Shown here one piece after another: positions 1 through 59,827 of a stretch of 59,827 nt of DNA. Where the stretch lies: assembly GCA_001600815.1 (NCBI GenBank), contig BCKZ01000003.1:372001-431827 (forward strand), written 5' to 3'. This stretch comes from Alloascoidea hylecoeti. Taxonomy: Eukaryota. How positions within the stretch are numbered: the first letter of the stretch is position 1; each line of letters begins with the position of its first letter. The notes under the pieces were generated by a model, which had not been told where the DNA came from, did not search any database, and was given only the letters and a program-made list of their open reading frames with translations. The position numbers and the translations under genes are program-made.

Positions 1-331
1 AAATGCAGAAAAGGAGAAATCAATTGGAATACAATAATAACATAAGTTCAAAATAATAATGGTCACATTATGAACTTTTTCAAAAAAAGACAAATAAATA
101 ATATGATTAAATGATTAAATGATTAAAGGACCTAGAGAAAGTTCAAGAGAATACGGATTTAAATGTGTGCCGTAGATTAGACTGATTAATTAAGTTAATT
201 TGTTATTATCATTATGATAAAATGGGCTTCTCATTTTTATGTTATACTCTTCTAAAGTGATTTTTGTGGAATGATTATTAAAAAGTTCTGATAGTATTAA
301 TACTAGTTAAGAGGAAAAAAAATGAAATACT

Positions 332-398
332 TCATTTACTTGACATGTTAAAGTCTTCTTCTTCTTCTTCTTCTTCTTCTTCCTCCTCCTCCTCCTCC

Positions 399-442
<44 letters not shown>

Positions 443-1484
443 TTGATCCATTAAACTTTCTTCCATAGTATCGCTTTCACACCAAAAGTCATCAGAAACT
501 TCATCATATGTTTTAATTTTTTCAGAAAAGGCAGCTTTTGAAGATGGCATGACGAAACCCTCAGGTATGTCTTGTTTTGAACGTTCGACATTAAGTTTGA
601 TTGTTTTCCCGTATGCTGTACGATCCTTTCTCCATTCAATTGCTGCATCGACATTTGCAGGTGATGAGACGTTTGGATCCTCTAATAGTGATATGATACT
701 TAATAGGACCGATTCAACTGACTGCACTGGGCTCCATGTTTCCTAGGAAAGAATGAAACTAGTTAGAATTAACAAATTTTAAAATAAATAGGGTAGAAAC
801 ATAAACATACACCATCGAGGTCATTACTCATTGGATCACCAGAGGTATGTAGTATGGAAATACATAATCTACCATCTTTATAAATATTAGGATGATATAT
901 AGGAGGAATAAAACGAAACGTTGGTGGAGAGAATGGATAATCATGGGGGAAGGTCATTTGTGACTATACGCACAGTTAGGAATCAAAACACTCAAATTTC
1001 AAAAATATAAATAAGTTCATACTTTGAAATAACCACCATGATAAATCGATTCTTCATCAAGGACCATAACACCTATATCCCTAAATGATGAAATGGCATG
1101 TCAGTTATATTTTCATTATATCATCATCATTTTATTATCATGTGATATGAAGATATGGGGTTGACTTATGGCTATAAAAGCAACCAAGAACCAAAAGCTG
1201 AAAATCAACAAAGATTGAACACAAAATAAAGAAAGTGTCAGTAAAAGGCATACCATATGTATATATTATCTTCATCAAGCTATAATTGAATATTAGTAAT
1301 AAGATCATAATGAATAGTTATGTTAAGAAAAAAGAGGTGAGACCACAAATAGAGGAATAACCAAACATACGGTAATATGAAAAGAAGAAAGCCCTTTTGT
1401 AGGATCTGTTAATTCTCTGTACTGTCTTAGTAAAAGATGAGAAGAACTAGAGTGAACAGACTGTCTATTATGAACTGGAGGCAT
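332..1484 (-). CDS. CDC34: Ubiquitin-conjugating enzyme E2, Cdc34/Ubc3 type; 5 exons (1484-1371, 1279-1254, 1080-1023, 963-811, 742-332)
   Basis: Exons joined at GTATG..YAG sites stay in frame: MPPVHNR...LLRQYRELTDP...WDIGVMVLDEESIYHGGYFK...FPHDYPFSPPTF...YHPNIYKDGRLCISILH (active-site Cys), the Cdc34/Ubc7 acidic-loop insertion, WSPVQSVESVLLSIISLLEDPN, and a long acidic C-terminal tail typical of Cdc34. Confidence 0.92.
354..439 (-). repeat. Compound trinucleotide microsatellite encoding the poly-Asp/poly-Glu tail of Cdc34
   Basis: Consecutive (TCT)n, (TCC)n and (TCA)n runs on the + strand. Confidence 0.9.
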
Positions 1485-1554
1485 TATTGGTTTTGTGCAA
1501 CTTAGAAGGAGACAAGAAGAAGCATATAAGGTTATCGAGGTGCTTTATACCAGT

Positions 1555-1563
1555 GCACGTGAC
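1555..1563. promoter_or_regulatory. Cbf1-type E-box (GTCACGTG on the minus strand) in the CDC34/IFM1 divergent promoter
   Basis: gcacgtgac at 1555-1563 matches RTCACGTG. It lies in the ~320 bp gap between the two divergent ATGs. Confidence 0.5.
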
Positions 1564-1806
1564 ACACCCGTCACTGTTCTTTCCGCAATCCAACATATTC
1601 TGGTTTCATAAATTTACTTGATTGTTCCATTGGTAGTATATGTATCAATATATATATATTAATATTCATAAGTATTCGTTCTTTTGGTAGAAAAGTAACC
1701 AAGTAAATATTTATAACACACATTACAGATAGTTTTTTTGGATATTGACAGTTACCCGACTTTCCATCTCATAAAAACAACTTTTCAGACTCCACAATCA
1801 ATTAAG

Positions 1807-4461
1807 ATGCTTCGGAGTCAGAAATTCCTTTCAAAACAGCCTTTTATATCGAGGGTCTACTATAGCACGGGTCCAAAAAGACTGGAGAATGGATTTTTGC
1901 ACAGATTGCCTCTAAAATCTGGTTATGGAATTTCAAAGTTTGCTCCGAAACAAGACCCTCCGAAGCAGGATGTTCCGGTCCAATCATCTTCTCTAAAAGA
2001 TGATCCCCAATTAAATTCTACCATTCAATCTCAGCCTACTAAATCTTATAGAAGTGCTAACAATAATGGAAAATTTTCACCCTTTCAAAAACCCGGTGAT
2101 AATTTATCAAAAGTGCTTCATAATACAATGTATTCGAGATTTGAAAATGATACTAAGTTGAATACTCATAGATTATCAGCACCTCTAGATAGAAAGGGAA
2201 AACCTCGTCCAAAACAACCACAACTAAATCAATCTCAGAGACAATCTAACGATACATCAAAGCTCAGGTCTAATCAAAATGATCAATATAATCAAAATAA
2301 TCAATATAATCGAAATGGTGTAAATAATCAAAATAATCAAAATAATCAATATAATCGAAATGGTGTAAATAATCAAAATAATCAAAATAATCAATTTAAT
2401 CGAAATGGTGTAAATAACCAATATAACCAAAATTTTGAAGATGAGGCATCAAGAAGGGCAAGATTATACGCAAAAAACTTACAAGCAGAAAAATCAAATT
2501 CTTTCAAAAAGAATAATAAAACAACAAAATTTAAAAAAAAACAAGATATTCTCAACCAACCTAAAATCAAAGTGACAATTCCAAATTTTATAAGTATTGG
2601 AAATTTATCAAATATTTTAAATATTAAAACAAACTTATTATTAGCAAAAATGGAAGAATTTGGTTTTGATAAAATGACTTATGATTTTATTATTGATGGA
2701 GAAACTGCCGGTTTAATTGCAAATGAATTTAATTTTGAAATTAATATTGATGATGAAGAGGGTTTTGATTTATTCCCACAAACTAATACTCCTGAAGAAA
2801 TGGCTGCATTCCCAACAAGACCACCAATTGTAACAATAATGGGTCATGTTGATCATGGTAAAACAACAATTTTAGATTATTTAAGAAAGTCAAAAATTGT
2901 TGATACTGAACATGGTGGTATAACTCAAAGAATTGGTGCTTTTTCAATAAATATTCCATCTGGTGCGAAAATTACCTTTTTAGATACTCCTGGACATGCT
3001 GCTTTTCTTAAAATGAGAGAACGTGGTGCTAATGTAACTGATATTGTTGTCTTGGTAGTTGCTGCTGATGATTCTGTTATGCCCCAAACTAAAGAAGCAA
3101 TTAAACATGCCAAACAAGCTGGAGTTCAAGTTATCGTTGCTATAAATAAATGTGATAAGCCGGGTGTTAATCCTGATAAAGTTGTTGCTGATTTGGCTGC
3201 AAATGATGTTCTATTAGAAGAATATAGTGGTGATATACAAAGTGTTAGAGTTTCCGGTTTAACTGGTTTAAATATTGATAAATTGGAAGAAGCAATCGTT
3301 ACATTATCTGAAATTATGGATTTACGCGCTGATAAATCAGGTATGGTTGAAGCTTCCGTAATTGAATCACAAGTTAAAAAGGGTCTCGGGAACACAGCTA
3401 CTATTTTGGTTAGAAGAGGTACTTTAAAACCTGGCTCTATACTTGTAGCTGGTAATACCTGGTGTAAAGTCAAATCAATGAAGGATGAAAATGGGAAAGT
3501 TGTAAAATCGGCAGGTCCTGCCATTCCTGTTGAAGTTTTAGGATGGAAGGATTTACCTGTAGCTGGTGATGAGGTATTACAAGCTAAAAATGAATCAATT
3601 GCGAAAAAAGTTATAGCAAATAGAATTACAAGAGAAGAAAAAATAAAAGAAGCAAAAGATGTGGAAGTTATAAACAATATACGTAAAAAGTCAAGAGAAG
3701 AAGCAGAAAAGAAGGATCAATTAGAACAGTTAGCACAACATGGCTTAACAATTGATGATATTAAAAATTCTAAATCTGATATGGCAGGCTTCACTGGTGA
3801 AGAAGAAGACGAAAATAAACAAAAGGAAGTTCAATTCATTATCTGTGGTGATGTTAGTGGATCCGTCGAGGCTGTTGTTGAATCAATTGAAGGTATGGGT
3901 AATAATGAAGTAATTTCAAAAGTTGTGCATACCTGCGTTGGTCCTCCAACTGAATCAAATATAATTTTGGCAAAGACTTCAGGTGCGAAAATTTTAACCT
4001 TCAATGTAGCAATACCAAAAGATGTTCGACAGCTAGCTCATAATTCTGGTGTTGAAATAGTTGAATATTCAATTATTTATAAATTATTAGAGGGTGTAAC
4101 TGATATATTAATTAAGAACTTAAAACCTAAAATTGAAGTTAAAGTTTTGGGTGAAGCTAATGTTAAGTCAATCTTTAATATTTCTGGTAAAGGTAAAGAT
4201 AAAGGTAAAGATTTTATAATTGCTGGTTGTAGAGTATCCAATGGTACAATTTCAAGAAATTCAACAATTAGAATCTTAAGAAATAAAAATGAAGAAATTT
4301 ATAAAGGTAAAATAAATGGTTTAAAATTTGGTAAAGATGATACAAGTGAAGTTACAAAAGGTAAAGAATGTGGTATATCAATTCAAAATTTTAAAGATTT
4401 TAAAGAGGGTGATATCATTAAAGCAATTGAAGAAACAAAAGTTATGAGAACATATCTATAA
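1807..4461 (+). CDS. IFM1: Mitochondrial translation initiation factor IF-2
   Basis: [44 protein letters not shown], and the C-terminal IF2 domains (GKECGI). The first in-frame ATG at 1807 gives a presequence-like [10 protein letters not shown]...RVYYS; the ORF track starts at an upstream TTG. Confidence 0.95.
2272..2432 (+). repeat. Coding minisatellite (45 bp period) encoding an N/Q-rich insertion in IF-2
   Basis: cgaaatggtgtaaataa recurs at 2311, 2356 and 2401, embedded in aatcaaaat units. Confidence 0.85.
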
Positions 4462-4924
4462 GATAAAAGATATACATAAAAAAATTGTAAATAAATAGAA
4501 TTAATATTTGTACATATTTTCTAGCATTATATATCAGCTATCCGTGGAGCTGTAATTAGCCGAATATTTAGATGTAATGATAGAATTGAATTATTAATTA
4601 AAGGTTTTAAGAGCATGATTTATGGTAGTACATGTATATAAGGTCTTATATGAGTAATGTGTATTCTGAAGTAGAGATTAATCATACATGTACACACACA
4701 ATAATTTCATTTAATTTCGGCCATTATGCCTACTAATTATCGGCCGATATCATAACTAATTTTGACCAAATTATCACCGTTATGACCGTAAATATGCAGG
4801 GATACCAAACCCGGCTGAACTCTAGTTATGCCGATGGCTGATATTAGGTGAAATGACTATGACTTATAGCTATATTTTCTTAATTCATTTCGTAAAGTTT
4901 CTTGGAGTATTTTTGAATTGAGAA

Positions 4925-5270
4925 AGTCCGTAAAAGCGATATTTCCCCTCTGTTACACCAAACTCAAGAACCTTTCATGGTATATTTTTTATCTACATGA
5001 GTTCGAAAGGTGGTAAATGGTCGAATGGTTTCATCTATTCGTAAATTATGGGATCAGGCTTCTAAAGTCTAGAGTCAAAAAAAGTTTTTGTGAGTTAGGT
5101 CTGGTGTTAAAGTTTCTCAACTGGGTAGGATGCACTTTGTTGGTGATTTGATTTAGGGATTTGTAGTCCAAGACTAACCGCCACTTTGAATGTTGTTTTA
5201 GGACTACAATAGGAACGACGTAATTTGGGTCGTTGAGGGATCAATTAGACCTGCATCTGCTAATCTGAGG
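4925..5270 (-). mobile_element. Degenerate Ty3/gypsy-type reverse transcriptase fragment (frameshifted relic)
   Basis: Minus-strand translation across frameshifts gives LADAGLIDPS / YVVPIVVLKQHSKWRLVLDYKSLNQIT...KLFLTLDFRS / HNLRIDETIRPFTTFRTH / KVLEFGVTEG. This follows the order of gypsy RT motifs (GxIxPS, WRLxxDYxxLN, FxxLDLxS, TAFxT, VMPFG). Confidence 0.8.
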
Positions 5271-7363
5271 GGTTGGAATCATATCACCTGACACTTCTTA
5301 GTTATAGTTACATAAGTCAAATCTGGCAGTTGTTTCATGTTAATCATGATCTTAGGATATACTTTTCCATATAAAGAACTTTATGCTTTGTACTAAATAG
5401 AAGCACCTAAGTTAAATAGGATGGTTAGAAGTCTTATGAAGACATGGATAAATATTAAGGATTAGTTTGATAGAATAAATAACACGTTTTTATTATTAAT
5501 GTTGATGAAACTTAAGGCCACCTATTGCGATCTATTTCTACTTTGCTTGGTAATTTGATAAACGGTTTTGGACATGTGTTTATAATAACTTTATATAGCT
5601 CCCATATAGCATTATTGGACTTATTTCTGCATGAATTGCATGGTTTTCCATTTGAATGTTTATCATTCTTTAATAAATTGATAGCCTATACCTTCTATAC
5701 TACCTAAATTACCCGTGTTTACATATTCTTATTCTTATTCTTGTTGAAATTGACAGGACTTATGAGCTTAAAACGACAATAGAACAGCCCATGGCCAAGT
5801 TACCTCATTTGTATATTTAAGCTTATTCTTTTCTTTTTTTTTTGCTCTATTGCATAACAGTATGGAAAATGGTAAGTTATAATATAAACTTTGTTAACTA
5901 TTGTTATTATAAAGTGTTCTGTGTCTGTAATTTATAGTTTTTGGCTTTATTGGGGGCCCGATAAATTTATTAAAGACAAAAGTATTTAAAAGGAGAAAAA
6001 ATAATTTAAAATAAAAGTTTGCGATAGTAATGCAGTTTTGAGAGTTTTGTTTGAATCTGTTCAACGTAACAATTGAATATTTTTTCAGAAACTATTTTTA
6101 ATTAATTTATTTAAAGTAGTTTTAAGATTCTATCTATACATTTGATAAAGGTTCTTAGTTAAAACATCGAGGAATATCTTCTGTACGTGAAAAGTTGAAA
6201 AGGGAAAAAGTCACAGCTGAAGCTGCAGATGAATCATGCAAATCTAATTTCAAATATACGATTCATACGAGAAAGAGAAATAGATTACGAATTTTAAAAG
6301 GTTTAACATTTTCATTTTAGAATACTAATTTCCTTAAGCTAAATGGTTTGATTGAGATTAAGTACTCGGGAATGGTAATTTCCTTTTGTAGCTCATAGTG
6401 CATTTATTTTAAATGGAATATTAGCATATTGATATTGTAAATAAAAAAAATAATGATTTCCTCGAATGAAACAATTTCAAAGAACATTTCACCCACTTCT
6501 CAATAACAGCAAACGAATTATACAGCGAGTTATATTGTAGAAGTAGGTCAAACGTTTTTTTATTTAAACTACAAAACTCATTGTATGTATACACTCATAC
6601 TAGTTAACGTTATAGTACTTATAATCTATTTCAGATATTGATGACAGTTAGCTTGTAGGTACACATATGTGATCAAGAAGGTTTAAAAATAATATAAGTT
6701 ATAGCTAAGCTTGAGTGGTATTGTAATAATTAATACAATTATAAATGTTTCCACTTAATTGTTAACAAATAGCCATGATGTCAGCGTCACTTAAAATGAA
6801 GAACTTTAAGGAAAATTAAATAGATTAATATTTTCAACACTCTTCGGGGAAAATGTAACCACACTACCAAAATTACTTCCATTATGTATATTAAATACTA
6901 TAGGAGGTAGATAAATGGAATATCTAAATTAATCTTTTCAAATTAATCTTTTCACTTCTCTGTCAAACTATTGCCTCTATTTCTTGAATTGTAAGCCTCT
7001 AGTTAAGAAATTGGGTCACGTTTGCATACAATTACGTGCCTCAATTGCAAAACAGCAGCAAAACTTACTTTGTTTAAATGAGTACATGCATATATATGTT
7101 GTAATATTACCGTATGAAATAGTATGTATAATTGCATGCATATTTTTTGGGACCAAAATATGAAAACAATTGTTCATTTTAAGTGACAGGTGATCTACAA
7201 CCGGTTCAAAATTGAACGTGTGCGGGTCACTATCTGTATATCCCACATAAAAAGGGCAAGACTATAACCAGTTACTGAGTAGTAATACTATGCAAGGCTT
7301 TAGGATCTTCTTAGTTCATAATGTTTTGTAATTTCTAGATAGTATCTGGAATGGTATCTTATG

Positions 7364-7753
7364 TTTAGTATTAGCGCCCTTAATATTAACGTTATAAACG
7401 GGTGTCAATTTATGAGGCATCGAGTAGTATTAGGAAGTTAATAATAGCCTAATAAGGAACCCAACCACTCTTTACAATACAGTACGACCACTTTTCCAAA
7501 TTTCTGTTCACACCATAAGAGATACAGACTTCCTTATATTATATATATTTTTCAGGTTAAAACCCTGGGCTGACTGTCGTAGAGTACATACTTTCCGACA
7601 CCCAGACCCTGTTGCGACCGAACATTGGTTACTATCTTTAGAATATATCATTCTCTTCCTTTAGTTCTTTGTATCCAGATAAGGCCTTATGTACCGGGAA
7701 TGTTCCATCTCCATATTTTTTTTAGGGTTCTTAGGGGTGATGGGTTTTTAGAG
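7364..7753 (-). mobile_element. Tc1/mariner transposase relic, copy A
   Basis: Minus strand reads RTLKK..., RPYLDTKN*RKRMIYSKD and VSLMV*TEIWKSGRT, resembling the Tc1 motifs 'KPxLxxxxxxxRLxWAK' and 'SVMVWG'. It aligns at nucleotide level with 55755-55999. Confidence 0.65.
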
Positions 7754-10700
7754 TAGCACCCGAGAGAAACGCGCTAGTTAATTTTGACCTATATGTACCA
7801 TATAAATACGTGTCCCGATTCCCTACAACTTTAATAGAACTATTCAAATTCATTCATATAAATATTTTTAATTGCTGTTCACGTTTATTTAAGTGTCAGT
7901 TAAGCTTCTAAAATTTACCTAGCGCTATAATTCCGAACCCATAAATGGATAGATCAATACTCATTACAATCGCAATGAGACACATTAGAAATGAGAAAAT
8001 ATTAATATATTAATATATTAATTACCAATTTACCATGTAATAAACTGGGTATTGCAATTATGTTCAAATGAACAAATTAGTCAAAAGTAACATTTAATTG
8101 AAATTTTTTGAAAATGATATACAGCAGCTTTATTAGAGTAATTTACAAATAAATGTTTAAATAGTTTTAAGCCTATCATAAGAATAATATCTACAATCAG
8201 TCTAGGATCTTCTCGATAACTGCACATGCTGTTTAATTTAAAATTTTCGGCTTGCCGTATTTTACACATAACAATACAATTATAATTAAAATTATCATCA
8301 GCAGTATTAGTATTATATAATTATCATTATTTGCTGGATTATTATATTGACTATATAAGTGAATATATTAATCACCTATAAATCCTATAATTTACTGCAG
8401 ATAATATTAATTATTAATTTTGTAATTGAACAATCATATTCATGCAATCCATCATTATATATATTGTCATTGAATTAATACTATAAGACAGTTAAAAATA
8501 CATTCTTTCCATTAATTATGGTGAGCTTTTCGAACAATATGTTTGGTTTTCAGAAAAATATTTTTCGTACTTTTCAGAGAATTATGTCTATTTATTATGA
8601 TCTTTAAGAAAATATTTCATCGGTACGTTGAATATTATTTCGCATGCGTCTGGGAAACTATTTTGTGGGGTTTAGGTTTTTAAAGAAGTAGTTTACCCTG
8701 GCCAGTTTCAGGAATAAACTTTGGTGAGATTCACTAAAATATAATTATTTCGTCACTTTCAAGAAAGATAACCTCTGTTCTTACAGACAATGCCTCTGAT
8801 ACATACTTAGTACTTACTTACTTACGCCGTCCATTTTGAGGCCTTATTGGGGAATTGTAACCTTCGTATTCAGTGGCGGACGTTTGGTGGTAACAGGATC
8901 CGAATCTGGAAAAGTGCCATAAGATTAGTTTATACCACAGTCAGACCAAGCCATTAGACCTCAAAAAATTTGTAATATAGGGAATGATTGCTCTGTAATT
9001 TTGTAGTATAGTATGAGCTGGCATTTGGAAAGGTAATCATATTTCACTTTATAGTGCGGTATAGTGGTAGAGTGATTGGAGATCCTAATTCTCCATGCTT
9101 GGTAGAATGGCGGCCGTTCTGAATGTTACCGGTATAATGTTAACACTAAATACTATTTTATATGAACTAATAAATTCTCTAGAATTTACAGAACATTATG
9201 CTATATTTTGAGAACAGATTATGGTCTTATGGAGTACTTAATAGCTGTTAATAATATTGCTATTTTATTTGTACTGGTGACGGAAAAAGAATCCCAACTT
9301 TCACACACACATCATACATCCCGAATTAAATCTTTGAGAAGCATACCATATTAATTAAATTCTACTGAATTTATATATGTTTAATCAGCTTTATAACTAC
9401 CAATTAATATTTGGTCAAATTCACGTTTCTCACATATTATATTTGTTAAGCAATAATTAAAGAAACGGAGCATCATTTGAAGAATCCGATATACATCAGA
9501 ATTTGAACTAAATTCAATTTTAAAGTGGGATGTAAAATCTAGCATAGATAACTATCTTAACACAATGATTGGAGTCGAAGATATCAATTATTATCTACGT
9601 ATAAAGCTTATAAGGCAGTTGAATATTTTGTGTCACCGCTTACCATTTTAGTGATAAATTGAATTCGATGTGTAAACCCCAACCGAATTAAACGCCATTT
9701 AAAATTATGGTAAGGGATAATATATTGTTCCGATTGAAATTTCTTTGCATATTGTTCATGGAGAATATAAACTTAAGCTACCATTACTTGAAGGCTACAG
9801 TAATATTTAAACTTGTATCTTTAACATCAAGAGTTTAGCTATAGAGTAGTAATTTTAGATATTGGTGTACTTACACCACTCAAGTTCCTTTCTCCCTACT
9901 CCAAAAGACCTAGCACGTCTCGCAAAGTTAAAATAAGTTGATCTTCTTGGCTGGCATTGAACAACCCACTTTGCTTCTTTAAATTCTACCCCTTATTTCT
10001 TTTAATGGTGCCCTGTCTCTTTTGATCTCATTTGTTTATAAAGTTGTTTCAGATGAGAAGAGCATGCATATGTCATGAGGAATCTTTTCGGGCGTTGGTA
10101 TTTACAAGGTTATGGTTATACTATATCTAAATCTGTACAAAACTTACACAACTTTAAATTGTACTAATCGGATGTACGGCTGTTTTCCATCTGCATAACG
10201 CTTAAGCTTTGAGCTTAGAGGGTGAGCTTAAACTATATGGATATATAGTTAATTACATACTATAAGGATACCCAATTGCAACTTCAATAATACTTTTACC
10301 TCTCGAGAAAGATGTAACGCAACTTCAATTGAATTATTTTGATGTGTACGTATACAACAAGACTGTCAATAAACGTTTAGTAGATGTCAAAACTCAAGAT
10401 CTGGGGAATATGAAACATTGAATTGTGACATTCATCTCAAAGTAATCATACGAAGGCCCCCAATTAAAAAGATATCCTATACATTTACATTCATTACGAT
10501 CGTATTAGATATCCATCATATTTTGTGAGGCTGGAATTTCAATTTTAATTTAAATTACTAGCTGTAGCTCTTGAGTCTTAATAGAAAAACATTTTATGAA
10601 TAAGTAATCAATTAAGGCAGTAGAGAATCATCTATATTTACAATAATTTCTTGATAATTTAAACCTAATATATCACTCAAAGCTTAAGCAATGATCTCAG

Positions 10701-12554
10701 TTGATGGCATGTTATATGAATCACTTATAATTTCGTGTAATTGTAGTTGATAATCATCATTATGAAGTAAATTGCAATATAATCAGTTAGTATAAAAAAT
10801 AAGACTGATGAAGCGTTTTTGATAAATAAATCTGTTATAATTATTAATTGATGAGATTGCAGTTGATTATAAACATAATATAAATTATTTAACCAATATG
10901 ATGAAACTATTAAATTAACTTTATAATTGATGAGGCGATCCATCGATAATCTATAACACATATCTATATGGAATTATGATCTTGACATTTTAATAGTCTA
11001 ATATTAATATAGGTCTATATATCTGTAATACTAAAGTATATATAATATTGACCGAACACAGGCTATTTAAATTTTGTTGTAAGCTTTCGTATATATATTT
11101 TTGTATATACGATATTGCTGGGGAAATTTATATCTGATAATTTTCAGCTTAAGTTCTTGCTATAATTATATAATTATAAAGGAACTTTCCGATAGTTAAT
11201 AAGAAATGTACACTTCAGGTAATCCTATTGTAGTATACCTATTGCAATGAATAATGATACGATTCCGGTTAATTTAATTATCATCGCTGCCAAGAATATT
11301 ATTGGGACAATGGGAAATCGACAACTAGAGAATTCAACATTCATGTTCTATTACCTACACAATTATACTCTTAGCTAGAGCAGGAAATTGGAACTGAAAA
11401 CCACAATTCCAATTGGAATTATGTCATTTTAATTTTTGGTTTGTAGACTTATCGCTTTTAACTGTGCTTTCATGATTATTTTTCAAACATAGATAACAAT
11501 CTTAAGCTTTTTTTTTAATACTGAAGAAGTTCTTAATAATTAAGTGATGGCGTTATATAACTGTATATACGAGATTAATCCTTCGATAAATTGCATTGAT
11601 TAATTAATAAAATCTGTTTGAACCGTCATTTTCTACAGAAATATATTTATAATTATGCGACTATACCGATCCGATTTCCCTATTTATATTTAAAATTAAC
11701 TATAGATTTAGCTGAAAAAAATGAAAGCATACACGGACGCCTGCCAATTAGAATATTAATATAAAATGCAGGAAGGAAGAACTCCTGGAGGAGTCACCAC
11801 AGTAGAGCTTCCTAAGATCACCCATATATAATAGTCTAGACTAAATATATTCACCAGGCTTGCACTATTAAGAAAATTTTAATCACCAATTCAAAATGGA
11901 CCTGTGATTTAACTTCTCACCTTAAATAATTATAAACATTGATTTCCATCTTTCATCTAATAATAGCGTTATAAACGATAGGATGGATATATTTATGAAG
12001 ATATCTATTTATTATTTAGTAACAATAATTAAGATCCAAAAGTTAAAAAATATTAAATAAACCCAAATTTAAGCTTATAATGTGATATTGACCATGAACA
12101 ACTGTGAAACGTATTTTTGAGAATCAATAGATACGAGGCAACCCTATCTTATTTGTAATTACAATGTATGACACAAAGTCCAATCAAATTCAACCGAGTA
12201 GTAAACTGACCATGGTAGATACTAGAAACCCATTAGCCTTGATGTTGGTTGACCATCAACCTTAGAATGATGTGGATATGACTTCCAAATTTCGTACCTA
12301 TCGTTACAGTTAGATTTAATGTACTCTGTTGCAGGCTAAAGTAATTGATGCCAACCAAATATTGTATATTCCCTATATAGCTATATATATCTGCAGGTAC
12401 GCGGATTATATGTGATGCGAATTACGGGGGTGAATGTGTTAATTGAAGTTTCTATAGCCATGGATCGACATTGTTATAGGTATATGACTTTATTTGGTTA
12501 CCTTCATGAACCATGAGTCAATTGGCATAATATCAAAATATTCATATTATTACA

Positions 12555-12617
12555 ATGTTAAAATACTTGATGTAACTCCATTGATGTTAAAATACTCGAT
12601 GTACTCCATTGATGTTA
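12555..12617. repeat. Short tandem duplication (~29 bp x2)
   Basis: atgttaaaatacttgatgtaactccattg / atgttaaaatactcgatgtactccattg / atgtta. Confidence 0.75.
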
Positions 12618-14136
12618 TTTTGTAGTTTGATTAATGATCATAGCCTATAGCTAGCTATTATTGGCTTCTAAAGAAAATTTATATATTGATGGGTAATATA
12701 TAATAAACAAATTACATATATTATATAATTCTTATATCTGAGAAGTTTATTTATAGGTTTGATATTATTTTATATATTCATTACGATTCCAATTGAACAA
12801 CATCCTCAATCAAGAGCATATTTTACGATTTCCCAATTTAAATCATAAGAATAGGCATAATTATATACAAAATGTTTAGTTGTAAATGAGCATTAGGGAA
12901 GTAACAGGCCAATTACATTATATTTACCAAGCACGCGAATTAATGCATAGACAGTTGTAAAACTTGGGAGGAAATTGTAGGTCACCGGTTGCTAGAGCCT
13001 CAAAAAGAATCTTTTTCTAATTATACCAAGTGTTCTTTTACATATTATGCACTAAAAAGCAAAAATATTTTTTATAAAAATTATTTACATTGAAGTTTTT
13101 TCACTTACATCTAATTCAGTTGCTGTTGTATGCGAAATATAATTATAATGTTATAATATATAAACGAATTAAAATAACCTAGAAAACAAAAAAAGAGTTG
13201 AACTAGAAGACTAATTGACGTTACAGATTAACCAATCATATAATATCGTTAACATGTTTACCCTCTTGATCTTGCATGTTTTATACAAAGAATTGTAATG
13301 CTTGTCGTATATACAGGAGAGTAACATAACATTGAAACTTAAGGTAGAAGAGTGAAGATGAAACCGCGGCCGCCCTCTGTATAATATGTGTATTTATGTG
13401 TAATGCAGCATTATTAATTTGATTTACAAGAATGGGCAAGAAAAACAAAAGATCAGAGGGTGTGCTTTTTCAAAGTGACATTTGACTTAACTTAGTTCGG
13501 AGGATGCAACCCCGAATTACTAATTGTAGCGGGCAATCGATGATCTTCATAATAAAACATGGTCTGTGTTTTTAATTATCTGCGGTTGTCGAGCCTGTGT
13601 TAATTTTCGACCAGTGAAATTACGGTTTGCTGGAGATTCGGGGTGAAGAAAATTATTCTACCTGCAGATAAGTAGAAAAAAAGAAAAAAGAAAAAAAAAT
13701 TCACCAGAAAATACGGTTGCAAGCTTCAGAAAAAAGATATAAGTGGCCCATTTTAATAAATATTTTCCAGCTTGTTGTTATTTTCTCATTACATTAATAT
13801 TAATTATAAATTTAAACAAGAAGCTCTGTTCACTTAAACTTTGCACTTTATTTTGTACTTAATCTTAAACAAAGAACCTTATATCGGTACAATTTATGAT
13901 TTATTTTTTATACTTTTGGCAAATTGCAACTCTTTCTCTCCAAGATCTCTGCTGCTTTGCACATTCGCACAACGCTTAATTAAGCTTCAATCACTAACAT
14001 TAATATTAATTATTTTATGATCTATATAAGTAAAGGTGCACGCTAATTATTCAGTTTTTCAATTTGCCTCTTCAATTTTCTCATTCGGCCTCAACAAATC
14101 TAACCCCATTAATATTCCTATTATTGCTTATATTCA

Positions 14137-15507
14137 ATGCAGGCCCAACCACTCGTACATGAGGAAAGGCAGGTATCAATCCATGACACCCCGAGAAGAA
14201 CCAAACGCCAACAAAAATTCCTAGAAAGACAGCTTGAGAACAAGGCTGATAAGCGAAAAAGAGAGGAAAATATAAGGAGAGCAATAAATTCTGTACAGCG
14301 CGGTATGACACAGCAAGATGCTGCTGAAAAATACGGACTGGCTCGTACCACTTTGAGGGGACGTTTAAATGGTAGACAGTCGAGACAAAAAGTTTCCGAA
14401 GATAGGCAGCTGTTAACTGCGATGGAAGAAAAGGCATTGGCAGAATACATAGTAGCTCAAGAAGTTGAAGGCCATCAAATACGGCATGGTAGAATAAGAA
14501 CTATCGCATTAAAAATGTTAGAGAAACGGGCAGAACGGGATGGTACTAAAGATCACGTTCCGGTGTCCATAGGTCATAAATGGTTGTCTAGGTTTAAAAA
14601 GCGTCATTTTAAAGATGATGAGTCTATTTTTATTAATAGTGACGAATTCCAAGCAGGATCTACATTCGATCGTGAGGAATCTAGTGAAGATGAACTTTCT
14701 TTTGATGATGAAGAAGATATAGAAGAAAATGAATCAGTACAGCTACAGGCCTTCCACAATTCAACGAACTCCTCTCCATATTCCCAGGGTGGTCAAATAT
14801 CTCCTACAGACTATACAATTTTTCCCAGGACGAACTCTGTTGATGGATCTCCTGGAGGACCAGAAATGTCATTCAAATTTAAAGGTGTTATTGTTCCTAA
14901 CCATGAATGTCTTACAGAGAATTTGAACGTATTATCTTCAAACTACAAATCTACCTCTAAAAATAGAAAGATGATTGATTATGTTCGACAAGTGCATGAC
15001 TCTCTAGAAAAATTGGATGCAGAAAAACGAATTTTAATGCTGGTGAATGAGGAATTAAAAGAGGCTTCTCAGAATATTGAAAGGGAAAAGAATGAATTAA
15101 AGTCTAGTTTCATCGCATCTTCAATCAATGACTCTTCTATACTGAACAGGCAAGCCTTAAGATCTAATGACTATAGCTATACTACACATACCCACCCAGT
15201 TAAGACTGAAATTCCAGACTACCCAGGATTTAGATCTTCAAGCATCGATATAGGGGCTATTCCAGGCGTTTATGGGGCACACCAACCTGTGCATGTCCCT
15301 CAACCGTACTACCAATATTCTCAAGTACTTAATTCCCCGCAACAATATAGTTATGTGGTTCCTACATCATCGGCCGATCCCCAATCAGGTGGTCTAACCT
15401 ATTACAACGAAAACTATTCTTCAACAACATGGCATCCAACGACGGCTCCATATACAGATCAATCCGAGTTTGAACAAGCCACATATAATCTAAAAACATC
15501 ACGTTAA
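14137..15507 (+). CDS. HTH-psq + Tc5/CENP-B HTH DNA-binding protein; probable domesticated pogo/Fot1-derived transcription factor
   Basis: IRRAINSVQRGMTQQDAAEKYGLARTTLRGRLNG (psq-type HTH) and LLTAMEEKALAEYI...IGHKWLSRFKKRH (Tc5 HTH). These are followed by an acidic stretch, a coiled-coil and a Q/Y/P/S-rich tail. No DDE domain is visible. Confidence 0.8.
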   Translation: MQAQPLVHEERQVSIHDTPRRTKRQQKFLERQLENKADKRKREENIRRAINSVQRGMTQQDAAEKYGLARTTLRGRLNGRQSRQKVSEDRQLLTAMEEKALAEYIVAQEVEGHQIRHGRIRTIALKMLEKRAERDGTKDHVPVSIGHKWLSRFKKRHFKDDESIFINSDEFQAGSTFDREESSEDELSFDDEEDIEENESVQLQAFHNSTNSSPYSQGGQISPTDYTIFPRTNSVDGSPGGPEMSFKFKGVIVPNHECLTENLNVLSSNYKSTSKNRKMIDYVRQVHDSLEKLDAEKRILMLVNEELKEASQNIEREKNELKSSFIASSINDSSILNRQALRSNDYSYTTHTHPVKTEIPDYPGFRSSSIDIGAIPGVYGAHQPVHVPQPYYQYSQVLNSPQQYSYVVPTSSADPQSGGLTYYNENYSSTTWHPTTAPYTDQSEFEQATYNLKTSR

Positions 15508-18500
15508 TAATGATCATCTATAGTTATGTTTTCTTTGGAATCTTGAACTTGATCGGTTTCAAATTTTCAAATTTTCATTTTATTTAACTAAGGTAAGTAA
15601 TAGAATTATACCGATCTACACGCATATGAAATTGATATTCTTTTCATATATATATATATCTTTTTGTCATCTCTCTCTTCTGTTTGGTTTATTTTTTCTA
15701 TATTGTTATTAAAATACTTAAACTAGTCTTGTCATCCCTGGAATTACGACTTTACATTTACATCTTATAATTACATTTTACATTTGTACACAGCTCAATT
15801 TTTTTTTAGAGCTTGAAGCTACCTCTTTGATTCTGTTCACTTGTTAATATGCCATGGCATGCGTTTTATTTGCATGGTGTCAAAATTGAAAATTAATATA
15901 TATAGTCTCTGTTTGTTATTGTTAGATTTTGGGATTAAAATGATTTCATGGTATATATATTAATGTATGCATTTGTGATTTATTGTGAAATGTTCTCAAT
16001 ATAGCTCATATTTTTATATCACGATAATCTATTTTGTACAATTGAAATTGAATAGCTTCGAATTCTCAGTGAAACTTAAATTTAGATTTGATATATTATG
16101 GCATTTTTAAGTCTAGATCCCTAGCCTGGGTTATAATTTTTCCAGTTTTGATGTCTTAATATAATAATAAATCTATAATATTAATATGTAACTAATTTTG
16201 AGTTGCATTCTTACCCATATCCTTGTAACTTTAGCATATATCCCATAAAATTATCTAGATAACTGATATGCTCCACAATCAACATTTCTTAATTAAAAAT
16301 CTTGTAATTTTATCTTTATAGAGACATGTACAAACATGTTAAAAACTTAATAATTATATAGAATATTATTTATAATTAAAATTAAACATATCACTGCAAA
16401 TGACATTTATAGAATCCATGTGTTAACGTAGATTAAATTTCTGTAAAATATATACCTTTAGATTGACACTATTATATATTTTGACTATTTATTATTGTGA
16501 TATATGAACGAATTTGTTGGGTGTTTAAGCGCTTCCTAGGTGTCCAACGTTTAATTTTCAATGATTTATCGAAGAATCAGGAGCAGTCGGTTATATCACA
16601 TGCAGAAATCTCCCGATCGGGAGCCTAATTAGTATTGCATATATTCTAGCAAAATATAAGCAAGAAAAGAAAAAAAAGCCACGATTGGACCAATAAAAAG
16701 ATGTAACTATTAAGAATAAAGATGTAATTGGGCCGGGGGCCGATTGGAAGACAAAGGAGATAGTCAAATGATCTCTACGTTAACACCATTTACTTTGTAC
16801 ATTTAGTCCATTTATTGTGCGTTCATAGTAGTCCATTTGCTTAATGTACGCCGTGATCCATAATTAGTCAGATATAGACTAGAATATATAATATCTTACA
16901 CAAGCACGGAACAATATTTATATATTACTCGTAAAATAATATAATAGCCAAAACCCTTTATCGATAACAGAAGGAACTTCAGGAGTTTTTGAGGATTCGA
17001 ACGTTATACAGATAAACTTTATTTAAGGTTTATATAATAAGCTTAACTCATCAGTATTTCCTGTTTTTGATCCTTAATGACCAATTGATGCAACCATCTT
17101 GTAATTGATAATCACTCTATTACACACTTATTGATTTACTAGTAATTAAGAAGCATGAAAATTAAATAATATTGCGATTTATAAGATCTTTTTTCTTACT
17201 GCTTATCATGACAACTCTATCCCATCATAATGCTAAATCAATAAACATACGATAATCTATTGTTTAAATATCATAAAAATATCATAAAAATATCAAACCA
17301 TATCTAACGGTTTCAATATTTACGACCTTAGAAAAGTTTTAACTATGGAATTATTAAGTAGAAGGTGTTCGCTTACAGTATGGTTTTATTAATATTATTA
17401 GAGAATGTATGTATCATAGATATAGCTATAACAATTAATTAATATATTAATATTATTTGCCGAAGCTTTAGTTTATATTTAAGATTTTTTTAATTGTTGA
17501 TTTCAGAATATTAGGATCATATCTCAGTATATTAATATTAATCCATGTTACATACATATGCATGTAGTAATAACATTGTATTTCCAAGCTGCTGTTGTAT
17601 ATCGATATATAGAAAAATGAGCAAAGTATGTATGTTAAACAACTCTTTATTTATCAATCCACACTTTTTTTTAGGAAATTATGCTAAAATATATAAATGA
17701 TTAACAGCTTTAGCGATACATATAGTCATTGAATAGTATTTACGATACACACTCTAAATGATATAATATCCATCTTTGCATGAATATTATTACACTACAG
17801 TTACAGTTGGAATCTCAATGACTCCTCTTGAGCATGAAGATATCTATATGGATTTTCAAGCTTTGGGCGAATACATACTTCTTATTATCTTGTTTTATAA
17901 CCCTTTATTTTCATTAATGGTCAATTGAAAAAACTCTAACTTTGGATCATATATTTCTCCTTTCATTAATTGATTTCAGTTTCAGCCCTATCAATGTTTT
18001 TAAAGAAGTATCTTCTAGAAATTAAATAACTTTTTATTAGTTCTATTTTACATAAATACTTATATATAACAATAGTTGTAAGTAAGTAAGTAAGTAATTT
18101 TTATTACCATGATAGATATTTAGAAACAGAGAGTGTGCTGGAAACGCCGCTATATAGTTGTTCCAATACTTTCAATGGAAAAGTTGTTGACTAGGATATA
18201 ATCGCTATATTATAAGTAATGTAAATCACATATATCTATATCCAATATGATTATCCTTACAGCTGTGGATATTTCATCACTCAATTATATCTAACTTATA
18301 TAAATTGTAGAAAGTAACATTAATATTATTGTACCTTAGTAGTTTATACCAGTATATATGTTGTTAATGTTAAACGCCCGGCCACAAGTTTAATTGTGAA
18401 CTCTTTATATTGTTATGCATATATAATTAATATTATTGCTTTCGCTAGTACAACTGGTTTAATCCAGCGATCGAAAACATTTGTCGGCTTTTTTATTCTT

Positions 18501-20304
18501 TAAAAATATATTAGTCTATATAGTAAATAATACAAATTGACTTAAAGATTTTTCAGTACTCATAAATACTAAAAGTTTTAACCTACTCATATAATTCCAT
18601 GGTAAAATTACCTTCAAGAATATTACATAAAATCTGTATAAGAGGAATCAATAATGCATGCACCTAGCTTGATTAGTCTAATTAACTTAATACTATATGT
18701 ATATGCATAAAACGATATACTAAAGTTAAGCTTGCTCCAGCCGCAGAATTGTACATGTGCGGTTTTAACTTTTTTGTGAATCCTTAAAATTTGAAACCTT
18801 TAACAGATTACACAATCAGGGGCTACAATAAAACGGAATCGCACCTCCCGAATTACCGGTTAAGCTTGGGAAGTTGATACATATATAACTTGTATATCTC
18901 AAGTTCTCAACCAAGGCGATCTGTAAAGCTATAGCGTCCGACGGAAGTGAATACAATATTAAAACTTATAATTAAGAGTTCTATAAGCCTTTTAGTTATT
19001 TCAGTCAATCTTCGTCTGTATATCTATATCGCTTCATAGGACATCGGAATTACCAATTGTAATGATTTGAATAAATATATGGTCTTAATGGATCGAGTTT
19101 GGAAATTGTAGATTTCAGTTAAAAAATTTTCTAAGAATCGTTCATGAATTCATCTTTCTTGGAATCGGTATACATACGCGCTTTATTCCTATCAAGATAT
19201 AGTTATTGAATCGAATCAACTAAATATATGACAAATATTTCACTTGTAATAATATTTTTTAAGAAATAATATTTATTTTAATTGCTTTCCAACATATTGG
19301 TTGAATAATAACCACATTTATCCGTCAGTTAATTTCTAATAGTTTCGCCAGCAATAGGTAAGTAAAATCTATATAAGCTTATAATTTTTATCGAGATCTT
19401 CAACTGATGATATTAAAGTGAAAGGAATGAAATTTCTTAAAATTGCTGAAATCATAGAATCTTTATGGTTATGGAAACTAGAATATACTTCTGTTAATTT
19501 TTCTTTTATACGAGAGGCAGGGGAGAGGGTTAGTGACTTCACTGTGTAGTTAAGAGTTGAGGGAAATTAATTCATTTGTAAGATATAAATAAAATAAAAT
19601 TAATCTAAACTGGTGATTTATCAATTGGTACATTGTACTCTAGCATAACTAATAAACATGTGAAATGCCAATTTGGAATTTCTACTATAACTATGCCGGT
19701 AATATAAGAACTAGCTAAGTGTATAAATTTTCAATTGCATGAGTACTGTCAAAAGACACGGACAATGCCGCAGCTGCAATTGGCAACTTGGTTCCGATTA
19801 AAAAAGTGATCTTCGAATATTCAAATAATCAATATTAACAAATGTACTGGTACATGTTCGATTGGTTTTAGTTTAGTTTTATGGATTGTAATTTGCAACT
19901 TATTTTAAGAATCTACCTTGAAATATTTATGGTTTACCATGGAATTATTGAGTTAGTACACGCATAGTAATGGTTTTACATTTATTCTCCATTGTTTATC
20001 AATTTGATTATAATATTAATTTATTTACTTCGAATTCATGATCAATTTTTATTAATTTAGTTATAGACATACATTCTTATATAACTTTCCCATACATAGT
20101 TTGGCACTTTTTAAACTACAAGTTTATACTGATTAATTATCAAGACATATAACTACCGATATCTATAGAAGAAATATTAATAAAATATATGGAATAGGAT
20201 ATGGATTTTAGAAAATCATCTCAAGATTTCATACCTCATAAAACTTAACTTTTTAAAATAGCCAACTCTATACCAAAATGACCCAATAGTAAAACCAAAA
20301 ATAA

Positions 20305-20850
20305 TTCTCAGAAACTGAGAATGGCAGATTTAACTGTGCCCCGGATATACCACAATTTTTTAATATCGTTATAGGGTATATCGAGACAACCAAGCCAGAT
20401 AATTTCAGAAGTTTGAAAAGCTTTACTACTGCGCATAAAATGGATAGCGGATGATTTCATGCCTTTAAGAAACCACATCCTACATTAAAATATACACGCG
20501 AACTCACCAGATGCCTCAGATTCTTTGCTTCAAACTTGGGTCATATGTAGCTGGTTACAGTGATTATTTAGCAGATATTAGTATAGTTAAAGGAAACATT
20601 TAGAGAACAGAAGGAACATAACGTACGCTTGGTAAAGATATGAATCGGTTAAGGTGTTAGTACCGACGGTGAACAAAATTAAAGCTGTTCTCAGGAAGTT
20701 TAACTCAAACAATCTGCTTTGCCCTAGCCAAAAACTATGCAAAGTTAACTTCTTAGAAGTATTTGATAAGTGTCGGAGTCTGGCATTAAAAACATACTGG
20801 TTGGATTCGAGAAAAGAGGTATATCACCATTCAATCAAGAAGAAACTTGA
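20305..20850 (+). mobile_element. pogo/Fot1 transposase relic, internally deleted
   Basis: SG*FHAFKKPHPTLK at about 20445-20490 resembles the end of a Tc5 HTH. KLCKVNFLEVFDKCRSLAL follows, then after a frameshift NILVGFEKRGISPFNQ (20791-20838), the post-DDE motif typical of fungal pogo/Fot1 transposases. Confidence 0.7.
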
Positions 20851-22989
20851 GAAGAGCAGCGATAGAAAAAGCATAGTTGTAGCAATTGAAAATATGTAGT
20901 TTAGAAAAAAACAGATTCTTCTATATTTTACCTTTTATACAGGCAATAAATAAATTTGTTAACTTTTAAAAATATGTAGGTGCGTGATTACCACTGGTTG
21001 GTAGTGATGCTTTGATTATCTAAGTATATCTTGGTCTGTGCTGTACACTCGCACTTATAACTTACCCTATATAGTAATTCATCCATGCATCATCAAAGCC
21101 AACCTTATACCATATAACAGTGTCCCACTTCCTTAAGTGGCTAAGCTCATTTAGATATTATTCCATAATAAAACCTTAACTTTTTAAATACACATAGAAT
21201 GATTTCTAAAATTTTGTTAGGAGAGATTTCAGGTAATTCGAATTTTAGGAACAAATTGCTATGGGGCTCATATCAAATTTTCCCAACACCCAATTTTGAG
21301 ATCAATACAGCCAACCACCAACTACAATAAATTACATTTCTGAAGAAGTAAAAGGTTAGTCAAGTGGACAATAAAATAAACTATGCTCTATTTTTTTATT
21401 CGATTGCCTTGAGGCGGTGTGTTCAATTCACATGTGGACCTTTTCCCTCATTAGTTCAGCATAATATGCACCAAAATAATGCATAAATTACCTTATTAGG
21501 CAAAGTAACACTCATAACCGAAAGTTCAATCTTTGACTTCTTAACTATGATGAACTTTTCTCAGCACCAGTTTTTGTAAATAACTCAACCAGCCGCCAAC
21601 AACAATAAATGATAGTTCTGAAATTATAAGTAAATAAATAAATTGCCAATAGAATGAATTTAGTTCTTTTTTCTTATTTACTCAATGCATTACCGTATAC
21701 AATAGGTATTCATATGTGTATATCCGTATATAGTAAGAATGCATATGCACAGAGTCATGTTTGGAAGTTACCCGTCCATAGAGAAGTTTTTGATTTGTTC
21801 CTACGTACGTATATTATAACTTATAGGTGGAGAATATACCGGTAGATGTGCGTCACTATACTAACTAAGTGAATTGAAATATGTAATCTGAGTGAACGTA
21901 GCTTCTTAGTTGGCAAAACAAGCAGAAGGATTAATATACACACCATATAGAGATATCAACAATTCTTCCGGTGTAACACCTCCAACTAAGCTTAGCGATA
22001 TATTCAAAATTAGCTACTTCCTGGTCGCACTTTATCGTACTGGGCCTAGATACAATACCTTACTAGCCAAGAAGAATTAAGGCTTGTAATGAAGATGAGT
22101 TCATATATGTAATGAACCACTTGCGATCAGATCTAAGGGCTGTTCTTGGGGAAATCCACCTCAAAAGTCAATGGAATATAGATCTCAGGGATGCCATGTC
22201 TGAAACCAGTGCTGAACAGCCAGAATAGGGACAATTAATTATTATTAGATTGTAAACAGCTTAATGTTGAAGTTTTAAGTTTCATTTTTGATTTTTGATT
22301 TTTTTACATCAGCTCCTTGGTCACTGCTCTCAACATTAATGTTATCGATAGGACCGCGATTACAATATTACAATGATTATAAACATAAGTTTCTTTCAAG
22401 ACCTTTGGACGACTCGACACCCTAGGCTGAGATTCAAATTATATGATCCTCCCAAGCGCTGCCACGAAAATCTGCAATTAAATAAGAAGTTGGTTGAAGG
22501 TGATTCAATATTAATAGATCGTTCAATTTTGGTGTTTTTTTTTTTTTTGGTCATAATGGGTAACCAACGACTCCAAATAAAGAGTTCCATTGCATACGAA
22601 GTCGGACGTGAAGTCCTGCAACTATTAATAGAGTGGAAATTAATTAAAATAATGTCGGATAATTTGGTAGTGCTATGTGTAGCAATTAATTGGTCATAAG
22701 TTAACGTTAAATTGGAAACTTATTCAACTATTACGCCGGAAATTAATTAGCGCCATCTCATGAGATTATTTAGTGGTTTAATTGAGCTAATAATTAGTCA
22801 CTTATCCAAACATTTACTACGGTTATGTGCGAAATATAATTAGGAACTTGCTGAAAATTAACTAGCCTTATCTTTGAAAACTATTTAGCGTTACGTATGA
22901 GAAATAATTAACGTTAAAATCTTCACCCCTTTATGTTATCTGTTATCCTTTTCTTTGATTGGGCCTTCACTGAATTTATCTGTCTTTTT

Positions 22990-23330
22990 CTCACCTTCAT
23001 AACTTTGTATTTTATATTTTCCAATCCATTTCTGGATCATTAAAGAGATCCAAAATAGTTTTGGAGTGGAAGCTAAGACGATTTTTCCCTCCTCATCTTT
23101 TTTTCCATACTTGCTCTTTATCGAATTCAACATATCATTACGGTATTCTAATACTTCTTCTTGGATTCATTAATTTCAATTACCAACGGACGAGAAAATT
23201 GACTCACGACTCCTTTAGTGCCATGAGTATCATGAGAAAATTATGGATTTCCCATATTTGTGAATTAATAGTTAGTTGCATGTGATGATAGTGTAATGAT
23301 TCCATTTCCTTTCGGCCACTGGATGTACTA
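22990..23330 (-). mobile_element. Possible MULE transposase relic
   Basis: Minus-strand fragments MQL.., HKYGKSIIF / DTHGT and TPKLF / DLFNDPEM loosely match the MULE domain (Q...KYG..I..DxTHxT; PxxFMxDxxxxE). Needs several frameshifts. Confidence 0.3.
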
Positions 23331-24569
23331 AATTATAGACATATATCCTGCCACCAATCCTTCAAATTTCCACATCCTACGCTAGTGGCTATAAAAAAGT
23401 ACAACAACTGTCAATCTAGATTAATATAAATTGTTTATTATACTACTCAATTTTTACTTTTGTAAACTTTAATATTTAATTATGTAATATAGCGATATTT
23501 CTACATACATGTATTTATATTATATACAAGAATATCATCATAATTAGGTAGAGAGCTTTACACATTACTTATATCTCTGGGAATTTTGTTTAATAAACGT
23601 AGCATTAGAAATAATTAGAGCAACGTTTAATTTTCAATAAAACCATTCTATATATAAGTTTCTCCATCTTCACACGGCTGTCTGAAGAATTGTCAAAGGA
23701 AATAAGGTGTCCATTTCTGATCTTGATATCTCTTATATAAGGTACAGGAGAATTTGCTACTTTATATTATATGTCATGTTAGTTAGTAGTAACAACACAC
23801 AACACCATGTGTTTTATTCATATCCGGCATCCTGTTTACACCACCATCCCGCGAGACAGAGCTAAATCGTTCTTCTCTTCCCATTTAAGAATTCCAATGC
23901 TTCACTTGTAGGCCCATATATGTATACATTAACTCGCAGTAGGTGATACTAGGTTTTTGTTGAATGTAATGGGGTATATCACCACAACACAGCAAATGTT
24001 GCGATACTATTATATATTCTGCAGCTGTGAAGATCGTAGTATTATCAGAGAATTTATATATTAAGCTGATAAATAAATGTAACTTGAATTCCACTGTGAT
24101 AGTTAACCAATCATAACACAATATGAATATACATTTGAATATTACTGTATTCGTATTTATAGTTGTAGTCATTATAAATACAACACATCCTCTCTCTTTT
24201 TATCTCCTATTTTGATTTGTTCATGTCTCATCCGTCTTCTGACTAGTTCAGTTTCCTATGGGCTATTAAAAACCAATTGTGCAATCGAAATTCAGAGTTA
24301 AGGTACTTCTACCAAATAATTGATCTTTGAACAATTCCCCGTTTTTTAGTGTTCTGGTGATATTGATACTATGCTCAAAATACAAAAAGTGCCTATCAAT
24401 GCTAAGGGTTATTAATAATATTGACATCTATATTATCAAGGTGCCTGGTAGTCAAATCTATACCCATTTGGATTCAGCTCTCTCTTTCGAAACACAACTG
24501 AACTTCTCTCGGATTCCAAAACTCTCTCTCTCTTTTGTATAGAAAGGCTCTAATTAACCTTATTTCCAT

Positions 24570-24860
24570 AAAAATGATTTTGATAACGATTATGATGTTG
24601 ACAATCATCACAATTATAAAGATATAAACATGATGTTCACCATTATGAGGGTTAAGAGGACGAATAGGACGATATTGAATGTCGTTATAATGATTATTAT
24701 ATGATGATATAAATCAATTCTGACTACTCCTACTGGTTCAGTTGCATCAGTCGATTCAACTCCTTTGAATTCAGTTCTTCCTTTGTTGAGGGGCAATCCA
24801 TCTAGGAATAAAATGATTCATTCAATTACATTTTCTCACGATAATAAGTATATATTAATT
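24570..24860 (+). pseudogene. Degraded 5' copy of the acidic orphan gene (family of 37782-38495)
   Basis: aatgattttgataacgattatgat...cattatgaggg...actactcctactggttcagttgcatcagtcgattcaactcc aligns with 37840-38120. Upstream 24490-24525 aligns with 37705-37740. Confidence 0.7.
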
Positions 24861-24874
24861 CAGACGACAAAAGA

Positions 24875-25003
24875 TTCTCAGATTAAAGATTCACCTGTCA
24901 CGCTTAAGCTTATTGATTTTGGGCTCGCTGTTTTTAAAGATAAAGACCATGCTGAGTGAGTATCTTGTCTATAAATATCTGTAATTTAATAAAACAATAT
25001 AAT
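24875..25003 (+). pseudogene. Kinase fragment (subdomain VII) joined to a kinase 3' flank
   Basis: LKLIDFGLAVFKDKDH matches FIDFGLAVFEEEYH near 27423. The stretch 24970-25003 (tataaatatctgtaatttaataaaacaatataat) matches the reverse complement of about 25610-25643, downstream of the minus-strand kinase pseudogene. Confidence 0.65.
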
Positions 25004-25703
25004 GCAACTTATATATCTACATATGTACTACAAGTTATTGGTTGTTAGAGCGCAGAGCTAAACATGTGTTTTTGTTGATTTGGACATAGATTAGATAATG
25101 GAATATCTGAAATTTAAAGGAGTAGAAACGATGCAAAAAAACATAAAAAGGCACAGGCTCAGTTTCACGAAGGAGAATTAAACAGCTAAATTGAGAATTG
25201 TTGGAGCTTCCCAATATTGGTTGAAACTCCAGAGATGGGAAATTAAATTGTGGTACTATACACCACTAACTACGGATAATAAGATATTATATGGGTATAC
25301 AAAGTAAAGCATCTACATATTTTCTAATTGCAATCGATATCTTAACATATTTAATAAATGCTAACAATTTCAAAAAACTTACTTAACTATTACCAAATAT
25401 TTTGAGTTTCTTATTTTGCATTTATTACTTCGAATTCCAATAAACACGATTCGTATGAAAACCATTTCAACATTGAGATTGTATTATAAGGAATATAGGA
25501 TCTTTAAGTTTGCATATAACTCAAGACTATGTAGCTTTTCACTAACTTGATAAAATAGAATAGGTTAGAATTATGTGTCTCAACTATAGTTTAATAATAG
25601 TTGTCATTAATTATATTATTTTATTAAATTTCAGATATTTATATATTTTATATTAGTTAACTATATAGTTAATATATGATCTTTATTTGTTAATAGAATG
25701 ATC

Positions 25704-26505
25704 CTAAATTCCCACCACAAATCATTCATGCTGTAATGCTTCTTCTTCAATTATTCTTTTTGAAGGATCAATTGTTCTCCTCAATAAATCCTCCATTGAA
25801 TCTATAAATCTCATTTCAGATTGGTGTTTAGGGTTCCTTAGAAATGATGATTTTATTCCTTCAAATACTTCATCAAAATGTTTTTGTTTCAGAAAATCGT
25901 TGCTTAGACTCTGACGATGAATTTGTATTTGGGAAGTTTAATACATAGGGAAAAGTAGGTCCAGTCGCAGTTGGATGATAATCAAAGACAAAATACCGAG
26001 ATTCTTTCGATTTTATCTGGATTAAGTTTGTAATCATATTACGGATCTATTTTTTGAAAACCTTCTCTCAATCATCGCGAGATGCTTGTCAACTTCAACT
26101 CCATCTTCGTATATATCGAATAATTCTTTACCAGTGATTAGTTCTAACATCAATCATCCAATGGACCACATGTCACAAGGATAAGCCATCCTGTTCCAAG
26201 TATAACCTTTTTTATTGATATTAAAACCATTACTTACTACCATTTTAGGAATAAAGTTATATTGAGTAATTCTAAATAACCATTCAAGTAAAAATAAAAT
26301 GGTCTTTAATTTCCAAATAACCATTCTGTTTGGATTCATTATATTTTAAGAGTTTCAATAGGATTCTAATCTCTTTTAGCATGTTGATAATAGTAAACTG
26401 CGTATTATATATTTGTTGGGAATTCGATCGTAATTTTATTGATTTCAAAATTTTAATAGAGACATAGTCATTTTTCTCCCAATTCAAAGCTGTAATGATA
26501 CTAGT
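25704..26505 (-). pseudogene. LAMMER/Kns1-like (CLK family) protein kinase pseudogene, internally deleted
   Basis: YVSIKILKSI...KEIRILLKL...YLEIKDHF; YPCDMWSIG*LMLELITGKELF...KHLAMIER (the LAMMER signature EHLAMMER); RFIDSMEDLLRRTIDPSKRI..EALQHE*FVVGI*. Contains in-frame stops and frameshifts and lacks the HTD and DFG segments. Confidence 0.85.
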
Positions 26506-28295
26506 TAGTATTTAACAATAAAACTCCCATTCGTAAGTCGGATTAGGTATTGATAAGTATTCCACTTCTCCATCCTTTCTTTTCCACACTTTCAAGAGTT
26601 AAAATAACAATATATTATTTAGAGCCACAAACACATACACAATAAATTTGTTTCTAATTGGCAAAAATTAATCTCTGAGAATGGCTGCTGTTAGTAAAAA
26701 TTATTTGGACTTACTATTATTATCAGTCGCTATAAAGCTATTGCCAGAAAGTAATTGGCAATATAATGTGGCCACTGAGAAAGTCCAAATAAATGAACTT
26801 CCACGAATATTAACTGGTATCAGAACACTATATGACGCTCATTTTAATACCACGTACAATGATATAGAAGGACATGATATGATAGATATAGTTTTCGTAT
26901 TTGCACAAAAGTATGTTATCCAAGATACTCTAGGAAAAGGCTGCATATGATTTGGACAAATGAATATGTCTCGTTAAAAATTTCGAAATCGATACTTTCA
27001 AATTGCAATCACAATACACAGTTTACTATTCTCAATATCTTGAAAGAAATTAGAATATTGATGAAATTATCCCAAGATGGAAAATCCAAACAAAATGGGT
27101 GTTTGGAAATGAAAGATTATTGTCTATAATACAGTGTCTGCATTGTTTCGGACTTATTGGGGGAAAGCTTGGATACATATATGACCAATACAATTATACA
27201 ATATGTGTCTTAGTTGTTATATGGTATGGCTAGTGGTTATAACTTGTTAGAGCTCCAATCGATTATAGAGCAATTGATTGAATCAATTGCATTCATTCAC
27301 GATAGGGGAATAATTCATATTGATCTAAAGTTAGATAACATTCTACTAAAAAATTCAAATTCATTTTTTCCCATGACACTGGATTCACTAGAAGAAAACT
27401 TCCGATAGATTCATCGATCACATTTATTGATTTTGGTTTAGCCGTGTTTGAAGAAGAATACCATCCCCAGGCGGTGCCTGCTCAATCAAGCTTCTAAAGT
27501 TATACTTGGAACAGGATGGCTTACCCTTATGACATGTGGTGTGCATTGGATGCTTGATATGTTAGAACTAATTGTTCGGAATTGGATACCTCTTTTGTAT
27601 CTGGTGACATCGCTAAACAATAGTTATTATCTGTATATTATTATATATATATATATCTGTTCTATAAAAACAAGTAGAAATGGCTGACTATATAGTAAGT
27701 ACTAAACAAGATCTTCCACTACTACCTCAACTGATACAAAGAAGAAGGGGGAAAAAAAGGAAAAAATTAAAAAAATTAAATTTATTAATTAAATTATCTA
27801 CAATTTTTAAATTTCAAATTACAAATTTTCAAGTGTTAAAATGTCAAATCAAAACTTAATTTTATTTTTAGGATGAAATAATGCCTTTTTAATGGTTCAA
27901 TATCACATTTTTCTTTTTAAAAAAGCCTCAGTTCATAACTGATCACGACAAAAACGAACTTTCATAAAGATAATCTAATCCTTAATATCTAACACTAATC
28001 ACTGGTAAAGAATTATTCGATATATAGGAAGATGGAGTTAGAGTTTACAAGCATCTCGCGATGATCAAGAGAAGATTTTCAAAAAATAGATCCGTAATAT
28101 GATTACAAACTTGATCCAGATAAAATCGAAAGAATCTCGGTATTTTGTCTTTGATTATCATCCAACTGCGACTGGACCTACTTTTCCCTATGTATTAAAC
28201 TTCCCAAATACAAATTCATCGTCAGAGTCTAAGCAGTGATCTGAAATAAAATATCTTAATGAAGTATTTGAAGGAATAAAATTATCATTTTTAAG
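25837..28295. repeat. High-identity inverted repeat of ~300 bp: 25837-26142 vs 27994-28295
   Basis: The 242 bp core (25901-26142 vs 27994-28235) reads as a near-exact reverse complement with scattered substitutions, and similarity continues ~60 bp further. Confidence 0.9.
26681..28295 (+). pseudogene. LAMMER/Kns1-like kinase pseudogene, inverted relative to the 25704-26505 copy
   Basis: NDIEGH...FAQKYVIQDTLGKG; EYVSLKI...KEIRILMKL...CLEMKDY; CIVSDLLGESL; LIESIAFIHDRGIIHIDLKLDNILLKN; IDFGLAVF; VILGTGW; then LITGKELF...KHLAMIKR at 27995-28072. Multiple stops and frameshifts, with unrelated sequence at about 27580-27990. Confidence 0.85.
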
Positions 28296-28864
28296 CTGTT
28301 GTTGTTAGAGTGTTTGGCCCACAGTTTGGAACTATATTTATTATTAATTTTTGTCTGACCAGAAAATTGGAGAGCGTTTGGACTGAGTGCTAGAAATATG
28401 TCAGACACCTTTGAACTTGTGATATTTGCAGTTATGGTGGTTAATAATGATATTTGGTGAAGGAAAAACCATGTGTAAGTTTTATAAGTATAGTCTAGCT
28501 TAAAATAATAGGACAAACTGCACCTGCTGCTATTGCTGATCTGATATTGTAGATGTAAAATTTACTGACCATTTATCTGTTGACACATTAAGATTGAGTG
28601 TTCCAGCGAGGAAAGTGTCTGTGAAAGTTGTGATATGCACGTAGTAATCAAAGAAAGATCTGACGTAAGAAAAATCCTTGCTGATTAATTACTCTTATAT
28701 TTGTTAACCTCACATTGAGTGGCAATGACTAGTTGACATAGTTTTTCTCTTTGCAAGAGTAATAACAATGTAATAACTCTTAACAGCTAGGATGTGTCGT
28801 GGGTTTTTTAAGCTGATGAGAAGAAATTGATATGTGAATAGTGAGTATCGTATGTCTGTAAATA

Positions 28865-29495
28865 TAATTTTATACTCACAACGTATAATGATTTAATAAA
28901 TTTTACGAAAATAACAACTGAAAAGTATATTGAAGAAACTATATTAATCTAAATTAGATTTAAATGCTCAATAGAGTCATCATCGACCTCCTCATCAGTA
29001 GGAAAAGACGTTTACGAGCTTGACCTATTTGAAAAAGCAAATATTCTCAGATTCACAGTTAGGCACCATCAGGGTAAAATTTGGCAACTACTTTTCACCA
29101 GTTGAAATTAGTTCATTGAAAGCTGTTTTTTCTAATAATGATTCAAGCTCAAGGAACATCACTCTCATCATCATTAATGTTACCTCGAATAACTCTTCGA
29201 GAAAGTAAAGGATTTCCATCATTAATAGTGTATTCATATGTCAGACTTATTCTATGAATTGTTAATGGAAACGGGATTATATTAAATAGTTGAAGCGACT
29301 AATTCAACTAGCTCTGCATGAGTAACAGGAGTGATTGTATCATTATATCTATAAGTTTAAAACAGTATCCAATAATTTCATTATAATCTTTTTCATTCCC
29401 AAAACAGTTAAGATTATCTTAAAAATTGGGATGAATATCATTGCCATCATAATTATTAGCAATCGTTAACAAAATCTTTATCAATATAACGGGTG
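28865..29495 (-). pseudogene. Nearly full-length degraded copy of the acidic orphan gene plus its 3' flank
   Basis: Minus strand gives YIDKDFVND, ANNYDGNDIHPNF, ITPVTHAELVELVAST, YEYTINDGN.LLSRRVIRG, ELESLLEKTAFNELISTG, KVVAKFYPDG and LTVNLRIFAFS, colinear with the 237-aa ORF. The 3' flank matches about 36720-36800. Confidence 0.85.
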
Positions 29496-30743
29496 ATAAT
29501 AAGGAAAGGTTTGAAACTTGAGAGAAGTATACTTGCTTATAAGCTTAAGGGGTTTTATAAAGGGCAATCTGGACTTCTGTGAATTTAGAGATTTGACCAT
29601 CAGACTTCTTTTGTTAATATTGAAGTCAATATTATATATTAATAACCCATAACTTTAGCAGGCAGATTTATTTCTCTTGAAAAATTGATATCAATGTTAC
29701 TTGAATGAAAATAAGAAATAAAACAAGCTCTGCTAAAAATAAGGAGATTGTTCAAAGATCATCATTTGGCAAAACTACCCCAACATTGGAGTAGAAAAAT
29801 ACTGGAAATTCCCCAATAAATAGCTGTGCATTAATTGAAATATTCTATGTTGTGATACAATGAAAATAGAAGAACAAAAGAAATAGAAAGGATTCTAAAA
29901 AAATGACAACCCATAGTAACTTATGCGTACATGTAACTTATAAATACAAATACAGCAATATAATATGCACATGGACAAACACAAACTTATCCAAAACTCT
30001 TGATATTTGATTGATGGTATCATGTAATCATCCACCTCAATATATCTACAAAAAGTTCAAAAACACAGTGACTTTTATTAGGCAGATATATGAACTTTAG
30101 TATTATAATGAGAAGCGGAATTCACCAATTATGATTATTAGTAGATTTTAAGACGAGCAAACTTGTCTCCCAAATTTTGGCCTACACACACGAACACTTC
30201 GAAAAATTTCTTCCGATGTGGGGGATTAGATATTGATCAGATTATGATCACGAGAAACTATGTATAGCATTCCAGAGCTGTTATCTTTAATTTTTAGAAA
30301 TGTGTCTTTTATGGTTAACGCTGAAATTGGAATTTTTCACGTCATTTTTTTTATGAATTGTTCCCTTCATGATAAGATAACGTTTTGAATTATAATGAAG
30401 ATATACTAAACCAATCTACATACTTTAAAAGTGAATAAAGAATTTTTTTAAAAAAAATTATTTTTGTTATTTATGAACAAGTATTTAATATTTTGGATAT
30501 TCTCAATAATTTAATGATATACTACTAATTTTAGGACAAAGAAAGTTGAAATCACGACTTGCGTGATGTTGTGTGGTGAAAGTTTAAGTTTGGTTATAAA
30601 CTTAAAAGTTATATGATTACAGAAGATTGTTCAATGTTATACCTAAGTACTAAAGAAGTGAAAGTGTAAGATTAAAATAATTGGTGCTTACAAGCTATAA
30701 GTTAGATTGAAAGATGTATCAAATTTCTTTTTCAAAAGAAAAT

Positions 30744-32584
30744 TCAATCATCTTCTTCAACTTCATCAATTGAATTAATTAGTTTTAACGCCATGTGTTT
30801 AACTTCATCTTCTAAATCCATAACATCTAAATAATCAACAAATTGAAAAATAATATCATGAAATCCAAATTCTAAACAATTTAAAATTAAATCAATAATT
30901 TTTAAATTAATTTTATTTTTTTCATTTTTGATTAATAATTCTTTTGATTTAATATCACTCCAATGAATTTCATTTATAAAATATGATGAAGATTTAAATT
31001 TTTTTAAAATAATTATAAAATTTTTAAAATTTTTTAAAATAAATGATATATCATTCTGTAAAATACCAAATTTATCTTCATCATATGATCTAATAGTTAA
31101 AAAAGATAATGATAAAATTGCTAAATTTAAAATTTTAAAATTTCTTTTTTTGTTGGTATTATTAATTTTTTTTTTAATATTTCTTTGAATTGTTTTTCTA
31201 AATAATATACCAATTGAAGATTTTAAAAAATTATTAATTAAATTTGAATTTAAATAATAATTATTTATATATTTTTTAAAAATTTGAAAAGAATTAATTA
31301 AATAATTTAAAACAAATTTTGATTTAATTGCTTTTGGATCTTGAAATTGAATTAATATTTTATGAGTTGTTTCTGATTTTTCAGGTAAAAAAATATTTTT
31401 TTTAATTGGATTATTTAATTCAGTATTTTGTTTATTATTAATATTTTGTAAATTTTTTATTGATTTGTTATTATTAATTTTATTTGATTTGATTGATTTT
31501 TCAATTTCATTTTTAGAACCATCAATTACATCAATACATTCCTTTAGAATACTTTTCCAAATAGTAATTGGTCTTTCAATATCTTTAAATATGGTAATTC
31601 TTCTTTTTTTATCATTTATTGAAATATAATATAATTCTTGAAATGCCATTAGTCTAGTGAAAGGATTTTTATAATTTTTCAGACCAGTTATTAAAGTACC
31701 ATTTGGATCATTTGATTTTGAAGTTAATAATTTACCATGATGCAAACAGCCCATTGATATGTATGCAGTGAAACTTAAATTTGTAAATTCCCATAACCAA
31801 ATCAGTAAAATTGAAGATGATAATTGGAATATAAAAGTGTTGAATTGAATTGGAGAAGATGACAGATAGTTGCTATTAGGTAATTTGAAAAAGAGTCTTA
31901 AGATGCAAAGAGATTTGGACCGAATTGATTTTCTATTAACTAAATAAAGTATTGGGAAAGTCAGGTTGATAAATAGGGATACTGCCAATGCACGTTTTGA
32001 AACATGAAATATGTTTGATTGGAGTAAGAATTTTGGGCTTGTCTACGGAGATGTTAGGATCTGATGAAGATGAATATATGAATATGTATACTTACCGCAG
32101 GGGTTAAAGCGAAAGGTAAAGTGTTGAAATCCAGAAACACGTGCAGCAACGAAAACACCAAAGGGACGTAGAACACGAAACAGAAGAAGTAAACGCACTG
32201 CTCCCCAGCAACAGTGAACGCCAGGCCGGTTGGAATGGAGCAGTAGAAAACCGCCGAAGAAAAGACCAGGGAACACAGAGCCCACAGAAACTGCTTGCTG
32301 GCGACAGAATGGCACATCTGCGAAAACAGCGTCGGCCGGGTGTCTTGGGAGACCCGAATGAACGACTTCCGGTACACGAGCACCGCAAACAGGGCCGCGA
32401 AAATGGGGGGGGTCCGCAGCACCCAGGTGCACCCGCGCCCACACAGCACGCCGACCCCAAGCGACACCGCCAAAAGCATCCGGCACAGACGCGAAAACCG
32501 GACCGACAGAACCTCTGCCAGCACCGAGCTGTACTCGGCCGCCGGCATTCTGTGAGCCGCTGGTCGTGGGTGTCTTCGTTGCAT
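30744..32584 (-). CDS. NDC1: Nucleoporin/SPB membrane protein Ndc1; 2 exons (32584-32096, 32042-30744)
   Basis: A 53-nt intron (GTAAGT...CCTAAC...TAG) joins a multi-TM exon in frame to SMGCLHHGKLLTSKSNDPNGTLITGLK...AFQELYYIS...RRITIF and SYDEDKFGILQ. The start could instead be the Met at 32548. Confidence 0.85.
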
Positions 32585-32633
32585 TTGGGTGTTTCAGCTT
32601 TCACGAAAAGAGTTTGGGAAACTTAAATCCCGG

Positions 32634-32692
32634 CGTGTCACATGACGCCGCGTGTCACATGACCGCCGCACGTGCCTCGCTCTGCGACGCGT
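32634..32692. promoter_or_regulatory. NDC1/RAD52 divergent promoter motif cluster: 2x GTCACATG, CACGTG and an MCB (ACGCGT)
   Basis: cgtgtcacatgac repeats at 32634 and 32651; CACGTG at 32669-32674; ACGCGT at 32687-32692. Confidence 0.6.
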
Positions 32693-32748
32693 GGATATTA
32701 CTAAAATATATATACAAATACAAATACACATACAAATACACCCAAAAC

Positions 32749-34440
32749 ATGCAAAACTGGCTCCCGCACGAAATATCAAACATCGAGAGGCTGCTGGTCC
32801 GTGGGCTGGGCCCGGAGTACATATCCCAGCGCCCGGCCCCAGGTGGCGGAAGAGTGCCTTACTTGGAAGGACGTAAAGCCATAGAACTGGCAAACGATCT
32901 ATTTGGTTTCAATGGCTGGAGATCCGAAGTCAGAAACGTCCAAGTCGATTATTTCGATGACCACGATAAACAAGGTCCATACGATTTGGGTTTATCTGCT
33001 ACTGTTCGTGTTACTTTAAAAGATGGCTCGTATCATGAAGATATCGGCTATGCCCATGCTGAAAATGTTGATACTCGGTTTATGGCTTTTGAAAAATGTA
33101 AGAAAGAAGCTGTTACTGATGGAATGAAAAGAGCGCTACGATGTTTTGGTAATGTTTTAGGGAATTGTCTTTATAATCGGAATTTCACAAAAGAAGTATT
33201 AAAGATGCCTTGTTCTTCTGTATGTCTCTTCTTTTACTTCTGTTATTTGTGATTTGGTTCTAACCCTTCACTTTTTCTTCTTCTTTTCTTGTAGCATAAA
33301 ATCGATCTTGATAATTTATATCGTCAGCCTGAACTTGCATCTAACCCCCACTCACATTTATCCTCAATAACATCCACAACATCCACAACATCAACATCTT
33401 CATCAACAATTCAAAACATTCAAAATACAAACTCAAATTTAAAAACAAATCAAACCACTCATATCTCAAAATCTATGAAATCTCCATCTCCTGAATCCAT
33501 TCAAGATAATTTCGATTATGATTTTAGAAGTGAAGATATACTAGATCCTGAATTTGATCTAGCGGGAATAGATGAATATGATGAAGAATTATCAATTGAA
33601 AATGAACTACCTAGTCAAATATCTAAAATATCACAACCAACAACTAATAATGATAGCATACAAATAACAGAGAATCATAATCAAAACATACTCCCATCAA
33701 TAAAAACCCCAATAAAACCACCAATAGAAATAGTTACACCAATACGATTTTTCAGTGCAAGAGCAGCAGAAGCAGTACAAAACAATTCTCCAATACCATC
33801 TAAAAATTTATTTAATCCATCTTTTCAAAGTCCTTCAATGCGTAGAACTTTAGATCAATCAAAGTCTGCACCTATTAAAAGAACTCAAATTGAATCATTA
33901 TTACCTTCTCAATCTCCATCTCAATTAACAACAACATCACCATCTATTGTAAGAACATTAGATCAATCAAAATCTGCCCCTGTTAAAAAATCTCAAGTTG
34001 AATCATTATCATTATCATTATCATTAGCTACTCAATCTCAATCAAAAAATATAATATCTCCATCTCCATCATCTGTTTCAACTAAACCATTACCATCATC
34101 AAACTCATCCACCGGTACAAGCACTACACCTACAACTACGAACACAACTACAAATGATATTTCTCCTAGTTCCCAAGCCCCACAACTTTCAACCAAAAAC
34201 AACATAACAAAGAGTCAAGACCATGTTCCATCATTTGATAATCCAAGATTAACACCAAATAGAATGATAGGAATGCCTCCAAATCGTTCAAGAAGAGGAA
34301 GATATAATAATGGTGGTCCATTAAATGAAATTAATCCTTCAATAATTAATAAATTTATTACAAAAAAGAATAATTTTAAATTGAATGGAAAGAATAATAA
34401 TGAAATAATTGAACCAGAAACTAAAAAGGCAAGAATTTAA
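32749..34440 (+). CDS. RAD52: Recombination mediator Rad52; 2 exons (32749-33219, 33295-34440)
   Basis: LGPEYISQRPAPGGGRVPYLEG...ANDLFGFNGW...YHEDIGY...AFEKCKKEAVTDGMKRALRCFGNVLGNCLY. The intron GTATGT...CTAAC...TAG keeps the frame. The C-terminus has FFSARAAEAVQ...FNPSFQSPSMRRTLDQSKS. Confidence 0.95.
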
Positions 34441-34659
34441 AATGATATAAGTATGAGTATGTGAGTTTTGAATTGTGATGAAAGTGCTTGGGAAATTAAA
34501 TTATAACTTTTTGCATATTTTTTGCATATAATATAATAAAAAAAAAAACACCCTATATAAATATTCATTTCTAGATATTTGATTTTTAATTATAAAACTT
34601 GATTATATATACTATTAAAGCTATTATAAAATTTGTATTACCTTAAATTTTTAAATATG

Positions 34660-34717
34660 TTTTGATTTTGATTTTGATTTTGATTTTGATTTTGATTTTG
34701 ATTTTGATTTTGATTTT
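34660..34717. repeat. (TTTTGA)n hexanucleotide microsatellite
   Basis: About nine consecutive ttttga units upstream of UBA3. Confidence 0.9.
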
Positions 34718-34815
34718 AAGCTCTACATCCAATGATCTTACAAACACCAACATTGATTAATCATCCCTTCGAATCACCCATAACATAAGCTTACAACATA
34801 ACAAAACATAACAAA

Positions 34816-36361
34816 ATGAGAAGGTATGGATAAATCTTATATTCCCTTTGTGCCCACTGATCTTCAATTCACTAACTGAGACTTATGATTGATATAGTGA
34901 AGTTTCGCTAGAACCTTTTTTAACTAGGCCAGGACCATTCACAGAGGAAGAGTTTGAACCAGAACAAGTTTCTGATTTCTTACACAACTCCAAGATTTTG
35001 TAAGTATTTATATTAATATTAATATTAATATTAATATTCATATTCAAATGAAATAAAAATCTAATGCTTTATAATTTATTTCTTTAGAATTATTGGTGCA
35101 GGTGGTTTAGGATGTGAACTTTTAAAAGATCTTTCGTTATCAGGTTTTAAAAATATTCACATAATTGATATGGACACAATTGATTTATCAAATTTAAATC
35201 GACAATTTTTATTTCGTCCAGAAGATATAGGTAAATCAAAAGCAATAGTTGCATCTCAATTTATTCAAAAAAGAATTAAAGATATTTCAATTACTCCATA
35301 TTTTGGAAAAATTCAAGATAAACCATCATCATATTATAAACAATTTAGAATTATTATATGTGGCTTAGATAGTGTCGAAGCAAGAAGATGGATTAATGCA
35401 ACTTTAGTACAATTGGTTGATGATGATGATCCTGAATCAATTATACCTATTATTGATGGTGGTACTGAAGGGTTTAAAGGTCAGTCAAGAGTTATATTAC
35501 CAACTATTTCTTCTTGTTATGAATGTTCTCTAGATATATTGGGTGCAAAGAAAACTTTCCCTATTTGTACTATTGCTAATACTCCAAGATTACCTGAACA
35601 TTGTATTGAATGGTGTAGTCAAATTGCATGGCCAAAAAATTTCCCAGGTATGTTTCCCCTTCTTCTTCATCATTGTTTTAAAAATCAATAATATTAACAT
35701 TAAAAATAGATATAAAACTCGATTCTGATAATCCTGAACATGTAAACTGGATCTTTGAAACTGCAACTTCTCGAGCAAAAGAATTTAATATATCAGGTAT
35801 AACATATTCATTAACACTAGGAGTTATTAAAAATATAATTCCATCAATTGCATCAACAAATGCAATAATTGCTGCTTCATGTTCAAATGAAGCATTAAAA
35901 TTAATAACTGCTTGTAATCCAATTTTAAATAATTATATGATGTATTCTGGTAATGATTCAATTTATGCTTATACTTTTGAACATATGAAAAGGAAAACTT
36001 GTCCTGTTTGTGGAAATATTGCAATTAAATTTATTGCTAATGATGAATGGACATTAGATGAATTTATTGAAAAGATTTCAATTGATCAAAATATGTGAGC
36101 ATTTCTTTACATTTATTGTTTCATTAAATATCATATTTTTACTAACTTTTTTTTTTTTTTATATATAGTGTTTTGAAAAATCCATCATTAAGAACTGCTA
36201 CAAATACTTTGTATATGGCAGCTCCACCAGATTTAGAAGAACAAACGCGGTCAAATCTTCAAAAACAAATTAAAGAATTAATTATGAATGGTGAAGAGGT
36301 TGTTATTACAGATTTATCATTACCTATTTCATCTAGAATTATAGTTTATTTTAAAAAATGA
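34816..36361 (+). CDS. UBA3: NEDD8/Rub1-activating enzyme E1 catalytic subunit; 5 exons (34816-34823, 34898-34999, 35088-35647, 35710-36094, 36169-36361)
   Basis: Spliced in frame: LTRPGPF...[65 protein letters not shown] (catalytic Cys), [20 protein letters not shown], and the E2-binding domain LKNPSLR. Confidence 0.92.
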
Positions 36362-36806
36362 AAATTAATTAATGTCAACGTTGTTTGTTGTTGATGATGG
36401 CTCAGTTGTTTATACTTATATAAAGATATATTCTAGGAATTGATAATATAAATTAATCTTAAGATAATTATAGGAAATTTGCTAGATATATGCTCAACAG
36501 TTGCTTCATAGAGTGGAAACTATATTGATATCACATACTGTAAACAATAGTATGTAGATTAAAGTACAAAATATTATATAAGTCTGAAAGCAGTGACAAA
36601 TATTATGACATCAATAACAACTTTGATATAAATTTAAAGGCTGGTAATAAAAGCTTTTGTTCCATCAAAGTCTTCCGATCCATAGATTTCTCAAGTGACA
36701 GATATACTTATCTACATGTAATTTTATACACTTACACGGTATATTGATTATTAAAGGTTATAAAAATAACAATTTCAAATTATATTAAAGAAGTCCTATT
36801 TATAAT

Positions 36807-37520
36807 TTATATATCTAAATTAAATGTAAGTTCTCGTTCAATGGATTCATCAGGGGATAAATACGAAATTAATCCCATTGAAAAAGGGAATATTTTCAAT
36901 NTAACAGTTATTGACCCATTATAACCATTAGGATAAAATTTAGAAACTACATTTTGAAAATCACCAGTCGAAATTTCTTCTTCAAGAGCTACTTTTTCTA
37001 TCAACGATTCTAGTTCCTTGAACTCGGAATCACTCTCATTATTGGTATCACCAGGAGTGACTCTTCGAGAAAGTTTAGTATTGTCATCTANTATAGTGTA
37101 CTCATATGGCACAGTTACTTTGCGATTGTTGGTGGAAGTAGGGGTATTGAAAAGGATATCGACATCAGCGTCGATAGGAACTGAAGGAGTTGAAACAACT
37201 GATTCAACTGAATCAACAGTAATAACCGGAGTAACTGGAGTGATGGGAGTAACTGGAGTGATGGGAGTAACTGGTGTTGGTTTAATATCATTATATTTAT
37301 AATTATTACGATAATGATATCCAATATCGTAGTTCTCGTTGTCGTCCTCATCATCTTCATAGTAGTCAAGGTCACCCTCATAATTACGATGAATGTCATA
37401 ATCATCATAATTAGCAGAATCATTATCAAAATCATTATCAAAATCATTATCAAAATCATTATTGATATAAGATTCCGGTTCAGTTGAGCTTTTTTGTGCG
37501 GTAGGAAGTCTGTAAAACAT
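36807..37520 (-). CDS. Unknown 237-aa acidic protein, left palindrome copy
   Basis: Open ATG-to-stop ORF with two N codons: D/N/Y-rich N-terminus, TP(V/I) repeats and a ~100-aa globular-looking C-terminus. Amino-acid conservation with the 28865-29495 copy supports coding status. Confidence 0.6.
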   Translation of the reverse strand: MFYRLPTAQKSSTEPESYINNDFDNDFDNDFDNDSANYDDYDIHRNYEGDLDYYEDDEDDNENYDIGYHYRNNYKYNDIKPTPVTPITPVTPITPVTPVITVDSVESVVSTPSVPIDADVDILFNTPTSTNNRKVTVPYEYTIXDDNTKLSRRVTPGDTNNESDSEFKELESLIEKVALEEEISTGDFQNVVSKFYPNGYNGSITVXLKIFPFSMGLISYLSPDESIERELTFNLDI

Positions 37521-37626
37521 AATGGATGATATTATTATGATCCAATATTGAGTGATGATGAAGAGTTGAACATTCTGATAGAAGTTTAGTTGTATTTAAC
37601 AAATTGAAATTTTAATTTGAGTCCTG

Positions 37627-37675
37627 CACGTGATGATANNNNANTTNNTNNNANNAANTNNNNTATCATCACGTG
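37627..37675. promoter_or_regulatory. Pair of Cbf1/CDEI-type ATCACGTG sites flanking the palindrome centre
   Basis: CACGTG at 37627-37632 and 37670-37675, each in ATCACGTG context, about 107 bp upstream of each ATG. Confidence 0.5.
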
Positions 37676-37781
37676 CAGGACTCAAATTAAAATTTCAATT
37701 TGTTAAATACAACTAAACTTCTATCAGAATGTTCAACTCTTCATCATCACTCAATATTGGATCATAATAATATCATCCATT

Positions 37782-38495
37782 ATGTTTTACAGACTTCCTA
37801 CCGCACAAAAAAGCTCAACTGAACCGGAATCTTATATCAATAATGATTTTGATAATGATTTTGATAATGATTTTGATAATGATTCTGCTAATTATGATGA
37901 TTATGACATTCATCGTAATTATGAGGGTGACCTTGACTACTATGAAGATGATGAGGACGACAACGAGAACTACGATATTGGATATCATTATCGTAATAAT
38001 TATAAATATAATGATATTAAACCAACACCAGTTACTCCCATCACTCCAGTTACTCCCATCACTCCAGTTACTCCGGTTATTACTGTTGATTCAGTTGAAT
38101 CAGTTGTTTCAACTCCTTCAGTTCCTATCGACGCTGATGTCGATATCCTTTTCAATACCCCTACTTCCACCAACAATCGCAAAGTAACTGTGCCATATGA
38201 GTACACTATANTAGATGACAATACTAAACTTTCTCGAAGAGTCACTCCTGGTGATACCAATAATGAGAGTGATTCCGAGTTCAAGGAACTAGAATCGTTG
38301 ATAGAAAAAGTAGCTCTTGAAGAAGAAATTTCGACTGGTGATTTTCAAAATGTAGTTTCTAAATTTTATCCTAATGGTTATAATGGGTCAATAACTGTTA
38401 NATTGAAAATATTCCCTTTTTCAATGGGATTAATTTCGTATTTATCCCCTGATGAATCCATTGAACGAGAACTTACATTTAATTTAGATATATAA
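37782..38495 (+). CDS. Unknown 237-aa acidic protein, right palindrome copy
   Basis: Same translation as 36807-37520. Confidence 0.6.
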   Translation: MFYRLPTAQKSSTEPESYINNDFDNDFDNDFDNDSANYDDYDIHRNYEGDLDYYEDDEDDNENYDIGYHYRNNYKYNDIKPTPVTPITPVTPITPVTPVITVDSVESVVSTPSVPIDADVDILFNTPTSTNNRKVTVPYEYTIXDDNTKLSRRVTPGDTNNESDSEFKELESLIEKVALEEEISTGDFQNVVSKFYPNGYNGSITVXLKIFPFSMGLISYLSPDESIERELTFNLDI

Positions 38496-39025
38496 ATTAT
38501 AAATAGGACTTCTTTAATATAATTTGAAATTGTTATTTTTATAACCTTTAATAATCAATATACCGTGTAAGCGTAAACAAGAATAAAACTATAAATGCCC
38601 TATATGCATATACGAGTGACAATTTTGTAAGCAACAGAGACTCAAGTTCAAACGGATGGAAGAAGTGCTGAAAAGTTTGTGAAAATGGTGAGAGTACAAC
38701 TACTAAATAGCTAAATAATTATAATTTGTAGATGAGGGAAAGTAATAGGACATTGTATCGAAATTTAAATTGGAGGAAATTCTGAAAAAAAAGCTAAGAA
38801 AGCAGAAAAGATGAACCTTGGGTATTCTTGAGCTAACTCAATGGGTTCATTTGCCTATATATAAGACTTTATAGCAATCTATATACATGTATGTTTACTA
38901 TGGTCGAGATAATAATTGTAGGGGACACCAGTTGATTCAACATCAATCTGTTGTTATTGAGATTCTAATTGTTTAATAATTATTTCTTGACAGGCAATTG
39001 CAACTTCAACGTGAGTTCTGATAAC

Positions 39026-39071
39026 TTTTATCCCTGAAATTAAAGAACTAGTTTACATTTCAGGGATAAAA
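39026..39071. repeat. 15-bp perfect inverted repeat (potential hairpin)
   Basis: ttttatccctgaaat (39026-39040) and atttcagggataaaa (39057-39071). Confidence 0.8.
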
Positions 39072-39244
39072 TGTGCAATTGGCGACGAGTCATGACAGAA
39101 TAATTTTTAGGTTACATTGTAGGAATATTCATAAACAAAGAAATGGTTGTATATATTAAGAAATAACATAAAGCCATAGAGATTTTAATGAACAATCTAG
39201 ACCTAGAAAAGATTGATGAAAAGCGAACTTATGGAGGCAGATAC

Positions 39245-39646
39245 ATATGCTTTATACCACCTCTCAAGGTCCTTTTTTAATACATTTCCAATCCCTTAGT
39301 CTTTCTGATATCAATCCTAAGAATCCTCTTGAGAAAGTCAATCACCTATTTATCGCATAATGACCGGAAGAGTTGCTCTTTACTGGGGTTTCGGCGGTAG
39401 GTCCTACATCCTTCTCTGAATTTCTTCGTTCCACCAATTGATCGATAAAGCAATAAAGGATTTCTCTGTCCGCCGCCATTCCCAATTTTGCATAATAAGG
39501 TAGCAAAGAAGTTAGTCAAAGTTTGGGATGCTTCTTTAACTGCTGATCTGGATTGTCCATCATTGGAGAGTTGAACGAGGATCCCTAGAAATCTGTCGGA
39601 TCGATGTATTCGGCACAAGACAACTTCTTTCCATGGCACTTATTAG
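39245..39646 (-). mobile_element. pogo/Fot1 transposase N-terminal relic (psq HTH + Tc5 HTH)
   Basis: Minus strand across frameshifts: LISAMERSCLVPNTSIRQISRDPRSTLQ*; YAKLGMAADREILYCFIDQLVERR; DK*VIDFLKRILRIDIRKTKGLE; KDLERWYKAY. Confidence 0.7.
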
Positions 39647-40195
39647 TGGTCTCTTAATATCTTAATAGAAATGCTTTGAGAAATCTTGTGAATTGTTGAA
39701 ACACGGCGCAGACGTTTTCGAGATGAGTGGCCAACTGCATCATCGCTGCCAAGAACCTGATCTCAACTTTTATACTTGTAGGCCTATATTCTAGATATAG
39801 ATATATATTTCCCACTTTTAAGGGAATCTATCATCCCCCAAACAGTTGAAACTTTCGGCCGATGTATTTGGTTTTCTTGAACAACGAACCCAATCTTCCG
39901 AGCAAGGATTTCACTAGGCTTTTGGCCCTCATTGGATTTTATCATTATATTAACGTCGCACATATATGTTTCTTGCCTTTTAACTTAATAGTGAGCAAAA
40001 TGCAAAGTGATGAATTTGCATAAGCGGTGTAAATGTTTCACCATATTTTGGTAGTAATTATGTAATATTGCAATTCATATGATTCCCCTCATATCTGCTC
40101 CGACTCATATCATTAGAAACACAAAAAATCAATCTAACTAAATTTGATATTGATTTAACTGCAATAGCATACTACAGGATATTTGTGAAAGAAAA

Positions 40196-41541
40196 ATGAC
40201 TTCTTCTACAAAAGAGAGTCAATTACGGGTAAGTTATTTACGACCGCCGATCCTAAATTTTTATTAGAAAACACAAGATTAACTAACCTGATCCTGATTT
40301 TGTTATAAAAATAGACACGTTCTACTGTTGTCAAAGACAGCTTCGATAACGACACAGAGAATGACCAGCTTTTATCGCACCCACTACCTTCGGGATATAG
40401 ATCTAATGACAACACCGAAATAGAACCCGACGAAAATGACAATATAGAGAATCTTCCTGGAGAAGAAAATAGGAACAAGGAACAGTTGAACTATTTAATA
40501 TTTAATTACTTTCCGGAGCATGTAATAATCAAAATCACTAGTTTCTATCATTCACATGTTGAGCGAAATGTCGGATTATTGTTCATTTTATTCAGCCAAT
40601 TTTTTAATGCAGTGATGGTTACAGTGTGTAAAGTATTAGAAGAAGATAAAGATTTCGAGAAACCAATACATCCATTACAAATTTTATTTGTCAGGCAAAT
40701 TATAACCTATATCAGTTGTTTAACCTTTATGTATGTTACCAAAGTTCCTGATTTTTTACTTGGCCCTAGAAATATACGAAAGTTATTAGTTTTACGTGGA
40801 TTTTCTGGATTTTTTGGCGTATTTGGACTTTATTATTCAGTTCAGTATCTTTCGGTAAGTGATGCTATTGTTATTGCCTTTTTAGCTCCAATTTGGGCTT
40901 CTATAATCGCCTTCTTTATTTTAAAAGAACGTTTCACTATTATTGAAGCTACTGGAGCCGTTGCTTCATTAATTGGTGTTTTACTTATTGCGCGCCCTAC
41001 TTTCTTATTTGGCCATTCAAACCTTGGGGATGATAAGAACGGCGTGACTGAAGAACAAAGGATCCTTGGTACTACAGTTGGGCTTCTTGGAGTAATTGGT
41101 GCCGGTATTGCACAATGCACGATTAGATGGATCGGTAAGAGAGCTCATCCATTAATTTCAGTTGCATATTTCTCTCTCTGGTGTGTAATAGTTTCAACAG
41201 TCGGATTGTTGGTAACCCCATCCCTCTCTTTTGTTTTTCCTCATACAAAACAGCAGTGGATTTTATTCATTTCTATTGGTATTTCCGGATTCTGTATGCA
41301 GTTCTTATTAACGGCTGGGTTACAAAGAGAACAGCCAAGTCGAATAACTCCAATTTTTTACACCCAAATTATATTTGCTATAATTTTTGATGTTGTATTA
41401 TGGCACCAACTTCCAAATTTAATGAGTTGGATTGGGACAATAATAATTGTTGGGAGTTCTGCAGTCGTAGCATATTGCAAACCAAATCCACAAGTTAGGA
41501 GAGTACAGATTCCAGATGCCGAGTCGATGCCAATAATTTGA
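40196..41541 (+). CDS. EamA/DMT-family membrane transporter (YMR253C/YPL264C-like); 2 exons (40196-40228, 40315-41541)
   Basis: About 10 TM segments, PIHPLQILFVRQ, LLVLRGFSGFFGVFGLYYSVQYLSVSDAIVIAFLAP, IRWIGKRAHPLISVAYFS and QFLLTAGLQRE. The intron GTAAGT...ACTAAC...TAG gives an in-frame ATG start. Confidence 0.88.
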
Positions 41542-42529
41542 GTCACTGTTCAAGATGACTCATATTAAGATTCGCCTTTCCATTAAAGTTGATACACTCT
41601 GATAGTGTATAGATTCGCTTCGCATATTTATTTTATGTTTAGACTCTAAAGTAAAACTTGAAAGATTTATAATAAAATTACAATAGTCAGTTGTTTGTAT
41701 GAAACCCGAGATCACGTGAAGATAAGGATGGCCATTTGGAATAAAATAGAAATTGAAACTTTTCTGATACTAACTTTTTGAATACAGAGGCACCTAATGG
41801 GATAAACTGTGATGGGACTGTAATATAGGAAGTAGTGCCGGTTGAGTTACCCAAGTTTGATAATATAAAATCCTCTTTTTCTTCTTCTGATCCTCACCCA
41901 GATCTCGGAGTTTGAAAATTTAATGGAAGAGAATTCCAACGGTCATGAGAGAAAACAGAATCCAGAGCTACTACAGAATTATATTAGAATTAGTAGTTAT
42001 TGATAGTATTTGATACTCTTCAATCTAGTTCGGTAGTCCGAAGAAGTTGGTCAGCCCTTCGATGCATCTATGATGTTACTATGTCTCATCCAATAAAACA
42101 TCTGAATGTGCCATATTATAATCATTATCAGAGATGATTAGTCCGGTGCATTCCAAATATTATAAATAAACTGCAACCTGTATAAGCGAATCCACGTGGT
42201 ATCGGCTCAAACAGGCTTAAGACCTTCTCATGTTATATACTTCATTAGGGGTTATTATCTCCTTGTGCAATAGGAAAGAAATGGAATAAGAGGTATTGAA
42301 TTCCTATGGTTTTGGTAATTTTTTCCTTTCTTTCCTTTTGGTTTCGGGTTCATTCTAGTAAAGGCTTTAGATTTACATATCCAAATTCAGTTTTTGCACC
42401 CTTCAGTTACACCAACTCGGGTATCAGGATATACTACTGAACGGGATTAAATTTGAGGAAATAATTCCGTGGTACTGAAAAAACTTTTCAATTTATTGAT
42501 TGTATCACAAACAATAATATTAGAGTCAA

Positions 42530-45500
42530 ATGTTACCAGCCAATTTTTATCAAGCAGTGAAGTCACTATCTTTGACAAGTGGTGGAGCACAGTTATTGTT
42601 AATTAGAGCTACACTTTTTGCTCATGCTGGTCTTTCACACAAGAGGATAACATCAAGTGCTCATTTAGTGCAATCTTCAGTTACACGTCGTTATTCATCT
42701 CAACATCACTTGGCCATGTTCAAAACACCACACAACTCTCAGGTAAATTTAAATAAGACATGTATTCAAGGTAATCAATTAAATTACTTTGGAAGCCATT
42801 TACACCCATTATCATTAAGCTCAAACTCAAACATTGCCTTAAATTCTGATGGTAAGTCTTTAAAAGTTTCAAAATTGTATAAATGGTTATGAGATAAACC
42901 ATTATTAACTTTAAATATTCATTCGTATAGCTAGAAGATATTTCACCTCTACAACATTTGATTCGGGTTATTCTGCTGAAGCCGTTCGTGCAAATGAATC
43001 GGAGGTTGCCATAGAAGATTCCATGCTGAAAATTCCCAATTTGATTACTGACAAAATAGAACATCCCTTAAATGATCACAGAAAATATCGTGCCATTAAG
43101 CTTGCAAATGAACTGGAGGTATTGTTGATAAATGACCCAGAAATCGAGCAGGCATCTGCCTCACTTAGTGTAAGAGTTGGGTCTTTCGATGATCCAACAA
43201 ATATTCCTGGTTTAGCACATTTCTGTGAACATCTGTTATTCATGGGCACTAAGAAGTATCCAACAGAAGATGAATACTCTCATTATTTATCAAATCATAA
43301 CGGTAGTTCAAATGCGTTCACCTCTACTGATGAAACAAACTACTACTTTGAGGTAGGAAAAGATCACTTAGAGGGCGCTCTTGATAGATTTTCTCAATTC
43401 TTCGTTAATCCTTTATTTCTAGATACTTGTCAAGGTCGAGAATTACAAGCCATAGAATCTGAAAACAACAAAAACTTGAAAAGCGATTATTGGAGATTAT
43501 ACCAGTTACAAAAAGCTTTATGTAATCCTCTTCATCCTTTTTCAAAATTTACAACCGGAAATCAAAAATCACTTGAAGAAATACCACATACTAAAGGAAT
43601 TAATGTTCATGAATCTCTTATCAATTTTTATAATCATAAATATTCCTCTAATATTATGAAACTTGTTGTATTAGGACATGATGATCTGGACACTCTAGAA
43701 GATATGGTAACTAAAAGGTTCACAGCTATTGAAAATCGACATATTCCTCCTCCATTTTATGGTGGGGAACAACCATTAACTAGAGCACAACTTAGTAAAA
43801 TCATAAAAGCTAGAACTTTAATGGATAATAAAAAGTTAACGATGACTTTTCCAATTCATGATCAAATGAAATTTTGGGAAACAAGACCAGCAGATTATGT
43901 TTCTCATTTGATTAGCCATGAAGGTGAGGGATCATTGTTACAGTACTTTAAAGAGCAAGGCTGGGCAACCTCGTTATCATCTGGTGCTACTCACATTTGT
44001 AAAGGTTCTGATACTTTCACCATCAATGTTGATTTGACTCATAGAGGTTTGCAGCATTATCAAGATATTGCTGTTTCCGTTTTTCAGTACCTTAACATGC
44101 TACAACATGTAGGACCTCAAAATTGGATTTATGATGAGATGAAGTACTCTTCCTTGGCAGATTTTCAATATAGATCCAGAAGAAGCCCAATGGAAACTAC
44201 TTCAAGGTTGTCAAGTATTTTACAACAAACTGATATTCCACGAAGTAATTGTTTAAGCGTTTGTTTATATAGAAGATTTGACAAGGTATCTATTAATCAA
44301 TTGTTAAATCAACTTTCACCACACAATTTCAGAATTTTATTAGCAAGTAAAGACTTTGACGATCTTGATCAAGAAGAACCTTGGTATTCAACAAGCTACA
44401 AACTTGAAGATATGAACCCTGAGTTTCTTACTAAAATTAAAGTCTGTGCCCCAATTCCAAATCCTATGCTTCATTTACCAAGACAAAATAATTATATTCC
44501 AAAAGATCTATCTGTCAAGAAAGAACACATGGATAAGAATACTTTAAAGAGGCCCATTTTAATTGATGAAACAGAAAATACAAAGTTATGGTTCAAACAG
44601 GATGATACATTTTTAGTTCCAAAAGGTTATGTAGGTATTACTTTAAGAAATCCATCTTTACATGCATCTCCTAAGATTTCTGCTAAATCGGCTTTATTCT
44701 CTGATCTCGTTGAGGATGCTTTAAGTGAATTAAAATACGAAGCTAATTTAGGGGGGCTTTCATTCACATTATGTCCTTCTTTTGATGGATTCCATCTTAA
44801 ATTGTTTGGTTACAACGAAAAAGTGAAACCATTATTTCAAGAGATCATGAAAAAATTAAAATCGCTTGAGGTGGAGAGAGATAGATTTGATATGTTAAAG
44901 GATAAACTTCTCCAATGCTATACTAATTTTGGTCTCACAGCCCCTTATAACCAAATTGGTCATTATTCTCATTGTTTATTGAACGAAAGAACTTGGAATT
45001 GTGATGAAAAAATAGCTGCTCTGAAGACTGTAACATTTGAAGACCTTAAAGATTATGCTTTTAGTGTTTTTGATAATGTTGATTACGATCTTCTTGTTTA
45101 TGGGAATTTCAATCAGACCGAAGCCTTCCAATTCAAGAGCATTGCTAACTCCATACTGCAAGCTAAACCTTTGGCACCGACTCAAAGAGTTATGGGAAGA
45201 TCCTATTTGCTCCAAGAAGGCGATGAATATCATGTAGATATTGTAAATAAGAATAAGAATGAAATTAATTCTTGTGTTGATTATTTTATTCAAATTGGTC
45301 AAAGAGGAAATACAAGAAATAGAGCATTGCTGTCATTGGCGACTCTGATGAGTGATTCTTATGCGTTCAATGAGCTTAGGAGTAAAGAACAGTTGGGGTA
45401 TATTGTTTTCACGGGATTCAGAACAACTAGAACTACCATGGGCCTTCGTATATTAGTACAGGGTGAATTACCGACCTCATATGTTGAAGCAAGAATTGAT

Positions 45501-46175
45501 AGATTTTTGAATAATTTTGAGAAATATTTAAGAGACATGTCTGATAATGATTTCGATCTTTATAAACGAGCATTAATTGAAGAAAAATTAGAACAATTCA
45601 ACAGTCTTTGTGAGGAAGGGGACCATTATTGGAACCGTATAATATCTGGGTTCTATGATTTTGATACAGATGAAAGAGATGTCGAAGCTTTAAAGAAAAT
45701 TTCCAAAAGGGAACTTATCTATTTCTTCTTACATTATATTTCACCACAATCGCCGTCTCGAGCAAAACTAGTTGTCCATGCCAACAGCGGAAGATTTGTA
45801 TCGGGGAAGCAATCTATTAGCAAAGTCGTTCAATCTTCTATTAAAAATAATTTACTTCTTAAAAATGTCACAGTTTCTAGTGGTATTATCAAGACAATGG
45901 TTGATCGACATTCCAACGCCATTGAAAGTTTAAATGAAATTTTATCTGAATTGCGAGTATTTTTGTTGTTCACTTGGGGTAAAAATGCAGTTAGAATTAT
46001 TCCAGATATTGCACCCTCTATAATCAGTCAATTGGATCAGAAATACTTAAAGCTATATCCAAGTGGTCAAGCAATCAAAAATATCACAAGGTTTAAATCG
46101 TCCCTTCCATTGTCATCTGCACCTATGCCAGTACTTGATCTTGAGGACTATCGAAAATGCGATTATGCAAGCTAA
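42530..46175 (+). CDS. STE23: Insulinase-family (M16A) metalloprotease, Ste23/IDE type; 2 exons (42530-42851, 42931-46175)
   Basis: PGLAHFCEHLLFMGTKKYP (inverted HXXEH), SNAFTS, ALDRFSQFF, LWFKQDDTFLVPKG and FNELRSKEQLGYIVF. The upstream ORF joins in frame through an intron GTAAGT...TTAAC...TAG. Orthology to STE23 rather than a paralogue is not certain. Confidence 0.8.
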
Positions 46176-46414
46176 ATTATAGATTTATATGGTTGTTTTT
46201 ATTTTTTTATTTAACCTACGTTATGTTTATTTTGATTTTATTTATTTATTAGTTTGTTTTGCATTTTTAGGGCACAGGTGTCTTAGGGAGGGAGTTTTAT
46301 GATCTTGTTGTAAAAAGAAACTGTTATTAGAATATTTATATGTCTGATTGGTTTGATTCCTTAGATTAATAAGGATTTTCAAATTGTAAATAGTCATTTA
46401 ATAGATATATATAA

Positions 46415-47383
46415 TTAGTCATCATTATCGTCATTTTCTTGTATTATTTCCTGGATATGTTGCGATTTGAACTGATGAACATCAACATCAACCGCCCGCT
46501 TAAAGTTCTCTTTATCATCAGCATAGGCAAGTAAATAATCAGTTTCCAATTCATGAACTTGTCCACCCAAAATTATCAAAGAATGTAATGGGGCTCCTGA
46601 TTCATAATTTGTCAATTCGCTAAGGGTAGCTGCGTAAAACCTCTGAGTTGAAGATCCCAATCTTGAAACTGCAACACATGGTGTATCTGCAGTATAGGCT
46701 TTATCGTTTCTTTTCTCCTCTATCTCAAGAAGTTGAGAAGCTGCTGTTTCAATGCTCATATAACGAGGTGGCTCATAAATCTTGTTTCCCTTAATAAGAT
46801 TTTCTATACTTTGCTCTTTTACTTTGATATCTAACAGAACTAGAGTATGTAATCCAATTTTTCTATTTTCTTCAATTTTAGGATAAAAGCTATCAGGCCT
46901 CCAATTATCTGTGAAAAATACTAGCGAAACTGTCTGTCCAAAATTGTATAGCTGTAAGCCACAAGCACCGACAGCATTCATCACCGAAGCATTATGTATA
47001 GTCTCAATCTGAATACCTAACTCACGGGCTCTGAGGATCAAATCACTGTGAGTCGTTGCACCAAATGGGTCTCCAACAACTAGGAACGCGATATCTTCGG
47101 TCTCAGCACCATCTAGAATTTGATCACTACCACTCTCAACTAATTCTCTATCTGCTAAAATAACTTCTCTGCCGTAAAATTTTTCCTATTGAAAAGAGTT
47201 AGAAAATAAAATTAAGATCATAAACGTCTATGTTTTTGAACTTACCAATGATTCCTTATCCGCAGTCATTAGTATACTCGTATAAGCCTCAAGGTATACT
47301 CGTTTGCAAGATTTGACCACATTTAAACCACGAACTGTGATATCAGTCTCATAAGAAAGCCCTAAACCAATGAGATATAACAT
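46415..47383 (-). CDS. DPH5: Diphthine methyl ester synthase; 2 exons (47383-47246, 47185-46415)
   Basis: [20 protein letters not shown]...[50 protein letters not shown] and [14 protein letters not shown]; canonical phase-0 intron. Confidence 0.95.
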
Positions 47384-47518
47384 TTTAGAAGTTATTTCTA
47401 AAATTTTAAAGGTTTCAGAAGTTTCAAAAATTCCTATTTTATGATTACCCGGATTTAGAGAAATTTTTATGAATAAATCAGATAAATATAGTGTAAATAA
47501 TAATTATTCTATAAAAGC

Positions 47519-48181
47519 ATGGCCGCTACGAATCTAAATATAAACGAAGAACAACCACTGATCGGCAATCAATCAATAACAAGAAGGGCAAAACGAAGGA
47601 TCTCACCTGGATGTCATGTTCCTTTTCTCATTCCTGTATTTGTACTTTTTACAATCATCCTCTATATCAAAGTGACCAGTGGCGTGATTCCCGAAGTTAT
47701 AAATAATGCCGACACCGTATTCAATTTTAATATAACCAGTATCGATTTGGAAGATGTTAAGTCTGAGAGTATTCTGTTAAATGTTTCAGTATCTACATGC
47801 CCAAATTATGATATTCTTTCAGACGGTATCACAAGAAAGATTATGAAATCTGCAGGCTCAGCTTTTAAATATTCTACAGTTTTCCCCCGCGATATTTCTG
47901 TCTTTCTGAAAACAACTACCAACACAGGGACAACATTGAAACAAATTGGTGAATTTCAGGTTCCACAGCTGTATGTAGATATAAGAAATGGACGTACTAC
48001 ATATCTCGAATTTGTTTCCAAGGCTAAGTTCAGCAATGATTTATTACAAAAGTTGAGAACATTACTCGACTCTGATAATCCTCCAGTACGGATAGTTATG
48101 GCAACAAACGTTAAAATTAAATTGGGGTTGCTGGATATGGGAAGTTATCCAATTGTTATGGAACAAGTGATTAACGAATAA
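47519..48181 (+). CDS. 220-aa single-pass membrane protein resembling the N-terminal part of Tag1/YLR173W-like proteins
   Basis: EEQPLI sorting-like motif, one TM segment, then a beta-rich domain (IGEFQVPQLYVDIRNGRTTYLEFVS). Family assignment is from memory of motifs only. Confidence 0.55.
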   Translation: MAATNLNINEEQPLIGNQSITRRAKRRISPGCHVPFLIPVFVLFTIILYIKVTSGVIPEVINNADTVFNFNITSIDLEDVKSESILLNVSVSTCPNYDILSDGITRKIMKSAGSAFKYSTVFPRDISVFLKTTTNTGTTLKQIGEFQVPQLYVDIRNGRTTYLEFVSKAKFSNDLLQKLRTLLDSDNPPVRIVMATNVKIKLGLLDMGSYPIVMEQVINE

Positions 48182-48287
48182 TGAATAATATAGCCATTGA
48201 TTTAAAGATGAAGGGGTTTTATGTGTATAATGGCTTAAATCTATATAAAGAGCTATGTAAATTCACATTTTACCATATTAAAGGTTT

Positions 48288-48439
48288 AAACAACTACCAA
48301 CACAGGGACAACATTGAAACAAATTGGTGAATTTCAGGTTCCACAGCTGTATGTAGATATAAGAAATGGACGTACTACATATCTCGAATTTGTTTCCAAG
48401 GCTAAGTTCAGCAATGATTTATTACAAAAGTTGAGAACA
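48288..48439 (+). repeat. 152-bp direct duplicate of coding segment 47910-48061
   Basis: aaacaactaccaacacaggg...caaaagttgagaaca appears identical at both positions. Confidence 0.92.
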
Positions 48440-48623
48440 AGGGTGGTATTTCAGTAAAATTCAGTAGAAATCACAATCAAGACATGATGAGGAACCAACA
48501 TTCCACAGTCCAATAGTCAGCCCGCACTCTAAGATTAAGAATATTGTATTGGAAGAATAGAGGAATTAAATAATAGTATCAAAAGAAATATTTATAACCT
48601 TAAAATATAACACTCATTCCACT

Positions 48624-49400
48624 TAATTTCGCCGATGTTGAGGATTAATTATTAGTTTATATTATGGACTAATATTTGGCCATATGATTGATTAATGTTC
48701 GGCCATTACGTATAAAATCACTATCGGCCATGTTATGCATTAATTAATATCTGCCATGTGATGCATTACTGGTAACCGACCAGACTAATGTTCGGCCACA
48801 GTAAATAAAAGTTTTAGCAGCCTAATGTGTGATTTAGTATTACAAGCATCTTTCCTCCGTAAATATTTTACATGATAACCATTAAAGAATAATGAATCCT
48901 TTGAAAATATGAGGTAGATCTATAGAAGACACATGGAATCCCGGTTGAACAATCATCATATTATTACCCGAGTGTTAATGTATTCATTTCTAAATCTCTG
49001 ATGAAAGAAAGGTTTTAGTTTAAATGGATATCTAATATATATATGTATCAATCATAATCGATTAGTTTGTGTCTAGACTTTCAATCTTACATTATTAATG
49101 TGAAGGCATAGAAACTTATCGGCGTATTGGTTCCGAAAGATTGAATCAAGTGGCCTATTATTTAGTAAATAAATATCACATCACGTGATCATGGAGTTCC
49201 AAAAATTGGCGAATAACTCCTTTATATTGTGGTCGAATTTATACATGGCCGAGTATTAGTGCTTCGCATAAATCAAAAAGTTGAGTCACGTGGCCTAATA
49301 CTAGCGCATTGCGCATATCAATGTATTTAGTCCTCCAAGTGAGTGAAATGACCATTAGGCGTACCGGCCTACCGGTATATATTATTACTGCCGAAACTAA
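48624..49400. repeat. Array of degenerate TAATRTTCGGCCA motifs, forward on the left and reversed on the right
   Basis: Forward copies at about 48669, 48692, 48721, 48744 and 48785; reverse copies at about 49150, 49246 and 49291. Confidence 0.5.
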
Positions 49401-50189
49401 ATATGATAGCTGATATCTTTGATGTTTTAGTTTGTTTAACGATAAAGAGTTTAAAAAAACTAGAGAGAAATAACAAATCACGGATAGAGAAAAAGTAAAG
49501 CTCAGCTTTATAAATCATCTCATTGCCCCAAAATAGCAAATTTAAATAACCTTAAGCTTTCAATTTTAAATATAATAATATCACAATATCAATTAATATT
49601 CTTTCAAAATACATTAAACCACTTTTTAGTTGGAGAATACACGTTCACACATATGTCATGTATGTTGAGGTGACTTTGGGAGTTTTCATCTCAAAGATTG
49701 ATCCACACTGTATTGTACAGGAATGTTTTCACATTTATATTAATTAGCTATGGATGTTCAACATACTATGTCCTATAAGACGTCTAGACCATTATGAATT
49801 TGTATCAATTGCATCATTCATACAAAACACTGAGACGAACTATCTGTTTGTAGATACTTGACATATTAAAGTAAATAGGAGAATCCCATACAAACATATA
49901 AATATAAATTGCCACCTATAAAAGTGGCAACTATTTAGTAATCGATATCTGGGAACACATCATTGCCATCAAATAACTCGGATCTCGGAATATCGCTTAA
50001 ATCATGAATATACTTATAATCAGTGACCATTAACGAATACTTGAAACGAATTTGAAAATTATCGGGCGCAGGAAGTCATGGATAGAAAATACAAAGAATA
50101 TGAAATCTTTTACGAAAACGAAATGCAATTGGATCACAAATAATGTCTGTGACATATACTTCAGGTGTCTTTCGGATATTATCTCTTTT

Positions 50190-51148
50190 TCATTGTTGAG
50201 TCTTCGGTTTCTTCGATCCAGTATTACCAATATCACTTAGCTTTCGTTTCTTCAAACCTTGGGCGCTTTCTCGCTTTCCCTTCTTACTTCTCGAGTTCGG
50301 AGTGTTAGAATTTGAATTTTGTCCAGCAGACTTCTCATTCCTGGATTTTTGAACCTCTGCATCAAGAAATACATTAGGATGATGTCTTCTAAGCCAAGGT
50401 AATGTTGCCTGTGGGTTAATTTCTGACCCAATTGCCTCATCTTCTATTGGGTCGTATAGTATACTTTCATATATTTGCAATGCATGGTGTATACCGGTCC
50501 GCGTAGTATTAAATGACCATTCAGTAGGTGTGGTGCTGGGATTTTGTTGAATGACATTATTTGCCTGTTCTTGGGATGAATTTATTGTGATAGAAGAGCT
50601 ATGAGTAGTGTGACTTACCTGTTCTTGAGTTCCAATTTGTTGTGATATATGTTTTGGGAGTATATCAGTGTTTGAATTAGATGGATTGTCCTTAATCACA
50701 GTGAGTGATAGTTGTGCCTGTTCTGATTCTAAAGGAAGTCGAGGTAATGAAGTTGTATCAGGGTCTATTATTGGAATCCTCCCCTTGAGTATGGGTTTCT
50801 CTTCTAGTTCAAGAAGAAGATCGAGGAGTTGCCTGGATATATGTTAGCATTAAATATAGAAATAGTACCTGGACCATCAACGACAAGAGAAACTTACTCT
50901 TTTTTTTGAACAAGGGATGATAGCTTTCTTCTTGCCCTTTGTTCCTCCCTGTATAATTCTTCAGACTTGACATAAGTATTTTTAAACTTCTTCATCAGAC
51001 GCTTGTATATTTTGCTATCAAATTGTTAATGGAGAACCTCACCGGACGAGAATAACAGACAAACATACAGATGATTATATTCCTTTGGCTTTTGCGGTAC
51101 CTCATTCTGAATTGCCTCATTTTCATGAGCTCCCTGTTCCGTGCTCAT
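50190..51148 (-). CDS. IEC3: INO80 complex subunit Iec3-like; 3 exons (51148-51069, 51014-50898, 50832-50190)
   Basis: Two canonical introns give MSTEQGAH...KIYKRLMKKFKNTYVKSEELYREEQRARRKLSSLVQKKEQLLDLLLELE and INPQATLPWLRRHHPNVFLD. These match the Iec3 N-terminal coiled-coil and NPxSxxNWLRKHxPxVFL motifs. Confidence 0.75.
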
Positions 51149-51371
51149 CTCCACTTCGTTTGATTGGTTATTATTTTATTGTTTGGTTGTGATGAAAGTG
51201 AAGTGTGAAGGTTAGGTGTACGGTTGTTTAGTGAGCAGGAGTTGTCGGGAACAAGAAAGTTACCCTGACTTCGAGACATTTGATCGGGTAGCACAAACCG
51301 AGGCATTTCACATACAGAAACAGAATAGCACGGCGGAAGCTACTCATGAGGCTGATTTAGTTTGAATGAAA

Positions 51372-51391
51372 AGCCGCCAGCCGCCAGCCGC
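51372..51391. promoter_or_regulatory. Tandem AGCCGCC (URS1/Ume6-like core) in the IEC3/zinc-finger divergent promoter
   Basis: agccgccagccgccagccgc. Confidence 0.4.
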
Positions 51392-51651
51392 TGCAGGTAT
51401 GCAGGTATGCTTAGGAAATGCTAATTGCAGTGCATTGCATATTTTATATAAGTATAATATATTTTATTAGCAACCGGCACTTCCTGAATCCTGAAGATCC
51501 GGTTGTTCCTAATGGTATAAGAATTGTACTCTTCCCTCTCTTTTCCATCTTTCTGTTTTTTCACCTGTTCACCTCCCTTCTTCAATCTTTCCCCCTCTTT
51601 ATCATACATCAATATATCAACAATAGTGCCTGTCCTCTACTCGTATTATCC

Positions 51652-52860
51652 ATGGAAGATCAGAATAAAACCTTAATATCATTTCCAAAAAATGACTTAG
51701 CTGAATATCATCATGTCAGCAACAAATTATCTGAGTCTCGTCCTAAAACCAATTTGTTGCCGAGGCTGTCGAGTTTGAATCTTACTTTGCCTCAGCCTTT
51801 TCCTTCAAGTAGCATCAATTTCATACCTTGCCAGCAACCCACGATACTTCCGAATCAGCCTTTCCAAACACATCTGCTGGTTCAATATCAAGGTGGGTCT
51901 GTGATAGTTCCTCAGGGTGTTGCCTCCAATCTCACCGTGCCCTCCCAATTGCCTCGCTCTGTTGGACCGGCATGGACCCCAGGAACACCCGTTTATCAAC
52001 CACAGATTAATGGTTTCAATTATAATTACAGCATCGGAGTTACCGGTAGCTTGCCGTCCCAGCCTTCCGTGCCTACATATTCGTTGACAATGGCACCGTC
52101 TAGTTGCTCTGTTACTACTACCGCTAGTAGTTCACCGACTAGAACGCTTCCTTCCTTATCTACCTTGTTAAATGCAACTTCTCCATTACACTCAGCTTCA
52201 GGGTCTGTCTCTTCACAGTCTTCTAATAGTAATACAGAGGACTCGGGCCATACTAAAAAGCGTTCCCTAACACAAGAAACTTCTTCTGCTCCAGAAAAGA
52301 GGCGGAAGCGTACTGGTAAAAAACTACCTATTATGAAAACGAGTTCCGGTAAAAAAATCTACAAAAAGATACATTCTTGTGAAATTTGTGGTAGAGCATT
52401 TGCAAGACCAAATGATTTATTCAGACACGCCAAGTCTCACTGGAAGGAACTCGGTAACAATCAAGGAGCATTCAAATGTCCATTTAGTAAAAAAGCTGCA
52501 GAAACAATTAAAACTGAGGATGATCATTGTTCAATAACTGGAGATGATCATTCTTCAAGATCGGGATCAAATTCTCCTGGTCATAGTAATGCTTCTTCAG
52601 TTTTGGAAGGAGAGAGAGATTCTGAATCAGATTCATTAAATGGTAATCAAAATTGTCATCCAACTGGTTTTTTTTCTAGATGTGATACTTATAAAAATCA
52701 TTTAAGAGCGTTACATTTTGATTATCCAGTTGGAACTAAAAAGAAGGATCGCGCTTATGTCTCTGGTACATGTAAAGGATGCCATAAATGGTTTAATACT
52801 GTTGATGAATGGATTATGAATCATGTTGAAACTGGTCAATGTCCAAGTTGCTTTGAATAA
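51652..52860 (+). CDS. Stp-family C2H2 zinc-finger transcription factor
   Basis: HSCEICGRAFARPNDLFRHAKSH, then FKCPF...CHPTGFFSRCDTYKNHLRALHFDYPVGTKKKDR...GTCKGC...WIMNHVETGQC, characteristic of Stp1-4. The start is placed at MEDQNK; the ORF is open from 51418. Confidence 0.85.
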   Translation: MEDQNKTLISFPKNDLAEYHHVSNKLSESRPKTNLLPRLSSLNLTLPQPFPSSSINFIPCQQPTILPNQPFQTHLLVQYQGGSVIVPQGVASNLTVPSQLPRSVGPAWTPGTPVYQPQINGFNYNYSIGVTGSLPSQPSVPTYSLTMAPSSCSVTTTASSSPTRTLPSLSTLLNATSPLHSASGSVSSQSSNSNTEDSGHTKKRSLTQETSSAPEKRRKRTGKKLPIMKTSSGKKIYKKIHSCEICGRAFARPNDLFRHAKSHWKELGNNQGAFKCPFSKKAAETIKTEDDHCSITGDDHSSRSGSNSPGHSNASSVLEGERDSESDSLNGNQNCHPTGFFSRCDTYKNHLRALHFDYPVGTKKKDRAYVSGTCKGCHKWFNTVDEWIMNHVETGQCPSCFE

Positions 52861-55557
52861 TTTTATGATTGTTACATGAATTAAAAACTTATTTATTATG
52901 AAATTTTTTATACTACTATTATATTCATTTTCATCATTTTTTTCTTTATATACTATATATTTCTCTTCTGCTTTTTGTTTCTTCATCGGTTTTTAAAAGG
53001 TTTTTTTAGCATTGTTAGCTCTCACATCTTATGCTTTTTACATATATATATACTACATTATACTTCATTTTAACACTATAGATCTTGTAGAATACATTAA
53101 ACTTATGTTTTTTTTTAGAACCTGCATTTATTGGCTTGCAATAGATTTAGATAGAGTATGTTAAATATATGCTAATCATAAAATCAGCCTTAGAACGTTG
53201 TATGTGTACATCTCGTGTTGCGTGATTTCTATTATTACAATGAATTTGAATGGAAATGTTTCCATTTTCCCTCTTAGACTTCATTTTTATTTGAAAGAAT
53301 TATACGCTTATGTGGGATGATTGTGAAAAAACCTATTATGCGGGCTGGAAGATTAGGCAACGCGGGGCTTAAAAGTGATGTGTTGCACGGCAGAAATGAT
53401 AACCAAATAACCGAACCAATCTAATTTTACCCTAACTTTACTTGTTTTTTCGATTATTATCATATTTGTAATTAAGATATGTATATTATTAATATTAATA
53501 ATCTTTAAAATATCACATCGTAGCTGTCACATTATAATGCTAATGCAAGCAAAATAATTAATAGTCCTATAAATATAATTTATAACTTATATGGCTCGGA
53601 AGTCGGTGCTTGGGAGAAAATAGCCATAAATATACAATATAATATTCAGTAAAAACTAGGGTAAAATACCCCTGTTTGCCCTCTTGGTGCGGCAGTATCC
53701 TATATTCTTTTATCAGATATTATTATAATAGTAAGTTGTAGATAACGTCATCATTCATTGCAAATAGTAGCGCGGTACCGGTAAAATGAGGAGAAGATAC
53801 CGATCGCGGGAAATGTAACAATCTCTCAAACAGGCATATTCATTATTCCCACCAATAAGATAACGATATTAATAAAAGGTGGAGATTCGATTGTGAAACA
53901 ATATTAACAATCCATAATATTCCATATATAATGATTCCATAGAATCCATAACTTTTTGATGATGCAAGGCAATTACAAATGGAATAAACGGCACGGCACA
54001 CACGGCAAAAAGATAGCGGGTCACTTTTCTACTTCTAGATCAATATAGATATTATTTGGGAACAGAGTTTAAGTTAAAAAAGACGCAATCTGAACTACTG
54101 TTGTATTTTGCGAAAATTATAGTGTCTTATATGGCCGTACTTATATTTCAATTCGGGCTTAAGGATTATGTTGACATACTATTTGTTCTTCAAGCCGTTC
54201 ATTTGTCCTCAATACTCAATTAAGCTTTTCTTGGATTGATTGCCAAGACACAAGTAACCTTGAAGTGGGGTAGATTGAAGTTCTTGATCTGCCTTTCTGT
54301 TGCAACTTGCAATTACAAATTTTTTACAATGAACTTTTGAAAGAATAAAAACTCGGCTCGGTGCTGAGCAAGACCCGTAAATAATGGGATACGTGGCAGG
54401 CTGGCAGCCATAAGGATTTTTCCCTGCCTCAGAAGATTTCACCCGGTTCAACCGGTACTAAAAATTGATTTAATTAGAGGTAGACGTCAAGGAATTGAGG
54501 AATTGTCGTTATTTCTCAAGGCTGAAATATTAATTTACGTCCAAAGTCCTTATTATGTAGTTTCACTTTAACTTAATTACTGATTTATAAGCAAATACCA
54601 TCTGATTCGTGAGCTGATAAATGTATGCATGTTTCAATGATGTCCTTTTTATAATGCTCTTTTTCTTTAAAAAGAAATTATTTTTTTCTTTATAATCAGC
54701 TGCAGATGAGTGCGATTAAATATATTGCAATCTCTCCAATGAGTCTCCATCATCTAAATCTACGATAAACTAATCAATAGCTATTAGCTAGCGATAATAA
54801 CGGTTGCAAACTTGCAATTACCTTTTCATTCGATAATCTACTATCCAAATGGATTAAATAACGCTAATAAAAGCGGATCCGGAATGATAAATAAATAACG
54901 CGATAACGTTATATGCTAACCTACAAGTATAAGTAATACAGCTTCTACAGCAAGGGACGATTGGGTAAGTTACCATCCGAACCATCCAACCAAAAAATTC
55001 ACCACAATCATCATACTTTTTTATTCCAGTTAACGCTATAGCTACGTGCTATTCACTACCTTCAATGCATGGTAAAAAAAATTCCCTCCTAATTGTTAAG
55101 CTCTTCATTCTATGTGGCCTTCTTTGGAGGGCGCTAGCATCATAATCTGCCAATCTTTTCCTGTTCTGTGGAGAAGCATATCGTGGAGACTTAGATTAAC
55201 CTCTTCTATCCTTCTATAATATATTCCTCTTATAGGAAACCAGATTAAATCATTCAGGTTTTTGTACACTACTCAACTTGGTCTCAGCTACTTTCTCAAA
55301 ACAATAAGCCACATGATAAATAAGTTCTTGGCCACCCATGTAACGATATTATCGGGCTTCACAATAAGTTGTCAATAACGTTGTAATACGGTTGTATGCT
55401 TGAAAACCTAAAAGATTAATTAATCGAGATAATATAACTTATGTAATTATCAATTAGAATTCCTCTTTCATAAAATATTTTTCCATTTCTATATTGGTAC
55501 AGGAAACCGTTACCGAAGGGCTTGGAGGATTCATAGTTGAAGATATCAAGGAATAGT

Positions 55558-55999
55558 ATAGACAGCCTAAAAGTAGTGAAAGGAGTAGTTGGCATGGCCG
55601 AACATTGGTGCATGATGTCGCAGAATCGTGAACTTGGTAGTAAAAACGGAACACTACACGGCGTAGCACACGCCGTACGCCGTAGAGATACAAATACCGG
55701 TACAATGAAAATTCAGCAGAGTCAATATTAAACCGGCGCCTTTTTCTTGTACCGCTCTAAAGACTCATCCTAAGAACCTTTCAAAAAAGGGATGTATATG
55801 GAATATGTTCGACATGTAAAAGGCTTTTTCTGGATGCAAAGAACCAAAAGAACAAAATGATATGGTCTAAAGATAGACTGAATAGCGTTTATAACGGAGA
55901 AGGCAAGTCGTACTGCATTTTAAAGAGTGGCTGGGTTCCTAATACACCATGCCTCGTAGAATGGCAGTATTTTATTACGTGAAGAGTGCTAATACTAAA
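55558..55999 (+). mobile_element. Tc1/mariner transposase relic, copy B
   Basis: KGVVGMAEH...SQNRELG...TLHGV (N-terminal HTH-like), then ILRTFQKRDVYGICSTCKRLFLDAKNQKNKMIWSKDRLN. Nucleotide blocks match the reverse complement of 7364-7753. Confidence 0.65.
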
Positions 56000-56639
56000 T
56001 AGGCTTAAGATGCTTTGTATATAGACTATGTGAAATATCTAAACTTTAAGGAACATTATAAACTATTTTAAGAACATTTTAGGGCCTTGTAAGAATTATG
56101 GTGCTCTGCCATTTTTATGTGAAGTGGTGGTGACACAAACGTAAAGGGCAAATTTAGACTTACCACCAATAATGTCTGAAGGGTCTAAAATACAATAAAA
56201 AATGACTTAGGCAAAGATGAAACCCCCCACCTGATACATATATTAAGGATTTCTCTTGTATAGACCAAATTAATATAAGATCTTACTCTGAGATCAAAAC
56301 TATAATCTGTATATCCCGGAAGTTTCGTATGTTTCACCCGGTGAGCCCAATACGACATTTTCAAAGAGTATCCAAATCTTAAAGATAATTATAAGTGTAT
56401 GATACTGTAAATCCCATAATCCACCTCTTTACACTTAAGAGTAATAGTATATCTATTTTTGATCAAGCAAAATTATATGGTCTTTGGTTACTTATACTCA
56501 TGGCTGATTGCAGACAATGTCAAAAGCGGAGATGTCGCACTTTTATTTCTTTTAGATTGAAAAGCATCACATTATAACTTAAAAACACATCCTAGACCAA
56601 CCTACTCACACACTATTTCAACTATATGTACTAATTATC

Positions 56640-59293
56640 ATGACAGCCCAATCTTCAAAAAGGCAATATGCCTGTGTTATTTGTAGAAGACGGCGAATAA
56701 AAGTATGTTTCTATGTTGTAGTTTTCTGATAGAATCAGGTACTAATAGTTATGTGAAATAGTGCGATAAGCAGAAACCACGCTGCTCACAGTGTGAAAAG
56801 CTTGGATTTTCTCATCTTTGTGTATACCATAACAAACAAACCAAAGAATTAGACACTGAGAAAACAGATTTGCATCATTTAAATTCATTAGGAATGGAAT
56901 TATATGCACAAAATGGAGTACTTAAAAATCAGATTAAGAGTAAAAGAAAAGAGTTACGACTCATGAAGCATCCAAATGATATCACTGAAACAAAACTCAA
57001 ATATGGGAACTATAATAGGAATCCGGAAAATTACGATCCAATAATGGATTTAACTGAAAGTTTTAATTCTTTAAATATTGAAAAAGATTATACTTCACAT
57101 TTTGGTGCAACGAGCAGATTGAGTATTATAACGAAAGATCCTATATTGGCACAAATTTATTCAACAAATTCTGAGGTCAGTAACATATCATCTAGGAAAA
57201 ATAAAACCGTTCTTGACCCTGTTTATGGACCAACTGTTGGATTTCAATTAATTTTACATCGAATAAATGAAATTATTCCTTCGGTAGATCATTGCAATAT
57301 TATTGTCAAATATTATTGGCTTTACTTTGATAGTATGTGGAATGTCATTGATTATGAACCTTTCACTACCATATTTAAGAATATTTGCTCAATTATAACT
57401 GATGATAATGGGATTTCACGCTACAGGTTCGAGTTTTTAGAATCTCAATTTAAAGATAGTGAGATAATCAGTCTAGCTACTTTTATGGTAATATTAAGAA
57501 TTGGATATTTGACAATGCCAATTGCGTATCATAAAGGAAATAATAGTTGTTTAGATCAATTTTTTGGACCATTAATAGAAAATAATGTTTCAATTGGCCC
57601 TGAATTTATGACATTGTCACTAACTCTTATATCCTTCGTTAATACGAAAAAAACAGAATATTTCAGTTTACTACTGTTACAATATTTTCTATGTGTACGA
57701 TTCTATCGTATATTTGCTCCTGAAGATGGGGACGGTGATGATGCTGAGGAAAGCGCTATTTTGGTTGGTCAAACAACTCGTTTAGCTTTTGAGATGGGTA
57801 TTAATCGAGACCCCGATATTTATGATCCAACTGGAGAAATATTTGATGAATGCTTTAAATTTAAATGGAGAAAAACATGGTCCTTCGTAGTTGCAATTGA
57901 TGCAATGCAAGCTTCAAACTTGGGCAGGCCTCTTCTCTTAAATGAAGATTATATGGACACAAAACAAATACACCAATTCCATATTCACGATTCATCTTTT
58001 AATAAAAATATCCCTTCATCGTCTATAGCTTTCAATATCAGGAAACTTCAAAATATCGCTGGTATGCTCAATTATTTATATGATCAAAGTAAGTATATGG
58101 CTAATGGAGCTTCCATTTGGATGAACGTAAAAGAAAAACCACGAAGATCATCAGTTGAAAGTATTATTGTCAATCTACTAGAGTCATTGAAGAGTAGATA
58201 CCCGAGATTATCAAAAACATTTAAAAATTCCAGCAGAATTTCCCCAGAATTAGATTTTACATCTAATATAAATAATAAATATATCAATAAACCAATTACA
58301 AATATAAGTTTGATTGATAATGATGACTTTAAGATGAAGGTTTTATCCAATGCTCAAACGATATTACGGCTAAAATTTGAATGCATTTTATTTTCACAAC
58401 TTCATTTTCATTTCTATTTATTATTTTTGAATAGTGATTTAAAAATCGAACCTAATATGTGTCAGCATTATCTTTTACAAGCGGAAATTTCTGCATGTTT
58501 ATTATTTTATTGCGCTCTTGGTTTCTATAATTTAACTTACAACAATTATAATGAATCAAATGATTTTGGAATGGGCGTAGAGGCTAGACATTTAATATTA
58601 CCTCAAATAGAGAAATATGTATGTCGACTTGTTCCATTTGTCATCTCGATGATATTAAGAAGCCAAACTAAAGAATTTCAATCGCAATTGAGGTTGTGCA
58701 ATTTATCTAAATCATCACTTTTTTCACCTTCTATAACGGTTATGCTTGATATATTTAAAGACAATAAAACGAATTGTGGCTATACTCATATCTATTCATA
58801 TTTACCAAATGAGGTAAATGAATGTCTAAAAAAGCCTTTAATCGACTATTTTCAAGAGTATTACGAAATGCTTCTTCAATGCCCTGAAAGATTTACACAA
58901 AAGTGTAACGATATTTATACAGTGTGGAATAAAATGAAGAGTATTTATAAGAAAAACGACAATGGATCCGGGATTAACATACCTGATATTCCAATTCCAT
59001 TTAATCATGAAGGTGAACATAGTATTGATACTTCCGATAATTCAATATCAACGGATAATGAAAATGAAACCCTGACTGAAAATGATAACATTATTTTCAA
59101 CAATACTTTCAATACCCCAAATGAGGATTCAAATCTTAGTTACACTCAGGATGCATTTAAAAACCAGTTATGGCCATTTTCAATTGACGAACTAATGGAT
59201 ATATCAGAACTACCGGATATAGGCTTATACTCCGATGATTTATTATACGAGAGTCTTCGTTATGATTCAGTAATGAATGATCTGCTAGACTAA
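56640..59293 (+). CDS. Zn(II)2Cys6 transcription factor with a fungal middle-homology domain; 2 exons (56640-56702, 56762-59293)
   Basis: Spliced binuclear cluster ACVICRRRRIK|CDKQKPRCSQCEKLGFSHLCVY; later AFEMGINRDP...WRKTW...DAMQASNLGRPLL. Confidence 0.92.
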
Positions 59294-59827
59294 CTTTTTA
59301 ACTGCAGATAAATAATAGAGGTTACAGAAGTCAGTATTTATAGCTATTCACTAACCTGATCAATAAGTAGACCCAATTAAAACTGTTGGTCATTCGTCGT
59401 ATGAGTAATATACTATCATAGCGTCTGAAGGATTATAACTAAGCTTCATTATGTGTACTAGTGTAGATATAATATTGTTGGTGTATTCGATTCGGTACTT
59501 TCATTCAATCTATTTACACTTTTACTACCTTCAATAATTTATAAATCAATATCATTTTTTTATAACTATCTACACTAGCTAGTACATTACTAATTTGATC
59601 ATTTTTTATTCGATAATATCATTATCACCACCATGGATATGTTGTTGCGTTAATTTTGATACCTAGCACGCCATTTCCTTAATTGAAACACTACATAAGA
59701 ACGTTGATCTTTATAAATATATATGATATAAGTAAGGCATACAAATTTCCCCATTTTAAATATCAATTACAAGATTTTTAACCATAAAAAATGTCACCAG
59801 TTCCATCAGAAGCTCTTCAAAATCTTT

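Follow-up and report, generated by a model that had tools for sequence, protein, structure and literature searches.

Among meiotic drivers and spore killers, wtf in fission yeast and Spok in Podospora are single genes, each of which encodes both a poison and its antidote. Mammalian sex-chromosome palindromes have arms that are more than 99% alike and carry working genes (PMC8981503), and in yeast, fold-back (hairpin-primed) inverted duplications are head-to-head with a short centre (PMC10622511). LAMMER/CLK protein kinases bear the motif EHLAMMERILG in a C-lobe helix; according to the text of a survey (PMC12795684), most Ascomycota possess one CLK, duplicates of it in fungi commonly diverge or become pseudogenes, and among its sampled species no CLK duplication is listed in budding yeasts. 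The locus described here, found in a window of 59,827 nt (the whole stretch of DNA that was analysed), is of a kind already known, namely the decayed inverted duplicate with pseudogene pairs, of which it is a new instance; it opens no long-standing question. It resembles duplicated non-processed pseudogene pairs in decayed inverted segmental duplications or palindromes with arm-to-arm gene conversion: it has the mirror order, a mosaic identity with a much younger patch, disabling mutations that both arms have in this patch, and uneven decay outside it. Unlike in the mammalian sex-chromosome palindromes, conversion here would have been local, and the genes are dead. A head-to-head arrangement around a short centre, as described for the yeast fold-back duplications, occurs twice at the locus, once in the old duplication centred near 26.6 kb and once in the perfect palindrome centred at 37651, and it is this geometry that suggests a fold-back mechanism.

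Positions 24124-29954 of the window are a degenerate inverted duplication of about 5.8 kb in an AT-rich, yeast-like genome. Self-comparison of the window by blastn and repeat finding gave six collinear mirror-image matches with identities from 63% to 96%; from the centre outwards these are 26303-26476 vs 27116-26955 (71%, E 4e-18), 26137-26209 vs 27572-27496 (88%), 25837-26142 vs 28295-27994 (93.5% over 306 nt, E 6e-130, with a 247-nt core of 96%), 24627-24761 vs 29420-29288 (63%), 24390-24462 vs 29664-29586 (73%) and 24302-24349 vs 29779-29733 (79%). The sequence-only reading had claimed that some 6 kb hide a degenerate inverted duplication, with a kinase and a convergent acidic orphan gene in both arms; the analysis confirms this, and the kinase and orphan coordinates given there proved correct to within tens of bases. 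That reading had also aligned the non-coding flanks. The left outer flank (24124..24462, upstream of the left orphan) mirrors the right one (29586..29954) in three collinear inverted matches, and each alignment was scored against 300 dinucleotide shuffles. The pair 24352-24462 vs 29705-29586 scored 38 (shuffles: mean 14.1, maximum 21; 25 real AT-rich control segments: maximum 19), the pair 24297-24349 vs 29784-29733 scored 27 (shuffle maximum 17), and the outermost pair, 24124-24217 vs 29954-29859, reached a marginal 21 (shuffle maximum 20). In all three cases no shuffle (0/300) scored as high, and the flank similarity is accordingly significant, marginally so for the outermost pair. Beyond the flanks, 23000-24040 and 30110-30740 show no homology, the observed score being equalled in 223 of 300 shuffles. 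The arms are reverse-complementary, collinear, alike beyond chance and seen in independent data, as is characteristic of an inverted segmental duplication.

All four gene copies in the arms, two kinases and two orphans, are pseudogenes, and neither kinase copy has an intact reading frame. The right kinase pseudogene (26681..28295, + strand) contains several frameshifts, in-frame stops and a 422-bp insertion, and the frames +0, +2, +1, +2, +1, +0 and +2 are needed to track its kinase motifs, among which DFG (IDFGLAVF) and a GW/YPCDMWSIG-like stretch are readable. A eukaryotic protein kinase catalytic domain was recognised in its ORF 27214-27405 (Pfam Pkinase, PF00069: E 3.1e-9, 37.0 bits, cutoff 31.7). 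A phmmer search of the PDB with the right kinase identified CLK2 as the best match (E 4.7e-6), followed by GSK3 (3.5e-5) and CLK3 (3.8e-5), which would place the kinase closer to CLK than to GSK3 by about one order of magnitude and makes the CLK assignment a weak one; in the PDB, searches with four further fragments of the kinase returned no kinase. The left kinase pseudogene (25722..26570, - strand) consists of the N-lobe followed by the C-lobe, without the catalytic middle; it shows stops and frame changes in six-frame reading, matches the right copy in an arm-to-arm tblastx comparison, and has KHLAMIERRF and the C-terminal ...DPSKRIIEEEALQHE. HLAM and ER are retained in the degenerate LAMMER motif: compared with EHLAMMERILG, the left KHLAMIERRFS agrees at 6 of 11 positions and the right KHLAMIKRRFS at 5 of 11, with the tail entering a frameshift. 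The HLAMxER signature reported from the letters alone can be found in both arms, as KHLAMIERRF in the left copy and KHLAMIKRRF in the right, and the description of the kinase as CLK/LAMMER-like agrees with the Pfam match above cutoff, with CLK2 and CLK3 as best solved relatives and with the degenerate motif. In these solved matches and this motif the copies resemble the LAMMER/CLK kinases (Kns1, Lkh1) and their lineage-specific fungal duplicates; unlike working members of the family, both are broken, and their decay is like that reported for fungal CLK duplicates in PMC12795684. A word-based search of 5.8 billion proteins with a 153-aa read-through and an 89-aa N-terminal ORF found no kinase relatives.

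A piece of the missing middle of the left kinase was found 1.3 kb away. This displaced, inverted segment at 24831..24975 (+ strand) encodes the pre-DFG insert and DFG (LKLIDFGLAVF), from exactly the middle that is absent from the left copy; ORF 24708-24956 matches the right-arm ORF 27339-27494 in BLASTP (E 9e-7, 16/42 identical), and 24910-24975 is 68% identical to 27424-27489 in blastn. This segment had been taken as part of a left orphan at 24570-24860: the portion 24570-24765 is indeed orphan-like, and from 24831 on the sequence is kinase. Arm-to-arm comparison of the N-lobe, over 54 aligned codons only, gave dN 0.23 and dS 1.14 (saturated), i.e. dN/dS of about 0.2, with identities of 74%, 85% and 59% at codon positions 1, 2 and 3 (chi-square p 0.0099). 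This ratio suggests that both kinase copies probably worked formerly.

The C-lobe would have a different history from the rest of the arms. A recently homogenised patch of about 380 nt (25837..26209 on the left; 27496-27572 and 28000-28295 on the right) comprises 350 matches, 29 mismatches and 12 gap columns, and it is more alike than both the N-lobe (71% identity; Fisher p 3.6e-10) and the flanks (p 2.2e-6). Two 1-nt frameshifts lie within it and are common to both arms. A patch so much closer in sequence than its surroundings, and with two common frameshifts, would point to arm-to-arm gene conversion after the death of the kinases, a reading based on the heterogeneity of identity alone.

The orphan partners belong to an acidic family of 200-240 aa, in which the N-terminus is disordered and rich in D, N and Y and the last 100 aa or so form a conserved domain. 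The left orphan pseudogene (24570..24765, + strand) retains about 65 codons of the N-terminal part: its nucleotide matches to the intact copy at 37782-38495 (24573-24701 vs 37878-38004, 65%, E 4e-9; 24725-24765 vs 38078-38118, 80%; blastn) are accompanied by a marginal protein-level score (family HMM E about 3). The right orphan pseudogene (28859..29498, - strand) is full length with its 3' flank and is readily recognised (family HMM 38.5 bits, E 3.2e-11; tblastn E 5e-8 with in-frame stops); its alignment to the intact gene contains gap runs of 4, 2, 7, 10, 1, 1 and 11 nt, which break the frame. An isolated relic at 23413..23483 (+ strand) derives from the 3' flank of a further, lost copy: it is 76% identical to 28955-28885 (E 8e-11) and 72% identical to 38499-38559, just beyond the stop of an intact gene, and a search of its surroundings with the family HMM gave no trace of coding sequence. 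Two identical, intact 237-aa genes lie 8 kb from the duplication, head-to-head in the left (36807..37520, - strand) and right (37782..38495, + strand) arms of a perfect palindrome (36722-38580, 929-nt arms, 100%), with open frames and family HMM scores of 350 bits; the arms have about twofold depth in all four runs. The palindrome (36.7-38.6 kb) is younger than the duplication and has no kinase: tblastx with both kinase arms found no kinase remnant at E<1 in 36-40.6 kb, and a Pfam scan of eight ORFs in 38.5-40.5 kb found no kinase match. The family HMM detected no further copies in the remainder of the window. The locus has two intact genes, one full pseudogene and two fragments, and the earlier suggestion of birth and death holds here for the orphan family.

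When 1.84 billion representatives were searched with a profile, four relatives of the orphan were identified (P0001, P0004, P0005 and P0006). A fifth candidate, P0007 (E 4e-5), has eight copies of a bacterial-type repeat and was rejected, its similarity to the motif VTYTYTI being judged fortuitous. Metagenome scans found no relatives, and P0001 had no usable match in the ESM Atlas. None of the five family members compared with Pfam at E up to 1 was assigned to a family, apart from two single-member noise matches. AlphaFold2 models had mean pLDDT of 44.9 and 46.6, and with these low-pLDDT models neither VIA-align (best Z 4.1) nor Foldseek (best E 1.0) matched a known fold, the C-terminal domain included. 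Likewise, Pfam, VIA-align and Foldseek revealed no sequence or fold similarity to meiotic drivers. The locus draws attention to a very small protein family, restricted to one lineage, of which two intact copies stand in a palindrome.

These observations are probably explained by a single ancient inverted segmental duplication, arranged head-to-head and now in ruins, which carried a lineage-specific CLK/LAMMER-like kinase and a convergent acidic orphan. The duplication would have produced two kinase genes facing outward from the centre near 26.6 kb, with the orphans at the outer ends, and purifying selection would then have kept both kinase copies for long. We infer that the kinases were subsequently inactivated and that a C-lobe tract of about 380 nt, with its two 1-nt frameshifts, was copied between the arms by gene conversion; afterwards further stops and indels would have accumulated, and the catalytic middle of the left kinase would have been lost from its place and relocated in inverted orientation. 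Truncation of the left orphan and the solo-LTR-like insertion into the right kinase would also be late events. Since a third fragment of the kinase and a third relic of the orphan exist, there was more than one rearrangement, so that a single duplication is a minimum count. As it stands, the region from 24 to 30 kb encodes no working protein; both arms hold dead kinase and orphan copies and are an ordinary gene graveyard with no working device. The locus is a tidy natural example of the death of an inverted duplicate gene pair and would illustrate the spread of a disabling frameshift from one palindrome arm to the other by gene conversion. It also suggests that a budding-yeast-like lineage briefly had extra CLK/LAMMER-like kinases. 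For annotation, the arm copies should be recorded as pseudogenes and not as split genes.

A more eventful history can be imagined, in which the acidic family is young, turns over fast within one yeast lineage by way of head-to-head palindromes, and was once co-selected with the LAMMER-derived kinase in a pair that has since dissolved. The two would have been kept for long as a kinase-substrate or conflict pair (the dN/dS of about 0.2 would date from that time), after which the acidic gene went on alone. We regard this as improbable, and we give very low credence to the related proposal of the sequence-only reading, that kinase and acidic protein are a toxin-antidote, meiotic-drive or kinase-substrate pair that spreads as a unit, undergoes birth and death, and has left spent copies here. 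Such a selfish or conflict module would suit the extremely narrow distribution of the orphan family (four relatives and one spurious repeat protein in the profile search), its many copies of mixed age at one locus, their palindromic amplification, the gene-poor surroundings with transposon scars and the former selection on both kinase copies; lineage restriction, multiple copies, fast turnover and many pseudogenes are likewise features of wtf and Spok. Unlike in those systems, the kinase partners here are dead and are absent beside the intact orphan copies, and since all four arm copies are dead, no toxin-antidote, drive or kinase-substrate module operates at the duplication. In the window, kinase and orphan stand together nowhere but in the two arms of a single duplication, and no locus has both partners intact. 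The claim that they travel as a unit duplicated repeatedly finds no support: within the window the intact orphans have no kinase neighbour or remnant, which is the lack of linkage elsewhere that was named beforehand as telling against the claim, and one old inverted duplication therefore explains the pairing. Against a module also stand the orphan's want of a Pfam family or fold match and, as weak evidence, the absence of an intact close kinase relative from the word-based search. Orphans and kinases would have had no functional tie.

It is similarly improbable that the inverted repeat is a structural element of a regional centromere or chromatin domain in which the pseudogenes are passengers. 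The repeat lies in a 26-kb gene-poor stretch (4.5-30.7 kb) where only one ORF of at least 90 aa has a Pfam family (14137-15507, CENP-B/pogo-like HTH_psq and HTH_Tnp_Tc5), accompanied by a faint RVT_1 fragment (5049-5240, E 0.041) and the solo-LTR-like insert, and in some yeast centromeres inverted repeats flank a core. However, the identity of the arms is mostly 63-79%, without homogenisation, the arms are plainly decayed coding sequence, and the remainder of the gene desert shares no other repeats with them. A non-coding role of the gene-poor region and its inverted repeats, be it RNA, chromatin or centromere-linked, could still exist beside the gene graveyard that we favour. That the duplication arose in assembly, through a fold-back chimera or the collapse of a repeat, as the 21 N in the window and the perfect palindrome with N at its centre 8 kb away might suggest, is almost certainly wrong, because the arms, whose divergence is not expected of a chimera, are covered by Logan contigs in four runs of three independent studies (22558-25930, 26113-27598 and 28206-34651), with a strain that differs, from a wood-decay metagenome, among the sources, and a 242-nt unitig common to both arms has raised depth.

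The inactivated right kinase would also record the arrival of a mobile element. The 422-bp insert (27573..27994) begins with TGTTCGG at 27573 and ends with ...TCTAACA at 27994, and these TG...CA ends are flanked by a 5-bp direct repeat, CTAAT (27568-27572 and 27995-27999), as expected of a solo LTR with its target-site duplication; the left arm preserves the empty site. Within the window there is no second copy of the insert and no full-length element matching it was seen. Its part 27598-27994 is a repeat with no spanning contig among those listed, and in each of the runs X1-X3 two to three contigs whose upstream sequence differs join it at 27569-27575; depth is raised. Adjacent to the displaced kinase segment lies a 674-bp segment (24970..25643), in whose ORFs a Pfam scan gave no match and which is bounded by 34-nt inverted repeats (24970-25003 and 25610-25643) that are 94% identical.

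Self-comparison of the window revealed six reverse-complement matches, all collinear, between the two arms of a mirror-image duplication (24124-29954), each of which pairs a kinase with a convergent orphan gene. One joins 25837-26142 of the left arm to 28295-27994 of the right (93.5% over 306 nt, E 6e-130, with a 247-nt core at 96%); the others join 26137-26209 to 27572-27496 (88%), 26303-26476 to 27116-26955 (71%), 24627-24761 to 29420-29288 (63%), 24390-24462 to 29664-29586 (73%) and 24302-24349 to 29779-29733 (79%). The flanks were compared with 300 dinucleotide shuffles per test, the sequence-only reading of this locus having proposed an AT-matched shuffle control. The inner flank match scored 38 (shuffle mean 14.1, maximum 21; maximum 19 among 25 real AT-rich segments) and the middle one 27 (shuffle maximum 17), while the outermost (24140 vs 29960) is marginal, at 21 against a shuffle maximum of 20, yet collinear. 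Outward of 24.1 and 29.96 kb no arm similarity was found, the observed score being reached by 223 of 300 shuffles. Logan contigs from four sequencing runs (three studies) cover 22558-25930, 26113-27598 and 28206-34651, and a 242-nt unitig common to both arms shows raised depth (e.g. 101 vs 61 in run X2); since independent contigs cover the structure and the shared unitig is over-represented, an assembly artefact is ruled out. Thus, the hidden inverted duplication is real, as the six collinear matches, the flank scores above all shuffles and the independent contigs concur. One of the four runs, a wood-decay metagenome, has 18 listed single-letter differences within 24040-30110, and the duplication occurs in more than one strain. 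The locus is a further case of a kind already known: a decayed inverted segmental duplication whose arms hold non-processed pseudogenes, with one local patch of probable gene conversion; our literature search found no description of it or of the orphan family, which is weak evidence of absence.

The right kinase pseudogene (26681-28295, + strand) begins with an open 89-codon N-terminal ORF, past which motifs can be traced only via repeated frame changes and stop read-through. It retains the N-lobe motifs VSLK and LKEIRIL, the catalytic loop IIHIDLKLDNILL, IDFGLAVF, VILGTGW followed by AYPYDMW, LITGKELFDI*EDG..KHLAMIKRRF and IRNMITN..KSKESRYF. Because Pfam Pkinase matches its catalytic-loop ORF above cutoff, a 153-aa read-through ranks CLK2 (E 4.7e-6) and CLK3 before GSK3 (3.5e-5) among solved structures, and a degenerate LAMMER motif is present (reference motif from PMC12795684), the CLK/LAMMER origin proposed earlier is the best reading of the sequence, with a thin margin over alternatives. 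That source reports just one CLK in the majority of Ascomycota, and a tendency of duplicates in fungi towards divergence or pseudogenisation (PMC12795684). The right C-lobe is split by a 422-bp solo-LTR-like insert (27573-27994), which starts with TG, ends with CA and has 5-bp CTAAT on either side; its empty site is visible in the left arm, and in three of the runs (X1-X3) two to three contigs per run join at 27569-27575 with different upstream sequence. From its termini, the CTAAT duplication, the empty left site and the other contig flanks, the insert looks like a dispersed solo LTR. The window holds no second copy, and loose contig ends point to further copies elsewhere in the genome.

In the left kinase pseudogene (25722 to ~26570, - strand) both the N- and the C-lobe survive, the C-terminal DPSKRIIEEEALQHE included, and ~290 nt between them are missing, a gap that covers the hinge, catalytic loop and DFG. 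A displaced piece of this middle lies at 24831-24975 in opposite orientation, fused to the left orphan stub, and matches the right-arm ORF 27339-27494 (BLASTP E 9e-7). Its blastn identity to the right arm (68%) is low, as in the old parts of the arms, so it would be explained more easily by relocation inside the left arm than by recent copying out of the right one.

Between the kinase N-lobes, 54 aligned codons give dN 0.23 and dS 1.14, a small sample with saturated dS, and identities at the three codon positions are 74%, 85% and 59% (chi-square p 0.0099). Within the limits of that sample and saturation, these values suggest that both copies were coding and constrained through most of their divergence. 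The C-lobe patch aligns with 350 matches against 29 mismatches and 12 gap columns, and ~150 bases in a row are identical. Its similarity between the arms far exceeds that of the N-lobe (Fisher p 3.6e-10) and that of the flanks (p 2.2e-6). Two 1-nt frameshifts in the patch are common to both arms, one between GTGW and AYPxDMW and the other in the A6 run after RRFSK, and a TAG is private to the right arm. In the simplest account of the kinase arms, an old inverted duplication led to a long phase with functional copies; once the kinases had been inactivated, gene conversion carried a tract that held its frameshifts by then from one arm to the other, before more private decay and the LTR insertion.

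The right orphan pseudogene (28859-29498, - strand) is full length (family HMM 38.5 bits, E 3.2e-11) and contains in-frame stops and gap runs of 4, 2, 7, 10, 1, 1 and 11 nt relative to the intact gene, with nearly even codon-position identity (71%, 70%, 65%) and dN/dS ~0.46. The left orphan is an N-terminal stub only (24570-24765), and 23413-23483 holds a separate relic, from the 3' flank of an orphan. Two identical intact 237-aa genes stand head-to-head in a perfect palindrome (36722-38580; arms 36722-37650 and 37652-38580, 929 nt each), which has N runs at its centre (37639-37663) and single Ns at mirrored positions (36901/38401 and 37091/38211), and whose arm depth is ~2x that of its neighbours in all four runs. 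The strain in the metagenome run carries an 18-nt deletion at 37228, within the TPVTPI repeat. The protein is acidic (48 D+E vs 16 K+R); its first ~135 residues are predicted to be disordered, and the ~100 C-terminal residues are modelled with modest confidence (pLDDT 60-76) as a small alpha/beta domain. Among 1.84 billion representatives searched with a profile, the only relatives were P0001, P0004 and P0005 (E <=1e-40) and the fragment P0006 (2e-9), none of them named; one further match, a repeat protein, was set aside as spurious. The protein matched no Pfam family and no known fold (Z 4.1 at best, Foldseek E >=1), and metagenome scans yielded no relatives. In each of the four runs, one single-depth contig has short stretches of similarity to the pseudogene as well as to the intact gene, and we therefore read it as a sign of at least one additional paralogue elsewhere in the genome. 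A (TTTTGA)n microsatellite at 34660-34715, FDFDFD in one frame, cross-matches the orphans' NDFDND-coding repeat, probably a low-complexity coincidence.

The sequence-only reading also took kinase and orphan for a travelling unit, repeatedly duplicated. We found no kinase remnant beside the intact orphan pair. On the left of the pair, a ThiF/UBA3-like gene ends at a distance of ~700 bp; the 2 kb on its right hold nothing recognisable. Since one inverted duplication suffices, no kinase accompanies the intact orphans and the arm copies are all dead, the claim is unsupported. Nor is there positive evidence here for a toxin-antidote, drive or kinase-substrate module, which we consider very improbable, retaining it at all because the orphan family is narrow, multi-copy and palindromic.

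The window is AT-rich (G+C ~30%), and its gene content reads like that of a budding-yeast-type eukaryote, with recognisable genes for mitochondrial IF2, Ndc1, Rad52, a ThiF/UBA3-like E1, an EamA transporter and an M16 insulinase. A 26-kb stretch (4500-30700) is gene-poor. Its sole family-bearing ORF of >=90 aa encodes an HTH_psq/HTH_Tnp_Tc5 protein (14137-15507), CENP-B/pogo-like and with raised local G+C. A Pfam scan of all 140 stop-to-stop ORFs of >=45 aa in 4.5-30.7 kb and 38.5-40.6 kb gave as notable matches only Pkinase (27214-27405) and a faint RVT_1 fragment (5049-5240, E 0.041). The stretch may represent pericentromeric DNA or an accumulation of dead transposons; a centromere-linked structural role is a second minor alternative, to which we give hardly any weight. 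A 164-nt inverted match (7632-7788 vs 55876-55721, 73%, E 2e-15) links it with a site 48 kb away. A ~1-kb G+C-rich island (32000-33000; 52% vs 20-32% in its surroundings) spans the divergent 5' parts of NDC1 and RAD52. The NDC1 ORF (32054-32584, - strand) matches Ndc1_Nup profile positions 2-160, and the adjoining 3' part of the gene has ~20-25% G+C; biased gene conversion at the divergent promoter or a foreign origin are possibilities for the island. Finally, a 152-nt direct repeat with 100% identity (47910-48061 and 48288-48439, 378 nt apart) adjoins or overlaps the ORF 47519-48181.

Follow-up and report, generated by a model that had tools for sequence, protein, structure and literature searches.

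The locus raises a plain question: is the 237-codon frame at positions 37782 to 38495 a gene that makes a protein, and, if so, what are the related sequences that lie around it? In a preliminary description of the stretch of DNA analysed here (59,827 nt, referred to below as the window), the frame had been taken for one of four copies of an acidic protein family under purifying selection. We consider it likely that it is a genuine protein-coding gene, that it belongs to a small, taxonomically restricted family, and that it is present twice, head to head, in the arms of a perfect 920-nt palindrome situated beside decayed copies. The evidence is set out below, and the coordinates of the features are collected in Table 1.

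Results

The open frame and its surroundings

The window is AT-rich (32% GC) and eukaryotic, and it probably comes from a fungus. Among its open reading frames, matches were obtained for mitochondrial IF2, Ndc1, Rad52, an EamA transporter, an M16 insulinase, a TP_methylase, C2H2 fingers and, weakly, a fungal Zn2Cys6 cluster; a ThiF/E2-binding UBA3-like enzyme is split across several frames. Rfam and tRNA scans of the window gave no matches.

The frame at 37782-38495 (+) consists of 237 codons and extends over 262 codons from stop to stop. With stops making up 7.7% of random codons, chance alone would leave about 1e-4 frames of 262 codons open in the window, and the frame is, by this measure, a real one. 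An exact mirror of it is found on the opposite strand. The two frames, A and A', diverge from the centre of the palindrome, with 261 nt between their ATG codons. Copy A has a CACGTG motif 107 nt upstream of its ATG, which is mirrored at 37627-37632 for copy A'. This hexamer occurs nine times in the window, as against 3.1 expected, and none of 100 shuffles reached nine. Its presence upstream of both frames fits a real promoter, which we treat as a hint only. Pairs of CACGTG were also seen at 32138/32669, 41713/42193 and 49182/49287, and the motif is probably a common promoter element of the organism. Metatranscriptome X9 contributed six short pieces at low-complexity places and none on the frame, which constitutes no evidence either way on expression.

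Several neighbouring sequences merit description in their own right. A GC island at 32200-32900 (56-67% GC in a window of about 30% GC; no Rfam match) takes in the 5' coding exon of Ndc1 (minus strand, 32057-32593; Pfam Ndc1_Nup 2-160), an intergenic stretch and the 5' part of Rad52; GC-biased gene conversion acting on a divergent promoter may have produced it. A 321-aa frame rich in serine, threonine and proline (33475-34440, +) follows immediately on the Rad52 domain and has an internal repeat spaced 108 nt (RTLDQSKSAP...); it may be a gene of its own or a low-complexity C-terminal region of Rad52. Lastly, a pogo/Tc5-like frame of 464 aa (14113-15504, +) carries HTH_psq and Tc5-transposase DNA-binding domains, and no DDE domain was seen in it at E ≤ 0.01. 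It may be what is left of a transposon, or else a domesticated CENP-B-like gene.

Table 1. Positions of the features described at the locus, with the relatives found outside the window (for these, length and state replace position and strand)
Feature	Position or length	Strand or state	Evidence and remarks
Open copy A	37782..38495	+	237-aa ORF, stop codon included; start common to P0003 and P0002
Open copy A'	36807..37520	-	Exact mirror of copy A; tblastn 100% over 237 aa
Conserved C-terminal domain	38190..38492	+	Residues ~137-237; predicted strand-strand-helix-helix-helix-strand-strand-strand
NDFD-coding tandem repeat	37840..37906	+	12-nt unit, 4.4 copies, 95% match
TP(V/I)-coding tandem repeat	38028..38079	+	18-nt unit, 2.6 copies, 100% match; one unit fewer in X3
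CACGTG motif	37670..37675		107 nt upstream of copy A ATG; mirrored for copy A'
Left palindrome arm	36731..37650		Inverted-repeat search; X1, X3 and X4 contigs break at 36731-36760
Right palindrome arm	37652..38571		Inverted-repeat search
Palindrome centre	37639..37663		17 ambiguous bases, symmetrically placed
29-kb pseudogene copy with 3' flank	28869..29489	-	Near full-length; at least 3 frame changes; in-frame stops; 66% DNA identity
24.5-kb 5' fragment copy	24390..24765	+	Upstream region and N-terminal half; frameshift, stops; abuts kinase fragment
Relic of the family's 3' flank	23413..23483	+	~70 nt, 72-76% identical to other copies
Kinase pseudogene	26681..27600	+	Pkinase match on one piece; stop in glycine loop; frameshifts
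Inverted partner kinase pseudogene	26037..26511	-	In-frame TGA; best PDB matches MAPK12/CLK/LAMMER
Kinase fragment	24768..24956	+	DFG motif; joined to 24.5-kb 5' fragment copy
Relatives P0001, P0002, P0003	202, 210, 220 aa	intact	E 1e-35 to 2.5e-35
Relative P0004	103 aa	truncated	E 2.4e-7

The protein has a few intact relatives

A phmmer search of 1,835,955,588 representative sequences returned four relatives at E ≤ 1e-3, three of them with E-values between 1e-35 and 2.5e-35. The same four (P0001-P0004) were recovered by a profile search, and a word-seeded search found one. Protein-pattern scans gave 70 matches in metagenome contigs and 48 in viral contigs, none of which was a relative, and an exact 25-mer beside the centre of the palindrome had no match in the metagenome contigs. 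A general literature search gave unrelated papers, and motif strings of the family were not found in the literature, where it may still be in print by accession or in a subscription journal. Judged by these sequence searches, the family is uncharacterised and lineage-restricted, and it goes under no name in the libraries or literature searched.

The relatives are 45-63% identical to the C-terminal domain of the window protein in a domain alignment, and in the profile search the three intact ones keep frames of 202-220 codons open at 44-53% identity. That frames of more than 200 codons should stay open at about 50% divergence in AT-rich DNA argues for selection on the protein. An alignment of the five sequences has 13 invariant columns, all but one of which lie at residues 130-175. 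The window protein, P0003 and P0002 have their start codon and first ~25 residues in common, the N-terminal motif reading MFYRLP...EPESYINNDFDND in the window protein and MYYRLP...EPDSYVNNDLDND in P0003. The family alignment as a whole consists of this shared N-terminal motif, an acidic middle part that aligns poorly and about 100 conserved C-terminal residues. The earlier supposition that this is a real protein is thus borne out by three intact relatives of 202-220 aa that retain its conserved domain, two of which also share its start.

One could still envision that the frame is non-functional: young or in decay, it would have stayed open by chance since a recent duplication. Degeneration is indeed seen in two of the window's four copies and in one of the four outside relatives (the 103-aa P0004), the codon-position test presented below is not significant, and no RNA support was obtained among the public runs that match the stretch, although this last point says nothing either way. 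Such a frame would not be expected to have three relatives with 202-220 codons open at 44-53% identity when ~7.7% of random codons are stops, nor would conservation be concentrated in one domain with 13 invariant columns. Furthermore, the window differs from the public runs by two substitutions, both of them synonymous (V108 GTT>GTC and T101 ACT>ACC), and by one indel in run X3, which is an in-frame loss of exactly one TPVTPI unit. We therefore regard a non-functional frame as very unlikely.

Architecture of the protein and searches for its fold

The window protein has a pI of 4.05, with D and E making up 20% of all residues and 21% of those in the N-terminal part, and no hydrophobic N-terminal stretch was seen in its sequence. 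The product is a soluble, very acidic protein without detectable relative outside the family. When modelled at full length with AlphaFold2 it reached a pLDDT of 47.6, with residues 1-135 below 50; the last 113 residues modelled alone reached 67.4 (pTM 0.57), the five models scoring between 62.7 and 67.4. In these models residues 1-135 are predicted to be disordered. They are rich in D, E, N and Y and evolve fast, also by repeat expansion; among family members, the residues that follow the conserved ~25-residue N-terminal motif vary up to about residue 135. Residues ~137-237 are predicted to form a conserved, small alpha/beta domain.

The domain matched nothing known in the searches that we ran. 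No Pfam-A family was found at E ≤ 10 for the window protein, and the five members together gave only two noise matches (E 0.082 and 0.2, in one member each). A profile of the five sequences found none of 177,635 distinct PDB sequences at E ≤ 10. At the level of structure, the model of the C-terminal domain (pLDDT 67) gave best Foldseek E-values of 0.5 and 0.78 against the PDB, and best Z-scores of 4.4 and 3.7 with VIA-align against 48,161 chains, none reaching Z ≥ 5 (the tool's stated background best is 7-8). The best E-value in the BFVD fold search was 0.11, and residues 108-220 of P0003 had no usable match in the ESM Atlas. The proposal of an unknown domain of about 100 residues accordingly stands, and neither the Pfam, the PDB nor the BFVD search returned a clear match to a known protein or a transposon ORF. 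A homodimer prediction for the domain scored 0.01 with the alignment unused, which speaks neither for nor against a dimer.

Structural rows for SMC heads and a retron (Z 3.5-4.4) were rejected as chance, since they fall below background. The best of them resembles the N-terminal lobe of an SMC/Rad50-type ABC ATPase in having two strands followed by helices (Z 4.4, rmsd 3.9, 92 aligned residues; the other rows have Z 3.5-3.7). Unlike those heads, the window protein has no visible Walker A motif, and the identity is 6-12% at a Z-score below background.

The gene lies in a perfect palindrome

An inverted-repeat search identified a repeat of 929 nt with 100% complementarity and 1 nt between the arms. 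Exact mirror identity spans 36731-37650 and 37652-38571, and hence makes up a perfect palindrome of 920 nt. All 21 non-ACGT letters of the window fall inside it in mirrored positions: 36901 with 38401, 37091 with 38211, and 17 at the centre.

One possible explanation for such symmetry is that the palindrome is an assembly artefact, created when both read orientations were collapsed or a fold-back chimera was assembled, in which case there would be one open copy, or two copies located elsewhere. Identity that is perfect down to the mirrored ambiguous bases and the symmetric, N-rich centre is what an artefact would leave. The depth data, moreover, come from contigs, not raw reads, of four public runs and cover positions 23000-37638. 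Against this, each of the three DNA runs gives the arm contig a greater depth than the flank contig next to it: 33.4 versus 23.2 in X1 (1.4-fold), 17.2 versus 6.18 in X3 (2.8-fold) and 17.4 versus 7.99 in X4 (2.2-fold). These runs derive from three studies, the best one possibly being the window's own source. All three show contig breaks at 36731-36760, exactly where the arm ends on its outer side, and a break at this point together with raised depth in the arm is as expected for two flanks joining one arm. The arm contigs are also continuous through the positions at which the window carries N, which implies that the arms do not differ there. The arm seems to be truly two-copy, and an artefact is improbable; the head-to-head join of the arms rests on the window's assembly.

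Run X3 lacks 18 nt at 37228, the mirror position of the TP array. Because its arm contig is unbroken across this indel at 2.8 times the flank depth, both arms seem to be without the unit. We infer that the arms evolve in concert, by gene conversion from arm to arm. Palindromes with short spacers are expected to be fragile.

In X1, X3 and X4 we also observed a contig of single-copy depth whose matches to the arm and to the 29-kb copy are short but follow the order of the gene, touching 36751, 28921-28956, 37006-37074, 37401-37435 and 37540 onward. The contig probably represents one more paralog in another part of this genome.

Decayed copies and an older inverted duplication

A tblastn search of the window with the 237-aa protein gave seven matches at E ≤ 10, three of which are noise. 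Two are 100% identical over 237 residues, at 37782-38492 (+) and 37520-36810 (-). The others are a match to the 29-kb copy (29289-29065, -; 36% over 78 residues, E 1e-5) and a weak acidic match to the 24.5-kb copy (24573-24632, E 1.4). When the family profile was searched against all six-frame pieces of the window, 14 rows were obtained at E ≤ 10, the first five being the known copies (E ≥ 0.07), and no further copy was found.

Alignment of the DNA showed what the peptide matches represent. The 29-kb copy aligns at 38165-38577 with 29270-28869 (66% over 429 columns) and at 37858-37938 with 29487-29406 (76%), with gaps of 5, 7 and 8+2 bases; its peptide similarity jumps among three frames and meets stops. 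This copy is a nearly full-length pseudogene. The 24.5-kb copy aligns with 37828-38025 at 67% and with 38087-38118 at 87.5%, and its upstream region matches that of the 29-kb copy (24462-24390 with 29586-29664). It ends at about 24765, where it is directly joined to a kinase fragment with a DFG motif. Related sequence is therefore present at all four places at which copies had been reported, but the two at 36807 and 37782 are mirror arms and not independent, and the other two are a pseudogene and a broken 5' fragment. The "four copies" are one gene, mirrored, plus relics.

The region from 23413 to 28955 was itself seen to be an older, degenerate inverted duplication, with pairs that are 75-96% identical; in it lie the decayed copies of the acidic gene, together with two CLK/LAMMER-like kinase pseudogenes that mirror each other. 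The older inverted duplication beside the newer palindrome indicates that the locus has made inverted duplications at least twice.

Several decayed copies and an overall palindromic structure could also be expected if the unit were a mobile or foldback-type element with the ORF as its own gene and if the copies had spread by transposition. All four copies lose similarity at about one outer point (38577-38586), which would suit an element end, and a pogo/Tc5-like frame is present elsewhere in the window. On the other hand, there is no target-site duplication, the flanks 36722-36730 and 38572-38580 sharing no direct repeat, and no member of the family has a Pfam family below E 0.08, hence no transposase, integrase or reverse transcriptase match. 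The depth is only about twofold and not that of a multi-copy element, only four relatives were found among 1.8 billion representatives, and the old copies moved with the kinase gene as part of a larger segment. For these reasons, we think a mobile element highly improbable.

Comparison with the pseudogene is neutral on selection

Purifying selection had initially been proposed from the open copy and the 29-kb copy, whose C-terminal blocks seemed to differ mostly at synonymous sites. The motifs on which this was based (YEYTI, LSRRV, ISTG and VVxKFYPxG) are indeed kept in the 29-kb copy, and the stretch ELESLIEK, which is ELESLLEK in the pseudogene, has four synonymous changes and one replacement. 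This stretch is a favourable excerpt. When the C-terminal region is aligned simply as DNA, codon positions 1, 2 and 3 carry 21, 17 and 24 mismatches (p=0.26), and "mostly synonymous", while true of the excerpt, does not hold over the whole alignable region. Two N-terminal comparisons by codon position were flat too.

Substitution rates were compared for one pair of copies, namely the open copy and the 29-kb pseudogene. The 72 codon pairs gave a pN/pS of 0.48 (bootstrap 95% 0.27-0.85) and an omega of 0.39, values biased towards low dN because the codons had been picked by protein similarity. The signal of purifying selection in the picked codons is not robust, since the unbiased codon-position test yields p=0.26. 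The non-coding 3' flank is no less similar than the coding part, with 71% versus 67% of columns (56% in shuffles). The comparison with the pseudogene thus neither shows nor excludes selection, and the intact relatives outside the window are the better evidence for it.

Tandem repeats and the kinase proposal

The expanded NDFD and TP(V/I) repeats of the open copy were confirmed as tandem arrays of a 12-nt unit (4.4 copies) and an 18-nt unit (2.6 copies). It had been suggested that the TP repeats are phosphosites for a linked CMGC kinase, that is, that the protein is the substrate in a functional gene pair and TP(V/I) provides proline-directed sites. Several observations are compatible with this idea. 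In the old copies the acidic gene is arranged tail to tail with a kinase gene, within ~1 kb of it, and the two were duplicated together; the window protein has 10 [ST]P sites; and one kinase fragment, when its TGA is read as X, has 26 PDB matches (E 8e-4 to 6e-3), which are MAPK12, CLK and LAMMER kinases plus two unnamed "Protein kinase, putative" chains. Without the TGA read-through, a kinase piece of 39 aa has no PDB match. The CMGC label thus receives weak support, but the kinase pieces to which it applies are all broken.

The same data, taken together with the relatives, weigh heavily against a substrate-kinase pair. The [ST]P sites number 1, 4, 1 and 0 in the four relatives, as compared with the 10 in the window protein, and the TP array, which is absent from those relatives, is a perfect 18-nt repeat whose copy number differs between strains. 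The kinase pieces at 24.7-27.6 kb are part of the older degenerate inverted duplication (inverted pairs I2, I3, I7, I12 and I13), and every one of them is interrupted by stops or frameshifts. They adjoin dead copies only; the open copies are 9-10 kb away, with Ndc1, Rad52 and the UBA3-like gene in between, and no kinase piece lies within 9 kb of them. In addition, CLK/LAMMER kinases prefer arginine-rich sites over simple T-P. With sites that are not conserved, an array that varies and kinases that are both dead and distant, the phosphosite proposal is not supported, and we judge such a pair to be extremely unlikely. We infer instead that both arrays, TP and NDFD, arose recently by microsatellite-type expansion in a linker that tolerates it and do not represent a conserved phosphorylation module.

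Discussion

The reading that we prefer is that of a genuine gene, mirrored in a palindrome and flanked by its own relics. Under this reading, the family would turn over by birth and death, that is, by repeated inverted duplication followed by decay, and the arms of the present palindrome would be kept identical by arm-to-arm gene conversion. The C-terminal domain might be the functional module of the protein and would probably bind a partner, and the acidic, disordered tail could serve as a polyanionic region that binds basic partners or tunes the interaction of the C-terminal domain. These roles of the domain and the tail are a guess, and we regard them as doubtful.

Alternatively, the domain might have a new fold and belong to a fast-turnover "conflict" gene that was amplified by fold-back duplication and kept by gene conversion. 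Such a gene may be an element of the selfish or meiotic-drive-like kind, or it may antagonise the CLK-like kinases with which it was once co-duplicated. Birth and death, recurrent inverted duplications, lineage restriction and the lack of a fold match make the "conflict" reading compatible with the data, yet we assign it very little probability.

Provided that it is expressed, the gene enlarges the set of lineage-restricted families by one whose conserved domain of about 100 residues was placed by neither the sequence nor the fold searches carried out here, and a domain without a sequence or fold match is a candidate for structure determination. In the perfect palindrome of 0.92 kb at this locus, the spacer is very short, each arm holds an entire gene, and depth is about double in three data sets. 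The locus could serve as a small natural case in which the formation, homogenisation and decay of palindromes can be followed.

As an orphan gene family, the one described here is ordinary, and its palindromic arrangement is its most unusual aspect. Like other orphan families of fungi, it has few sequences, no Pfam family, and short, largely disordered members that undergo duplication and decay. It departs from that class in having a clearly conserved domain of ~100 aa and a gene that resides in a perfect palindrome. Its long disordered region rich in D, E, N and Y is reminiscent of proteins with acidic tails, such as histone chaperones and acidic activation domains, to which the window protein bears no relation in sequence or fold. 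The closest parallel to the arrangement is provided by the ampliconic palindromes of the human Y chromosome, in which gene pairs are homogenised by gene conversion between the arms. Those palindromes likewise have identical arms, a whole gene in each arm and a short spacer, and their homogenisation is matched here by a strain-specific indel that seems to be present in both arms. The palindrome described here differs in being about 1000 times smaller, with arms of 0.92 kb, in belonging to a microbial eukaryote, and in that conversion between its arms is deduced from contigs.
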